In this document: piece by piece, positions 1 through 64,000 of the stretch
How positions within the stretch are numbered: position 1 is the first letter of the stretch
Layout: every line of letters starts with the position of its first letter
Origin: Hydrolagus colliei
Taxonomy: Eukaryota
Assembly: GCA_035084275.1 (NCBI GenBank)
Contig: CM068745.1
Coordinates: forward strand, 61,194,001 to 61,258,000
DNA length: 64,000 nucleotides
Direction: 5' to 3'
Program-made: the position numbers and the translations under genes
Notes under the pieces: generated by a model
Databases searched by the model: none
What the model saw: only the letters and a program-made list of their open reading frames with translations
Told to the model about the DNA's origin: nothing

Positions 1-299
1 GAACCATTTTGACTACCTGTCGCATGGACCCATTTCCCTCAGCCTGTACCAACACACAGCAAGGCATGTAGTTTGATATAATGTACATAACTGGCTGGTT
101 GATTTCCCGTAAAATACCACCAGGGCCACTTCACATTTCCTGTGCACATGCGAAGCAGCAACCTGGTAACATTAAAGTTGACCCTTTTAGGAATGATAAA
201 CCAGACATAAACCAGATAACAGACATCATGTATATCTACAATAGCAGTTAACCAATATCCAGCAGGCAGTCTCATCCTCCTGCCTCTTGTCGTACACCA

Positions 300-2270
300 G
301 CCAACCCCCTGTCTTCTGTCCCCCTCACCCTCCCCATCATCAGTTCCTACCACAACCCCCATTTTACATTCCTTCCTCTCCATCTCCCCTTCATCTCTCC
401 CACCCACCATCACTTCGCTGAAACTCACCACCTGGTGCCTCAACCCACTTCCCATCAACCTGCTGGTCACACAGCTCCCCCTACTCTGCCCACTGCTGGC
501 TGACATCATAATAACAACAACAACAAACAACAAAATTACATTTATAGAGCACCTTTCACGATCTAGGGAGGCCATTCCAAGGAGCTGAACAGTCAGGACG
601 AGACTCGAGCAAGGGAGAGGGGCAGGGGGCATGGGCGGGAGAGATAGGAGAGGAGGGAGAGAGTTGGGAGGGCAGCAGAAGGCACGGTCGAAGAGGAGGG
701 TCTTAAGACCAGCCTTGAAGGAGGAGAGGAAGGGAGCGAGGCAAAGGGACTGTGGGATTGTGTCATAAATCAGTTCCTCTTCTCTGGATCAGTCCCTGCC
801 ACCCTCAAAACTGCTGTCATCAACCCCCTCCCCAAAAACCTTCCCTAGATCCCTCAAACCCTAGCCACTTCTGCCCTATTTCAAACTTGCCCTTCATTTC
901 AAATGTCCTAGAACGTGTTGTTGCCAATCAACTCTGTGCACACCTCTCCTCCCATTCCTTCTTTGAACCCCTCCAGTCTGATTTTCGGCCTGCCCACAGT
1001 ACACAAACTGCACTTGTGAAAGTCACAAATGACATCCTCTCTATCTATGACTAGGGCTCCCTCTGCCTAGTCATAGATAGAGAGGATTCAGGACCTCTTC
1101 GCTGCTTTCGACACAGTCGATCATGCCATCTTCCTCCACCACCTGTCCTCCGTCATCTACCTCAGTGGGACCACACTCGCCTGGTTCAAATCCTACCTCA
1201 CAAACCGCCAGCAGTACATCTCCACAACTGTTTTTCCTCCCACTCTCACCCAGTTACCTGCAGGGTACCACAAGGATCCATCCTCAGCCCCCTCCTCTTC
1301 CTAATCTATATGCTCCCTCTTGGGGATATCATCCGCATCTGTGGAAGTGTACGGGGTACACTTCCACAGATATGCGGATGACACCCAAATCTAGCCTGTC
1401 AGTCATCAGGGACTGGATGAACGCAAATTTCCTTCAGCTAAATGTTGATAAGATGGAAGCCATACTCTTTGGCTCTCGTCAATGTCCTCAATCACATGGT
1501 TCCCACCTGCTCCACCTACCCAGCCTGCCCCTAAAACTCTCCGAACCCATACACAACTTAGGCATCAGGTTTGACCTCCCAATTATCCTTCCTCCCCCAC
1601 ATCCGGTCCCTCACCAGCACCGCTTTCTTCCATCTCCAACGCATCACCCTTCTCCGCCAATATCTCAGCCCAAAAGCTGCCGAAACCCTGGTCCATGCCT
1701 TTATCATCTCTTGGCTGGACTATTCAAATGTCCTCCTCGCCGATCTCCCCTTCACCACCATTCATAAAATCCAGCTCATACAGACCTCCGCCACCTGTAT
1801 TCTCACCCGTACCAAACTCCGCTCCCCGATTAGTTCTTGCCAGACTGCACAGGTTCCCTGTCATGGAGAGGATCGATTTCAAGATACTCAGGCTTCTACT
1901 TAAATCGCTCCACTCCTCTGCACCCCCCCTACCTCTCTGACCTCCTCTCTCTTCACTAAAGTACCCGTTACCTTCGCTCCACCAGGTCTGGCCTTCTCCT
2001 TTTCCCCCGAATCCTCCATTCCACCACCGGCGGCCGTGCCTTCAGCCACTACGGCCGAGGTTCTAGAACTCGCTTCCTCATTCCCTTCTCCTCACTTCCT
2101 CCTTTTCTATTTTCAGATCTTGGCTGAAAACCTTTCTTTTCGACTGCGTTTTCAGTCACCTGCTTCCCCCTCCCACTGGCTCGCCCCTGGGATCCGTTAT
2201 TGGGAAGCGCTCTGGGATGCCGTCTGGCTTGAAGGGTGCTATGTAAATCCAAGCTGTTGTTGCTGCTGTT
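300..2270 (+). mobile_element. L2-clade LINE, degenerate ORF2 (RT) plus 3' end, interrupted at 512-762
   Basis: Translates to KLTTWCLNPLPINLL..LLADII / NQFLFSGSVP..PISNLPFISNVLERVVANQL..FRPAHSTQTALVKVTND..FDTVDH, with stops and frameshifts; ends GAAGGGTGCTATGTAAATCCAAGCTGTTGTTG. Confidence 0.9.
512..762 (-). mobile_element. L2 3'-end fragment nested inside the + strand L2
   Basis: Reverse-complement L2 tail AACAACAAAATTACATTTATAGAGCACCTTTCACG; TCATAA on both sides (506-511, 763-768); host reading frame resumes across it. Confidence 0.85.
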
Positions 2271-2464
2271 CTCCTTCCCAACTATTCAGTACTTTTTCTT
2301 AACATTTTAGATCCCACCATTACAGAACATAATCATATATTTCAATACAGTATTATTTCATATAGTGCATTTTGTGTCAGGAGGATATCTCAAGGCACAA
2401 TTTATTGGAGCAACGATTATGTTTTTTAGGCACATTCAGCCACCAATTTGCAGATGTGACACCA

Positions 2465-3140
2465 TGGGGGATCTCATGGAGGTGTACAACATTTTAAATG
2501 GGATTGAAAAAATCAACCTGTTGGATCATCAATGTTTCCGTATGTCAAATAAGCAATCCTCAGACACCAAGTAGATTCAAAAGTTCTCCTTTATTATAGC
2601 ACTGCAACAAGGTATGTATCTTGTGGTTTGAACAAAAAACAATACACATGTGCGGGGCTATATACCCCTAATTAACCAATGATAGTTCCTAGACGAATCT
2701 TTCTTAATGCTTTAAGCCAATCATTACTTGCATGCTAAGCTCGTGTTATACTTTTCCATTGTCTGCTAGTCTAACCAAAATGTTTTGGCCCACATTCCAG
2801 ACAATGTAAGATAGCCTTATATAAAACTTGTTTTTGACTTTTTGCTTTTGCACTCTGCTCTCTACCTTGTGGTTTCCTCTAACTAGCCCAGACTGATTTA
2901 TTCACGATTCTTCTGTCTGTGACCATATCATTATTTTCCTTCACAACCCAAATCAATACATTACCTTGCAACGAGTCCATAGACCAAGAGGACATGAGTT
3001 TAGAGTTGCAAAGCACAGTCTCAGGACAGATATCGGTAAGTATTTTTTTAATGACTGAAACAGTTTGTCAAGTGTGGTTGAAGTGAGGACACTGAACTCA
3101 TTTAAAAAGCAGCTTGTTGCAGTGATGGGGGAATGGATGG
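2465..3140 (+). mobile_element. CR1 LINE 3' fragment split by a solo LTR
   Basis: GDLMEVYNILNGIEKIN before the LTR; RGHEFR..VVEVRTLNSFKKQL after it, matching the CR1 ORF2 C-terminus. Confidence 0.75.
2519..2943 (-). mobile_element. Solo LTR (425 bp)
   Basis: TG...CA termini, 5-bp TSD CAACC (2514-2518, 2944-2948); on - strand CCAAT boxes, TATATA (2659-2664), then AATAAA (2590-2595). Confidence 0.8.
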
Positions 3141-4489
3141 TAGGGTGGGTGTTCTGGAGGAATGAGAACAGCCAAAGAGCCTTCTTCATCCAGACAAATT
3201 CTGTGATTTTGTGGGTTGTGCAACACCAGCGCCCTGACTGTCTGTTCAATCGTGTTCTGCAGCTCCTGAGATCAAGGCCTCACTATCACTGCCACCATGG
3301 ACACCAGAAAATACCTCTCTTTTATGTCCTACATGAAGATGAACTGTTTCACGAGGTGTGTATCAAGGAACTAAAAATCATCATCATATAAGAAACATTA
3401 AAATTGACATGAAACATTGTTTCATGAGCATTTTCTCTCAGCACAAAGATGATGCCTCTCTATTAAATTGTGTCCATAAGTTTTTTATTAATTATATGAG
3501 GAATCCGTGAAACAATTTGCCATTCATTCAGGTGAAGGAAAGTCTCACACAATCTGTACTAAAAGTTGTTGAACTACACTGTATATTTTAATTAATTGTG
3601 TGATATAAAATTCTATAAATTCAATCAGTTATATAATAATGCCAAATACTGAGTACGAGGAATGTCTACAAACCAATTTGTTCAATATACTTTTCAATAT
3701 TAATTACCCTATGACACAATATACAATATAGTATAAAATACCAAGGAATAAAAGTTATGTGACTAAAGAGTCATAAATCTACTGACTACCTGATCACCAA
3801 GAAACAAAGCAAAAGTATTATATAAGTAAATTTATAGATTAGAGCAAAAATGTTCACCCACCTGTTGTGTTGTTTTCATTGTAAATGCTGTAAATGTTCT
3901 CAACCTGTGTTATAGAGCGGAATATTATATAATATTATATTGATTCAATATTATATAGTTGGTAGAATCTGTAATCTGACTGCTTGTTTGCTTGTGCTCA
4001 ATTTAATAGCAATCTATATTCCTGTCTACTTCAAATCAGATTGTCTGCAATAATAAAGAAACAAATAGCTTTGTGATGGTTGCCTTCAAGGTGTCGTCTG
4101 ACAGATTACTGGATGTCAGAGTTCTCCCTCCCAAGAGTTACTTTTTTTTAAACAAGATATCCACCACAATGCTTAGTCCTGGATCAGAGGGAGCTCAGGA
4201 CACATCTTTATATGCCTGGAGAACGTTTTATGCAACCTGAGACAAAATTTGCAATCTTACATTATAAATTTGTAGGAGATTTAATTTGTTGTTTAATACC
4301 ACTTATTTCCACCCATTTCCAAAGGTGGCACTCAACACCTTGTGTTATGGACATTTTTTTATTACTGAGTTTCTTGCATACTTTTATGCAATCAAACATC
4401 CAAAACTCCATCTAGAGTTAGCTATTTTGTCTTAAAATTTAACATTGCACACATTTGTGGAATAATTCATCAATTTATATCAAGTTCTA

Positions 4490-4845
4490 CAGAAAGTTAG
4501 CTTTCAAATTAAGATTGAATTTGAGTTTTCCACAATTCTGTGCATCGTTGAGCCTCGGGACTTTCAATAATCTTTTAGATAAGAATATCATACATTCTGC
4601 AAATGTGTAATTCTGAATGTAACCACTGCAGGTCAAATGTGACTTCTGGGTGTGAACCCTATCATTTTGGGCCAGTCGATAAAGCAGAAAAACAGCTTTC
4701 AAATCAAGATTGAATGTGAGGATTTTACATAATTATGCATCCTTGATCTCTTAATAATCTTTTGCCTATGTATATTATACATTCTGCAAATTATGTTGGA
4801 TCTATGTGATTCATCCAGTAGCTTTAACCACTTTAGGTCAAATGT
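4490..4845. repeat. Diverged two-copy tandem duplication, period about 195 bp
   Basis: Shared blocks AGCTTTCAAAT(T/C)AAGATTGAAT, AATAATCTTTT, TACATTCTGCAAAT, TAACCACT..AGGTCAAATGTG in units starting 4490 and 4685. Confidence 0.8.
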
Positions 4846-5084
4846 GGTTTTGGGCTCTCAACAATATTGATTCAGAGCTTTTATAAACTTTTTATAGATT
4901 AAAAATACCTATTTGTAATTGAATTTGAACCAGAGATTTTGAAGAGTTTCATTTACGTATCACTATATGTAGTTTAAGAATTGTCCAAAAAGCTTTCATA
5001 TGTTTGGGGTTCTTATAAGTGACAAGGCTGTATTGATTGGTATATTTTCTCATACTTGGTATAATCCTAGTGAATATTTGCCGG

Positions 5085-5390
5085 AACCTCGCTATCCTTC
5101 TCTTCAACCATGGTTTTGATCAAGCTCCATTCTTCCCACGCTGCACTGTCCTCAATCCCGATCCCCAGCTTGGTTCTGAAATACTGTCCAATGCCTTGGG
5201 ATGTACTCACAAAGTTAAAGATGCTATACATATTGTTGTTGGTTTTGGCGTTTTTGTCTCGCACATCCGTTTCGCCTACAAATATACAGTCAATTCACTT
5301 TATAATATATTCTGTGAAGTGCTTTGAGACATCCAGAAGACTTGAAAAGCGCTGTATCAAGTGCAAGGATTATTATTATTTATTATTATC
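5085..5390 (+). mobile_element. L2 3' end (about 5085-5240) followed by 3' half of a Deu-SINE (about 5255-5390)
   Basis: CCTTGGGATGTACTCACAAAGTTAAAGATGCTATAC tail; then CTGTGAAGTGCTTTGAGACATCCAGAAG..TGCAAGGATTATTATT. Confidence 0.75.
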
Positions 5391-6897
5391 CATCCTGTAA
5401 TGGACAGCTCAAACATACAGTAACTGCAAATGTTATTCTCACAGCTAATACCTGGGACAAGTTGCGACTTTCCAATCATTTTTATCCTGTACTGAACAAC
5501 TGATTACTTAATTCACGATAACAAGAGAATAATCATATGAACTTTTCAAACTAAGTGCAAGAGGTAGCAAAGAGGAGATAAATTGAGCTGAAGTTATGAG
5601 GAATATAAGTTAGGACTCTTTATCCTTGAATAGAGATTTCTCAGGGGGGATCTTATAGAACACACAATGTTAAATGTGACGATGAATGCAATGGGAGCTG
5701 TTTATTTTCCATAACGTTTGGATTCAGTGAGAGGAGCAGCTGGCACTGGTAGTTATGTATAGTACAGTACTTGGAAGAGATCTGCATTTTTTTTTAAGAC
5801 ACTGAATGCTAACTTACACAAGGAAATTAGTTAAGAAACTCCCACAAACTTTATAGTGGTGTTATTAAATCTTCCAAGTTATTTGTTGATGTTACACGTT
5901 CCTATTGTTTTTCTCTCTGGCTAACACCAGCTAGTACAGTGCAGTCTCTTTACAGCACAGTGATTGTGACCTGTAAAATTCCATCTGATGCTATGCATAT
6001 GTGTACAGTCAACCGACTTCCTTACTGTGGTGACTATTTCTGTGCTAAAAGAAGTGTCTAATTTCCAGTTCATCTGCAACAATTTTCTGCACATTCATAC
6101 TGCAGCAAGAGATATTTTTACTTAATAAACCAGACATTGGTCTATTGAAGCTTGAAGCTCAAATGGACATTCTGAATTCGTTAGGTTCCTTTTAAACAAC
6201 AACAAAATTACATTTATAGAGCGCCTTTCACGTTGGGAGGACTGAAGTGACTTTACACATATCAGAAGGGATGTAATGATCTAGAAGTTGACCACTTTAG
6301 CTCATGGTTATTTTTTTTACTAGGAAGTGGGTTTTATTGTCACGAAACCTAGGGACTTTCAGCTACAGAAATAGAGGACTCTCAGATTTACAAATGTCCG
6401 TGGCTTGTTTATTCTGTGTGCTATTATGAGGAGAGACAAGTCTCCATGTTAAATTTAATGCTGCTTTTCTACTCAAAGTTTGAAGTATTTTGGAATTTGT
6501 GATCATACCGCTTTAAAAAACACAGACACATTAGTGAATGATATTCTTCTCCCACATGAAAGGCTCCCTACAAATGCAATTTTGTTGTCGTTGATATTAA
6601 TGTGTATGATTAGATATATGGTGGGATCCAAAGCACAGTATTCACAACAGGATATGCAAATATTGAATTTGGAAAACAAATACTGCTGTTTTTTTAGAAT
6701 GGTGTTTACTTGGCTAATGAAAGAAAGATCAAAATGTGCAGCTATCAGCTATTTGTTACAAGATACACTGAATGAGGATGAAGTGTCAAACTGTAACAGA
6801 TTACTGGTAAGAAGTTGCCAACCTTCATAAAACAAAACACCACTGGGGTGTCAAACTCATCTGGCCACAAAAGAAATTGAACATAACACTTCTCAGA

Positions 6898-8082
6898 TTT
6901 TCCTTTGACCTCTGTGCCGTCTTTATCACTGTCGATCATTACATCCTCCTACACCGCCACTTCTCTGCCCTCGTCTGGTTTGACTCCTACCTCTCCCATC
7001 GTCTACGCTTTGTCACCACCAACGGTTTCTCATTCAGCCCCTGCACTGTCACCTATGGCGTCCCCCAGGGCTCTGTCCTTGGCCCCTTACATTTTAACAT
7101 CTACATGCTCCCACTTGGTGACATTATCCACAGACATGGGGTTAAGTTCCACATGTGTGCAGATGACACCCAACTCCATCTCTCTGCTTCTACCCTCGAC
7201 TCCAAGACTACTAATTTCTTGACAGACTGTCTGTCAGACATCAAGTCCTGGATGAGAGTTAACTTTCTACAGTTGAATGTCAACAAGATCCTGCCTGCCC
7301 TAGAGGCCCTACTGATTGACTCACGCCAGCGCCTTCATGTATCAGGTGCTGGCAGCATCAACCTCCATGGTTACCCACTCAACCTCACCAAGCCAGTCAG
7401 GAACCTAGATGTCTTGTTCGACCCTCAACTGTCTTTCCTCCCCCACTTCCAAGTAATAACTCGCCCTGCCTTTCCTGATCTCCGCAATATTTGTTGCAAT
7501 ATTTGCCTGACTCCACCACTGCCTCACACCCAAATCACCTGAATCCCTCATTCATGCCTTCTTTACATCCCGGCTCGACTATGCAAATGCCCTGCTTGAC
7601 GGCCTTCCGAATTCCTCCTTTCACAGGTTGCAGATGATCCAGAACTCCACAGCCCATGTCCTCTACCTTTCTAAACTCTGTGACCCCATCTCCCCCATCC
7701 TTGCCCAACTCCATTGGCTCCTCATCATCCAGGGGATCCAATTCAAAATCCTCCTACTCACATTTAAAGCCCCCCACAACCTCACCCCACCCTACATCTA
7801 TGACCTTCTAACCCCTTACCAACCTGCCGGCCCATTCTGCTCAACAAGCTCTGCTCCATATCCCCCGACCCATCCACCCCACCATTGGCGGCTGAGTCTT
7901 TAGCCACTCTGCCTCCAAGTCCCACTTCAAAGCCTCTCTTTTTTGATGGTCCCATTGGAAACTCCTAATCCCCCCACTTCCCTCCCCTGTCTCCAGTTCG
8001 GGTCTGACACAGTGACTGTCCAGCACCTTGGGACGTCCTCCTGACGTGAAAGGCACTATACAAATGTAATTTTGTTGTTGTT
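6898..8082 (+). mobile_element. L2 LINE, 5'-truncated RT plus 3' end
   Basis: GVPQGSVLGPLHFNIYMLPLGDII..MCADDTQL..NFLQLN; tail GGGACGTCCTCCTGACGTGAAAGGCACTATACAAATGTAATTTTGTTG. Confidence 0.92.
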
Positions 8083-8204
8083 TTCACTTGGTGGGTCATT
8101 ACACATTAAAAAAGTTACGTATTAATAATCCTTACATTTGGTATAAAACCATATCACATCTTCAAAACATCTCAAAGCTATACTACATACTGTAACTGTC
8201 TGTT

Positions 8205-9262
8205 AGTGATATCAGCTTGTCTACCAGCTTGTGTGATAGATGCCAATGCTTGGATGAGTGCAAGCTTCCTGCAGCTGATTGTGGACAAGATGGAAGCCAT
8301 ACTCCTTGGCTCCCGTCAAATTCTTCACTCCTGTGGATCTAAACTCCTCAACTACCCTGGGCTCTTCCTCAGATTCCCCAAACCAGTGCACAATCTAGAT
8401 GTCGGTTTCAACCCCCAGTTGTCCTTTCTTTCCCACATGCAGTCCCTGAGCAGGACCACCTTCTTCCACCTCCGCCACATTGCCCACCTCTGACTGGTCC
8501 TTACCCCAAAGGCAGACAAAACCCTTGTGCATGCATGCATTTATTCCCAACGTGAAAGGCGCTGTACAAATTAATTTTGTGGTTATCACCTCCCACCTGA
8601 ATTACTCAAACGCACTTCTCGCTTGTCTCCCCAGCTGCACTATTCAAAAATTCCAGCTCGTTCAGAATTCTGCTGCCCGCATTACAATAATAATAAAAAT
8701 TCTTGCATTTGATATTGCGCTTTCACGTCTTCTAGATGCCTCAAAGCGCGCCACAAAATATACTATAAAGGGAATTTACTATAATTGTGGGCGAAATGAG
8801 TCAGCCAATTGTGCACAGCAGTGTCACACAAACAGTTGTGGATTGAGTGACCATATTATTATCGTATTTTTGAGGGAATATTATTAGGCGTGTGGAGCTA
8901 GGAAACTTGCCCAAGGTTTTGCCCTGCTGGGATCAAACCCAGGTTTCTCGCTTGCAAGGCGAGTGCTTTAACTACTGCGCTACAGGACTCTGCATATTTA
9001 TCCACACCAAACTCACACTAGTTCTGACCAGGCTCCACTGGATGAGTGCCCAATCTTTCCTCAATCCACCACTTCCATGCAATTGGTACCAGCCTCCAGC
9101 TCGTCCCTTGCACCCTCCACCCCACCAACCAAAGTCGCGCTTTCAGCTACTACTCCCCAAAATTCTGGATCACTCTCCCTCAACCCCCACACCTTGCCCC
9201 CTCTCTCCCCTATTTCAAGTCCCACCTGAAAATCTTCCTTTTTGAACGTGCTTATTGTCACT
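8205..9262 (+). mobile_element. L2 LINE fragment with a short L2 tail (about 8546-8582) and a SINE inserted
   Basis: WMSASFLQLIVDKMEAILLG..PQLSFLSHMQSLSRTTFFHLRHIA; continues after 8990. Confidence 0.8.
8686..8990 (-). mobile_element. Full-length tRNA-derived Deu-domain SINE
   Basis: Head GAGTCCTGTAGCGCAGTAGTTAAAGCACTCGC on - strand, Deu-like core, (ATT)n tail. Confidence 0.9.
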
Positions 9263-10450
9263 TGTGATATTGTGATATTTCTTGACAGATCTCTCAATCA
9301 AGAAATCCAGAAGTCCATGATGCAAACTTATAAGAAGCCTAATCTAATTCAATCTATTTTCAAAGCAGGGTTCCCTCAAGTCAGAAGGTCATACTCAGAA
9401 GAAATCAATTCTAAGATTTCTTAATTTGAAACTGCAAAATCAAAAGTAGACAGACCACGTCATTTGTGACCTGTGACCCTGAGTGAATGAACTTGAGTTG
9501 CAACGTACAGGAGACGAGGGCTAAACTGAACTAGAATTTATTCAAATACAGCAGAAGGATTGACCCTCCCCACTCACCTGCTTTGAGATTCATGTTTGTG
9601 CTAATCCAGAAACACTGCAGCATCACCTTGCACTGAAGAATGCTTGCCTACCTGAAGGCAGAAGTTTCCAGTGTTTCCAGTGAAAGGAAAAAGGATAGAA
9701 AAAGCCCCTGAGGAAATTAAAAGGGGAGGGACGACACGTGGGAGAATGTTGCTCTGAAACAAATATATTTTTAAAGATAGTATTTTCAGAGGTATAAACT
9801 GAGGCAATCATGAGGAATCTGACTCAGACACAGTGTCAATAAAATACATAAGTGGAAAGCAAAGATACTTTCAATGTTCTATACTCCCACATATTTAACA
9901 TTCTAGTCCTCTACACGCCATCCACATCTGTGGTGTACAATAATTCTAATGTCTTTACTCCTACATGTTGCATGACAGACGACTCAAGAAAACAGAATAT
10001 GTTTGAATCTGGTAATGACTGAAATGAATATAAAGAATGTACTCAGTACAGAATGTGCAAGCATGCTCCGCGTAGAGAAAGTATAGTCCTCATTTTGATT
10101 TGCACTACATTGCAAAGCTACATTTAGCTTTTACACTGTAAAGGCATGACAAATAATTAAAAGAAACAGCTTTTAGAACCATTGTTCAAAAATAGTAATA
10201 AAAATTGGAAAATATGTATTCACAACCCATTTCAATTAAAGCTTCAAAAATCAGCAAAATTCAGTGAATTAGCATTGTTGTTTGTATGGAGCACTTCTAT
10301 ACTTTTGTGGTGCCAGCATTAGGTGTGGTTTATGTACATTGCTTCAGAACAGTTGATCTGCAGAGCAAGAACTTAAGGGCAGCAAATGGAAAATTAAAAT
10401 AAGAGTGACTTTTATACTGATGAATAATCCTATAAATATATACGTAAAGA

Positions 10451-10894
10451 TGAACAAAGTGATAAGGTACAGAAATACCATTTGGCCCAATGATTTAATT
10501 CTGGCATTGTACTCCACATGAGCCTCAACCCCTCTATTCCTTTCTCATCCCTTCTACACCTTTATAACCAACAACACAATTATATTAGGATAGTTCCTTT
10601 CTCATTGGGAGGGTATCCAAAAGCACTGAAGAGTCAGGGGTCAGGACCCGAGCATGGGGTGGGGGGGTGAACAAAGCGATAAGGTACAGAAATAGCCATT
10701 TGGCCCAATGAATTAATTCTGGTGTTGTACTCCACATGAGCCTCAACCCCTCTATTCCTTTCTTATCCCTTCCTACACCTTTGTAACCAACAACAGCAAC
10801 AACACAATTACATTAGGATAGTTCCTTTCGCATTGGGAGTGTATCCAAAAGCGCTGAAGAGTCAGGGGTCAGGACCCGAGCACGAGGTGGGGGG
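10451..10894. repeat. Two-copy tandem duplication, period 217 bp, high identity
   Basis: Units start TGAACAAAG(T/C)GATAAGGTACAGAAATA at 10451 and 10668; each ends in an L2 tail fragment. Confidence 0.92.
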
Positions 10895-11995
10895 ATGGGC
10901 GCAGTGTTGGCGTGAGTGAGGGCAGAGAGGTAGGAGAGCGGCTGAATACAGAGTCCAAAAGGAGGGTCTTGAGTCGGGCCTTGCAGGAAACAAGGAAGGG
11001 AGTAAGGTGAAGGGATTGGGGGATGAATTTCCAAATGGTAGGGACAGAGAGGCTGAAAGCCTGGCTGCTGATGGTAGGGCGGGTAAGGTGGGAGACATGG
11101 AGCAGGCCGGAGCCTGCTGAACGGAGGGAGCGGACAGGTTGGTAGGGGTCAGCAGGTTATAGATGTAGGTCTGGGAAAGGCTATGGAGGAGCTTGAAAGT
11201 GAGGATTAGAATTTTTAATCGTCTCAGCCAGTAGAGCCAGGTGTGGGTGGGGGTGATGGGGTCACGGTGTCCAGTGTGGGAGAGGACACAAGCTGCAGAG
11301 TTTTCGATGATCTGCAGCTTGTGGAGGGAAGAATTAAGGAGGCCAACAAGGAAGGAGATTCCCTCCTAGTCGAGCCTTGAGGTGACAAATGCATGCAGGA
11401 AAGTTTCGGCAGCCTGAGAAGTGAGGGAGTGGTGGAGTCGTGCAATGTTGTGGAGGTGGTGGAAAGCAGAGCTGGTCATGGCATGGATATGGGGAAGAAA
11501 GGACAGTTAGGGGTTGAACAAGATGCCCAGATTCCTGACTGGTTTAGTGAGGTGAAATGTGCATCCATGGATGCTGATGCTGCCAATGCCTGAGTTAAGA
11601 GTTGCTGGCGCAAGCCAATCAGGGGGGCTTTGGTCTTGCTCAGCAGCAAGATGTTCAGCAGCAGAAATTTGTCTCTCATCCAGGACTTGATGTCTGACAA
11701 AACAGTCTGTCAAGATGGCAGTTGCCCTGGAATCGTGGGTGGAGTCAGAGAGATAGACACAGATGATGTCATGTAGAACACCACATGAGATGGTGCGGGG
11801 GCTGGAAGAGAAACTGTTAGTGGAGGCAAATTAGAGATGGTGTGAGAGATAAGACCTGAACCAATCAAGTACAGAACCTTGAAGATTGAGGTGAGATGAG
11901 AGATATGGTTGTGGAGAAGGAATGAGTAGTCCGCTGTGTCAAAGGTAGCAGAGAGCTCGAAGTGGACAAGGAGATAGAGGTGGACAGGATCACCT
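10790..11995 (-). mobile_element. L2 LINE, 5'-truncated
   Basis: MSDIKSWMRDKFLLLN..; NLGILFNP; tail AACAACACAATTACATTAGGATAG on +. Confidence 0.88.
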
Positions 11996-12451
11996 TGACC
12001 ATAGCAGTTTACGTGCAGTGGGCAGCTGAACGGATTCCCTCATTTTTGGACTCAAGGAAATTGAGCATCTCCTCATAGTCAGAACTTCAAACTTAGGTAT
12101 GCATGACAAACATGATTGCATTATATCAACTTGATATAACTGAAAAATATGCTATAAAGGAACCAGAGAATCAACAGGAAATATATGAAGCATTCTCTTT
12201 TGAGAGCGTCATGTTAGCTTCCTGTACTTGATCACTGAAATCTAAATATATAATTTTTAGGTAAAACTAATTAAAGTTAAAAAAAACTTAATACAAGATG
12301 TACGGTGCTCTGATTCCCCCACTGTAACCTGAAAGGTGCTATACAAATGTAATCTGTTGTTATTGTTGCCAAAGTTTCCAAAGTCTGCAAGGCAGTTTGC
12401 TCCACCCACAAAGTAAATACTGAATTAGTCCATAAGCCAAAGAATGAATAT

Positions 12452-12780
12452 AACAAAAACAACTTGTACTTTTATATCGCCTTCAACACAAAGCAGCGTC
12501 TCAGAGCGCTTTACAGTGGCAGAGCCTGACTCCAAGCCGGGGTTGGGGAGGGGAGGTGACCGTAAACATAGTGAGAGCAAGGCTCAGGGATTGAGTGAAA
12601 GTGTTCCAGAATTTCAGGGTGTAGTGGCTAAAGACACAACTTCCAATGGTGGGCCGGAAGGTGCGAGGGAGCAGGCGCATGGGGTGGTGGATTGGGGAAT
12701 GAGGAGCTCAGAGAGGTAGTGGGGGTGCCAGAGAGTGAAAGGAATTGAACACGAGTCTGAGGATCTTGAAGTCCTCACAT
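12452..12780 (-). mobile_element. L2 3' end (GTACAAGTTGTT-type tail)
   Basis: AACAACTTGTACTTTTATATCGCCTTCAACAC..GTCTCAGAGCGCTT on +. Confidence 0.75.
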
Positions 12781-13689
12781 TCTGTATAAAAATGTAAGTC
12801 CAAAAGCACTGATAAAAATAGTTCTCAAATCACTACTAGCAAATCTTGCTTTGATTCTCACAATCCAATATTCACAAAAGTTATAATTAAATCCAGTTTG
12901 TGAATATTGCATTTATGACTTACTGTTCCCTATGCGCCACAGAATAATTATATATTTTAGGTTTTAGTTTTTATTGATTAATTATTCATGTTTTCTCAGT
13001 TTTGGAAGAATCCAAAGTGCATGTTGATTCCATTTTTTTATGTTCGTTATTTTCCCCTCTGGAATCTCCCTACACCCTTAATCATAGTCTAGGCTGATAG
13101 AGTGTTCCCTGTCATGCCTGTTGTATCGCTAACTGCATGCATAGGATTTGTGGCTGGACAGCTTTTCAAAAGCTTGAACAAACCAACTCCTTCATACATT
13201 AAATAGGTCAGTTGATACATTTGTTTGCAGTCTCCATTCCTATTCAGTTTGGATGCTGTATGTTCATTACTAGCATGTTTAATGTTTCCCGGTTATCAGA
13301 ACTAATGGTGCATGCATTAAATAGTGCTTGTTTCTTTTGTGGCAAACATAGTGCAGATAATTGGAGCACCAATACTGGAGACTCACTGTGCAACTTAAAA
13401 GAGTGTAGGTGGGAATCATTTTTAGCTGAATGAAATGCCAGACCCTGACCTTAATACAATGCTGTGTGGTTTTGACAGAGTTTAACATTCATAATCTCTT
13501 GTCCCGTGGTAACAAGTACATGTGGTATTTGTGTATTTAGAACACGCATCACATCTATTGCATCAGACACTGACATTTGTCATAATCTTAATTGAAAAAT
13601 TATTGGCGTCATTTGGAAGCCAATTTGCTGCAGTTTATTTCCCCAAACTTCTGCACTATCTATTTCATTTAAGACTGTATGTTTTTGGA

Positions 13690-14785
13690 CAGATTGCTCA
13701 AACCTTATGGGCTGACAGTTTCACCACCCAACAAATCACACTCCACCTTACTGAACCAGTTTGGAAACTTAGTGTCTCGTTTGACCCTCAACTATCCTTT
13801 CTACACCACATCCATGACATGACCTGCTCTGCCATCCGCCGCATCCGGAACATTGTCCGGCTCTGTCACTGTCTCAAACCATGGTCCACCAAAACTCATA
13901 CAAATATTCATAACATTCATGCTTGACTTTGTAATCTCCCTGCTCATCAGCCTCCTCAACTCCTCCCTTCATAGGCTGCAGATAATTGCAAGCTCTGCAG
14001 CCCATTTCCTCTCGTGCCCTAGGCTCTGTGACCCTAATATTGCCTCCAGCTTCGCCCAAGTCCACTGGCTACAGTTCAAGATCCTGGTTCTCACCTTAAA
14101 AACCCTCCATGGCCTCACTTCCCCCTACTTCTGCGACCTCCTAACCCCCTACCAGCCTGCCTGTACCCTTCACTCAGCGGGATCCATCCTGCTTCATGTC
14201 GCTTGCCTTGGGCCTGCCCCACAATTGGTTGGTGGACCTTCAGCCACTCTGCCCCACTCTTTGGAACTCCATTCCACAGTTCCTCCACCACGCTTCCTCC
14301 CTTGCCTGTTTGAAGATCCATTTCAAGACCCTCCACTTCAAGCGTACATTCGATCACCCTTCTTGCTCCCCTGCCCTCCACTCTCCCAAATCCCGACTCC
14401 CAGATCAGGTCAGAAACACTGATTGTTCAGCACCTTGGGATATCCTCCAGATGAGGAAGGCACTATTGTGGAGTCCTGTAGTTCAGTGGTTAGAGCACTC
14501 GCCTTACACACGAGAGACCGGGCATTGATTCCCAGGAGAGCGAAACCTTGGGCAAGTTTCCTTATTCCACATGCCTGATAATCCCTCAAAAAATTGGTCA
14601 TGACTGTTTGTGGGACACTGCTGTGTGCAATTGGCTGCTGCGTTCGTCCACAAATATATCAGCAATTCACTTTATGGTATATTCTGTGAAGAGTATTGAG
14701 ACGTCTAGAAGAGGTGAAAAGCGCTATGTTAAATGCAAGGATTATTACTATTATTATTATTCAAATGTAATTTTGTTGTTGATTT
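13690..14785 (+). mobile_element. L2 3' fragment with a SINE inserted in its terminal stem-loop
   Basis: HLTEPVWKLSVSFDPQLSFLHHI; tail GAAGGCACTAT | SINE | TCAAATGTAATTTTGTTG. Confidence 0.85.
14471..14760 (+). mobile_element. Full-length tRNA-derived Deu-domain SINE
   Basis: GAGTCCTGTAGTTCAGTGGTTAGAGCACTCGC (A-box-like), TTGATTCCC (B-box-like), TGTTTGTGGGACACTGCTGTGTGCAATTGGCTGCTGCG core, AAATGCAAGGATTATTA tail. Confidence 0.92.
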
Positions 14786-16170
14786 TATTGTTGCTCAACT
14801 GAGAAGTATAATTAAAGTAGTATAATATACGTTTATGTAACACTTTTCACATCAAGAGTGCTTTATACTGCTGGCTGGACACCTGAGTTAGAAAGAGTGG
14901 CTGAAGAGGATAGGAGGGGACAGATGATCAAAAGTGTGGTCCAAGAGATATGTCTTGAGACAGGCTTTGTAAGTGGGGAAATAGTAAGTCAAATCTCTTA
15001 TAAACAATGACGTTTTTATGGGCTTAATTCTACTTGAACAAACATTCGATTAAATTCTGAAAGCAACAGCTCACATAGGAAATCAGTTCCTTTTGTGCTT
15101 AAACCTAAATGATCGTTTTTGAGTGTGAGCCAGGAGTGAAAGTACTGGCAGACAATACTGGGAGCCAATCCTGGCTCCACAAACACAAACATATTTCCTG
15201 CAGGAATCGCTGGATAGTAATCTGAAGTGGGGACCCTGACTGATTGTTTCCCTATCCCTAGCCAGTAACTCACAACTACAAGTTGCAGTTTTATTAGCAC
15301 TTTTCACATCAGGAGAATATCTCAAATCATTTTGCAAAGACTGAGTGGGAGCCTGAGTTGGCAGGAATGATGAAGGGGTAGGTAGCTGAAAACACAATAA
15401 AACAGATAGGTGCTGTACTTGGATTGCTTTTTAACATAGAAAGTGAAAGACAAGGCAGTGAGATTTCAAAGAGGAGTTCCAGAGTGTGAGAGGAGGGCAA
15501 ACTAGTTGATAGCTCAATTATCGATGGTGAGGCAGAGCAGGTAGGGGAATGAAAGAGACAAGAGCAGGCACGGAGTAACCAGGGGAGGAGAATCGCAGGA
15601 GATCATGGAGATAGGGTGGGGGAAGGCTATGGAGTCATTTATAATTCCTTAACATTTTTGAATATATAATCACAAATAAATAATTTGGTTACTTTATCCA
15701 TGTTTCGCCCACAAAATATACAGACATTTCACTTTACAGTATATTCCGTGAAATGTTTTGATACATCTCAAAAATGTGACAAGGTGCTATACCAAATGCA
15801 AGGATTATTATTATTTGAAGGCAAGGAGGTGGATCTTAAGATTGGTTCTCTGGAGGCCAGTGGAGTGAGGAAAAGAATGGGTGAATAGCATTGTGAAGCC
15901 TACTGTGGGAGCTGATGGAAGCTGAGCAGGGTAGCTTAAATTTTGTCTCGTTGGATTGGAGAAAGTTACAGCTCATCCAGTAATTGATGTCGAATGGGTA
16001 TTCTGTCAGAACAGTAGATATCACCAAAGGGAAATGTGTAGTTGCTGAAAGCAGAAGAATGAGGATTGTTCAATGGTAAAAGTTCTATATGACCATGACT
16101 TAGTAACAGTGTGCTACTTCAGAATCATTCAAGATCATTTAATCCAACAGAGCCGGTTTCATGTGAGTGA

Positions 16171-16243
16171 ATAAAAGGAGGAAGGTTGCAGCTTGTAGAC
16201 ATCATGACTTTTTTTCTGTGAATCACAGGAAGGAGAAACCACA
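16171..16243 (+). promoter_or_regulatory. Candidate promoter of the Ig receptor gene (ETS + RUNX composite)
   Basis: ATAAAA 16171-16176, CAGGAAG 16226-16232, AACCACA 16237-16243, 90-160 nt before the leader ATG; motif match only. Confidence 0.4.
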
Positions 16244-16330
16244 CGGTACATGCTCTGCCCACTTTTGGATCATTGCTACAAAACAGATATGACACTTCGT
16301 GAGCTATCTATCACAGAACAGTACTGCAAA

Positions 16331-16400
16331 ATGAAGTGTTGCAACTCTTATAGATCATACCACCACGCTGAAATTGTTTGGATTATTTTCATCCTTTCAG
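16331..16400 (+). CDS. Candidate leader (signal peptide) exon of the single-V Ig receptor
   Basis: AAAATGA start; MKCCNSYRSYHHAEIVWIIFILS + 1 nt; donor TCAG|GTAAAG in phase 1, matching the V exon; in-frame upstream ATGs at 16250 and 16289. Confidence 0.6.
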
Positions 16401-17899
16401 GTAAAGCTCATAAAAAAATTCTTTTAAATTATTTTCACTCAAGGCAACTAGTTGAGAATGGTGCTCTGTTGTTGACAGATTAACATTTTAGCTAAACTCC
16501 AGAATAGTATTTCAAGGCCCCAGTCATTATGCTTGTTTTAGTAACATATTGTAAACTGATTTAAATTGAATTATTTTGTGATGCTGTATGGTAAGTGGAA
16601 CTTCACAGGAGTTGATTTCTTCAGTAGATTTGTTTGAAGTACTTTTAGATTTTCAAGGCCTGAAATTCAACATGGTCTTTACGTGTTAAAATCTAAAATA
16701 AACCAGAAATGTAATTTTTTTTAACAATATGGAAAAGTAAGCAGCAAATTCACATTGAATTTAGGAATTTTCTGCAATTCTACATGATATTAAATTTCAA
16801 GAACAAATATTTAAGTCTTGGAGGCTAAGTAAAACCAGCACACAAGTGTCTTTTAGCAAACTAAATAGCAATATAAAACAACAATAAATTGGGAAGTACT
16901 GTCTGTTGAGAAATATCTATAATGTTGTTGACTACGTGCATTGACTTCCTAATATTTTACTTCATTTCAACTAAGACATTTGAAATGAGTGTGGAATAAT
17001 AATCTTTAAAAATCACAAAAGTCTTTGCATTTAATACAACCCTTATTATATTGAAACCCTACAGTGACTGTATTTCTCAGAAAATGGGCTAACTAATTTA
17101 GACTCAGCAAAGTCCCATGAATAATTAGTGAATTTGATTGCTATCTCGAATGTAAAAGAAAACTTCTCTTTAAATAGTTTCACCTGAACAGGCTGATCCA
17201 CCTGATCTTAGTTTACTCACTCATCCATATACTTTCAAATCTACATATCTTGTGAAGCTCATTGAGATGTCGCAATAACATGATAAAGCTCTACATCAAA
17301 TGCAATGACTAGTATTATATATATAATCTATTACAATTATTTTCTTCAGTATGGCACCTTTGGTGATACAGTTAACAAGTATGAAATAGATAAAAGTGTC
17401 TTAACTATCTGAGATTACATCTATAGAACGTGTTGCATGTTTCCTCATTCTGTTCTGATCAGGAGGGATTTCAAACCTTCAAACCGTGACCAAGATAGGA
17501 AAGCAGTATTGTCTCTTGCTGAAACTGTGTTTTCTGTTCTCAAAGTGTTACATCTGTTGATGCAACAGGCCCACTCAGATAACTACTGTATCATAACACC
17601 TACCAGTCCACTAAAATAACAAATGTCAGCAGGATGATATGCTTTGAGACTGGGAAAAAGTATCATAAAATTAACAACAGAAATTGAAGTCCCTGCAGAA
17701 AGGGACTTCATTCTGAACGTGTCACAAATAACTGCCTATTTTTGTAATCTGTTATAGTAACAAATTTATTGCAAATATTGTCAGCTTTAAACCCTATTAT
17801 TCACACTACATCAATCCTCTGCTATCAGGTGTCAACTTGCCTCTGAGTCAGACAATTGTGGATTCAAATCTCATGTGAGGAACTTCAACTCATAGATTT

Positions 17900-18830
17900 A
17901 TACAGCACAGAAGAAGGCCATTCAGCCATCATGTCCGTGCCTGCTCTTTGAAACAGCTGTCCAAATCAATCCCACGCCCCACTCGCTCCCTATAGCACAG
18001 CAAATTTGTCCTCCCCAAATAATTATCTACTTCTCACTTAACAGTTGCTATCAAGTTGACTTCCACCACCCTTTCAGGCAATGCATTCCAGATCTGAACA
18101 ACTCACTATGTGAAAAAATTTCTTCTTGCTTCCCCTCTGTTTATTTTAACAACGATTATAAATCGGTGTCCTTGGGTTACTGACCCAAGTTTACTGGTTT
18201 TCCTTGTTTACCATAAGGAATCCCCTCATAATTTAGAAAACTTATACTGAGTTTCCTCTAAACCTTCCCACACTGTCCCTTGAATACCGTGGAATTCTAC
18301 TTTGCTTACAAGTCTCTTATGTGACCCTATGTCACACACTTTTTGAAAATCCATATAAACTACATCAACTACACTACCTTCATCCACCCTCTCTGTTACT
18401 TCATCAAAAAACTCTTATCATGTTTGTTAGTCATGATTTGCCTTGAACAAATCCATGATGGCTGTCCTTTATTCACCCACATTTTTCAATATTAACCCAA
18501 AGTGAAAAATGATTTTGTCCCAGATTATAGTCCCAAGAAGTTTCCCAGCTACTGACTGGCCTGTAATTCTCAGGTTTATCCTGCTGTCCCTTTCTTTACA
18601 CGGGAGTAGCATTTGCAACCCTCCAGTCCTCAGGCAGCAGCCCGATGTCCAAGGAAGATTGAAAGATTGTGGCCAGAATCTCTGTTTTTTTCAACCTTAC
18701 TTCCCTCAGTAAACTAGGATGCATCCTGTCCAGAATGGGGGCCTTATCTACCTCGAGCACTGTTAACATTTTTAGGACCTCCTCTCTGTTTATTCTTGAT
18801 CAATCCAAATTTGCTACCCTTTGCACCTGA
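17900..18830 (-). mobile_element. CR1 LINE 3' end and RT fragment, degenerate
   Basis: GGCCATTCAGCCATCATGTCCGTGCCTGCTCTTTGAAAC 3' block; rc of GGATGCATCC..GGGGCCTTATCTACC (DKAPxLDRMHP-like). Confidence 0.75.
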
Positions 18831-19014
18831 AGTCCCTCTATGTCCCTATTTATAATGCCAAGTATCAAATAGTTAAAGCTGACACTCATATTCTCCCAAA
18901 TGAGACATTAAAGCACTCTGAGATGCCGTCCGGCAAGGAGGGCGCTATATAAATCAAAGTTGTTGTTGTTGTTATTAAACTGAGGTCCTGTCTGCCTGTT
19001 CAGATCGATAATAA

Positions 19015-19386
19015 AAATAATTAGTATCCTTGCATTTGATATAGCGCTTTTCACATCTTCCAGACATCTCAAAGCACTTCACAGGATATTCTGTAAAGTG
19101 AATGGACTATATATTTGTGGGCAAAATGTGGCAGCTAATTGCGCACAGCAGTGTCCCACAAACAGTTGTGGATTGAACAACAACAAAATTACATTCATAG
19201 AGCATCTTTCACGTTGGGAGGATGTCCCAGGCACTGAAGTTACCAATTTTTTTAATTTTTTTTTTTGAGGGGTAATTATCAGGCGCGTGTAATCAGGAAC
19301 CTTGCCCAAGGTTTCGCCCTGACTGGATTTGAACCCAGGTCTCTCACTTGCAAAATGAGTGCCCTAACCACTGAGCTACAGGATTC
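19015..19386 (-). mobile_element. Deu-SINE containing a roughly 60-bp L2 tail (about 19176-19235)
   Basis: TCCTTGCATTTGATATAGCGC tail, head CTGAGCTACAGGATTC; internal AACAACAAAATTACATTCATAGAGC. Confidence 0.85.
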
Positions 19387-20077
19387 CACAGGACTCCTAT
19401 GAGTAGTTTCCAGAATAACACAGCTATGATCAACAAGTTCAAAAGAAAAACTTCAAAATAATAATCCTTGCCTTAGTGCCTTTCACATATGGATGATCTC
19501 AAATCACTTCACAGGATATACTGTAAAGTGCAGTGACTGTATTTGTAGGAAATGTGGCCCCCAATGTATCTGGGGGATCATTGGCCAGGACACCGGGAGA
19601 AACTCCCTTCTCTTTTGGATTGATGCCATTATTATGGATGATAAAGATCCTGAGGTACTATTCATAAAGAGAAGAGATTCTCTCTCTCATTATCCTGGTC
19701 AACAATTCCTCCAAAATAAACTTGGTAATTTGTTTCAAATTATACAATCTGTTTGCGTTTGTATTGCCGTGTTTGCCTACAAATACAAAGGCACTCCATC
19801 CACAGTAAATCCTGCAAAGCATGTTGAGGCATTTTTTTCTAAGTTGGAGTGCCCTTTACCAAAGCAAGGATTATGTATTATTATTAATACATACCAACAC
19901 TTATTTGTTAATGTAATTATTATTGTTGAAGAACAGCTAAATGAGTAAAATGAGTAAACAATCTGAACAGATCTATGATTGTTGCAATGAAGTTAATGTA
20001 CATGTGTTAATCTGCAAATTTATACTGCCAATTCATTGGTTAATTAAAACTTTAGTGACAGTGCGACATAAAACACA

Positions 20078-20380
20078 TTAATAATAATAATCCTTGCATT
20101 TGATGTAGTGCTTTTCACGTCTTCTAGATGTCACAAAGAGCTTCACGGAATATACTGTCGTGACTGTATTTATGTGGGTGAAGCGCGGCAGCCAAATGTG
20201 CACAGCAGTGTCCCACAAACATTGGGGATTGAAATAACCAATTTTTGTTAAAAAAATTTTGAGTGATCATTATCAGACCTGTGCAATAAGGAAACTTGTC
20301 GTAGGTTTCGCCCTGATCAGAAACACACCCAGGTCTCTTATTTGTAAGGCGAGTGCTCTAACCATTGAGCTACGGAACTC
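20078..20380 (-). mobile_element. Full-length Deu-SINE
   Basis: (AAT)n CCTTGCATTTG ... GAGTGCTCTAACCATTGAGCTACGGAACTC. Confidence 0.88.
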
Positions 20381-20929
20381 TACATTGATTGCTCTCTGGA
20401 TATGCTGAAAGTGGATACCACTTCCGATAGCTTTAAAACTTTCTCAGCAGAGAAGCAAGCTCAAAGATTAAACCACTGCCCTTTTGGTTAGAGAGATACT
20501 GCCTTTAATTGTTTATTTGTTTAAAGCAATAATACACTAACCAACAATCTAATTCTGTAATCCATGAGGCAGATATCAATGGTGCAACTGACTTGTCTGT
20601 GGTGATGTTTGAGAAAGGTGTCTGATTTAGCAATCATGTCCAGCACATTTGAAGAGCAATCAATGTGTTAAATATCTTTAAGGTCACTCACAATTACTAA
20701 ACTTCATCCCAAACACATTTTGTTGAATTAGATTTACATAGTACAGTAATAGGAAATAAAGTTTCCTTTGTGAGCTGTGTAAGCCCCATACAACCAACTG
20801 CCCTTCAATAGCTAATTAATAACTCATGTTAATGATGTCTTTGCTGGACTCCTAAATTTTGAACAACTCAAAGCTTTTTAGCTGAGGACTCATGCAGCTA
20901 TGGTGCCTTAATGCTGTAATTAGGTGTTA

Positions 20930-21150
20930 AAGTGAGATCCTGCCCGCCTGTTCAAATGGACATTGCAGATCCCATGGCACTATTCAAAAAGAGAAAGGAG
21001 TTTCTCCGGGTAATCTGGCTAACAATCTTCCATATAAAATTGGTCACTCATTTCATGGCTGTTTGTGGGACATTGCTGTGCGCCAATTGGCTGTTGTGTG
21101 CCTACAAATATAATTCTTATAGTAAATCCTGTGAAGATCTTTGAGGCATC
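20930..21150 (+). mobile_element. Older Deu-domain SINE with longer core
   Basis: GATCCCATGGCACTATTCAAAAAGAG..GGCTGTTTGTGGGACATTGCTGTGCGCCAATTGGCTG. Confidence 0.7.
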
Positions 21151-21371
21151 TTAACAATGTCATAATGTTTTTATCTTAAAATTCAAATGTGACATTTAAA
21201 CTCTTTCCTGCTCAACAAAATTACAAATGTTGTATCAACCTGTTTGAATTGTCCTGGAAATCCGTCTTAATACCATTTTCATAGTGTACTGCATGTTTTT
21301 GCGCTGCCCATTAACCTTCCGACGAACTTTCATCAGTCCCTTTAATGTCTGATAGCACTTTGTAACATTAT

Positions 21372-21730
21372 ATAATAATATAATTATTCTTGCCTTTGAT
21401 ATAGCACCTATTCATACTATTGAGACATCACAAAGGACTTCACATAGTATACTGTGAATGAATTGATGATATATTTTATGGGCAAAATGCGGCAGCCAAA
21501 TGTGCAAAACAGTGTCCCATGCATAGTCATGGATTGAGTGACCACATTTTTTTTAAGGGTTCATTACCCCCAGATTGATAAAGTGATTTATCAATCAACT
21601 AACAACCATGTTCTACTGGGTGAACAGAGGCATGTGGAGTAAGGAAACTTTTCTAAGGTCTTACCCTATCCAGAAATCGAACCTGGGTCCTCTCACTTGC
21701 GAGTGCTCTAACCAGTATGCTACAGGACTC
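21372..21730 (-). mobile_element. Full-length Deu-SINE
   Basis: Tail ATAATTATTCTTGCCTTTGATATAGCAC; head TACAGGACTC. Confidence 0.85.
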
Positions 21731-22254
21731 TGATATTAAATATCTAATCTAATAGCTACTTTCACATATACTTTGAAATCTCATCACTCCCTGCAGGCTA
21801 AACATAGAATAAGTCTTTCCATCACTTGGAGGCGCTATGCAAAGGCTTGAGTTTTCGCTTGGAAGGGAGAAATAAATTAACAGCAATCAACTAAATTAAA
21901 ATTGAATTTAAGACAGCTGTCCAACAATGGACAATTCCTTCATTTAAAAACTGTGAAGTTTAAAATAAGAACATACAAAGCAAGAACAGGATTCCACCAG
22001 TGTAGACAGGGAGGCAAAATTAATGTGACTAATTTATTTTTAATAGAGAAACCATCACTCATATTTGTAACTTATTGTCAAAAGCCATGAAATAGGCCTT
22101 TCTATGAGTCCTGCCAGTAGATAATTACACAGTACTAATCAAGAGAAGTTCAAGTAATGGAATGGGATGCACTTGACTGGCCACAATGGGGGTTGGAGCT
22201 CATAGTCAAACCATACGCTCCAGTGAAGGGAGTTTCCCAGGCTCTTGACATTCA

Positions 22255-22405
22255 CTTCACGGCCATTGGTTCATCTAATCTGTGCCGGCTCTTTGAAAAG
22301 AGCTATTCAAAGTCAATCCCACTCCCCAGCTCTCTCCCCATAACCCCGCAAACCTGTCCTCCCCAAATAACCATCTACCTCTCTTTCAAAAGTTGCTATC
22401 GAAAA
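22255..22405 (-). mobile_element. CR1 3' end fragment
   Basis: GCCGGCTCTTTGAAAAGAGCTATTCAAAGTCAATCCCACTCCCC is the rc of the CR1 3' block at 40255-40300. Confidence 0.75.
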
Positions 22406-22425
22406 TTTGTGAAGCATTGCTCTGT

Positions 22426-23357
22426 CATGTACGCAGATTACACCCAACTGTATCTCCCTGCCTCCACTGTTGACTCCAGGACCACTGCTGACTTGACAGA
22501 AAGTCTGTCAGACATTAAGTCCTGAACGAGAGCTAACTTTCTACAGTTAAAGGTCAACAAGACTAAGGCCCTCCTAATTAGCTCCTGTCAATGCCTTCAC
22601 ATTTCAGGTGCTAAAACCATGACCTTCCATGGATGCACACACCACCTCACAGAGCCAGTCTGGAAACTTGGTGTCTTGTTTGACCCTCAACTATCCTTTC
22701 TACCCCACATACGTGCCATGACTGGCTCTGCCGTCCCCCACCTCCGTAACATTGCATGGCTCCACCACTGTCTCATCCCTATATGCATTTATAACATCCA
22801 GGCTTGACTGTAAACTCATTACTTATAAACTTCTCCCTCCACAGGCTGTAGATCATCCAGAACTCTGCAGCCTGTATCCTCTCCCGAGCTAGGCTCTGTG
22901 ACAATATCACCCCCACCCTCACCCACTAGCTTCCCAGCATACAGAATTTAAGATTGTGGTCCTCACCTTCAAAGCCCTCCATGGCCTCACTTCGCCCTTA
23001 CCTCTGTGACCTCCTAACCCCCTACCAACCTGCTTACTCCCTCTGCTCAGCGGGCTCCGGCCTGCTTTACATCCTGCTTTGGGTCCATCCCACCATTGAC
23101 GGGCAGGTCTTCAGTCACTCTGCCCACCCTCTGAATTTCCATCCCGCAGTCACTCCTCCTTGCCCCCTCTCTTGCCTCCTTCAAGACCTCCCTTAATATC
23201 CTCCTCTTCGATCATGATTTCAATCAACCTCCTTACCCCACTGACCTCCACCCTCCCTATCCTTACCCACTGCTCAGGTCCGAAATACAGTTTGTCCACC
23301 ACATTGGGATGACCTCCCAGCGTGAAAGGTACTATACAAATGTAATTTTGTTGTGGT
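22426..23357 (+). mobile_element. L2 LINE 3' 0.9 kb
   Basis: MYADYTQLYL..SLSDIKS; tail CGTGAAAGGTACTATACAAATGTAATTTTGTTG. Confidence 0.88.
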
Positions 23358-23367
23358 GGTCAAGTTG

Positions 23368-24303
23368 TTGACACCCAACTGTATTTCTCCACTTCATTTT
23401 GCGACCCCCAGTCCCCTGATGTTCTGTCAGCCTTCCTGTCAGACATCAGGAGCTGGATAAGCGCAAATTTCTTGCAGCTGAATGTTGACAAGACGGAGGC
23501 CAAACACTTTGGTTCTCATCAACGTCTCCATTCACATGGCTCTCATCTCCTCCACCTTCCTGGTCTCCCCCTGAAACTCTCCGAACCTGTGCGCAACCTA
23601 GGCGTCAGGTTCGACCCCCAACTGTCCTTCCTTCCCCACATCCGGTCCCTCACCAGCACTGCCGTCTACCACCTCCGACGGATCGCCTGTCTCCAACAAT
23701 ACCTCACCCCAAAAGCCACTGAAACCCCGGTCCACGCCTTCGTCACTTCACAGCCGGATTATTCAAATGCCCTCCTTGCCGGTTTCCCCTCTACCACAAT
23801 CCATAAAATGCAACTCATCCCAAACTCTTCCACCCGCATACAAACTTCGCTCTCCCATTACACCAGTCCTTGCCAGACTTCACTGGCTCCCTATCCCAGA
23901 GAGGGTTGACTTCAAGATCCTCACCCTTGTTTTCAAATCCCTCCACTCCTCTGCACCCCCCTATCTCTCTAAACTCCGCTCTCCTCAAACCAGCTCCCAT
24001 TGCTTCCACTCCACTGGGTCTGGCCTCTTCCATGTCCCCCGAATCCTCCGCTCCACCCTTGGTGGCCGTGCCTTCAGCCACTATGCCCCAAAGCTCTGGA
24101 ACTCCCTTTCTCACTACCTTCGCCTCGCCCCCTCTTTCCTCAGTTTCAGGTCCCAGATAAAGACCTTTCTCTTCGACTGTGCCTTTGGTCACCTTTCTAC
24201 CCCTGCTCCTGGCTTGGTCCCAAGCACTCTGTGAAGTGCTCTGAGATGCCGTTTGGCGTGGAGGGCGCTATATAAATCAAAGTTGTTATTGTTGTTGTTG
24301 TTG
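23368..24303 (+). mobile_element. L2 LINE 3' 0.9 kb, second subfamily
   Basis: LQLNVDKTEA..NLGVRFDPQLSFLPHI..LARLHWLPIPERVDFKIL; tail GGCGTGGAGGGCGCTATATAAATCAAAGTTGTT. Confidence 0.92.
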
Positions 24304-24577
24304 GTTGCAAAACATCCGCAGATACTACTGTTGAAACCCTAGTGTTAGGGAAGATTAATTAATTGATAATTAATGGAGTATTGATGCTTTAAAGCACTGT
24401 TTAGAATGTTTGAACATTTAGAGAAAGCAAATGGTAGACGGTGTGAAAATTCTGGACTTAAAGTATTGAGCCTAAGCAAGCGACAGAGTTTACAGAATAC
24501 CATGGGATAACAATTAAATTAACCTTAGAAGTAAGTTAGTTTCAGAAACTATTTTTATTTGAAATGCAAATGTTTCG

Positions 24578-24899
24578 ATAATAATAATAATAATCCTTGC
24601 ATTTGATGTAGTGCTTTTCACATCTAATCGACGTTTCAAAGAGCTTCACAGAATATACTGTAACGTGAATTAACTGTATATTTGTGGGTGACACGTGGCA
24701 GCCAATTGTGCACAGCAGTGTCCCACAAACAGTCGTGGATTGAAATGACCAATTTTATTATTGTGGGTTTTTTTGCCGGATTATTGTTAGGTGTGTGGAG
24801 TACAGAAATTTGCCCAAAGTTTTACCCTGATCTGCCTGGATTTGAACAAATGTCTCACGCTTGTAAGGCGAATGTTCTAACCACTGAGCTACAGTACTC
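24578..24899 (-). mobile_element. Full-length Deu-SINE
   Basis: (AAT)n CCTTGCATTTG ... CTAACCACTGAGCTACAGTACTC. Confidence 0.88.
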
Positions 24900-26245
24900 C
24901 ATCATGGTTTTAATATATCTTAAAATAGATCAAAATATTCATTTGTTTCATTTTTTTAATATTTGATGGTCATGTATGTGTACACTTAAGCTAATTGAGT
25001 ATATATTTAAATACATATTCCACAATTGTGTGTATATAGTGTTTAGTATACAAATATTTTAAACCTTAACATTTTAAAAGTGATTCAATTAATGTACAGT
25101 CAAACTTGTTAAAGCAACCACCATTATCAGCAGCACCTGCTATCAACAATCACCGTAGAATTATCCCGACCAATTTTCCAAAAAGAAACCAGTGACCACG
25201 TATACACAAACCATTTTCCAAACCCAGTAGAAAGTGAATTTAAGTGTAGTTACCACTAATACATTACCAATTTTTGGTGGCTGGTGCTGAACAGCCTATG
25301 TGAAGCTCACAGCTTCTCACCTCACTGAGGACGTGTTGGTAAATGAACTTAGGAGTCTAGCAAGTGTCTACATGTGGGACACAAAGACATTTTTAACCCA
25401 TGGAAATATAATTTCGAGATCAGTCAATCATAGGACACTCTTACGCAAAGGCCACCCTGGGTGGTTCCTGAAAACAATTTTGACTCCATTTACTTTGTTT
25501 ATGTACATAACAGAGTTACATTTGTACAATGTATTTCATGTCAGGGGGATGTGAAGGTAGCGCTTAAATATTTTCAGATCTGCTCAGGAACTAAAAAGAA
25601 ATAGAAAAGGCATACAACAACAACAAAATTACATTTATAGAGCGCCTTTGACATCGGGGGACGTAGAATGGAATTGAATTAATTGAGTTAAATACAAAAG
25701 AGAAATCTCAAAGGGGTATAGGGATATGATTCTCACCATGAAAATCAAGGTAAATTCAGAATTTTTTAGGATAAATTGATTGGCATAGACTCTAGGAAGG
25801 AATCAATATTTTCATATGCTTCCACACTTTATCAGCTTTAATACAGAAATGAAAAAACGGAAATGCGTCACCTAAGAACTACAGCAATGAGATTTGCCAT
25901 GATCCAAATGAACAGGAATTATTAAATTGATGTATATTATTGTGAAACATACTGTCTGACCCAGAGGGATACAGTATAAATATTGGGAGGGAGTTGTTGA
26001 AAATATATATACAGTATACAGTAAAACCTTGCTTATACGGCAACAAACCACCTGACACGCTCAAACAACCAGTATCTCCCAATAAAAGTAAAATTTGAGT
26101 ACTGTATACGCGTTTTCTCCGCGCGTATGCTCACTTTGTGCATGTGTGCGCATGCGCACTTATTAACATTACCGAACACAATTTTACCGAGTGTGCTGCT
26201 TTCCAGGAATGTAACTCCCGCGTTCGGCAAGGGTTGACTGTACTA

Positions 26246-27201
26246 CAGGTAGACCCCGCTTACCGAACGCCCGGTTAACAAAACTTCACCCTAACGAAGG
26301 TTTCTATTTGTACCACTTCTCCGCTTAACAAAGGATATTTTCGCTATAACGAATGTTTATACACACTTTAAATCTCGCAGGCTTCTCGTGCGCAGCTTTT
26401 CATGCACAGCTTCTCTCTGGTTGCCCCAGCAACGCACACTCAATCTTTGCGTGCCTCATTTAGGCAGTGCAGTGCAGCCCCTCCCATATGGGAGGAGCTT
26501 AAGCGGCAGGATGCTTCATGGCTTCAATAATAGTAAGTCAAGATATGGGGGCGAGGTGGGGGGATAGAGAGATGGGAGGGATAGAGAGAGGAGGGGGGAT
26601 AGAGAGAGGAGGGGGGATAGAGAGATAGGGGGGGATAGAGAGATAGGGGGGGATAGAGGGGAGGGGGAATAGAGAGGAGGGAGGATAGAGAGATAGAGAG
26701 GAGGGGGTGATAGAGAGGGAGGGGAGCAGGGAATAGAGAGGGAGGGGAGGGGAGCAGGGAATAGAGAGGGAGGGGAGGGGGGCATAGAGAGATAGAGATG
26801 GAGGGGGGAGATAGAGAGATGGGTAGAGAGAAAGAGAGGAGGGGGAGGAAGAAAGAAGCGCATCACGTATCCTGAAATGCCTGGGTCCAGTTTGCGATAT
26901 TTCAGTGTGGTGACTGTGCAGACCTGGCCTGGAGCAGGTAGGATTAGCGTTTTTATTCGTACAATTTTTGTCACATTTCGGATTCCGGAACTCTGGATTT
27001 TTGGCTGCTCAACCTGTACACCGAAAATGTTAGCGCTAGGAACCGCTAGGAACTAAACTGATGTTAGCGGGGAGGCTCGGATCGGGGGTGGTGTTTTGAT
27101 TGCGGCCAAATACAGTAATACAGTTAACCTCTCGCTTAACGAAATGTTTGCTTAGCAAAGGGTTTTATACCCTAACCCCTTCATTAAGCGGGGTCTACCT
27201 G
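26246..27201. mobile_element. pogo/Tigger-type MITE (inner layer)
   Basis: Perfect 17-bp TIR CAGGTAGACCCCGCTTA, TA on both sides. Confidence 0.88.
26547..26858 (+). repeat. Purine-rich minisatellite (GGGGGATAGAGAGA-like units)
   Basis: About 310 bp with almost no C on the + strand and repeated G4-G6 runs. Confidence 0.92.
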
Positions 27202-28169
27202 TATTTATATATCCTTTATTGGTAAGTATCCATACAATATTCTGTTATTATTTAGTCTATTATTAATATGGTATGTTTTAAAATAAGTTAATTTTTTGTG
27301 TAGGATTTTCGGCAACTTGCCGCTCGAATATGGCTTATTTGATTAACCGGCACCGGTCAGGTCCCGAGGGTGCCAGATAAAAAAGCTTTTACTGTATTTA
27401 TATAGGGATCAAATTTTCAGGAATCATAAGACTTCTAAATTATTAACTCCTGCACATATCTAGATGTATATTGTATACGCCAGCCAGATGACAATCTCCT
27501 AACAGTCACTGCGAGTCTCCTTTTTGTCTCCTTTTTGTCGCAAATGACAGAAATTAGATCATCTCCCAAGCAGGTTGGTTCAGTCATTATGAAACACATC
27601 CCAGTAGGTGCAGGATTCGTTCTTTTTTAATCCTTTTATGAATCTCTCAATTTGCTGTTTGAAAATTTGTACCTTTTCCATAACAGCAATTTATGAAATG
27701 TCCTAATCAAGAAATGATTCTAATTTGCAATATTATATTGTAAAACTATTGATTCCTCTTTTCATATCGCCAATTCCCCCTAGGTCATGAAAATCTATTG
27801 CTAGTAAAGTTGTATTTTTAATGTATTTAGACCATAGGCATCTGTGAAACGCTTGCTGAACTGCACCATTTATATGATAGATTCATAGTTTTACAGTAAC
27901 TAATGATGCTTACATTATGAAGCTTACCAATGTCAACAGTTTGATGATGCTTACACGCTTTGCTTGGTCAATTGGTTAATTTCCCAATAATACTTTCTTT
28001 CTAATCCACACAGGCATATCTTGTAACCAAATATCGAAAACATTACCGTAGGTCCCCTGCATGCTAACTGCAAGTAACTCAGGGCTCACACTAAGTCTAA
28101 TGTGAAGTGGGGTACTGGAAATGCGGTAATTTTACGACAACCAGCATAAAGCTTAGAAAAAATGTGCGC

Positions 28170-28250
28170 TAACCACGTGCGCAACCACGTGCTCGTGATC
28201 AGCTGTGTGGGGACGTGACGTGGGGAACACAGCTCAGCAGCCAACACGAT
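28170..28250. promoter_or_regulatory. CpG-retaining E-box cluster in intron 1 (candidate enhancer)
   Basis: CACGTG 28174-28179 and 28186-28191 in a repeated AACCACGTGC, CAGCTG 28200-28205, TGACGT, 8-bp inverted repeat AGCTGTGT/ACACAGCT. Confidence 0.3.
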
Positions 28251-29051
28251 AATAACGAGTGTTATTCAAGTGTGATAATAGCTTGTAGCAGTTGAAGACA
28301 CTCATTATTATCCTGTTGGCTGCACCAGTCTGGTACAACTGCTACAAGCAAGAATAATAACACAATCTAAGAAGAAAAAAAGCAGTTCAAGAAACATTGG
28401 ACAGATTTTTTTTAAACGGCCATCCACCCCTTCATCTGAATGACTCCGTCCCCACCACTCACCGTTGCCCATTACCGCATCAACCATCTCCAATACGTTT
28501 TCTTGTTGTATTAATATTGAATTGATATATTGGTACTTGTTAAACATTTATTTCAATTCTCAATAGTAGTAATGTTGTTTTTGCTCTTTATTCAATATTT
28601 GTGTAAGAATATTTAGACAAGAAATGTACCACAGGAACGTAACCCCTACCTGTATCATTATGACTATGGTAATCTGAGTTTCATTATCAGTCGTTTCAAT
28701 TAAAATTGCATCTTTCAAGAACACATCCAATTGAGGAGTTGGTGTACCAGTCTTTCCAGAGTGTCTTCCCGTTCAATCATATTATTATTGGGAAGGGGAT
28801 TCCATGAGATAAATGTCTAAATGTTGAAAAGTTTCATAACTATGTTGAGGTTGGGGGTCAGTTCCTCTCGTACGCGCAGCTTCTCTTTTGTAATAGATTA
28901 CAAATGGCTGTTTCTTAACAGATACAATGTGATACTTACTAAGCATCACAATTTTCACACCATGCTTCTTATTTGAGGTATAGTGTAAATTTGTTTATCA
29001 CAGCTTTCTTCACATCACAGTTATTTTCTGGTTAAACAGTTTCCTTCACAG

Positions 29052-29375
29052 ATGCTGATGATAGAGAAACTGTTAAACCTTTAGTCGGAGAAACAATAAT
29101 TCTTCACTGTAGCAACACCTCAGAGATGAACATAACTCAAGTGACCTGGACTAAAGAAACCAACTTTACAAGTGAATCTATTATTTCATATCAATCGTTA
29201 TTGAACAAGTTATACATAGGGAATACGAGCCAGAGGATTGTGCTCTTACAAAGTTCTCAGGGACTCTGCAATCTACAGATACAGAATGTGCAGCTTTCTG
29301 ATTCAGGAACGTACAGCTGCACAGTGACAACACGACAGGTCCATCTCACGACCCAGTATCTTGTTGAGGTACAAG
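29052..29375 (+). CDS. Ig V-set domain exon of a CD200R/TIGIT-like receptor
   Basis: Acceptor TTCCTTCACAG|AT (in-frame alternative at 29040), donor CAAG|GTAATT, phase 1-1, 324 nt; GETIILHC..ITQVTW..LQIQNVQLSDSGTYSC (B-Cys, C-Trp, DxGxYxC). Confidence 0.93.
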
Positions 29376-30600
29376 GTAATTGCTTTTTGGTTTTTTACAT
29401 CTTAATCTGTTTTACTAAAAACAGAAAGACGCACTTTATTAATCAGTTTCCATTGTTTATTGTGCAATCTACAAAGGGTAAGAGTTTTCATGAGATTATT
29501 CTCTGATCAGTGTTACAGTTACAGACCTTGGCAATTCCTATTCCTTCCTTATTTTTGTTGTGTTTTGTTCCAATCAGCATTGCCATACACGTATCTGCAT
29601 TAAAACCATCTGCCAATCTTTTGTTTTTTGTGTAATTGATCCCGATTTTCTATGATGCTATGAACCTGACATTTACAATACTATTGTTTTTGAAATTGGC
29701 CTATTTACAGTGCATGGCATTTTTACAAGTTTACAAGTTGAAACAGAAATGGTAGTTGATTCCTAACACCTTCTGTCCTAATGCAACAAATTCTCCCGTT
29801 TATACAGTATTTTTCCCTCGACCTATGCCATTAGTTTCACAGGTACCAGCAGAAAACATCTCAAATAAGATCAAAATCTTCCTTGCAATTTTTTTTAACT
29901 ATGGGATAACATTCCAAATATTCTCCCAACATAAATGTTACAGAATGCGCAAATAATGCCTTGCATTGTAGATATATAGCACCAAATAACAGTTTATATT
30001 AATACCATAGAACATATGCTTCCAAAGACTAGTAAATGTACCAAAACATGATGAATAAACTTCTCCAATGCTAAAGAGTCTTTGTTAAGAACAATCCCTC
30101 CAACAATAAGTTCAGAATTCCTGTCTGTTGACACTTCCACTTTACATTTAAAAATAATTCCTATAGACTGATAATCAGAAATCCTACCAATTAACCAGCA
30201 GAATCCTACTGGGAGAGAGAAGGGGAATAAAGCAAGGTCTCCTTGGAACTGGAATAAAGTAACTTTTGTTTATTAGGATATGTAATCCATAATTTCCAGG
30301 CTCAGATATCACTGCTTTCTTTAATTTCGGGCCAATAATTCCAATGCTCTGCTCTTCAAGTATAGCTCTCGTGTGCTTACAGAGTTCGTAAACCTCACCT
30401 GTTTCTTTTGGTGTTTTACCAAAGATCTTCACATGCATCCTGGGTGACCTAATTTCTTTCCAGGCATTCACTAATTTCTAGTAACATGGTCAATTATAAT
30501 AGCACTCGTGTTGATTATTACCATTACTACTAATTATTGTACCATAAAACTCATTTTTTACCTGGATATCTGCTGTAAACTGATTGTTTCTGTCTTCCAG

Positions 30601-30691
30601 ATCCATGGACATATCTATACGTGGCATACATTGTTTCACCCATAGTGATTATACTAATCATTGTAATCATAGTTATCATTGTTTGGAAAAT
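30601..30691 (+). CDS. Transmembrane exon
   Basis: TTTCTGTCTTCCAG|AT ... AAAAT|GTGAGT, phase 1-2; DPWTYLYVAYIVSPIVIILIIVIIVIIVWK. Confidence 0.9.
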
Positions 30692-31604
30692 GTGAGTATA
30701 TTGCTAATCACTGGTTGACGTTATAATGGTAAAATATATAAGCAGCACGTTACAAAGGGGTGCTGTAGTGTTGTGTACACCTATAGTGTTGCCAGGTGTC
30801 AGCACTTTCAAGGTTGCCAAGATCATCGCTGATTGTACTGAACCCTGTGTGTCCTGTATGGCTGACTTCAGGAGGTCCAAACAGGAGGCATCATGCACAG
30901 CATCGCAGCCAGGCAGCCATCGGAAACGGACATGTACCCAATCTCAGTATACTGTAGATCCATCGTGTTGCAGAGTTATATCCAAATTAGTGGTGCACTG
31001 GTGCACTACAACAGATGTCAAGACTGTGGTTGTACCTTTCAAATACAGAAACCAAACAGAGACATGTTAAAAGATTTCAAGATGCATTTATGTCTTCCAT
31101 GGATAGAAGTACAAAAAATTTGCATAACTTAGCAATGTCAAATTTATCATTTAACCCCTTTATATAATTGAAGTTTTTAGGTTATCACTAACTCCATCCA
31201 TTTGGAAGGGAAAAAAATAACCGCACAAACTCAAATTTTAAAAAGGCTTACTTTGATTTCATAATATGAGAGGCCTCATTCACAGCCAAAACTAGAAGAC
31301 AAAGGAGAAAACAAAAGGGGATGTGAATAAAAAGAACATAGAATTGAGTCAAACAAGGGAACCATTCATAAGCCTGGAAGGAAATAAAGAAATCGCATCA
31401 AAGGGATAAATCTGGGAAATTTTAGAAACCCAAAGGCAAGAACAACCTTGATCTCACGCTGGCTCATCCAGAGATCCATTCTTCAGATCGTGTCAGGGAA
31501 AATGCAAGTTAAACACTCTCTTCCACGGTGCTCCATAAATGACCCTTAGAAATTGTCTCGAATGATTCTGAGGGTAAAGATTGCCCTCTTTACTGGGCCA
31601 CTTT

Positions 31605-31860
31605 ATAGGAAACATAAGAGTGTAGGAACACGAGTAGGCCATTCAGTCCTGCGAGCCACTTCCACCATTTAATTAGATCATAGCTAATCTGTACCTCAAC
31701 AAATGCTTTCAATTCCAATTTCCCGCTTTCTCCTATATCCCTAAATACCCTGAGCTACCAAAAATCTATCAACCTCATTCTTGAAGGTGTAGATGAATCC
31801 ACAGCCTTTTGAGTAAACAAATTCCAGATTTCTACCACCCTTTTATAAAGCATTTGGATC
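31605..31860 (-). mobile_element. CR1 3' end fragment
   Basis: AACATAAGAGTGTAGGAACACGAGTAGGCCATTCAG.. resembles the tail of the CR1 at 60408. Confidence 0.7.
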
Positions 31861-32933
31861 CACATTATCCTCATCAGTGTTCCCACCTAATGCCACTTGC
31901 TTGGCATGCATGTATGTCTGGTGTAGAGGAGATGAATGTGACAATCCATACCTGGGTTCATAGGGATCTTATGGAAGTTGCAAAATGTAACTGATAGGCT
32001 TGTGTCCATGATGAGTTTGATCTTGCCCAGAATCATGACCTGATAATATTTGTTCTGAGATAGTTAAATAATTTTTTAAACAGTTTACCAATTTTCTCCA
32101 TCTTCTATAAAATAGATCATGGGTATTTGGGTCCAAGTGATGAAGTTTCATTGAGTTAACAAGTGCAGAGTAAGATTTTCAGATGGTTTTCCTCCCAGTC
32201 AGTTACTGATAAGAGCTCTAGTTACTAATAGAAACTCTGGTTACTATTAATTGATAAACTATGTCTCCCACTTCCTATAAAATTGATCCAAATATACTTC
32301 TCCTCCTCCTGCTGTGACTCTAGGTCTGCTGATGTTCTGTCAGCTTGTTTGTCAGATACCAAGGCCTGGGTGATGGAAACTTATTGAGTTTGGGGGTTTG
32401 ATTCCCAGCAAGTTTCCTTACTCCTCATAATACACAATACACCTGATCATAATCACTCACAAGTAAATAAATAAACAATAATAAATAATAAATTAGTCAC
32501 TTCAATCCATGACTGTTTGTAGGACACTGCTGTGCACAATTGGCTGCTGCGTTTCACCCACAAATATACAGTCAATTCACTTTACAGAATATTCTGTGAA
32601 GCATTTTGAGATGCCTAAAATATGTGAAAAGTGCTGTATCAAATGCAAGGAATAATATTTTATGATCACTATTTCAATGTTGACACGATAGAAGTCATGC
32701 TAGGCTCCTGTCAATGTCATCTCTTTTGTGGTTCTTACCTTCTCAACTATCATGGAAAAAATCAATTTCAAGACCTCTCCGAGATCTTGCTCAATCTTCA
32801 CTCCACCAACCGTCGCTACCCCTCAGCTGGCTCAAAAACTTTTCTCGAAATTATTTGCCTATTTTTTGGAATCATCACTTTTTTTCTGCCAGCCAGTGTC
32901 TGACCCGTGAAAACACATCGCCATGCTTTAGAG

Positions 32934-33258
32934 CAGTGGTTCCCAACCTCGGATCCCGACCCAAATCAGGGTTGCAGGGGTCCTCATTTGGGTCGCGGAG
33001 GGTCATCAGAAATTTTTTGTTGTTGCTTTTTTTTTAACAGTGAAAATGCTTCTTTAATGTTTAAAAAAAAGGGCCCAAGACGACACCGCTGACCAATCTG
33101 TATAAAAGACTGTACTTACAAATTGTCCTGAGTCCACAAAAGAGACAGAGATAACGTTTTTGCTGAGCTTCGCTTCAGTCACTATGTTACTCCCTAGGGG
33201 TGGGAGAACCTGTTGGCGGCTAATTTGGGTTGCAGCAAAAAAAGGTTGAGAACCACTG
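32934..33258. mobile_element. hAT (Charlie-type) MITE, copy 1
   Basis: TIR CAGTGGTTCCCAACCT / AGGTTGAGAACCACTG; homologous to 63644-63941; TSD eroded. Confidence 0.85.
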
Positions 33259-33924
33259 TTTTATCCAAACCATTCCATGCATCCCACCTACATGTGGAAA
33301 TCCCATAGATAGATTGTTGGAATGGAATGCACACTCTCCTTGGAGGGATGCATCCTGCTTTCCTAATTCTGAAAGGTATTAGGAAAGTATTATTAGAATG
33401 AACAATGATTTTAAATATTCATTTAAATGTTCATTCTTCATCTATTATTCTAAATCTTTTACTCCTTTTAAACCTCATGGTGATCAGGTAGTGCACAATC
33501 CCCCAAATAACTTTAATACAGTTTATTTGCATTGCTTTGCATTTGCTTGTGCACACATACTCTTGTGCACACCAGTTCCAATGTGAAAATAACATGATTC
33601 CAAAAATAGCAAGTCTTAATTTGTTTGATTTTACGGCATCCACCTGATCATCTGAAATGATTTTTAGGCTTGTTTGACTGATTTGTTACGAGCATATACT
33701 GTGGAGTCAGCAAATGATATGTGTTTTCTCCTTTTTGTTTCAACTAGTTGTCACGGTAAACGTTGGTCAAAAGACATTGTGAAATTGACATGTGATAATA
33801 TCTGTATTGAAAAAATAACCATTGTAATGTAATTACTGAAATTTTGTCAAGTGATAATCTGCAATTTATTAGTAGAGAATGAGTCGCATAACATAACGGT
33901 TTTCCTTTATTTTCAAAAATGTAG

Positions 33925-33961
33925 GAAGCTGAACAAACCTACTAACAGAGAATGTAGACAG
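33925..33961 (+). CDS. Cytoplasmic exon 1
   Basis: TTTCAAAAATGTAG|G ... ACAG|GTAATT, 37 nt, phase 2-0; (M)KLNKPTNRECRQ. Confidence 0.8.
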
Positions 33962-34953
33962 GTAATTATTAGGTTTTATACACAATCAGTAAGCAATGCT
34001 CCTACAGTATAAGCTATACTTTTTATTCAACCCAAGTTACTATTTGTTAGCTATTGTCGCTATTCTTGTGTTTGTTCATTGTACTATTTCAGTTTTAGAT
34101 TCCTTTGCTTTATCATCATGCATCATAATCATTGCGCTAATTGTACCTCAGAGGAGCCAGCTTGTGTTCTTTAGTCATTGTTCAGATAGATTTGTTTAGA
34201 ATAGATGATTAATTGGTAAACTGTCTGAGTAAAGTTGCAGTGGAACCTATAATTCTTCGGTTGTACATGGATCCATTATCATCACCTTTATTGAGATGAA
34301 GCTTCTTAAAATATATATCTTGAGTTTGTAGTAGTGAACTGTACCAATCTATCAGCTCATAAATTGATCCCGGTCCTCCTAAATATCTGCACCAATGCTG
34401 GGGTAGCATTACTCTTTGGTTAAGTTGCAAACCTCTGCTGTACTGTTTCTTATCAATGACATATAAGGCCACAAGTTGCAGAAGGCGGATAAAATCACCT
34501 ATGACTCATGACCCATCGAACAGTCATAATTGTTCTACTGTTCTCCACAAATTGAATTTGTGACTAACTGCAGCTTCAAAGAGAGGGAATACAAAGCAAA
34601 TGATCATTATAGGATTAGGGCTGGATTTTGAAAGATAAATTGCCCTTGTGCTGCTACATGTTCTTGCAACTAGTTACAAAAAGTATCTGGCAGAAGCTTC
34701 ATTTCTCTATTGCAATCGTTGCCCTGTTGCAGATTTTGGAAAAGAATGGATCCAATGCATGGAAGCCAGAGAGATGTTTTGTTGTACGGTCATTCTTTAG
34801 AAGTAGTTGAAATATGTGCCTTTTCATGATGCATCCTAATGATCACATTAAACATGTTATAAACCTCCATGAATTTCACTTCTGTCAGCAAACAGTGCTG
34901 TCTAAAATTACTGTTTCATTTCAGAAACTAACCATTACTTTTGTTTCCTATAG

Positions 34954-35049
34954 GAAGCAAATGCATCTGCTCTGCAACAACAGACCAGGGTTTACGTAGA
35001 AAGAATTAACTCTGTCTACGATGCATTATCCAATTATCACTCTCAATGA
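34954..35049 (+). CDS. Last coding exon with tyrosine motifs
   Basis: TTTTGTTTCCTATAG|GAA, phase 0; EANASALQQQTRVYVERINSVYDALSNYHSQ-TGA. Confidence 0.85.
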   Translation, partial: EANASALQQQTRVYVERINSVYDALSNYHSQ

Positions 35050-35217
35050 GATTTTCTTATGCTATAAAGTCAACATTATTTGCTTTATAATATTTGAAAT
35101 GTTTCCATCTGAAAACAAATTGTAGTTTGTCTCCCAGTGTTATAAATTTGAAGCTTTCATTGCCTTAACAGTTTGGTGCCAGGGAGTATTTGACTGAGTG
35201 AGATCAATCTACTGAGC

Positions 35218-35223
35218 AATAAA
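35218..35223 (+). other. Candidate polyadenylation signal
   Basis: AATAAA about 170 nt after the stop codon, just before an antisense L2 tail. Confidence 0.5.
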
Positions 35224-35228
35224 ATAAG

Positions 35229-35660
35229 ACAACAACAACAAAATTACATTTGTATAGCGTCTTTCACATCGGAAGTATGTCCTAAAGCGCTGGACTGTCA
35301 ATGTTTCAGAGGCGAGCTGGTGTCAGGATCGGGGAGGGTACAGGGAACAGAGGGGAAGGAGGGCGAAGGTGACTGATGGCACTATCGAGGAGGAGGGTCT
35401 TAAGGTAGGACTTGAAGGAGGCGAGGGAAGGAGCGAGGCGGAGGGATTGTGGTATGGGATTCCAAAGATTTGGGGCAGAGTGGCTGAAGGCTTGCCCGCC
35501 AATGGTGGGAGGGATGGATCGGGGAACATGGAGCAAGCCAGAACCCGTTGAGAGGAGGGGGCAAGCAGGTTAGTAGAGGGTTAGGAGATCGCACAGATAG
35601 GGTGGGGTAAGACCATGGAAGACTTTAAAGGTGAGGACCAGGATCTTATATCCAATCCTC
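35229..35660 (-). mobile_element. L2 3' fragment
   Basis: AACAACAACAAAATTACATTTGTATAGCGTCTTTCAC tail; PPTIGGQAFSHSAPNLWN. Confidence 0.85.
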
Positions 35661-36385
35661 TGAATGATAGAGAACAGATTGAGAACATTTTGTACTTGCA
35701 TCAATATCAAGCACTTAGATATGGTTAGATCAGGAATTATACATAACACCAGTGAACATGCAAAGGTCTGGTTGAATAACACCCTGCTGCTAATTAACTC
35801 TTTGACAATGTTTAAAAGATTCAGGGAAAATAGACATCTATACATATATTTATGTAACAAATACAGACATTGGTGGGAACACTCAGCCCGTCAGGCAACA
35901 TCAATGGAGAGAAGAGCAAAACTTCTTGCAAGGTCGGCATTTCTAGAAGAGAAGTGACAGTGAATAAATGTGAATAAAATGCAAAATATAACAACTTCTG
36001 GAAAACTGAAACAAAAACAGAGATCGTTGAGAACACTCAGCAGATCAGGCAGCATCTATAAAGAGATGGATGAATATAGTTGTGTAGACTGCTAAAACTT
36101 TGCTAAGTTGACCATTGTAATGTGTGCAGCTATGCGTTTGGTTATGATGGAAAAATACTGAACATTTGTACCTCTAACTTTGCTGTTGTGAAACATGAGT
36201 TTCAGCATTTTTTATGTGTAATGTGTATGTGTTTTGTAAATTATATTTAACATCCTTGTCCATGTCTGTTGTAATTGTGTGAAATTAAGATCTGTAAACA
36301 GAGGGTCTTTGTATGCAGAAGATAAGGAAATTATATCAGGTGGACTTGTGGTCATAGTTTGAGCAATACTACTTTTCCGACCTAG

Positions 36386-36687
36386 TCCGTTCAACTGGCA
36401 ATGGCTTCCTGCTTGTCCTCCACATCTTCCGCCCCAACATCGGAGGTCACATTTTTAGTCATTATGCCCCGAAACTCTGGCACACTCTCACTCAATCCCT
36501 CCACCTCGCCCCTTTTCTCCCCCTTTTCAAGTCCTGCCTGAAAGCTTTACTTCCTCTCCTGCTTACGGCCACCTCCCTTCAACCCCACTCCCCACCCCTG
36601 GCTCAGAGTCACACAATGCCACCGTTAAGCGTTCTGAGATGCTTCTGGCATGGAAAGTGCTACATAAGTGCAAGTTGTTGTTATTGT
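36386..36687 (+). mobile_element. L2 3' end (GTGCAAGTTGTT-type tail)
   Basis: CATTATGCCCCGAAACTCTGG..GTTCTGAGATGCTTCTGGCATGGAAAGTGCTACATAAGTGCAAGTTGTTG. Confidence 0.8.
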
Positions 36688-36989
36688 GATGACTGGAACA
36701 ATGAAATATCATAAGTATAAATAAAGCCAGTGTAGCTGGTGTTGGTTAGACAATACCCAGGATGACATGCATACAAAAGCGTTTTTATCTCTGTTGTTCA
36801 GATTGGTAACTATGGCTTTCCTGTACCTTTGCGATGCAGATAATAAATATAATCAACCTGAACTCTCAAAGATGCATTCAGAACTCTCATACATGCATTC
36901 ATAAGGTCCAGGCTCATACATCTGTTCATAACATTTGGAACATCTCCCTCCATAAGTTGCCGATCATCCAGAAGTCCTGTCTTTCAGTG

Positions 36990-37264
36990 ACTAGAGATTT
37001 GCATTGCAAGTGAGAGACCTGGGTTTGATTCCTGGCAGGGCGAAGCCTTGGACATGTTTCCTTATTCCATATGCCTGATAATAATCCCTCAAGAAAAACA
37101 AACAATAGTAAATTGTTCCTTCAATCCACGATTGTTTGTGAGACACTGCTGTGTGCAATTGGCTGTCGCATTTCGCCCACAAATATACAATCAATTTACT
37201 TTATAGTATATTCTGTGAAACTCTTTCAGACATCTAGAAGACGCAAGGATTTTTATTATTATTA
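36990..37264 (+). mobile_element. Deu-SINE, nearly full length
   Basis: CCTGGGTTTGATTCCTGGCAGGGCGAAGCCTTGG..Deu core..(ATT)n. Confidence 0.82.
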
Positions 37265-37267
37265 TTT

Positions 37268-37730
37268 AACTCTGCAGCCCATGTCCTCTCATGCACTACA
37301 TTCTGTGAACATATCATTCCCATCCTTACCCAACTCCACTGGTTTCCCATCACACAGAGGAAACAGTTCTAAATCCTAGGCCTCACCTTCAAAGCCCTCC
37401 ATTGCCTCACTCCCACCTACCTTTATGACCTCCAACCCTCTACCAACCTCCCCACTCCCTCTGCTTAGTGTGCTCCGACCTGCTTCACATCCCCCGCCTC
37501 ACCCACCCTACTGTGGGTAGATGGGCCTTCAGCCACTCTGCCCCCACCATCTGAACTCCATCCAGCAATGCCTCTGCCTCGCTCCATCCTTTGCCTCCTT
37601 CAAGACCTACTTGAAGGCCCTCCTCTTTAACAATACTTCCAATCAACCTCCTTCCCCCTCTGCCCTCCACCCTCCCCAATCCACACCCTCAGCTCAGGGT
37701 TTCTGTCTGTCCCAGGTCTTGGGACACAAA
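37268..37730 (+). mobile_element. L2 3' fragment
   Basis: AACTCTGCAGCCCATGTCC..GCCTTCAGCCACTCTGCCCCC..CTTCAAGACCTAC. Confidence 0.8.
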
Positions 37731-37789
37731 ATTACATTTGTTTAGCACCTCCGAATGTGAAATCCATAGACTCAATCTTTAGAGTCAAC

Positions 37790-38123
37790 TAGGGTCCAGC
37801 GATATATTGATATATCGGTTATATCTGATATAATTTTCATATCGATATGCCGATATAGAAAATTAAAATATATCGATATATCAAAAAAAATTATATGCAC
37901 AACAAAATCGATATATCGCAAATATCGGTGTATTGTGTCCGGTGATATGTCGATATATCGGTATATGTCTGTATAATACGGACTTTTTCAACTTACCTTG
38001 TCGATATCCGAATGCGCACGCATGCACAGGACAAAAAAAAACACGATATCGATATATTGGTATATATCGATATGGGCAAACCGATATATCGATATCGGAA
38101 AATTACGGTGTCGACAGATCGTA
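37790..38123. mobile_element. hAT-type MITE with GATAT/ATATC-rich interior
   Basis: 8-bp TSD GAGTCAAC (37782-37789, 38124-38131); starts TAGGG; degenerate TIR; about 15 GATAT motifs on +. Confidence 0.75.
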
Positions 38124-38291
38124 GAGTCAACATTGTGATAACGAATTCAGAGTTATTGCCATCAGTTATAATTTGTAAAGTTTTGAAAGAACCACAAAAT
38201 CACAAGAGAAGTTGCAACAAAGAGGGCTGTTTGGTCCATTTGATTTCATTGTTCCAGAATATCCATAGTTTTCCATCACAGTTGATGAATG

Positions 38292-40347
38292 CAACATAGT
38301 TCGGGCACAGGTCAAAAACATTCCAACAGAGATAAAATGTAGGGCATCCAAACCTCCCTGGATGACTAGGGCAATTGGGGTTAAAAAAAGAAAAAAAAGG
38401 AGGCTTATGACAAGTGTCAGGCCCAAGATATAGAGGTCAACCACGCAGAATATAGGAAGTGCAGGAGAGAACTGAAAAAGGAAATTACAGGGGCAAAAAG
38501 ACTGCATGAGAAACAATTAGCAGGTAACATTAAAGGGAACCCTAAGGTATTTTACAAACATATTAAGAGTAAAACATTGGTCAAGGGTAGGGTGGGGCCA
38601 ATTAGGGGTCAAGGAGGAAATCTTGTTGAGGCAGAGGGCATAGCTGATGTACTGAATGAGTATTTTGCCTCTGTCTTCACAAGAAAAGAGGATGCAGCCA
38701 ATTGTACTGTACTGGAGGAGATGGTAGAAGAAATGGATAGGATTAGTATAAACACAGAGGAATTACTAAAATGGTTGATGGCGCTCAAGGTAGATAAGTC
38801 ACCCGGTCTGGATGGGATGCATCCTAGGGAAGTACGGGAGCAAATAGCAGAGACTCTGGCCACAATCATTCTTGATCACAGTGGTGGTGTGAGAGGACTG
38901 GAAGGTTGCTAATGTTACTCCCCTGTATAAAAAGGAGCAGTAGGACAAACCTGGGAAGTACAGGCCGGTCAGTCTAACGTCGGTAGTAGGCAAACATCTA
39001 GAGTCTATAATCATGGACAAGACAGATCTTCACTTAGAAAGGTATAGGCTAATAAAGGACAGCTAGCATGGATTTGTTAAAGGCAAATCTTGCTTTACAA
39101 ATCTGATAGAATTTGTTGATGAGGTAACGGAATGGGTGGACGAGGGTAGTGCAGTTGATGTAGTTTACATGGACTTTCAAAAGGCATTTGAGAAAGTGCC
39201 GCATGAGATGCTTATTAGGAAACTAAAGGCCCACGGCTTTAAAGGGACAGTGGCAGCATGGATCCACAACTGGCTGCGAGACAGAAAACAGAGAGTTGTG
39301 GTGAGTGGCTGTTTTTCAGACTGGAGGGAAGTGTGCAGTGGCGTCCTCGAGAGATTGGTTTTGTGACCACTGCTCTTTTTAATATATATTAATGATCTGG
39401 ACTTGGATGTAGGCAGCGCAGTTTCCAAGTTTGCAGATGATATTAAGTTAGGGAGAATAGTAAATAGTGAGGAGGATAGTAACCATCTGCAAGAAGATAT
39501 AGGTTAAATGGTAAAGTGGGCAGACACATGGCAGATGAAGTTTAATGCAGAGAAGTGTGAGGTGATACATTTCGAGAGAAGAAATGAGGGGAAGCAATAT
39601 AGGCTAGATAGTACAATTTTAAGGGGTGTGAGGGAACAGAAAGACCTGGGGATTTGTGTTAGTTACTCTTTGAAGGTGGCAGGAAAGGTAGACAAAGCCG
39701 TTAAGAAGGCATATGGGATACTAGACTTTATAAATAGGGGTATGGAGTACAAAAGTCAAGAAGCGCTGACTAGCCTATATAAAACTTTGGTTAGGCCTCA
39801 GCTGGAGTACTGTGTCCAATTCTGGTCACCACACTACAGAAAGGATGTTAAGGCATTGGAAAGGGTGCAAAGAAAGTTTACTAGAGTGGTACCAGGATTG
39901 AGGGACTTCAGTTATGAGGAAAGGCTAGATAGGCTAGGTTTATTCTTTTTAGAATAGAGAAGGTTGAGAGGAGACCTAATAGAGGTTTATAAAATCATGA
40001 GCGGATTCAACAGGGTGAATAAGGAAAAACTGTTTCCACTGGTGGGCGAATCTATGATTTGTGGTCACAGATTTAAAATAGTTTCAAAACGAAGCAGAGG
40101 GGAGCTGAAGAGAATTTTTTTCACTCAGTGGGTTGTTCGAATCTGGAATGCATTGCCTGAAAAGGTGGTGGAGGCCAATTCGATAACAGCTTTTAAAAGA
40201 GAATTAGATATTTATTTAGGGAGAACAGGTCTATTAGGTTATGGGGAGAGAGATGGGCAGTGGGATTGAGTTGCTCTTTTCAAAGAGCCGGCATAGACTA
40301 GATGAGCCAAATGGCCTCCTTTTGTGTCATAAAATTCTATGATTCTA
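38292..40347 (+). mobile_element. CR1 LINE, 5'-truncated, RT disrupted
   Basis: DKSPGLDGMHP, VDVVYMDFQKAF, WQMKFNAEKC, VRPQLEYCVQFWSP, RGDLIEVYK; tail ATTCTATGATTCTA; several stops and frameshifts. Confidence 0.95.
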
Positions 40348-40586
40348 CAGCATCAAGCCATTTTTTAAATGACACCAGTGGCGGAACCTCAGCCATAACT
40401 TTACGATAGTCTGTTCCACCAGCTCTTAATTATCTTCCAGATAAAGAAATACTTCCTAATGTCTACCCTAATGTCTTCCTTTGTAAATCTAAATCATTTA
40501 TCGTCTACTGTTTCATTACATCCAAAGTATTGTTCCAGGTATGCTTTCTTGATCCTATTTAAAATCTTGTCTAACTTTAAAATTTA

Positions 40587-40805
40587 AAGTCCTGTAGCTC
40601 AGTGGTTAGAGCACTCGCATTACAAGCAAGAGAACTGGATTCAATTCTAGGGGGGCGGGTGAAACCTTGAGCAAGTTTCTTTACTCCACACGCCTAATAA
40701 TATTCCCTCAAAAAGAACAATAAAAAATTGATAATTTCAATCCATGACGGTTTGTGGGACACTGCTGTGCACAATTGGCTGCCGCGTTTCAGCCACATAT
40801 ATAAG
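40587..40805 (+). mobile_element. Deu-SINE 5' two-thirds
   Basis: AGTCCTGTAGCTCAGTGGTTAGAGCACTCGC head and Deu core. Confidence 0.82.
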
Positions 40806-41940
40806 GTCTATAATTTCACTTAATTTTAACATGTCAAGAAATTAAGAATATGCAGATGTCTGGAAAAAATTTTATTCAATTCCAATTTGGAAGACATTTT
40901 TAAAATAAACCATTTCTAATTTAAGACTGAAATTTAAGAATATAAAACCGAATGAAAGTGCCAGTGTATCTCAGTTAGTAGCATGCTCGTCTCTGAAATA
41001 AGCCCCAAGTTGTGGCTTTGAGCTCATTACACTTCAATGCTGCCCTGGAGGTCTGTCTAACTGTCAATTGAATGTCACTATTCCTGTTCAGTTGGATGTC
41101 ACTGCTGTGTGCCATTGGTGTGATATATTTGTGTGTTTCACCCACAAATATATCACCTAACAATATATTCTGTGAAACGCTTTGAGAGTTCTAGAAGATG
41201 TGAATAAAGTGTGATATCAAATGCAAGCATTATTATCACCTGTGAGTATTCTCAAGCGTCACACAAAGCAAAATCTGAGTGTGTTAAGATTGGCTATATA
41301 TTGTTGTCAGTCACATGAGGATTTTCATTGGCAAATGCTTGCACAAATTGTATCAGCAGTAAAACAACCTCCTTCTGAACAATAAAAAGTTTTTGCATAA
41401 AATTGAATAGCTGCAGTGTGCAGGATTGTTTTCACTGCCTCTGAGACCTTGGCAATTGCATTTGCTATAATGCTTGTCCTTTTTCTGGAGTGTGGTTAAC
41501 TCTGAGACAGAATTGGTGGGCGTAACATGCTTCTTCCTTTATTCTATATACTTGATCACAAATGTTACAGGTGTATAATGCTTGCCTTCATCCTTTAATT
41601 ACTTATCTGTTTAATTGAAGAGAGCACAAAAACACATATCACACCCAGAAAATAACTTTAAAGATCCAACTGCTAAGTGTTGAAACCCACAACAAAGTTG
41701 AAAAGTACCATAAACAGAAACCACAGATCTTATAGGCACACTCCAACAAGCAAGTCTCTCGGAAACAAGCCCATTATGAAAGTTATTTAATTGCAAAGAA
41801 ATTAAGACCTATGAAATGTAAGAGCTTATTGATGCAATCAGTCCGGGTTTAGTTCAATGGAGATGATACTTTGGTTCAGCCTTGAAATTGAACAGGATTA
41901 GCTTGATTGGAGAAAAGCACGGTAATGGTGAGTATGCATA

Positions 41941-42258
41941 ATAATGACAATAATAATAATAATAATCCTTGCATTTGATATAGCGCTTTTCATATCTTAT
42001 CGACGTCTCAAAGAGCTTAACAGAATATACTATAAAGTGAATTGATTGTATATTTGTGGGCGAAACGTGGCAATCAATTGCACATAGCAGTGTCCCCACA
42101 AACGGTCGTGGATTGAAAATTATCAATTTTTATTATAGGTTTCTTTTGGAGGGATTATTATTAGATGTGTGTGTGGAGTAAGGAAACTTGCCCAAGGTTT
42201 CGCCCTGATCTGCCTGGATTCGAACACAGGCCTCACGCTTGTGTTTGTAAGGTGAGAG
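41941..42258 (-). mobile_element. Deu-SINE
   Basis: (AAT)n CCTTGCATTTGATATAGCGC tail, GGAAACTTGCCCAAGGTTTCGCCC. Confidence 0.88.
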
Positions 42259-42434
42259 CTCTAACCAACAGGGACAACACGAGGTGGTTGGGACAGACAG
42301 TAAACTCCGGACCAGAGCTGGGGATTAGGGAGGGCAGGGAGGGTGGAGGAGTGAGAGACACAGAGAGAGAAAAGAGGTTGATTGAAAGCACGAGAAAGAA
42401 GGGCCATAAGCACGTGGTGGGAGGGGGTAGAGAA

Positions 42435-42437
<3 letters not shown>

Positions 42438-42479
<42 letters not shown>

Positions 42480-42562
42480 TAGATAGATAGATAGATAGAT
42501 AAATAAATAGACAGAGAAACAGATAAACAGATAGACATAAGAGACAGAAAGAGAGACAGACT
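42438..42562 (+). repeat. Compound (GACA)n(GATA)n microsatellite
   Basis: Direct read. Confidence 0.95.
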
Positions 42563-42910
42563 GACAACAATCATTTATGTCATTTTGAAACATAGCCAAT
42601 GGGAGTACTTTGAACAGAAAGCATTACCCCTACATGTTCCTAAGCTTCAAGGTGACTACTACTTCCCTTTATCTCAGAAAAGCACTCACTGCTGAACCAC
42701 TAAGAATATTTCCATTTCCTACATCACAACTTCTCTTAGTGAGATGGAAAGTTTAGTACAAATGATTGACAGTTCTGTGTTGTGAGCCCATGCCCACTGA
42801 GGACTATGTTAAACTTTTTCATTTCATGAATTATATGGCCCCTTTAACTTATGGGATAAATATAGCTTTCATGTGCAATTTTGTTAACAAATGGAAATAT
42901 TCTGTTTGTG

Positions 42911-43194
42911 GAGTCCTGCAGCTCAATGGTTAAAGCACCTGCCTGGCAAGCGGGAGGCAGGGCGAAACCTTGGGCAAGTTTCCTTACTCCACATGCCTCA
43001 CAATAATCCTTAAAAAAAACATGAATAATTTGGTCACTTCAATCCACGACTGTTTGTGAGACATTGCTTAGTGCAATTGGCTGCCACATTTCACCCACAA
43101 ATATATCACACTTTACAGTATATTCTGTGATACGCTTTGAGAAGTCTAGAAGATGTGTAAAGCATTATATCAAATACAAGGACTATTATTATTA
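42911..43194 (+). mobile_element. Full-length Deu-SINE
   Basis: GAGTCCTGCAGCTCAATGGTTAAAGCAC head, (ATT)n tail. Confidence 0.85.
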
Positions 43195-43538
43195 AACATA
43201 CTAATATAATATACTAATGTTGTTGTTTTGTGATTAGGAATTCACTGCCTTTATTCAGCCATATTCGAAGATGATGCTGATACTAATTCTGATACAAGAT
43301 CCTCGTCCGCACATTCAAATTCCTCCACAGTCTTGCTCCCCCTACCCACACCCCACCACCATGTCTGTAATTTCCTGCAATCATAGAAGCCCAGCTGCTC
43401 CCTCTGCTCAGCAAACACTAGTTTGCTGTATTACCCTAACAGCTCCCACCCCCACACAATATCCGCCTCACGACTGGTGGCCAAGCTTTCAGACATTCTA
43501 CCCCAGCAATCAGGAATTCGATCCTGGTGTCCTTACAT

Positions 43539-43821
43539 CTCGTCCCCTACCTCTCCACTTTCAAAGTTCTTTTTATGACTTAACCTCTTTGAATGTGCTC
43601 TTACTCATCTTCCCCCGATAATTCATAAATTATTGAATAATTAAGGAATAATTAAGGATTATGAAAAATATTGTTCAGTTTTTTTTCAATTGTGTCAATC
43701 TGGCTCAGTTGGTACACTGGTACACTCACTTTCATTTTCGATGTTGTGGGTTCAAATCCTGTTTTGGGACCAAAAATCACATCGCTGACATTGCAAAAGA
43801 GTGGTGGGGGGTGTTTATTGT
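43539..43821 (+). repeat. Left arm of an inverted duplication (partner 46050-46304)
   Basis: L2 end + AT-rich spacer + SINE head, including AATAATTAAGGATTATGAAAAATATTGTTCAG. Confidence 0.85.
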
Positions 43822-44004
43822 CGCCATCCGACAATGGTGGAGTCGGGCAATGTTGCAGAGATGGTAGAAGGCAGTACTGGTCATGGCACAGATATGGGGG
43901 AGAAAGGACAGTTGATCATTGCTTTTGATGTGAAACCCTTTGTAAACTTACCAAATTAAAACTATTCTACAATAACATAACAAGTACGCCTCTTATTTCC
44001 CCAC

Positions 44005-44748
44005 TTGTTCGATCCTCAACTGTCTTTCCTACCCAACATGCAGGCCATGACCCGCTCTGCCTTCCCTCACTTCTGCAATGTAGCCCACCTCTGCCAGTAC
44101 CTCACCCCTCAGATGCTGAGACCCTCATTCACGTCCTCATCACATCCTGGCTTGACTACGCCAATGCCATATGATTCATGAAAGGCTTGTCGGCCTTCCC
44201 AATACCTCCCTTCATAGGCTGCAGGTATTCTAGAACTCTGTGGCCTGTGTTCTCTACTGCTACAAGTTTTGTGACCCCATCTCCTCCATCCTCGCCAAAC
44301 TCCATTGGCTCCGCATCACCCAGAGGGTTCAATTCAAGACCCTGGTCCTCATATTCAAAGCCCTCCATGGCATTGCCCCACCCTACACCTGTGACCTCCT
44401 AACATTCTACCAACCTGCCTGACCCCTCCGCTCAGCAGTCTTTGGCCTGCTCCACGTCCGCCGACCCACCCGCCCCACCATTGGCAGGTGAGCCTTCAGC
44501 CACTCTACTCCCAACCTCTGGAGCTCCATCCCCCAGTCCCTCGAACTCGCTCCCTCCCTAGCCTCCTTCAACTCCCTTCTCGAGACACTCCTCTTTGACG
44601 GTCCCATCGGTCACCCCAAATCTTCTCCACCCTCCCTGGTCCCAACCCTAGCACTGGTCTGAAACAATAACTGTCCAGCACCTTGGAATGTTCTCCTGAC
44701 ATGAAAAGCGCTATACAAGTGTAATTTTATTGTTGTTGTTATTGTTGT
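44005..44748 (+). mobile_element. L2 3' fragment
   Basis: LAKLHWLRITQRVQFKTLVLIFKALHG; tail GACATGAAAAGCGCTATACAAGTGTAATTTT. Confidence 0.87.
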
Positions 44749-45039
44749 AATGCATCATATTCAGACACTGGCTGTCTGCAATGCTATATCTTGCACCTAG
44801 CCCTTACTGCAATTAATAATGATGCTGTGGCTGAGATGATGCACTATGGTTTAGCTGCTTGAAAAGGTGGTTAGTTACTTCTGAAGATAAAACCATTCAT
44901 TTATTTTTAATAACCACCATTGCACGCAATTAAAAAACACAAATACACAGCAATATTTATTTCAAAAGCATAGGAAAATACTGGTCCAGAAAAGACCATT
45001 GTGATTAATCTGGTCCAGCTCAACATTAAAATAAATAAT

Positions 45040-46170
45040 TAATAATAATCCTTGCATTTGCAATAGATGCCCGTTTATCCGGCACCCGCAGGACCCAGCC
45101 AATGTCGTTTAAAGTGCCTGCCGGATATTCGGGCTGCCCGCAGCCAAAAACCCACTACAAAAAAATTAAAGTTCTTTTAACACATACTATACACACCAGA
45201 CTAGGTAATAGCAAATAGTGGCAGAGTATTGTGTTGTGGTTGTTGTTGGGGCTGCTCTCTTGCGCTTCTCACCTTTACTGATTGAGGTTTGCAGTTCAGC
45301 GATCCTTTTTTGAATGGGGGATGCCAAGCAGTTGAAAGAAGTGGCAGCGTGATTGTAAAGTCACGCGACTTTACTAGCTGCAAGCCGAAGACCTAGACTA
45401 TACTAGCAGCAAATTACTATTGCATCTGCGCGACAATGTGGGTTATTGGCTAGCATTATCGGCTTGCCGCTAGTATGACTTTGAAGTCATACGCGCTCCA
45501 TTTTTTTCGCCCACTTGGAGTGCTCCATTTTGGGAGGGGTCACTGGACTGGAAACCTCAACTGCAGCGTTAAGGCTTCAAGCGCAGCATCTACCAGCTGG
45601 AGTGGGGGGCGCAGGAGAATAATTTTGACGGTGAGTGCCAATGCAATATTCTGTTATTATGTTATTAATTATGCATTTACAAATGCTCCACTGCTATTGT
45701 TCCGGATAAGTTCTGGTTTATCGAATGGGTACTTTTTGGGGTGGCGTGTCAGTTATATGGAAATGCTGGTGCATTGAATCACGGATAAACAGGCTTCTAT
45801 TATAGCACCTTTACTTTGGGAGCATGTCCCAAACCATTGCACAGGACTTACACTAAAGTGGAGTGACTTTGTATTTGTAGGAGAACTCAGCAGCCCAATC
45901 GCAAACAACAATGTTCTACAAACAGGACATTGTGAATAACCAATGTTGGGAGCAGCAATTGTTGATTAGGACACCGGGAGAATCTTCATTTTTCGAGTAC
46001 TGCCACGGGACCTTTGGTTTAATTTCTTATCTGAAACACAGAAACTCCAACAATAAACACATTCCCAGGACTCCTTTGCAATGTCAGCGATGTGAGTTTC
46101 AGTCCTGACACAGGGTTTGAACCCACAACATCGAAATTGAAGGTGCTTCCAACTGAGCCAGATTGACACA
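45040..46170 (-). mobile_element. Old Deu-domain SINE interrupted by a MITE
   Basis: Tail AATAATCCTTGCATTTG at 45040-45060, body 45803-46050, head rc GTCAATCTGGCTCAGTTGG..GTGGGTTCAAACCC. Confidence 0.7.
45061..45802. mobile_element. pogo/Tigger-type non-autonomous element (about 740 bp)
   Basis: TIR CAATAGATGCCCGTTTATCCG / rc TAATAGAAGCCTGTTTATCCG; left end shared with 56287-56615. Confidence 0.75.
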
Positions 46171-46304
46171 ATTGAAAAAACAACCTGAACAATATTTTTC
46201 ATAATCCTTAATTATTCAAGAATTTATGACTTCTCAGGGGGAGATGATTGAAAGCACATTCAAAGTCATAAAAAGAACTGTGAGAGTGAGAGGTAGGGGA
46301 CGAG
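46050..46304 (-). repeat. Right arm of the inverted duplication
   Basis: Reverse complement of 43539-43821, roughly 85% identity by eye. Confidence 0.85.
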
Positions 46305-47430
46305 TACTCTAGTTGAGGCCTAACCAGCATTTTATACAGGTTGATCATAACTTCCTGACATTTGTACTCCATGCCCTTATTTATAAAGGCTAGTATCCTG
46401 TATTTTTTGTTAACATCCTTATCTACCTGCCCTGCCACCTTCAAAGATTTGCTTACATGAACCCTCAGGTCTCTCTGTTCCTTATAATAATAATAATCCT
46501 TGTATTTGATATTGCGCTTTTCACATCTTATCGACGTCTCAAAGCGCTTCACAGAATATACTGTAAAGTTAATTGACTGTATAATTGTGGGCAAAACATG
46601 GCAGCCAATTGCGCACAGCAGTATCCCACAAACAGTCGTGGATTGAAATGAACAATTTTATTATTGGTCGGACTATTATTAGGCGTGCGGAATAAGGAAA
46701 TTTGCCCAAGATTTCGCCCTGATCTGCCTAGATTCGAACACAGGTCTCATGCTTGTAAGACAAGTGCTCTAACCACTGAGCTACACTTAAGATTGTACTA
46801 TCTAGCCTACATTGCCTCTCCTCATTCTTCCTCCCAAAATGCATCACCTCGCATTTCTGCACTAAACTTCATCTGTCATGTGTCTGCCCATTTTACCATG
46901 CTATCTATGTCCTCTTGCAGTCTGCTTCTATCCTCCCCCTATTTACTACTTTTCCTAACTTTCTATCATCTGCAAACTTGGAAATTGTACTACCTATACC
47001 CAAGTCCAGATCATGTATATATTTTAAAAAGAGCAGTGGTCCCAATACTGATCCCTGGGGGACTTCATGGTACACTTCCCTCCAGTCAGAAAAACAACCG
47101 TTTACCACAACTCTCTGCTTTCTGTCTCCCAGCCAGTTTTGGATCCATGCTGCCACTGTTTTAATACCATGGGCTTCCATTTTCCTTCCAAGTCTCCTTT
47201 GTGGCACTTTGTCAAATGTCTTTTGAAACTCCATATAAACTACATTAACTGTACTACTCTCATCCACCTTTTCCGTGAACTCATCAAAATATCAGATTTG
47301 TCAGACTGGATTTGCCTTTAACAAATCAATGCTGGCTGTTCTTTATTAACTGATATCTTTCGAAGTGAAGATCTATCTTTTCCCTGATTATAGTCTCTAG
47401 AAGTTTCCCCACTATTGATGTTAGGCTGAT
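46305..47430 (-). mobile_element. CR1 RT fragment interrupted by a SINE
   Basis: VVYMEFQKTFDKVP..QGSVLGPLLF..SKFADD; LYKMLVRPQLEY. Confidence 0.9.
46486..46785 (-). mobile_element. Full-length Deu-SINE nested in CR1
   Basis: (AAT)n CCTTGTATTTG ... CTAACCACTGAGCTACA. Confidence 0.9.
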
Positions 47431-48499
47431 ATTCTTTTAGAACCTATAATTTCAGGCATTCGTAAACAGACAAAAAAATTAATTTTCCTTCTAGTTGGCT
47501 CAGCCTGGCTCAGTTGGAAGAAATCTCACCTCTGAGTCAAAACATTGTGGGTTCAAGCATAATGTGAGGACTAGGCTTTCACTCCAGTGCAGTGCTGGGA
47601 ATGCGCTGCATTGATGGTGGTGTCATCCTCTAGGTGTAATGTTAAATCAATACTCCCTGCACTATTCAAAGTGTCATGGGTTGATGCCCCATCCAACAAT
47701 CCCCCACATAAAATTGAACATTCATTTAATGGCTATTTGTGGACTTCACTTATATAATTTGGCTGCCCCATTTGCAAATAACATTCCCAATCATTACAGT
47801 GCATCCTATGAAGCATTTTGAAATACCCTCACAACATGAAAGGTGCTCAAATGTTAGCCAGGGGACAAGTAAAAACCCCAGATCTTCTTGGTCTTTCGGA
47901 TTCTTCATTGTCCACCTGAAGCAACAAAATAGGACCTCTTTCAATATTTCAACTGAATCACTATTTCTAATAGTGCAGCATTCATAGTTTTGAGAGAATG
48001 CCACATTGTTGGAGATGCTGCCGGTGTCCTATGTTTCTGTCAGAGAATGAGAATCCACAATCTTTGACCTAAACAGAAGAATGCTAACAATTAAGCTGAA
48101 TGACATTATCCATCTTAGTATGTATTTTAGGTTTTGCTAGCATGAAATAGCTAGCATAGATAATTGTGTTGAATTGGATACCAATTTTCTTACCATATAT
48201 TGATAAAAGCAAATGTCTCACAATAATTCATAACCATGGAAAAGTTTTCAGATTCTGGCTTACAAAGGTAAATGCAAAGGTGCAACATAAGTATGCACCT
48301 GCAATATTTATACTGAGATTATAATACAAACAAATGAAAGACATTACAAATAAATAATAATTAATATTCTACTGGGCATAGTTGAGCAATACACTTCTAA
48401 AATGTGTCTGAAGAAGTATCTCTGGGCAATCCACTATTGTTGACATATAATGGGAAGCCACAGCAAGCAAAAATATTACATACATTCTGAGATTTCATC

Positions 48500-48860
48500 T
48501 CTAGCTCTTTATGAAACTATAGCAACAATTTAGACTCTTTACACAGTCACGAGGAGAAATTATTCTCATTGGTCAGCGAGTCAGTGAGCACAGGGCATCA
48601 ATTTAAGACAGTAAGAAAAATTAAACGGGGAAGTTAGGAGAAATTTTTTTCACACAAAAAAATTTGGTTCGAATATGGAATACTCTGCAAGGAAGAAGCA
48701 ATGGTCCAGAGAAGCTTTCACAAGGGAATTAAATAAATGTCTAAAAATAAGTAAACTACAGGGATACAGGGTTAAGTCAAGTAAATGGGACTGAAAGAAT
48801 TTCTCTTTAAAAGAGTACAGATAGAACGGACTGAATGTCTTTCTTCTGGGCTGTAAACAA
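48500..48860 (+). mobile_element. CR1 3' fragment, old
   Basis: GAGCACAGGGCATCAATTTAAG..GTTAGGAGAAATTTTTTTCACACA..GGAATACTCTG. Confidence 0.7.
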
Positions 48861-49169
48861 AACTTGAATATCTCAATCAGCCTATATTTTTCAAATTCCA
48901 CTTTTAAGCATATTTAAGATAAAGCGTTAAGTGTTTGGTCTCTGTTGGTTTCTCTGGCCTTTTGTGTTCAAACATCACATGATAAAGGATGTGGCAATTT
49001 CAAGCATGATGGATGAGCAGCCTCCTCTAGTGGTTCCACTCAACTTCTCAGAATCAAATATGATTTTTTCAGGAGGATCCAAGTTTGCGCTTTGTTTACC
49101 CAGCTAGGAGTTGTGGCAATCAGTATTGTAGAATGGAATCCTGATTTATATTTCCTGCTCCACACATTG

Positions 49170-49597
49170 TGAATGGGGAGTGTGAGGTGAAAAACATTGA
49201 TGGAAGGTGGGGAATAGGAGTTGCCAATGGGACCATCGAAGAGGAGAATCTTGAGATGGGACTTGAAGGAGGCCAGGGAGGGGGCGAGGTGGAGGGAATG
49301 CGGGATGGAGTTCCAGAGGTTGGGGGCAGAGTGGCTAAAGGCTCGCCTGCCAATGGTGGGAAGGATGGGGGACGTGGAGCAGTGCAGAGCGGAGGGGCGG
49401 GCAGATTGGTAGGGGTCAGAAGTTGTTGTTGTTGTTGTTGTTAATACGCACTGAAACTCTGGAACGCTCTCCCTGAATCCCTCCACCTTGCCCTCTCTCA
49501 CCCTCCTTTCAAGTCCCGCCTGAAAGCAACTGTTAAGTACTCTGAGATGATACCCTGTGTGTGGGGGGGGTCGCTATGTAAGTGCAAGTTGTTGTTG
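49170..49597. mobile_element. Two short L2 3' fragments (- strand 49170-49420; + strand 49452-49597) around a (TTG)n tract
   Basis: PTIGRRAFSHSAPNLWN on -; AAGTGCAAGTTGTTG tail on +. Confidence 0.75.
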
Positions 49598-50104
49598 CAC
49601 TTGTTGTTCATATTACTGAGGAATTTCAAAGTACAATAGCCGGATGTTGTATTTTGTTTCGTAATAATCGTGCGTGGATTATTTAGGATTCAGTTAATGG
49701 AAAGAAGCTACAACAACAATTTACACGATCACCAAACCAAGGTGGCTGAGTAGCCACATTATTTCTCAGGTTTCACTTTTTACAGTATTGGTGGTTGTGT
49801 CGAGTATCTTCCTGTTTCCAAGCTGTCAGGCTCAGATGTTGCCATTACAGTAATTTTCTGCCAGTATTAATCATAACTATAGCAACTGCATGTCATCATG
49901 ACTGTGGTTAAATCAAATCTGGAAAGTGGTTATACAAAATGAGGAATTTATTCTTTTTTCTTACATACTGTAGTTGTAAATCTGTGTTTGACTAGAAGTT
50001 AAATGAAGCAATCTTCGCATATGATTGACTGAAAATACTTGGCAAGTATACGGTCTTTGGAACGAACACCGAATGTAACTGGACTCACTCAGTTACACAT
50101 ATAG

Positions 50105-50462
50105 AACCTTTCTTTGTTTGTTTGATCCCCAACGGTCCTTTAAACCATACATCCAGGCTCTCAGTCGCTTGACTTTCTCCCAACAACCTCTGCCTCTAGC
50201 TCTTCCCCCAAACTGCTGAGATCTCATTCATGTCATTGTTGTGTTCATTCTTGACTATTGATGCCCCGCTTGCCAGAATCCCAAGGTCCTCCCTGCAGAA
50301 GTTCCAGACCATCCAGAACTCTACAGCCCATGTCCTATTTTGCACAAGGCTCTCTGTGAGCGCATCACCCCCATTCTTGCTCCGTTCCATTAGCTGCCTA
50401 TCACCCAGTGGAGTGAATTCAAGATCCTTGTCTTCACTTTCAAACCTCTCCATGGCTACACC
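50105..50462 (+). mobile_element. L2 fragment, degenerate
   Basis: SLQKFQTIQNSTAHVL.. Confidence 0.7.
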
Positions 50463-50960
50463 TTTCTTTGGAATATATTCTAAGCCACCACTTCAGGATG
50501 CTAAATGCTACACTGCATTTGCATATCTGTCGTAAAGAGTTAAAGGGCTGATCAATTGGCTATCATTTTCCCAAATCAAAATCATAGCCAGAGCAAAAAA
50601 AACTACACCAGAAACCCTGATGGCTATGAATATTATTCAATGAGGAGCTGAATCATATAGATGTCAAAGATCTCAGATTCATTTCATGGGCTGTACACTG
50701 TTAGGTAATATCATTAGTTTAGCAGTCAGGGTGCTACACAATCAGTCCGATAGCTTTTACATTTCACAAGGTAAAATCAGCTATTGTTTCTACTCCTAAT
50801 TGTGTTTGTGTGAGTGTATGTGCAAGGGTGCTCGATACCCAGGTTTCATTATTGTTTTAATACTGAAGTTTTACCAGTTGTATATTGGAACCACATCCAA
50901 TGAGTTCAATAATTATGGGCCTCCTTCTTAATAATAATAATAATCCTCGCATTTGATAAA

Positions 50961-51265
50961 CAGTAAAATCTCAATAATCCAACATTCTGAAAGCGAGCAA
51001 CTCCCTAAAGATTTCAAAACACATATAGTATTCAATTTTTTTCTGACGTCCGGCAAATCTATCGAAGTTTGGAACAGCTGCAAGGAGTTCACGACATCGT
51101 CGCTCAGGCATATGCCACTCAGGTATCTTTTCACTTCAGTATTTTGTTTTACAACACACGGTGGGACTTACCCAGCCATTTCTAGGTAAGTTTCTAAATA
51201 CCAGCAAACTCCGAAATCTAGGAGGTGTGTGATCCCAACCATGCCGGATTATCGAGGTTTTATTG
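50961..51265. mobile_element. pogo/Tigger-type MITE inserted in a SINE tail
   Basis: TIR CAGTAAAATCTCAATAATCC / rc CAATAAAACCTCGATAATCC; flanks rejoin to GCATTTGATA-TA-GCGC. Confidence 0.75.
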
Positions 51266-52084
51266 TAGCGCCTCATCACATGTATACTGTAAAGTGATTT
51301 GACTATGTATTTTGGTGGAAATATACCTAAATGTATCAAAATATAAAGGGGAACATCGTAATGAAACCCAATAGTTGATCACCAAGGTTGATGGATTTAC
51401 TCACAGATGAAATAACCCACAAACCACCAGCATATGTGGGGAATTCCATGGCAGGTGCGTTTAGTTTTGTGTCAAATATCAACACAATAACAGCACATAC
51501 ATTGAGCAAGGTAGAAATTTGCTCTACTTACTGAACAGTCTCAAACTAGTCAACCAAGAAAGTCAAACTAACATTATGTAAATCATATCATTGAGAAGCT
51601 TACAATCTATTTGACATGAGCTGAACTCCAGATTCTCCATCCTGGCTGTGCTCTAGACAGCCACTGAATTCAACACCTCAGTTGAGAGGCCAAGCTGCAC
51701 ATTAAATTAACTGGGCCAGCCTGTTCTTCAGGTGGATGTTAAACACCCCATGGCACTATTCCAGGGCGAAACCTTAGGCAAGTTGCCTTACTCCACACAC
51801 GTGATAATAATTTGAATCCTCAAATGGCTGCCGTGTTTTGCCCACAAATACAATCAATTTACTTTACAGTATATTCTGTGAAGCGTTTTGAGACATCTAG
51901 AAGACGTGAAAAGTGCTATATCAAATGCAAGGATTATTATGATTTTTTTTTCCCAAAGAATAGTGGCCTAGCCAACAATATCCCAGAGAAAAAACTATGG
52001 TTGTTCACTTTCATGGCTGTTTGTGAGAAACAGTATTATTGTGTGCAAATTGGCCACTGCAAAAACTTATTTTACGAGGTCACA

Positions 52085-52465
52085 TAGAATCATATAATTT
52101 TTTAACACAAATGGAGGCCATTCGGCCCGTCATGTCTGTGCCTTCTCTTTGAAAAGAGCTATTCAAAGGCAATCCCACTCCGCGGCTCTCTCCCCATAAC
52201 CCCACAAACTTGTCCTCCCGAAATAATCATCCACCTCTCTTTTAAAAGTTGTTATCGAATTGGCCTCCAACACATTTTCAGGCAATGCATTCCAGGTTTG
52301 AACAATTCGCTGCATGATAAAATTTCTCCTCACCTCCCTTCTGCTTCTTTTAGAAGTCTGTAACTTCGAATCACTGACACACCCACCAGTGGAAACAATT
52401 TTCCCCTGTTTACCCTATCAAATTTCCTCATGATTTTGAAAACCTCTATTAGATCTCTTCCCAGT
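52085..52465 (-). mobile_element. CR1 3' end fragment
   Basis: CATAGAATCAT tail; GGAGGCCATTCGGCCC..CTCTTTGAAAAGAGCTATTC. Confidence 0.8.
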
Positions 52466-53303
52466 CTCTGTAAGTATAGCTGGGGTAAAACACAGACCGG
52501 ATTGAGAGAGGCTATTTCTCACAATGAGGAGAAAATTCAATGTGTAATTCCCTAATTATCACCAAAGATAGTATCTCATTGTGTGGTCAAAAGCAGTCAA
52601 TAGTTATCAGATAGGGGTGAACACTATCCCTGACTTTGGCAGAATTATGGGGCTTGAATCAGTACATCAGTTCTGATCTGTGTTCTTACTAATTGTGAGG
52701 AAATGCTGTGGTTCCCAGCAACATTTCAGTACTGCTTCATAAGATACCAGCTTTCCAAGCATGATTAGGAATATAACACCAAGGCACAAACCTCAGACTA
52801 ATGCAGTGAAGGGTGGAATCACTGGTCAGTCGATTTCTTGCATCCTTTCTGATTCCCTCTGCAATTTACTGATAAGGGCATCAGACCACTGTAATAAAAA
52901 TACATTTTCTGTTATGATGGTCTGTTTGTTTTTGGAAAAGTTCCATAATATATTCCAGTCACCATTGTGCCATTCAATTGTCATGTCTGTTTCTTACAAT
53001 CCAAAAGCTATTGGTAAATGTACAGATGTAACAAACATTTGTTATCTGCATTGATAATTTTACTGGACTAGCAACCAGAAAGTCATGGGATCAAATCCCG
53101 CCATAGCTGTTGCATAATTTTATTTAAGGAAATAGCATGGTGTGCTACTGATAGAAAGTACTGATTTCACCCACAAATACTGTTTACAGTCGATTTTCCT
53201 ACCCTTCTTCATCCTGCCCCTACCCCCACTGCTCTTGTCCCTACCTGACTGTACAGTGACTTGGAATGTCCTCTCCGTGAAAGGCGCTATATAAATGTAA
53301 GTT

Positions 53304-53328
53304 TTGATTGATTGATCGACCGACCGAC

Positions 53329-53360
<32 letters not shown>
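53304..53360 (+). repeat. (GATT)n microsatellite with embedded (GACC)n, as tail of a short L2 end
   Basis: Follows CCGTGAAAGGCGCTATATAAATGTAAG. Confidence 0.9.
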
Positions 53361-53479
53361 AGTGCTGCAGAAACTGTCCACCATCAATTACTTCATAGCA
53401 TTTGACAGCCCCATGACCACCATTACCCAAAGGAATAAGAACACCATGGTGCCCCCATATCCATATTCCATCAAAAATA

Positions 53480-54230
53480 TTTCAAGCTACGAGTTTACAA
53501 GATCATAATATTTGTTTGGATGAAGAAAGCCTTTCAATCTGTTTGATCTCATCTATTCAGAATACCCAGACTGTTGTACTCCCATCACAGCATCAAGCTT
53601 TTTTTTAAATGAGCCCAGTGTGATTAATTACCCTTTGGATGAAGAAAAACTTCCTGGTATCTGTCTTGAAATTGCACTTCCGACATGAAGGATGATAAGT
53701 ACAGTAATTTGCAAATTGTTGTTATTGGAAATGCCTGCTACAATTCCAAACCTATGTCCTGTGTTCTATTGTGCATCCTAAATTATGAGTTTACTTTCTC
53801 AATCCTATTTACCATGTCTCCTATGTGTTGCTTTTTCTCAACTCTCAAGAGCCCTAGCTTCCCTAGCTTGTTTAATCACTCATCATAACTCATTCTTTAT
53901 ACCTTCACCAGTTCTTAGAAATCCTTACATCTCCATCAGATTCCAGTCTGCTCTTATATCTTCACAAAATCCCATTATACCCTTACACCTTCACCAGACA
54001 TGTCAGTTCTAGTATTATTCTCATATGCATACATTATACAGTACTATTTCCATTGCTGTGATATCCTTTTTATAGTGTGAAGACCAGAATTGGACACAAT
54101 TTTCAATTGAGGTTCAACCAAGTTATTATATACATTCAATATCACCTCATCACTTTTATATTCTATCCGTCTGGATATAAAGCCCAAGACCATATTGGCA
54201 TTTTTATAGCCTTACCAACTGCATAGTTAC
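53480..54230 (-). mobile_element. Old CR1 fragment
   Basis: rc gives LVEPQLKIVSNSGLHYKKDI (VRPQLEYCVQFWSPHY-like). Confidence 0.6.
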
Positions 54231-54567
54231 TTTGAGAGATTATATGTAGATACTTAGTAAAATCAAGATAGCCTTCTATCTTGAGTAGAATCATAGCCAA
54301 AATACATTAAATTGAAGTCTTGCCTTTTTGGGGGGAATCACATGGTTTCAGTTTCTTGCTGATGTATATTAACGAGCAACGATTGCCATACTGGCAGCGG
54401 CCACCATGACTGTGCAGTTGGTAGTCAGCTGTGGTTGTGAGTCAAAGCAATCATATTACTGAAATGTTGGAACACCCATGTGCTTATTCCCAAATGGCAG
54501 AATTCTACAGGAACATTTCTATTTGAAAAAGCAGCAAAATGATTAATAATACTTGATTATAATGTAT

Positions 54568-56128
54568 TATTATCAACCTGTCCCTTTCATCTAGCACCGT
54601 TCCCACTCCCCTCAAAACTGCCACTATCATCCCCATCCTAAAAAAACCTTCCCTTGATGTGTCGCAGCTCTCCAGCTACCGGCCCACCTCCAACCTCCCT
54701 TTCCTTTCCAAGGTCCTCAAAAGAGTGGTTGCCTCCCAGCTCCGCTCTTTCCTCTCAACCCACTCACATTTTGAACACCTCCAATCGGGTTTCTGCCCTT
54801 CCCACAGCACGGACACTGCTCTGGTCAAGGTCACAAACGACATCTTGACCATCTGTAACAAAGGCTCCCTCTGTCTCCTCCTCCTCGATCTGTCCACCGC
54901 CTTTGACACCGTAGACCACGCAATCCTCCTCTACCGCCTCTCCTCCCTCCTCAACCTTCAAGGCTCTGTTCTTGATTGGCTCCAGTCATATCTTTCACAC
55001 CACTTCATCTCCTCCAACGGCTTTTCCTCACACAGTCTCATGTGACATGCTGCAGGGCTCTGTCCTCGGCCCTATGCTCTTCACCCTCTACGTGCTCCCT
55101 CTGGGTGACATCATCTGCAGATATGGGATAAAATTCCACATGTACGTGGATGACACCCAACTCTACCTTTCCGCTTCTACCCTCGATTACAGGACTACTG
55201 GCGTCCTGACTGCTTGTATGTCTGACATTGAGTCCTGGACGAGGGACAATTTCCTCCAACTTAATGTCAACTAGGCGGAGGCCCTCCTGAACGGCTCGCG
55301 TCAGTGCCTCCGCACCTCAGGCGCAGACAACATCAGCATTCAAGACTGCTCTCTCCACCTCTCGAAGTGAGTCAGGAATCTTGGCATCTTGTTTGACCCA
55401 GAACTGTTCTTCCACTCCCATATCTCCGCCATGACCGGTACAGCCTTCCACCATCTCCGTAATATTGCCAGACACTGCCACTACCTCAACTCCCCACACT
55501 GCCGAAACTCTCATTCACGCATCCATCACCTAGACTTGATTACGGGAACTCTCTCCTCATCAGCCTTCCCAGCTCCTCCATTCACAAGCTGCAGATTAAC
55601 CAGAACTCTGCAGCCCGTGTATTCTCCTACACCAGGCTCCGCAACCACATCACGCCCATCCTCACCCATCTCCACTGGCTCCCCATCTCCCAGAGGATCA
55701 AATTCAAGATCCTCGTCCTCACTTTCAAGGCCATTCGTTGCTTTGTCCCCGCCATCTCTCCGACCTACTGTCTCCCTATCAGCCTGCCCGCACCCTGTGT
55801 TCAGCAGACTCAGGCTAGCTTCGTGTCCACCACGCTAACCGCCCAACCATCAGTGACCGGGCTTTCAGCCTCTCTGCTCCCACACTGTGGAACTCCATCC
55901 CATAGCCCCTCCACCTCGCTTCCTCCCTTTTCTCCTTTAAGGCCACTTTCAAAACCTTCCTCTTCGACCGCGCCTTCGGCTCCCCCCCAAACTCTTCCCC
56001 CTCTCCTACTTCCCGTTCCCCCTACTCCGACCACTGCCCCGCTCTGGTCCCGACCTGATTGTTCAGCACCTTGGGACGTCCTTCCGATCTGAAAGGCGCT
56101 CTAAAAATGTAATTTTGTTGTTGTTATT
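54568..56128 (+). mobile_element. L2 LINE 1.55 kb, RT core disrupted
   Basis: SSYRPTSNLPFLSKVLKRVV..LLDLSTAFDTVDH..QGSVLGP..YVDDTQLY; tail GATCTGAAAGGCGCTCTAAAAATGTAATTTTGTTG. Confidence 0.93.
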
Positions 56129-56149
56129 ATAAACCCATCGGTCACTCCA

Positions 56150-56283
56150 AATCCCCTCCTTTCCCTCCACTCTCTCTGATCCCAATCCCAGCTTTGGTCT
56201 GAAACATTGACTGTTCAGCACCTTTGGACGTCCTTCCGATGTGAAAGGCACTAAGCAAATGTAATTTTGTTGTGGTTATTGTT
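56150..56283 (+). mobile_element. Second L2 tail directly downstream
   Basis: GACTGTTCAGCACCTTTGGACGTCCTTCCGATGTGAAAGGC..ATGTAATTTTGTTG. Confidence 0.8.
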
Positions 56284-56286
56284 GTA

Positions 56287-56615
56287 CAGTGAAAGCCCGT
56301 TTATCCGGCACCCTTGGGACCTGCCCGTTAAAGTGCCTGCTGGATATTCGGCCGAAAATGATATTCGGCTGAANNNNNNNNNNNNNNNNNNNNNNNNNNN
56401 NNNNNNNNNNNNNNNNNNNNNNNNNNNNNNNNNNNNNNNNNNNNNNNNNNNNNNNNNNNNNNNNNNNNNNNNNNNNNNNNNNNNNNNNNNNNNNNNNNNN
56501 NNNNNNNNNNNNNNNNNNNNNNNCCGGATAAATTCCAGTTAATCGAATGTGGACCTTTTTGCCAATTAGACGGAAGTTACAGTTGATCGGGTGCCAGATA
56601 AATGGGCTCTTACTG
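56287..56615. mobile_element. pogo/Tigger-type MITE spanning the assembly gap
   Basis: TA-flanked TIR CAGTGAAAGCCCGTTTATCCGGCACCC / rc CAGTAAGAGCCCATTTATCTGGCACCC. Confidence 0.85.
56374..56523. other. Assembly gap (150 N)
   Basis: Direct read; true length unknown. Confidence 0.99.
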
Positions 56616-58796
56616 TACTGTATTTGAACCTTGAACCAATTTCAACAACCAGTACTTTTTAGTGAATGCTTTACTGCTCATCATTTTTCTTTTTTACTTC
56701 ATTATTTTGCCTCCTTCGCCCCCTCGGTTATTAATTTTGGAAGTATCTCCTCAGGTTTCTTTCATTTGATCCTTTTTACCTATTTTCTGAGCTCACAGTA
56801 CTTTCTTTACTTGTTTCTGCCCTCTGATCTCTCAACTTTCTGCCGTGACCCAGTATCCTAGTTTTTATCCATTATTGTAGTACTCTAGGCTCAAACTTTC
56901 TCATAGCCTTGGCCTTAAGACCATCCGGCTTCACAAAATATGCCTTTGTAAATTAATTATCTAATAAACCTGAATCCTTCTAGTTTCCTGGAACATGCTT
57001 TTTTTAAAAAAAATGATTTCCTGTTCTTCTTCCTGTGCTGGTAATTTGTTTCACATGCCTATCATCCTCGTGGTTGAAGCACATATTGCAGACTTGTCCT
57101 GCACGATATTTTGATCCAATTCTTTTGTTTCTCTGACAGTATATCCAGGTTCAACTATCATTTTGGAGGGAAATCGCTTCATCAAAATTAATTTAATTTG
57201 CACAAAACCTTCTGAGGCAAGTCTAGATCTCTGGCCACATCTGGTTTGCCACCACTTTTGTTATGTAACCACTTGTATATTGAAGCCACTTGATTATACC
57301 GTTGCCATCTTATTGGAAGCTTTGGCTACCACGGTAGTTTCCGCTTTTTCTGTAAACGATTCTGTAAAAGAACCGCTGTCAAAGTAAACAGGAAGTCCAA
57401 GATGTGGGCTGATTCTCAATTGACTCATAACAGCAAGAAACAATCACCAACAATGGATCTACCACCATAAATAATTATATTCATTGTACTTGGTATAATG
57501 TTTTTCATAACAAGGGGAAGTCTGAAAACACTGCTCAGGATTTACTGGAAGTAGACTGCCGTGGAGTGTCCTGTGCCCATCTCAGAGTGGACTGTGACCA
57601 AAGGGTAGACCAGTGATATAATATATAAGCAAACCCAGCTGCCAATTTTTCAGTGTCCCACAGACAGTCATGAAGTGAATCAATAATTTTATCCAAAGGA
57701 TATCTGTAAACATCTACAAAACAAAGCAAGGTAAGACTTAAGACTTTTTTTTAATTAAGTGGATCCTACATTAGTATCTTCATTAACAGTGTGTACTTTC
57801 ACTGTGATGTCCCTATACCTTGTATATTTAGTTATTGCAGATATAAAACCAACTGTTTGTATTCTATTATATACATTGATTTCATATTGTTCCAAGTTGC
57901 TTATATTGTAAGTTAGCTATGATTTGAAAAGCTCTATATCAAATGCAAGGATTATTATTACTATTTTAAGGTTTTTGTTCTCAAGCTTGCTCTCTATCAA
58001 CAATGTGTTAGATTACCACGGGCATATCTGACATTTTGTCAGGGTTATGTCCAGAATCATTGGATGTCAGTTTGGCTCTGTTGGTAGCACTCTTTCAGAC
58101 TCTCAGGGTCTGAAAGTTATGGATTCAAGCTGTGCATCAGAACTTTGAAGTTACAATCTAAGCTAACAATGGCAGGGTAGTGCTGGAGATGCACTACGTT
58201 GTCAGAAGTGCTTTTCTTTGGATGAAATAGTAACTCGGATTAAACAATTGTCTGAGCTACCCATGTTTCATTATATACGGGGGAAACATAGGTACTGAAC
58301 ATGGCCTGTAAGATTTATTGTCATGTTTGAAAAAATCTGTGAAATAATTGTAATTCTTCAATTTGATATAGAGTCTTTCCACATTATTGAGATATCTCAA
58401 AGCACTTCAGAGTGCTACTGTAAAGTGATATCACTGTTTGTATTTTATGGATGAATGAAGATAAAATGCAGAATTAATACACTAAGTTGTGTATTCTTTC
58501 GGAAGAATTATCCTCGAGTGTTTCCTTTGAAGTCAATCATGGATCATGATAAGTCAATGGCAGAGTGGGAAAACAATTAAAGCATCACTGATAATGTCTG
58601 TACCTTTTGTAGTATTCAGCTGGTTGATATTGTAATGTGTAGCTGTTTAGGGACTCCGTGATTGCTCAAAAATCAAATAAAGTTTATTTCTGAGTGGTCA
58701 CTGTCATAAATCTTCCATTAGTAAATGTTTGCACAATCCTGAATTACACCACAGACCAATTTAGCCTACTGAGCATTCCTTACTGGCATTCCCCAC

Positions 58797-59692
58797 TGTT
58801 GGGATTTCCGATCCCAAGAGTTCAAATGATGATCCAACAATCCTTAATAAAAGCTATGGTTTTTAATATATATAAACTCACACAGTGTGAAATACAGACT
58901 GGTTAAAATACAGAGGTATACTACTGGTTAAAACAGGATTCAGCTGAATCGAACGTCGGTTGGTCTCAAGATGGTGTTTGTTCTGTCTGCTGCTGTGCTC
59001 ACGCCTTTTCTGGACTGGTCCTGCAGGTCTACAGGTCTAACAGATCTAACTGATCTTGCAGGTCTAACTGATCTAACTCTGCCTGTAAAACAAAACAACT
59101 GGAACCATGACCTGTTCCAGTAGTTCTGGACAACAGCGACAGGCTGGAGATCTCAGTTTACCCTGAGACACTCCCCAACTGTTGTAATGAGCCACTCTTT
59201 CTCTTCTCTCTTTATACCCAGAAATCCTCCTGACCCTTGACCAGTCCAAATCTTACCCTCATCTCTGATGTTCTAACATCTTCTTTGTCTTGTCTAATGA
59301 TATTAATGGGAGTTGCAGAGAAATGTAAACATAGTACCCTCCTTATCTTAGTACCAATCAAGAGAAGAACACTCTGTTTATGCTAACCTCCTTAGCTGAC
59401 ATTCTTCCTGGCTGGTACCAAGATTTGTGGTCCCATCATTCGTCCCGTTCTTTGTCCTGTTCAACTTGGGACAGGAGGGAGTCTTGTTTACATTACTCTA
59501 CTGTCTGTACAGAGTTGTTCGTTTACACTCGAAGATGTTAGATACGCATTCCATTCTCCCAATCCTAGCTTCAAAACTTTTCCTCATGTCCAGATGGCCC
59601 TTACCTCATACTTGCCAAATCAAGGGTCATAAACTGGTACTGTCCAGTTTATGGTGCCCATACGTTTTAACCATACCCATCAGTTTCCAACA
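58797..59692 (-). mobile_element. Solo LTR (896 bp)
   Basis: TGTTGG...CCAACA termini, 4-bp TSD CCAC (58793-58796, 59693-59696); on - strand TATAAA (59211-59216) and ATTAAA (58862-58867); internal GGTCTAACTGATCT repeats. Confidence 0.85.
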
Positions 59693-59949
59693 CCACTGAT
59701 TCAGTTACTCTCTGCAATAAATTTGAGATATTGTGATAGTATCATTATTTGGAACAGTAGAAAATATGAGTTAAAACAATTTGACCAAAAGAAAAATACA
59801 GTATTAATATTGGTTAACGCTGATGAACCAGAAATGGAGAATACTCTGCACTTCTTCAAATGCCTGTCAATTCCCATATGTGATCTGTGGCCTATCATTG
59901 AGTGTAATTTTAAACAATGAGCTTCAGGAGGCTGAACAGTTATGACATG

Positions 59950-60408
59950 GAGTCCTGTGACATAGTGGTTAGAGCACTTGCCTCTCAAGCAAGAAGGATG
60001 CAAATTCACTTCCCAGGCGGGCGGGACAAAACCTTAGGTCAAATTTCCTTACTCCTGAGAACTAACCCTGACCTATTTTCTCCCTCCCCAGCATAAGGAT
60101 ACAAAAATCAATTGTAATATCCCTATCATCAGAGCCTTCTGTTTACTTAGCAGTAAGTAGGAATCCAGTTGTTAGTCAATTAGCAGATCATGTTCCAGGG
60201 ATAATTCCTTCAAAAACAAACTAATAACAATAAAATAGTCACGTCAATCCACAAATGTTTGTGGGACGCTGCTGTACACATTTAGCCACTGAATTTTGCC
60301 AACAATAATATGCAGTTAATTCACTTTACAATATATTTTGTGAAGTGCTTTGAGGTGTCTCCAAAATGTGATAAGGAGTTATATCAAATGCAAGGTTTAT
60401 TATTATTA
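59950..60408 (+). mobile_element. Deu-SINE with an internal insertion of about 140 bp
   Basis: GAGTCCTGTGACATAGTGGTTAGAGCAC head; Deu core from about 60230; (ATT)n tail. Confidence 0.8.
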
Positions 60409-61935
60409 TAAGAACATAAGAACATAAGAATTAGGAGCAGGTGTAGGCCATTTGGCCCTTCGAGCTTGCTCCGCCATTCAATAAGATCATGGCTGATCTT
60501 CTCACCTAACTTTGATTACCTGCCCTATCCCCATATCCCCTAATCCCTCTATTTTTCAAAATTCTATCAGTCTCAGCCTTGAAAATGTTCAAGGACTGAG
60601 CATGTACAGCCTTCTGGGGTAGTGAATTCCATAAATTCACTAACCTCTGAGTGAAGAAATGTTTCCTCAACTCTGTTTTAAAAGGCTGACCCTCAATTTT
60701 AAGACTGTGAGCCCTGGTTATAGATTCTCCTACCAGTGGAAACAGTCCCTCAGTGCCTACTTTATCTAGCCCTTTAAGAATCTTATATGTTTCAATAAGA
60801 TCTCCCCTAATTCTTCTGTACTCTGCTCTAGTTTATTCAACCTATCCCAGGAACTAACCTAGTGAATCTACACTGCACCCCCTCTAAGGCAAGTATGTCC
60901 TTTTTTAAATAAGGAGACCAAAACTGCACACAATACTCTAGGTGCGGTCTCACCAAAGCCCTATACAGTTGCAGCAAGACTTCCCTATTCTTATACTCTA
61001 AACCTTTTGAAATGAACGCTAGCATGGTGTTCACCTTCTTAGTTGCTTGCTGCACCTGCAAACTAACTTTTTGGGACTGGTGTACAAGGATACCCAAATC
61101 CCTTTGAATACTAATACTATCTAACTTCTCCCCCTCCAGAAAATAATTTATTATTTTATTCTTGCTACCTAGGTGAATAATTTCACACTTGCCAGCATTG
61201 AATTCCATCTGCCACCTACTTGCCCACTCCCCTAACCTATCTATATCTTGTTGCAGTCTTTTTGCATCATCCTCAGAGCTCACTCGCCTACCTAGTTTAA
61301 TGTCACCCGCGAATTTAGACACATTACATTCAATGTTCTCAACTAGATCATTGATGTAAATAGTAAATAGCTGAGGCCCAAGCACTGATCTTTGTGGCAC
61401 TCCACTAGTTACATCCTGCCAATTCGAGAATGTTCCATTTATCGCTACTCTCTGCTTTCTACCCGATAGCCACTCTTCTATCCATGTTAATATGTTTCCA
61501 TTAATCCCGTGGGCCTTAATCTTGAGTAACAGCCTTTTGTGTGGCACCTTGTCAAATACCTTCCTAAAATCCAAATATACCACATCCACTGGTTCCCCCT
61601 TATCCAACCTGCTGGATACATCCTCAAAAAATTCTAAAAGATTAGTCAAGCATGACTTCCCTTTTGTAAAGCCATGTTGACTCTGCCTAATCTTTTTATG
61701 GTCTTCAAGGTATCTCATAACTACGTCTTTTATTAAGGACTCAAGAATTTTCCCTACAACTGACGTCAGACTAACTGGTCTATAGTTTCCCATATTTTCT
61801 CTCCCACCCTTCTTAAATAGTGGAGTTACGTTTGCAATCTTCCAATCAATGGGAACTTTTCCAGTATCCACAGAATTTTGGAAGATTATAGACATGCCAT
61901 CCACTATCTCAGTAGCCACCTCCTTTAAAACTCTA
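60408..61935 (-). mobile_element. CR1 LINE with a 360-codon stop-free RT segment (60837-61919), catalytically dead
   Basis: NYRPVSLTSVVGKILE, QHGFTKGKSCLTNLLEFF, VYLDFRKVFDKVPH; FADD mutated to FAGD; (CATAAGAA)n tail on +. Confidence 0.95.
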
Positions 61936-63643
61936 TCAGCAGAGATCAGTTAATTAAATCGAAGAACAGGAATGAACCTGGGCCTTCTAAATGCTCAATA
62001 TCCCATGGCTCAGAGAGAAGTAAATTCTGTATTTGAATTTGAACTAACTTTGTATTTTTAATTCAGTTTGCCCTCAGGTTCTCTCATTGTAGTTTAATGC
62101 TGATTGATCTCATAATGAATGCAGAAAACATATGAACTATTAACTTCCTGACAGGAAATGTATATTGAAACTTCTTTGAAATTTACATAGCTGTGTACAA
62201 CCTCTTTTTTGTACTTAACACGCACTTCAATTCAATCACACTACCAACAGTAGTTGAAACAGAACACACTTTGAACTGTGTATTGGAATGTTACGGTGAA
62301 AGAATGGAGTCTACAGAATATTACTGATTATTTTTATTTGGATTATTTTTAAAATAATAACTCCTATGCCTGGGTAAGTTGCTGTCTACAAAACATTCTC
62401 TGTGGTATTAATAATAATTCTTGCATTTGATAATAATAATCTTTTCAGTTGATGTAGCACTGTTCATGTCAGGAGGATGCCTCAACCTGCTTCATAGAAA
62501 ATGTTGTGAAGTGTAAGGGCTGTACATTTTAAGGGCAAACACAAATATCTCACAAACAGCTATGAAGTTAGTAACAAATTCTATTTAGGGGGTTGTTGGC
62601 AAGGATACCTGGAGAAGACCCCTTTTCTCTTTGAATAAGATTTAGTAAGTACAGTGGAATGGATTAGAAATATTGTATGTATGACCTTATATTCTTGTAT
62701 CAAATGTTTGTACCTCGTTAGAATCGTATACAATGCACAGTACTTGGAATCACATAGTCTAAACCAGAATGGTCCAACTGGCAACCCAGGGCCACATCAA
62801 GGCTAGGAGTTAATTTCATCAAGCCCTCTTAACCATTTCTAACTTCATTGTATTACCTCCCTGCTGTGCCTCTCTTCTGTTTGGCCCCAGAGCTGCCTCA
62901 TACCTAGTACAGTATAACCTTGTGAGAGACTGGCATGGAGAACAAAAGGTAGAAAGGCCCAGCAGAGGACTTTTAAAATTGTATTGTTGCATATTTTGCT
63001 ACTCTAAAATGCGAGCCCTATGAGTCTTAGTAAGAAATGGAAGGTAGATGTGAAGACATTGGAGCTCTGGTTCAAGAGAAAGAGCTTCCATAGTGTTATT
63101 ATTTTGTTTGTTGTTAGGTCTATTAAATGATATGCATTTGAATTCACTTAATTATTAGTTTCACTTTCAATATTTACTCTGCATTTAATGATTTTTCTTG
63201 GATATATGTACTTTATTGATAAAAGTACTATTATTTTAAAAGGTGTATGAATCTTTTCATTACCTATTTAAAGTTTGCATTGTAACTAAACTATCTATAG
63301 CTATAACCTATTTTTGTAGAGGTTGAGTTTCATTGCTAATAAAAAAAAGCTTCATTGTTACTAAAGGTATATGGAGAAAATTATTTTCGGCTCACCTTGA
63401 AGAGTTAGTTTGTATTTTTGAAGAGTAAATAAGCTTTTGAGATATTCCCCTTCCCAGCTCCCCATAATGTCCATTTTTCTACAATTTTTGATCTGTTTAT
63501 CATTTCCTTTCATTTCTACCATACCTTGCCATCTCCTCCCTCCTGCCTTGCATTGGTTTAAATCCTTGCCCACAGCACTATTATTTCTCCCAGAAATGAC
63601 TGGTCCTAGCCCTGCTCAGATGCAGTCTGTCCATCCTTTAGGG

Positions 63644-64000: not shown

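What the first reader, a model, noticed from the sequence alone, without database searches (positions are those of the whole stretch)
16331..35049. Single-V-domain immune receptor with TIGIT-like architecture and a CD200R-like tail
Seen: five GT-AG exons with matching phases (1,1,2,0) splice to a 618-nt ORF (205 aa): leader, one V-set domain, a stalk of only a few residues, a TM helix with no charged residue, and a tail of about 45 aa with tyrosines. No C2 exon is visible between V and TM. Established: CD200R1 has V+C2 domains and an NPLY tail; TIGIT has a single V with ITQ/VTQ and an ITIM; they lie in the same mammalian cluster as CD96, CD200 and BTLA. Inference: this is a hybrid or basal member of that family in a probable cartilaginous fish, i.e. 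a candidate inhibitory checkpoint receptor. I cannot tell whether it is already annotated.
Basis: partly seen in the sequence, partly recalled or inferred. Interest (0 to 1): 0.75.

Follow-up and report, generated by a model that had tools for sequence, protein, structure and literature searches.

The report
Shark single-V receptor with CD200R-like tail
The window holds an intact five-exon gene for a small cell-surface immune-type receptor with one antibody-like domain; similar unnamed genes occur in other sharks, and its closest named relative is the mammalian inhibitory receptor CD200R rather than TIGIT.

Summary
Five GT-AG exons (16331-16400, 29052-29375, 30601-30691, 33925-33961, 34954-35049; phases 1,1,2,0) splice to 618 nt / 205 aa: leader, one V-set domain, short stalk, uncharged TM helix, 45-aa tail. 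The basking-shark RefSeq gene LOC144682500 has the same five exons, a 70-nt first coding exon and the same phases. No C2 exon exists.

The organism is a cartilaginous fish; the nearest V domain is from Callorhinchus (61%). The gene belongs to a conserved, unnamed family ("uncharacterized protein") in sharks, sturgeon, bichir and teleosts.

It is not a TIGIT or PVR-family member. Only one of the three PVR signature motifs is present, and the ITIM-like SVYDAL is not conserved.

The CD200R link is better supported:
- The tail core YVERINSVY matches mammalian CD200R1 YTEK(N/S)NPLY in register.
- A mammalian CD200R1 profile scores family V domains highest among 161 related Ig proteins.
- A V-domain tree joins the family with CD200R1 (support 82-93%).

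Generic tail statistics are weak, alternative tree placements are not firmly rejected, and synteny and RNA evidence could not be obtained.

Most likely function: an inhibitory receptor that signals through a phosphotyrosine NxxY motif and Dok-type adaptors. This is inferred, not shown.

The parts
16331..16400 (+). Coding exon 1: start codon and signal peptide (MKCCNSYRSYHHAEIVWIIFILS plus 1 base), phase 1 donor
   Evidence: Donor CAG|gtaaag scores 7.9. The exon aligns to the leaders of the shark homologues, MKS.H.CKS.... The Cetorhinus first coding exon is also 70 nt.
29052..29375 (+). Coding exon 2: V-set Ig domain, phase 1-1, with four N-glycosylation sequons. An alternative acceptor at 29040 adds VSFT.
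   Evidence: Pfam V-set E=2e-14. AlphaFold gives a beta-sandwich with pLDDT 80-92. The domain is 61% identical to Callorhinchus A0A4W3IWP7.
29132..29140 (+). ITQ, the (V/I)(S/T)Q motif in strand C; T52 and Q53 are invariant in the family
   Evidence: Alignment A1; sequence read.
30601..30691 (+). Coding exon 3: short stalk plus a transmembrane helix without charged residues; ends in phase 2 inside the Met codon of ..WKM
   Evidence: Acceptor ttctgtcttccag| and donor |gtgagt score 4.5 and 8.9. The Cetorhinus exon 3 also ends ..YKM in phase 2. A helix is predicted for residues 133-164.
33925..33961 (+). Coding exon 4: 37-nt juxtamembrane cytoplasmic exon (KLNKPTNRECRQ), phase 2 to 0
   Evidence: Best-scoring of all phase-compatible candidate exons. 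It aligns with Cetorhinus NQVDCSVQ.. and Heterodontus NQEQCSV...
34954..35049 (+). Coding exon 5: the rest of the tail (EANASALQQQTRVYVERINSVYDALSNYHSQ) and stop TGA at 35047-35049
   Evidence: Strong polypyrimidine acceptor. The tail aligns with those of the other sharks.
34993..35019 (+). Conserved tail motif YVERINSVY (family consensus [YF]x[ED]RxNS[VI]Y). It is in register with CD200R1 YTEK(N/S)NPLY. The next residues complete SVYDAL, an ITIM-like match.
35218..35223 (+). First AATAAA after the stop codon (169 nt downstream): candidate polyadenylation signal
   Evidence: by position only, not verified.

Best explanation
The locus is an intact five-exon gene for a 205-aa (or 209-aa) type I membrane glycoprotein. 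It has a signal peptide, one V-set Ig domain, a very short stalk, an uncharged transmembrane helix and a 45-residue cytoplasmic tail.

The gene is the holocephalan-like member of a conserved but unnamed family found in sharks, sturgeon, bichir and teleosts. The closest named relative of the family is CD200R1. The V domain groups with CD200R1 V domains. The conserved tail core, [YF]-x-[ED]-R-x-N-S-[VI]-Y, corresponds position by position to the CD200R1 signalling core Y-T-E-K-x-N-P-L-Y.

Inferred mechanism:
1. Ligand binding by the V domain clusters the receptor.
2. Src-family kinases phosphorylate the NxxY tyrosine (Y196) and the upstream tyrosine (Y188).
3. The phospho-NxxY recruits PTB-domain adaptors of the Dok type, and through them RasGAP. 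This damps Ras/ERK signalling, as in CD200R1.
4. In this species the same tyrosine also sits in an ITIM-like SVYDAL, which could additionally bind SHP phosphatases.

The gene structure, domain content, family membership and motif conservation are shown. Kinship with CD200R is moderately supported. The signalling mechanism, the ligand and the expressing cells are inferred.
For: Gene model:
- Canonical splice sites and an open frame.
- The same five-exon plan, a 70-nt first exon and phases 1,1,2,0 in the Cetorhinus RefSeq gene.

Family:
- Homologues are 48-61% identical in the V domain, with the same leader, TM region and tail, in six chondrichthyans.

V-domain link to CD200R:
- hhalign of the family profile against a CD200R1 profile gives 95.8% probability, E=8e-9, almost gapless over 105 columns.
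- A mammalian CD200R1 HMM was run over the 161 proteins nearest to this V domain. It gives its best whole-V scores to family members: sturgeon 45-48 bits, Callorhinchus 33.5, the window 27.2. Most unrelated proteins score 11 bits or less. Several other proteins scored in the family's range: P0137, P0078, P0045 and HHLA2 through V plus C2 spans, and one uncharacterized teleost protein (P0101, 23.8 bits) over a V-only span.
- For the sturgeon V domain, the best single-domain PDB match is CD200R1 (30.9 bits).
- Foldseek finds CD200RLa and CD200R at ranks 9-14.
- The ML tree joins the family with CD200R1 at 89/97. The clade recurs in four re-analyses at 82-93 / 80-89.

Tail:
- The register YVERINSVY vs YTEKNNPLY is the one hhalign chooses.
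- The regex Y.[ED][KR].N..Y hits every CD200R1 tail tested. Outside the family it hits none of about 150 Ig proteins (244,499 residues).
- The catfish member also shares the juxtamembrane RKCK-KTET.

Mechanism:
- In CD200R1 the NPxY tyrosine and an upstream tyrosine recruit Dok1/Dok2 and RasGAP, and the receptor has no ITIM (PMC7915401).
- The TM helix has no charged residue, which argues against pairing with DAP12 or FcR-gamma.
Against: - The tail similarity is short and weak by generic statistics. hhalign gives E=0.15. The Smith-Waterman shuffle test gives p about 0.01 for the window only and is not significant for the other sharks. With the CD200R tail HMM the window ranks first of 161, but only at E=0.1.
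- The proline of NPxY is serine in all fish members.
- The tyrosine equivalent to mouse Y286, reported as critical, is absent.
- By raw similarity the window V domain is nearer to nectin-1 D1 (36 bits) and CD226 D1 (30 bits) than to CD200R.
- AU tests do not firmly reject family+TIGIT (p=0.09) or family+CD226 (p=0.26).
- The CD200R1 branch is long, so long-branch attraction is possible. The comparator set lacks CD200, CD96, PVR, PVRIG and non-mammalian CD200R.
- CD200R has V+C2; this gene has V only.
- Salmon already carries a gene annotated 'CD200 receptor 1A-like'. A separate canonical fish CD200R may therefore exist, which would make this family a paralogue.
- No RNA, expression, ligand or synteny data were obtained.
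Confidence: 0.55

Rival explanations
1. It is a TIGIT/CD226-type member of the PVR/nectin receptor family. Under this reading a single V domain binds nectin or PVR-like ligands by the lock-and-key interface and signals through an ITIM.
For: - The (V/I)(S/T)Q motif is present and invariant.
- The best single-domain PDB sequence matches of the window V domain are nectin-1 D1 and CD226 D1.
- Foldseek's top hits are nectin-1 D1.
- The layout, single V plus TM plus short tail, is that of TIGIT.
- SVYDAL fits the ITIM consensus.
- In sturgeon, bichir and a butterflyfish, family-type genes lie next to nectin-like V-C2-Ig genes.
- The AU test does not reject family+TIGIT or family+CD226.
Against: - AX6G and T(F/Y)P, the two motifs that build the PVR-family interface, are absent from all family members.
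- hhalign to TIGIT gives only 73-76% probability, score 39.
- TIGIT is not among the top 60 PDB sequence hits or the top 50 Foldseek hits.
- The tree prefers CD200R1. Family+nectins+CD226 is borderline rejected at p=0.048.
- The ITIM +3 position is S in Cetorhinus and Chiloscyllium.
- There is no YxN ITT-like motif in the shark tails.
Confidence: 0.12
2. It is a fish-lineage IgSF receptor or adhesion molecule with no specific kinship to any named mammalian receptor. The tail match to CD200R is convergent or due to chance, and the tree grouping is a long-branch artefact.
For: - All database names are 'uncharacterized' or generic.
- Identities to every named V domain are only 18-24%.
- Generic statistics for the tail are weak.
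- Tree support stays below the 95% UFBoot threshold and the alternatives are not rejected.
- The family has expanded into multi-V proteins in teleosts.
Against: - Two independent parts of the protein, the V domain and the tail motif in exact register, point to the same named family.
- The motif is conserved from sharks to catfish and is absent from about 150 other Ig proteins.
Confidence: 0.25
3. The five exons are not one expressed gene. They would be a pseudogene, or an exon chain assembled by eye, especially the leader 12.6 kb upstream and the 37-nt exon.
For: - No transcript evidence is available, and neither predicted protein is on record.
- The V domain is only 61% identical to the nearest relative, although the start of the following intron is more conserved.
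- The introns are full of LINE and SINE copies.
Against: - All exons are open, all sites are canonical, and each exon has a homologous counterpart of the same phase in a RefSeq gene.
- The leader is 43% identical to the Heterodontus leader.
- Exon 4 is the best-scoring candidate and conserves the N..C pattern.
Confidence: 0.08

Closest known systems
CD200R1 (OX-2 receptor), the mammalian myeloid inhibitory receptor
   Same: - A V-set domain of the same length and loop pattern, aligned almost without gaps (hhalign 95.8%).
- The V domain groups with CD200R1 in ML trees.
- An uncharged TM helix.
- A tail of similar length, followed by two small cytoplasmic exons.
- A shared tail core, Y-x-E-(K/R)-x-N-x-hydrophobic-Y-D, with 8-residue spacing between the tyrosines.
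- No conserved classical ITIM.
   Different: - No C2 domain or C2 exon.
- NSVY instead of NPLY.
- The tyrosine equivalent to mouse Y286 is missing.
- V-domain identity is only about 20%.
- Ligand unknown and synteny untested.
Uncharacterized chondrichthyan proteins: Cetorhinus LOC144682500 (XP_078401018/19), Rhincodon LOC109913307, Chiloscyllium chiPu_0001832, Heptranchias XP_067841581, Heterodontus XP_067890534, Callorhinchus A0A4W3IWP7/A0A4W3J617
   Same: - The same architecture and the same exon plan and phases.
- The same leader and the same ITQ/LTQ motif.
- The same tail motif.
   Different: - Identity is only 32-61% (whole alignment).
- The window protein has a shorter stalk.
- It has an extra Cys in the V domain (GLCNLQ).
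- Its C-terminal end is longer (..DALSNYHSQ).
- None of these proteins has a described function.
TIGIT
   Same: - The single V plus TM plus short tail layout.
- The (V/I)(S/T)Q motif.
- An ITIM-like sequence in this species.
   Different: - AX6G and T(F/Y)P are lacking, and there is no ITT-like YxN motif.
- Profile similarity is weaker.
- The family does not group with TIGIT in the tree.
Nectin-1 D1 / CD226 D1 V domains
   Same: - The highest raw sequence and fold similarity of the window V domain.
- The ITQVTW strand.
   Different: - Nectin-1 and CD226 are multi-domain proteins with the T(F/Y)P 'key', which is absent here.
- Their tails are unrelated.
- The tree does not join them with the family.

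Membership tests
Ig superfamily, V-set domain | Match to the V-set profile, with the Cys-Trp-Cys core and the D.G.Y.C motif | tested here: met
   PF07686 E=2.1e-14, above the gathering score. C43, W56 and C113 are invariant in the family. The fold is a beta-sandwich.
CD200R family | Ectodomain of V plus C2 domains | tested here: not met
   There is no Ig-like ORF in the 1.2-kb V-TM intron or elsewhere in the gene. C2 queries find nothing in the window or in the Cetorhinus locus. RefSeq models of the relatives have no C2.
CD200R family | Cytoplasmic NPxY motif preceded by conserved tyrosine(s), with no ITIM | tested here: inconclusive
   The Asn, the Tyr, the upstream Tyr, the Glu and the Lys/Arg are in register (YVERINSVY vs YTEKNNPLY). 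Pro is replaced by Ser and the Y286 equivalent is missing. The motif-level control is clean, but generic statistics are weak.
CD200R family | V domain groups with CD200R V domains in a phylogeny | tested here: met
   The clade has support 89/97 and recurs at 82-93 / 80-89 in four variants. The CD200R1 HMM ranks family members first. Caveats: limited comparators, and the alternatives are not firmly rejected.
CD200R family | Genomic neighbourhood of CD200, BTLA and CD200R1, and binding to CD200 | not testable with these tools
   The window flanks hold only repeats. The fetched loci give at most 10 kb of flank. No binding data exist.
PVR/nectin receptor family (TIGIT, CD226, CD96) | (V/I)(S/T)Q motif | tested here: met
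   ITQ at residues 51-53; T52 and Q53 are invariant.
PVR/nectin receptor family (TIGIT, CD226, CD96) | AX6G motif (the 'lock') | tested here: not met
   The C'-C'' region reads SESIISYQSLLNKLY. No A-x6-G occurs in any family member. Compare TIGIT AICNADLG.
PVR/nectin receptor family (TIGIT, CD226, CD96) | T(F/Y)P motif in the FG loop (the 'key') | tested here: not met
   The FG loop reads CTVTTRQVHL. The motif is absent in all members. Compare TIGIT HTYPDG.
TIGIT | ITT-like YxN motif followed by an ITIM in the tail | tested here: not met
   There is no YxN in the shark tails. SVYDAL fits the ITIM consensus here, but the +3 residue is Ser in Cetorhinus and Chiloscyllium.
Activating immunoreceptors that pair with DAP12/FcR-gamma | Charged (K/R) residue in the transmembrane helix, and a short tail | tested here: not met
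   The TM segment YLYVAYIVSPIVIILIIVIIVIIVW has no charged residue, and the tail is 45 aa with three tyrosines.

The most novel reading that the evidence does not exclude
This family is the fish counterpart (orthologue or sister) of CD200R. If so, the Dok-type NxxY inhibitory tail with its upstream tyrosine already existed in the common ancestor of cartilaginous and bony vertebrates. It would have sat on a receptor with a single V domain, and the C2 domain of tetrapod CD200R would be either a later addition or a loss in fishes. This would give a tractable ancient myeloid-checkpoint receptor in sharks.
Probability: 0.35. Interest if true: 0.6.

Novelty: new variant of a known kind. Interest (0 to 1): 0.42.

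Why it matters
CD200R is an unusual inhibitory receptor. It has no ITIM and signals through an NPxY/Dok2/RasGAP route, and it is a current checkpoint target. Its deep evolutionary origin is not described in the literature I could search. If the kinship holds, this conserved shark-to-teleost gene family dates that signalling module to before the cartilaginous/bony fish split. It also offers a minimal natural version of the receptor for ligand and signalling studies, with a CD200R-like V domain, the same tail core and no C2 domain. If the kinship does not hold, the gene is one more lineage-specific Ig receptor already annotated as 'uncharacterized' in several sharks.

Tried and rejected
1. My first enumeration of exons 3 and 4 required a long proline-free hydrophobic run. 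It produced wrong models with poor splice sites. These were replaced after a hydropathy scan found the real TM exon.
2. A word-indexed homology search with the V region found nothing. The exhaustive HMMER search was needed.
3. For synteny, 150 non-repeat ORFs from the flanks gave no credible Pfam hit; the only one was Aa_trans at E=0.003 among 150 ORFs. tblastx against the related loci showed only LINE and SINE matches outside the V exon. Look-ups of homologues in basking shark, bamboo shark, beluga sturgeon and grouper showed no neighbour within 10 kb. The catfish locus had one partial gene without Pfam hits at the edge of the flank, and only the sterlet, bichir and butterflyfish loci showed Ig neighbours.
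4. Tail homology by generic methods (hhalign, Smith-Waterman shuffles, a tail HMM) was weak. I therefore claim a motif-level match only.
5. Exact-protein look-ups of both predicted isoforms, tried as a proxy for transcript or annotation evidence, found nothing.
6. Literature searches for TIGIT, CD226 or CD200R in cartilaginous fish found nothing relevant.
7. A resemblance between the bichir and sturgeon tails (DIYINSLTI, DYYVNSLTL) and the CD226 C-terminus was recalled from memory. It could not be checked and is not used as evidence.
8. JAML and CD276 head the PDB list only because scores from two or more domains are summed; per-domain scores are lower than for nectin-1.

Full report
**1. The observation**

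It is bounded by an acceptor (cacag|AT at 29051/29052) and a consensus donor (CAAG|gtaat at 29375/29376), both in phase 1, and it matches Pfam V-set at E=2e-14.

The start codon at 16331 opens a 70-nt leader exon with a good donor. The last exon, 34954-35049, follows a strong polypyrimidine tract and ends in TGA.

A hydropathy scan then found 30601-30691, which has an excellent acceptor and a GTGAGT donor. The only strong phase-compatible exon between it and the last exon is 33925-33961. This exon ranks first of all candidates and is exactly the missing 37 nt.

**2. Is the model real?**

An exhaustive HMMER search of 1.84 billion representative proteins found single-V relatives in cartilaginous fishes:
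- Callorhinchus milii, 61% identity over the V domain
- Heptranchias perlo, 50%
- Heterodontus francisci, 49%
- Cetorhinus maximus, 48%
- Rhincodon typus and Chiloscyllium punctatum

All are named 'uncharacterized protein' or 'Ig-like domain-containing protein'.

The full-length shark proteins (205-217 aa) share several features with the window protein:
- the leader (MKS.H.CKS...)
- the V domain
- a W-containing stalk
- an uncharged TM segment
- a short exon with N..C
- a tail ending in [FY]Y[ED]R[IF]NS[IV]Y

The basking-shark gene spans 65 kb. Its five coding exons are 70/342/106/52/84 nt with phases 1,1,2,0. That is the window's plan down to the length of the first exon and the split Met codon after the TM exon.

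The two basking-shark isoforms differ by VYFT at the start of the V exon. The window has the same pair of acceptors 12 nt apart (29040 gives VSFT).

No C2 exon exists. The V-TM intron is 1.2 kb without an Ig-like ORF, and C2 queries find nothing.

I could get no RNA evidence, and neither predicted protein is on record.

**3. What family is it?**

*Sequence and fold.* The single-sequence search of the PDB is headed by JAML and CD276, but only because several domains are summed. Per domain the order is:

| PDB domain | Bits |
|---|---|
| Nectin-1 D1 | 36 |
| CD226 D1 | 30 |
| JAML | 20-23 |

. The family profile also finds CD200R1 (E=8e-10). Foldseek on an AlphaFold model (V domain pLDDT 80-92) ranks nectin-1 D1 first, then JAML, then mouse CD200RLa and CD200R, then CD226. 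TIGIT is not in the top 50.

*Profile-profile comparison.*

| Comparison | Result |
|---|---|
| Family vs mammalian CD200R1 profile | 95.8% probability, E=8e-9, nearly gapless |
| Family vs TIGIT | 73-76% probability |
| B-to-F strand segments only: nectin-1 and CD226 D1 | score about 60 |
| B-to-F strand segments only: CD200R1 | score 32-43 |
| B-to-F strand segments only: TIGIT | score 37 |

The TIGIT ectodomain I recalled from memory was verified against PDB 8vtd.

*PVR signature motifs.* Of the three, only (V/I)(S/T)Q is present. AX6G and T(F/Y)P, which form the lock-and-key interface, are absent in every member.

*Reverse search.* I built a mammalian CD200R1 HMM from sequences returned and ran it over the 161 proteins nearest to the window's V domain. 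Its best whole-V scores go to family members:
- sturgeon, 45-48 bits
- Callorhinchus, 33.5
- Chiloscyllium, 31
- Cetorhinus, 29.8
- the window, 27.2

Most unrelated proteins score 11 bits or less. Several other proteins scored in the family's range: P0137, P0078, P0045 and HHLA2 through V plus C2 spans, and one uncharacterized teleost protein (P0101, 23.8 bits) over a V-only span. For the sturgeon V domain, CD200R1 is the best single-domain PDB hit.

*Tree.* An ML tree of 28 V domains joins the family with CD200R1 at 89/97. CD200R1 sits in a polytomy with the family's subclades. The clade recurs at 82-93 / 80-89 when CD200R paralogues are added, when truncated sequences are removed, when the fast-evolving teleost and bichir members are removed, and when the alignment method is changed.

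AU tests are not decisive:
- family+TIGIT, p=0.09
- family+nectins+CD226, p=0.048
- family+CD226, p=0.26

**4. The tail**

The human and mouse CD200R1 tails returned by the database read ...EEDEMQPYASYTEK(N/S)NPLYDT.... The window reads ...QQQTRVYVERINSVYDAL.... The other tails are:
- other sharks: FYDRINSIY, YYERINSVY, FYERFNSIY
- a catfish member: YFERFNSVY

.

The positions conserved in one family are matched in the other:
- Tyr or Phe at position 0 or +1
- Glu/Asp at +2
- Lys/Arg at +3
- Asn at +5
- a hydrophobic residue at +7
- Tyr at +8

hhalign chooses the same register. The regex Y.[ED][KR].N..Y hits all 86 CD200R1 tails that carry the motif. Among the 158 Ig proteins of the HMMER hit set (244,499 residues) it hits family members only. 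The catfish juxtamembrane RKCKKTET also resembles CD200R RKCKLKKTE(T/A).

Generic statistics are weak:
- hhalign gives E=0.15.
- The shuffle test gives p about 0.01 for the window and is not significant for the other sharks.
- With the tail HMM the window ranks first of 161, but at E=0.1.

I therefore treat the tail as a motif-level match that agrees with the V-domain result. It is not proof of homology on its own.

**5. Mechanism (inferred)**

In CD200R1 the NPxY tyrosine and an upstream tyrosine are phosphorylated. They recruit Dok1/Dok2 through PTB domains, and these recruit RasGAP and inhibit Ras/MAPK. The receptor has no ITIM (review PMC7915401).

The shark receptor keeps the Asn-x-x-Tyr with a hydrophobic residue at -1 and one upstream tyrosine. 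Its TM helix has no charged residue, so it is unlikely to borrow an activating adaptor. From my own knowledge, not tested here, Dok PTB domains also accept NxLpY without proline, as in RET.

The window's SVYDAL additionally fits the ITIM consensus, but the +3 residue is Ser in two of the four other sharks. An ITIM is therefore not the conserved feature.

The ligand is unknown. The lack of AX6G and T(F/Y)P argues against canonical nectin/PVR binding.

**6. Surroundings**

The window is rich in LINE reverse-transcriptase fragments and a short repeat present in up to 17 copies. ORFs from the non-repeat flanks gave no credible family hit, so the window carries no synteny information.

In sturgeon and bichir, a gene of about 410 aa with V-set, C2-set_2 and a third Ig domain lies next to or inside the family gene, on the opposite strand.

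In the butterflyfish Chelmon, a RefSeq 'nectin-1-like' protein (P0137) has a nectin-like V-C2 followed by a family-type V domain, TM segment and CRKRRQTRTE tail. It sits in a tandem array with similar genes.

This links the family to nectin-like genes in ray-finned fishes. That fits the mammalian NECTIN3-CD96-CD200-BTLA-CD200R1-TIGIT region only loosely, and I recall that gene order from memory.

**7. Verdict**

The gene is real as a model and conserved.

The best reading is a single-V, CD200R-related inhibitory-type receptor. The family is annotated but unnamed in other sharks. I rate it a new variant of a known kind and of moderate interest.

Noticed in passing
window 29376-29460: The start of the intron after the V exon is more conserved with Callorhinchus than the V exon itself. 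The Ensembl-derived protein A0A4W3J617 reads through this donor. Its first 18 read-through residues match the window's translation at 14 of 18 positions (GNCFLVFYILICFTKNRK vs GKCFLFSYILICFTKNKK), against 61% in the V domain. This suggests fast or diversifying evolution of the V domain, and that the window comes from a holocephalan.
   Followed up: partly
window 29040 vs 29052: Two acceptors lie 12 nt apart at the start of the V exon. The upstream one adds VSFT. The same alternative exists in Cetorhinus isoforms X1 and X2 (VYFT) and in Heptranchias (VSFT).
   Followed up: partly
window 56374-56523: A run of 150 N (assembly gap or masked stretch).
   Followed up: no
window 17.9-18.8 kb (-), 22.1-24.3 kb (+), 38.4-40.3 kb (+), 46.0-47.4 kb (-), 54.6-56.1 kb (+), 60.5-61.9 kb (-): Fragments of LINE reverse-transcriptase ORFs (motifs such as VPQGSVLGP and YADD-like) with stops. 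They are shared with the shark, sturgeon and catfish loci. They fill the introns and flanks of the gene.
   Followed up: partly
window 19003-19390, 20075-20386, 24575-24901, 32408-32680, 41946-42267, 42906-43229, 51821-51951, 60201-60427 and others: A short interspersed repeat of about 300 bp with up to 17 copies in the window. It is probably a SINE and was not classified.
   Followed up: no
window 26516-26974 (-): A low-complexity Pro/Ser/Leu-rich ORF of 152 aa (..SPPISLSPPISLSPLLSLS..) arising from a simple repeat. It is not a gene.
   Followed up: no
L007 (Chelmon rostratus CM030625.1) 1-25854; protein P0137 XP_041807414: A teleost 'nectin-1-like' protein combines a nectin-like V-C2 with a third domain, TM segment and juxtamembrane sequence of the family studied here. 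It lies in a tandem array with a 224-aa single-Ig gene and a 388-aa paralogue. It is either a real V-C2-V receptor or two fused gene models.
   Followed up: partly
L003 (Acipenser ruthenus) 25814-26876 (-); Polypterus senegalus locus of P0042: In sturgeon and bichir, a gene of about 410 aa (V-set, C2-set_2, third Ig domain) lies on the opposite strand next to or inside the family gene. Its identity was not established. The last exon in sturgeon ends ..EDVDSV.
   Followed up: partly
protein P0013 (Heptranchias perlo XP_067841581, isoform X2): After the V domain this isoform continues with an unrelated 50-residue C-terminus without a TM segment. It may be a soluble splice form of the family gene. 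The automatic name 'opioid-binding protein/cell adhesion molecule-like' is misleading.
   Followed up: no
window 16250 and 16289: Two in-frame ATGs lie upstream of the chosen start codon in the same open stretch. Homologues start at the position of 16331 (MKS...), so that start was kept. The transcription start site is unknown.
   Followed up: no
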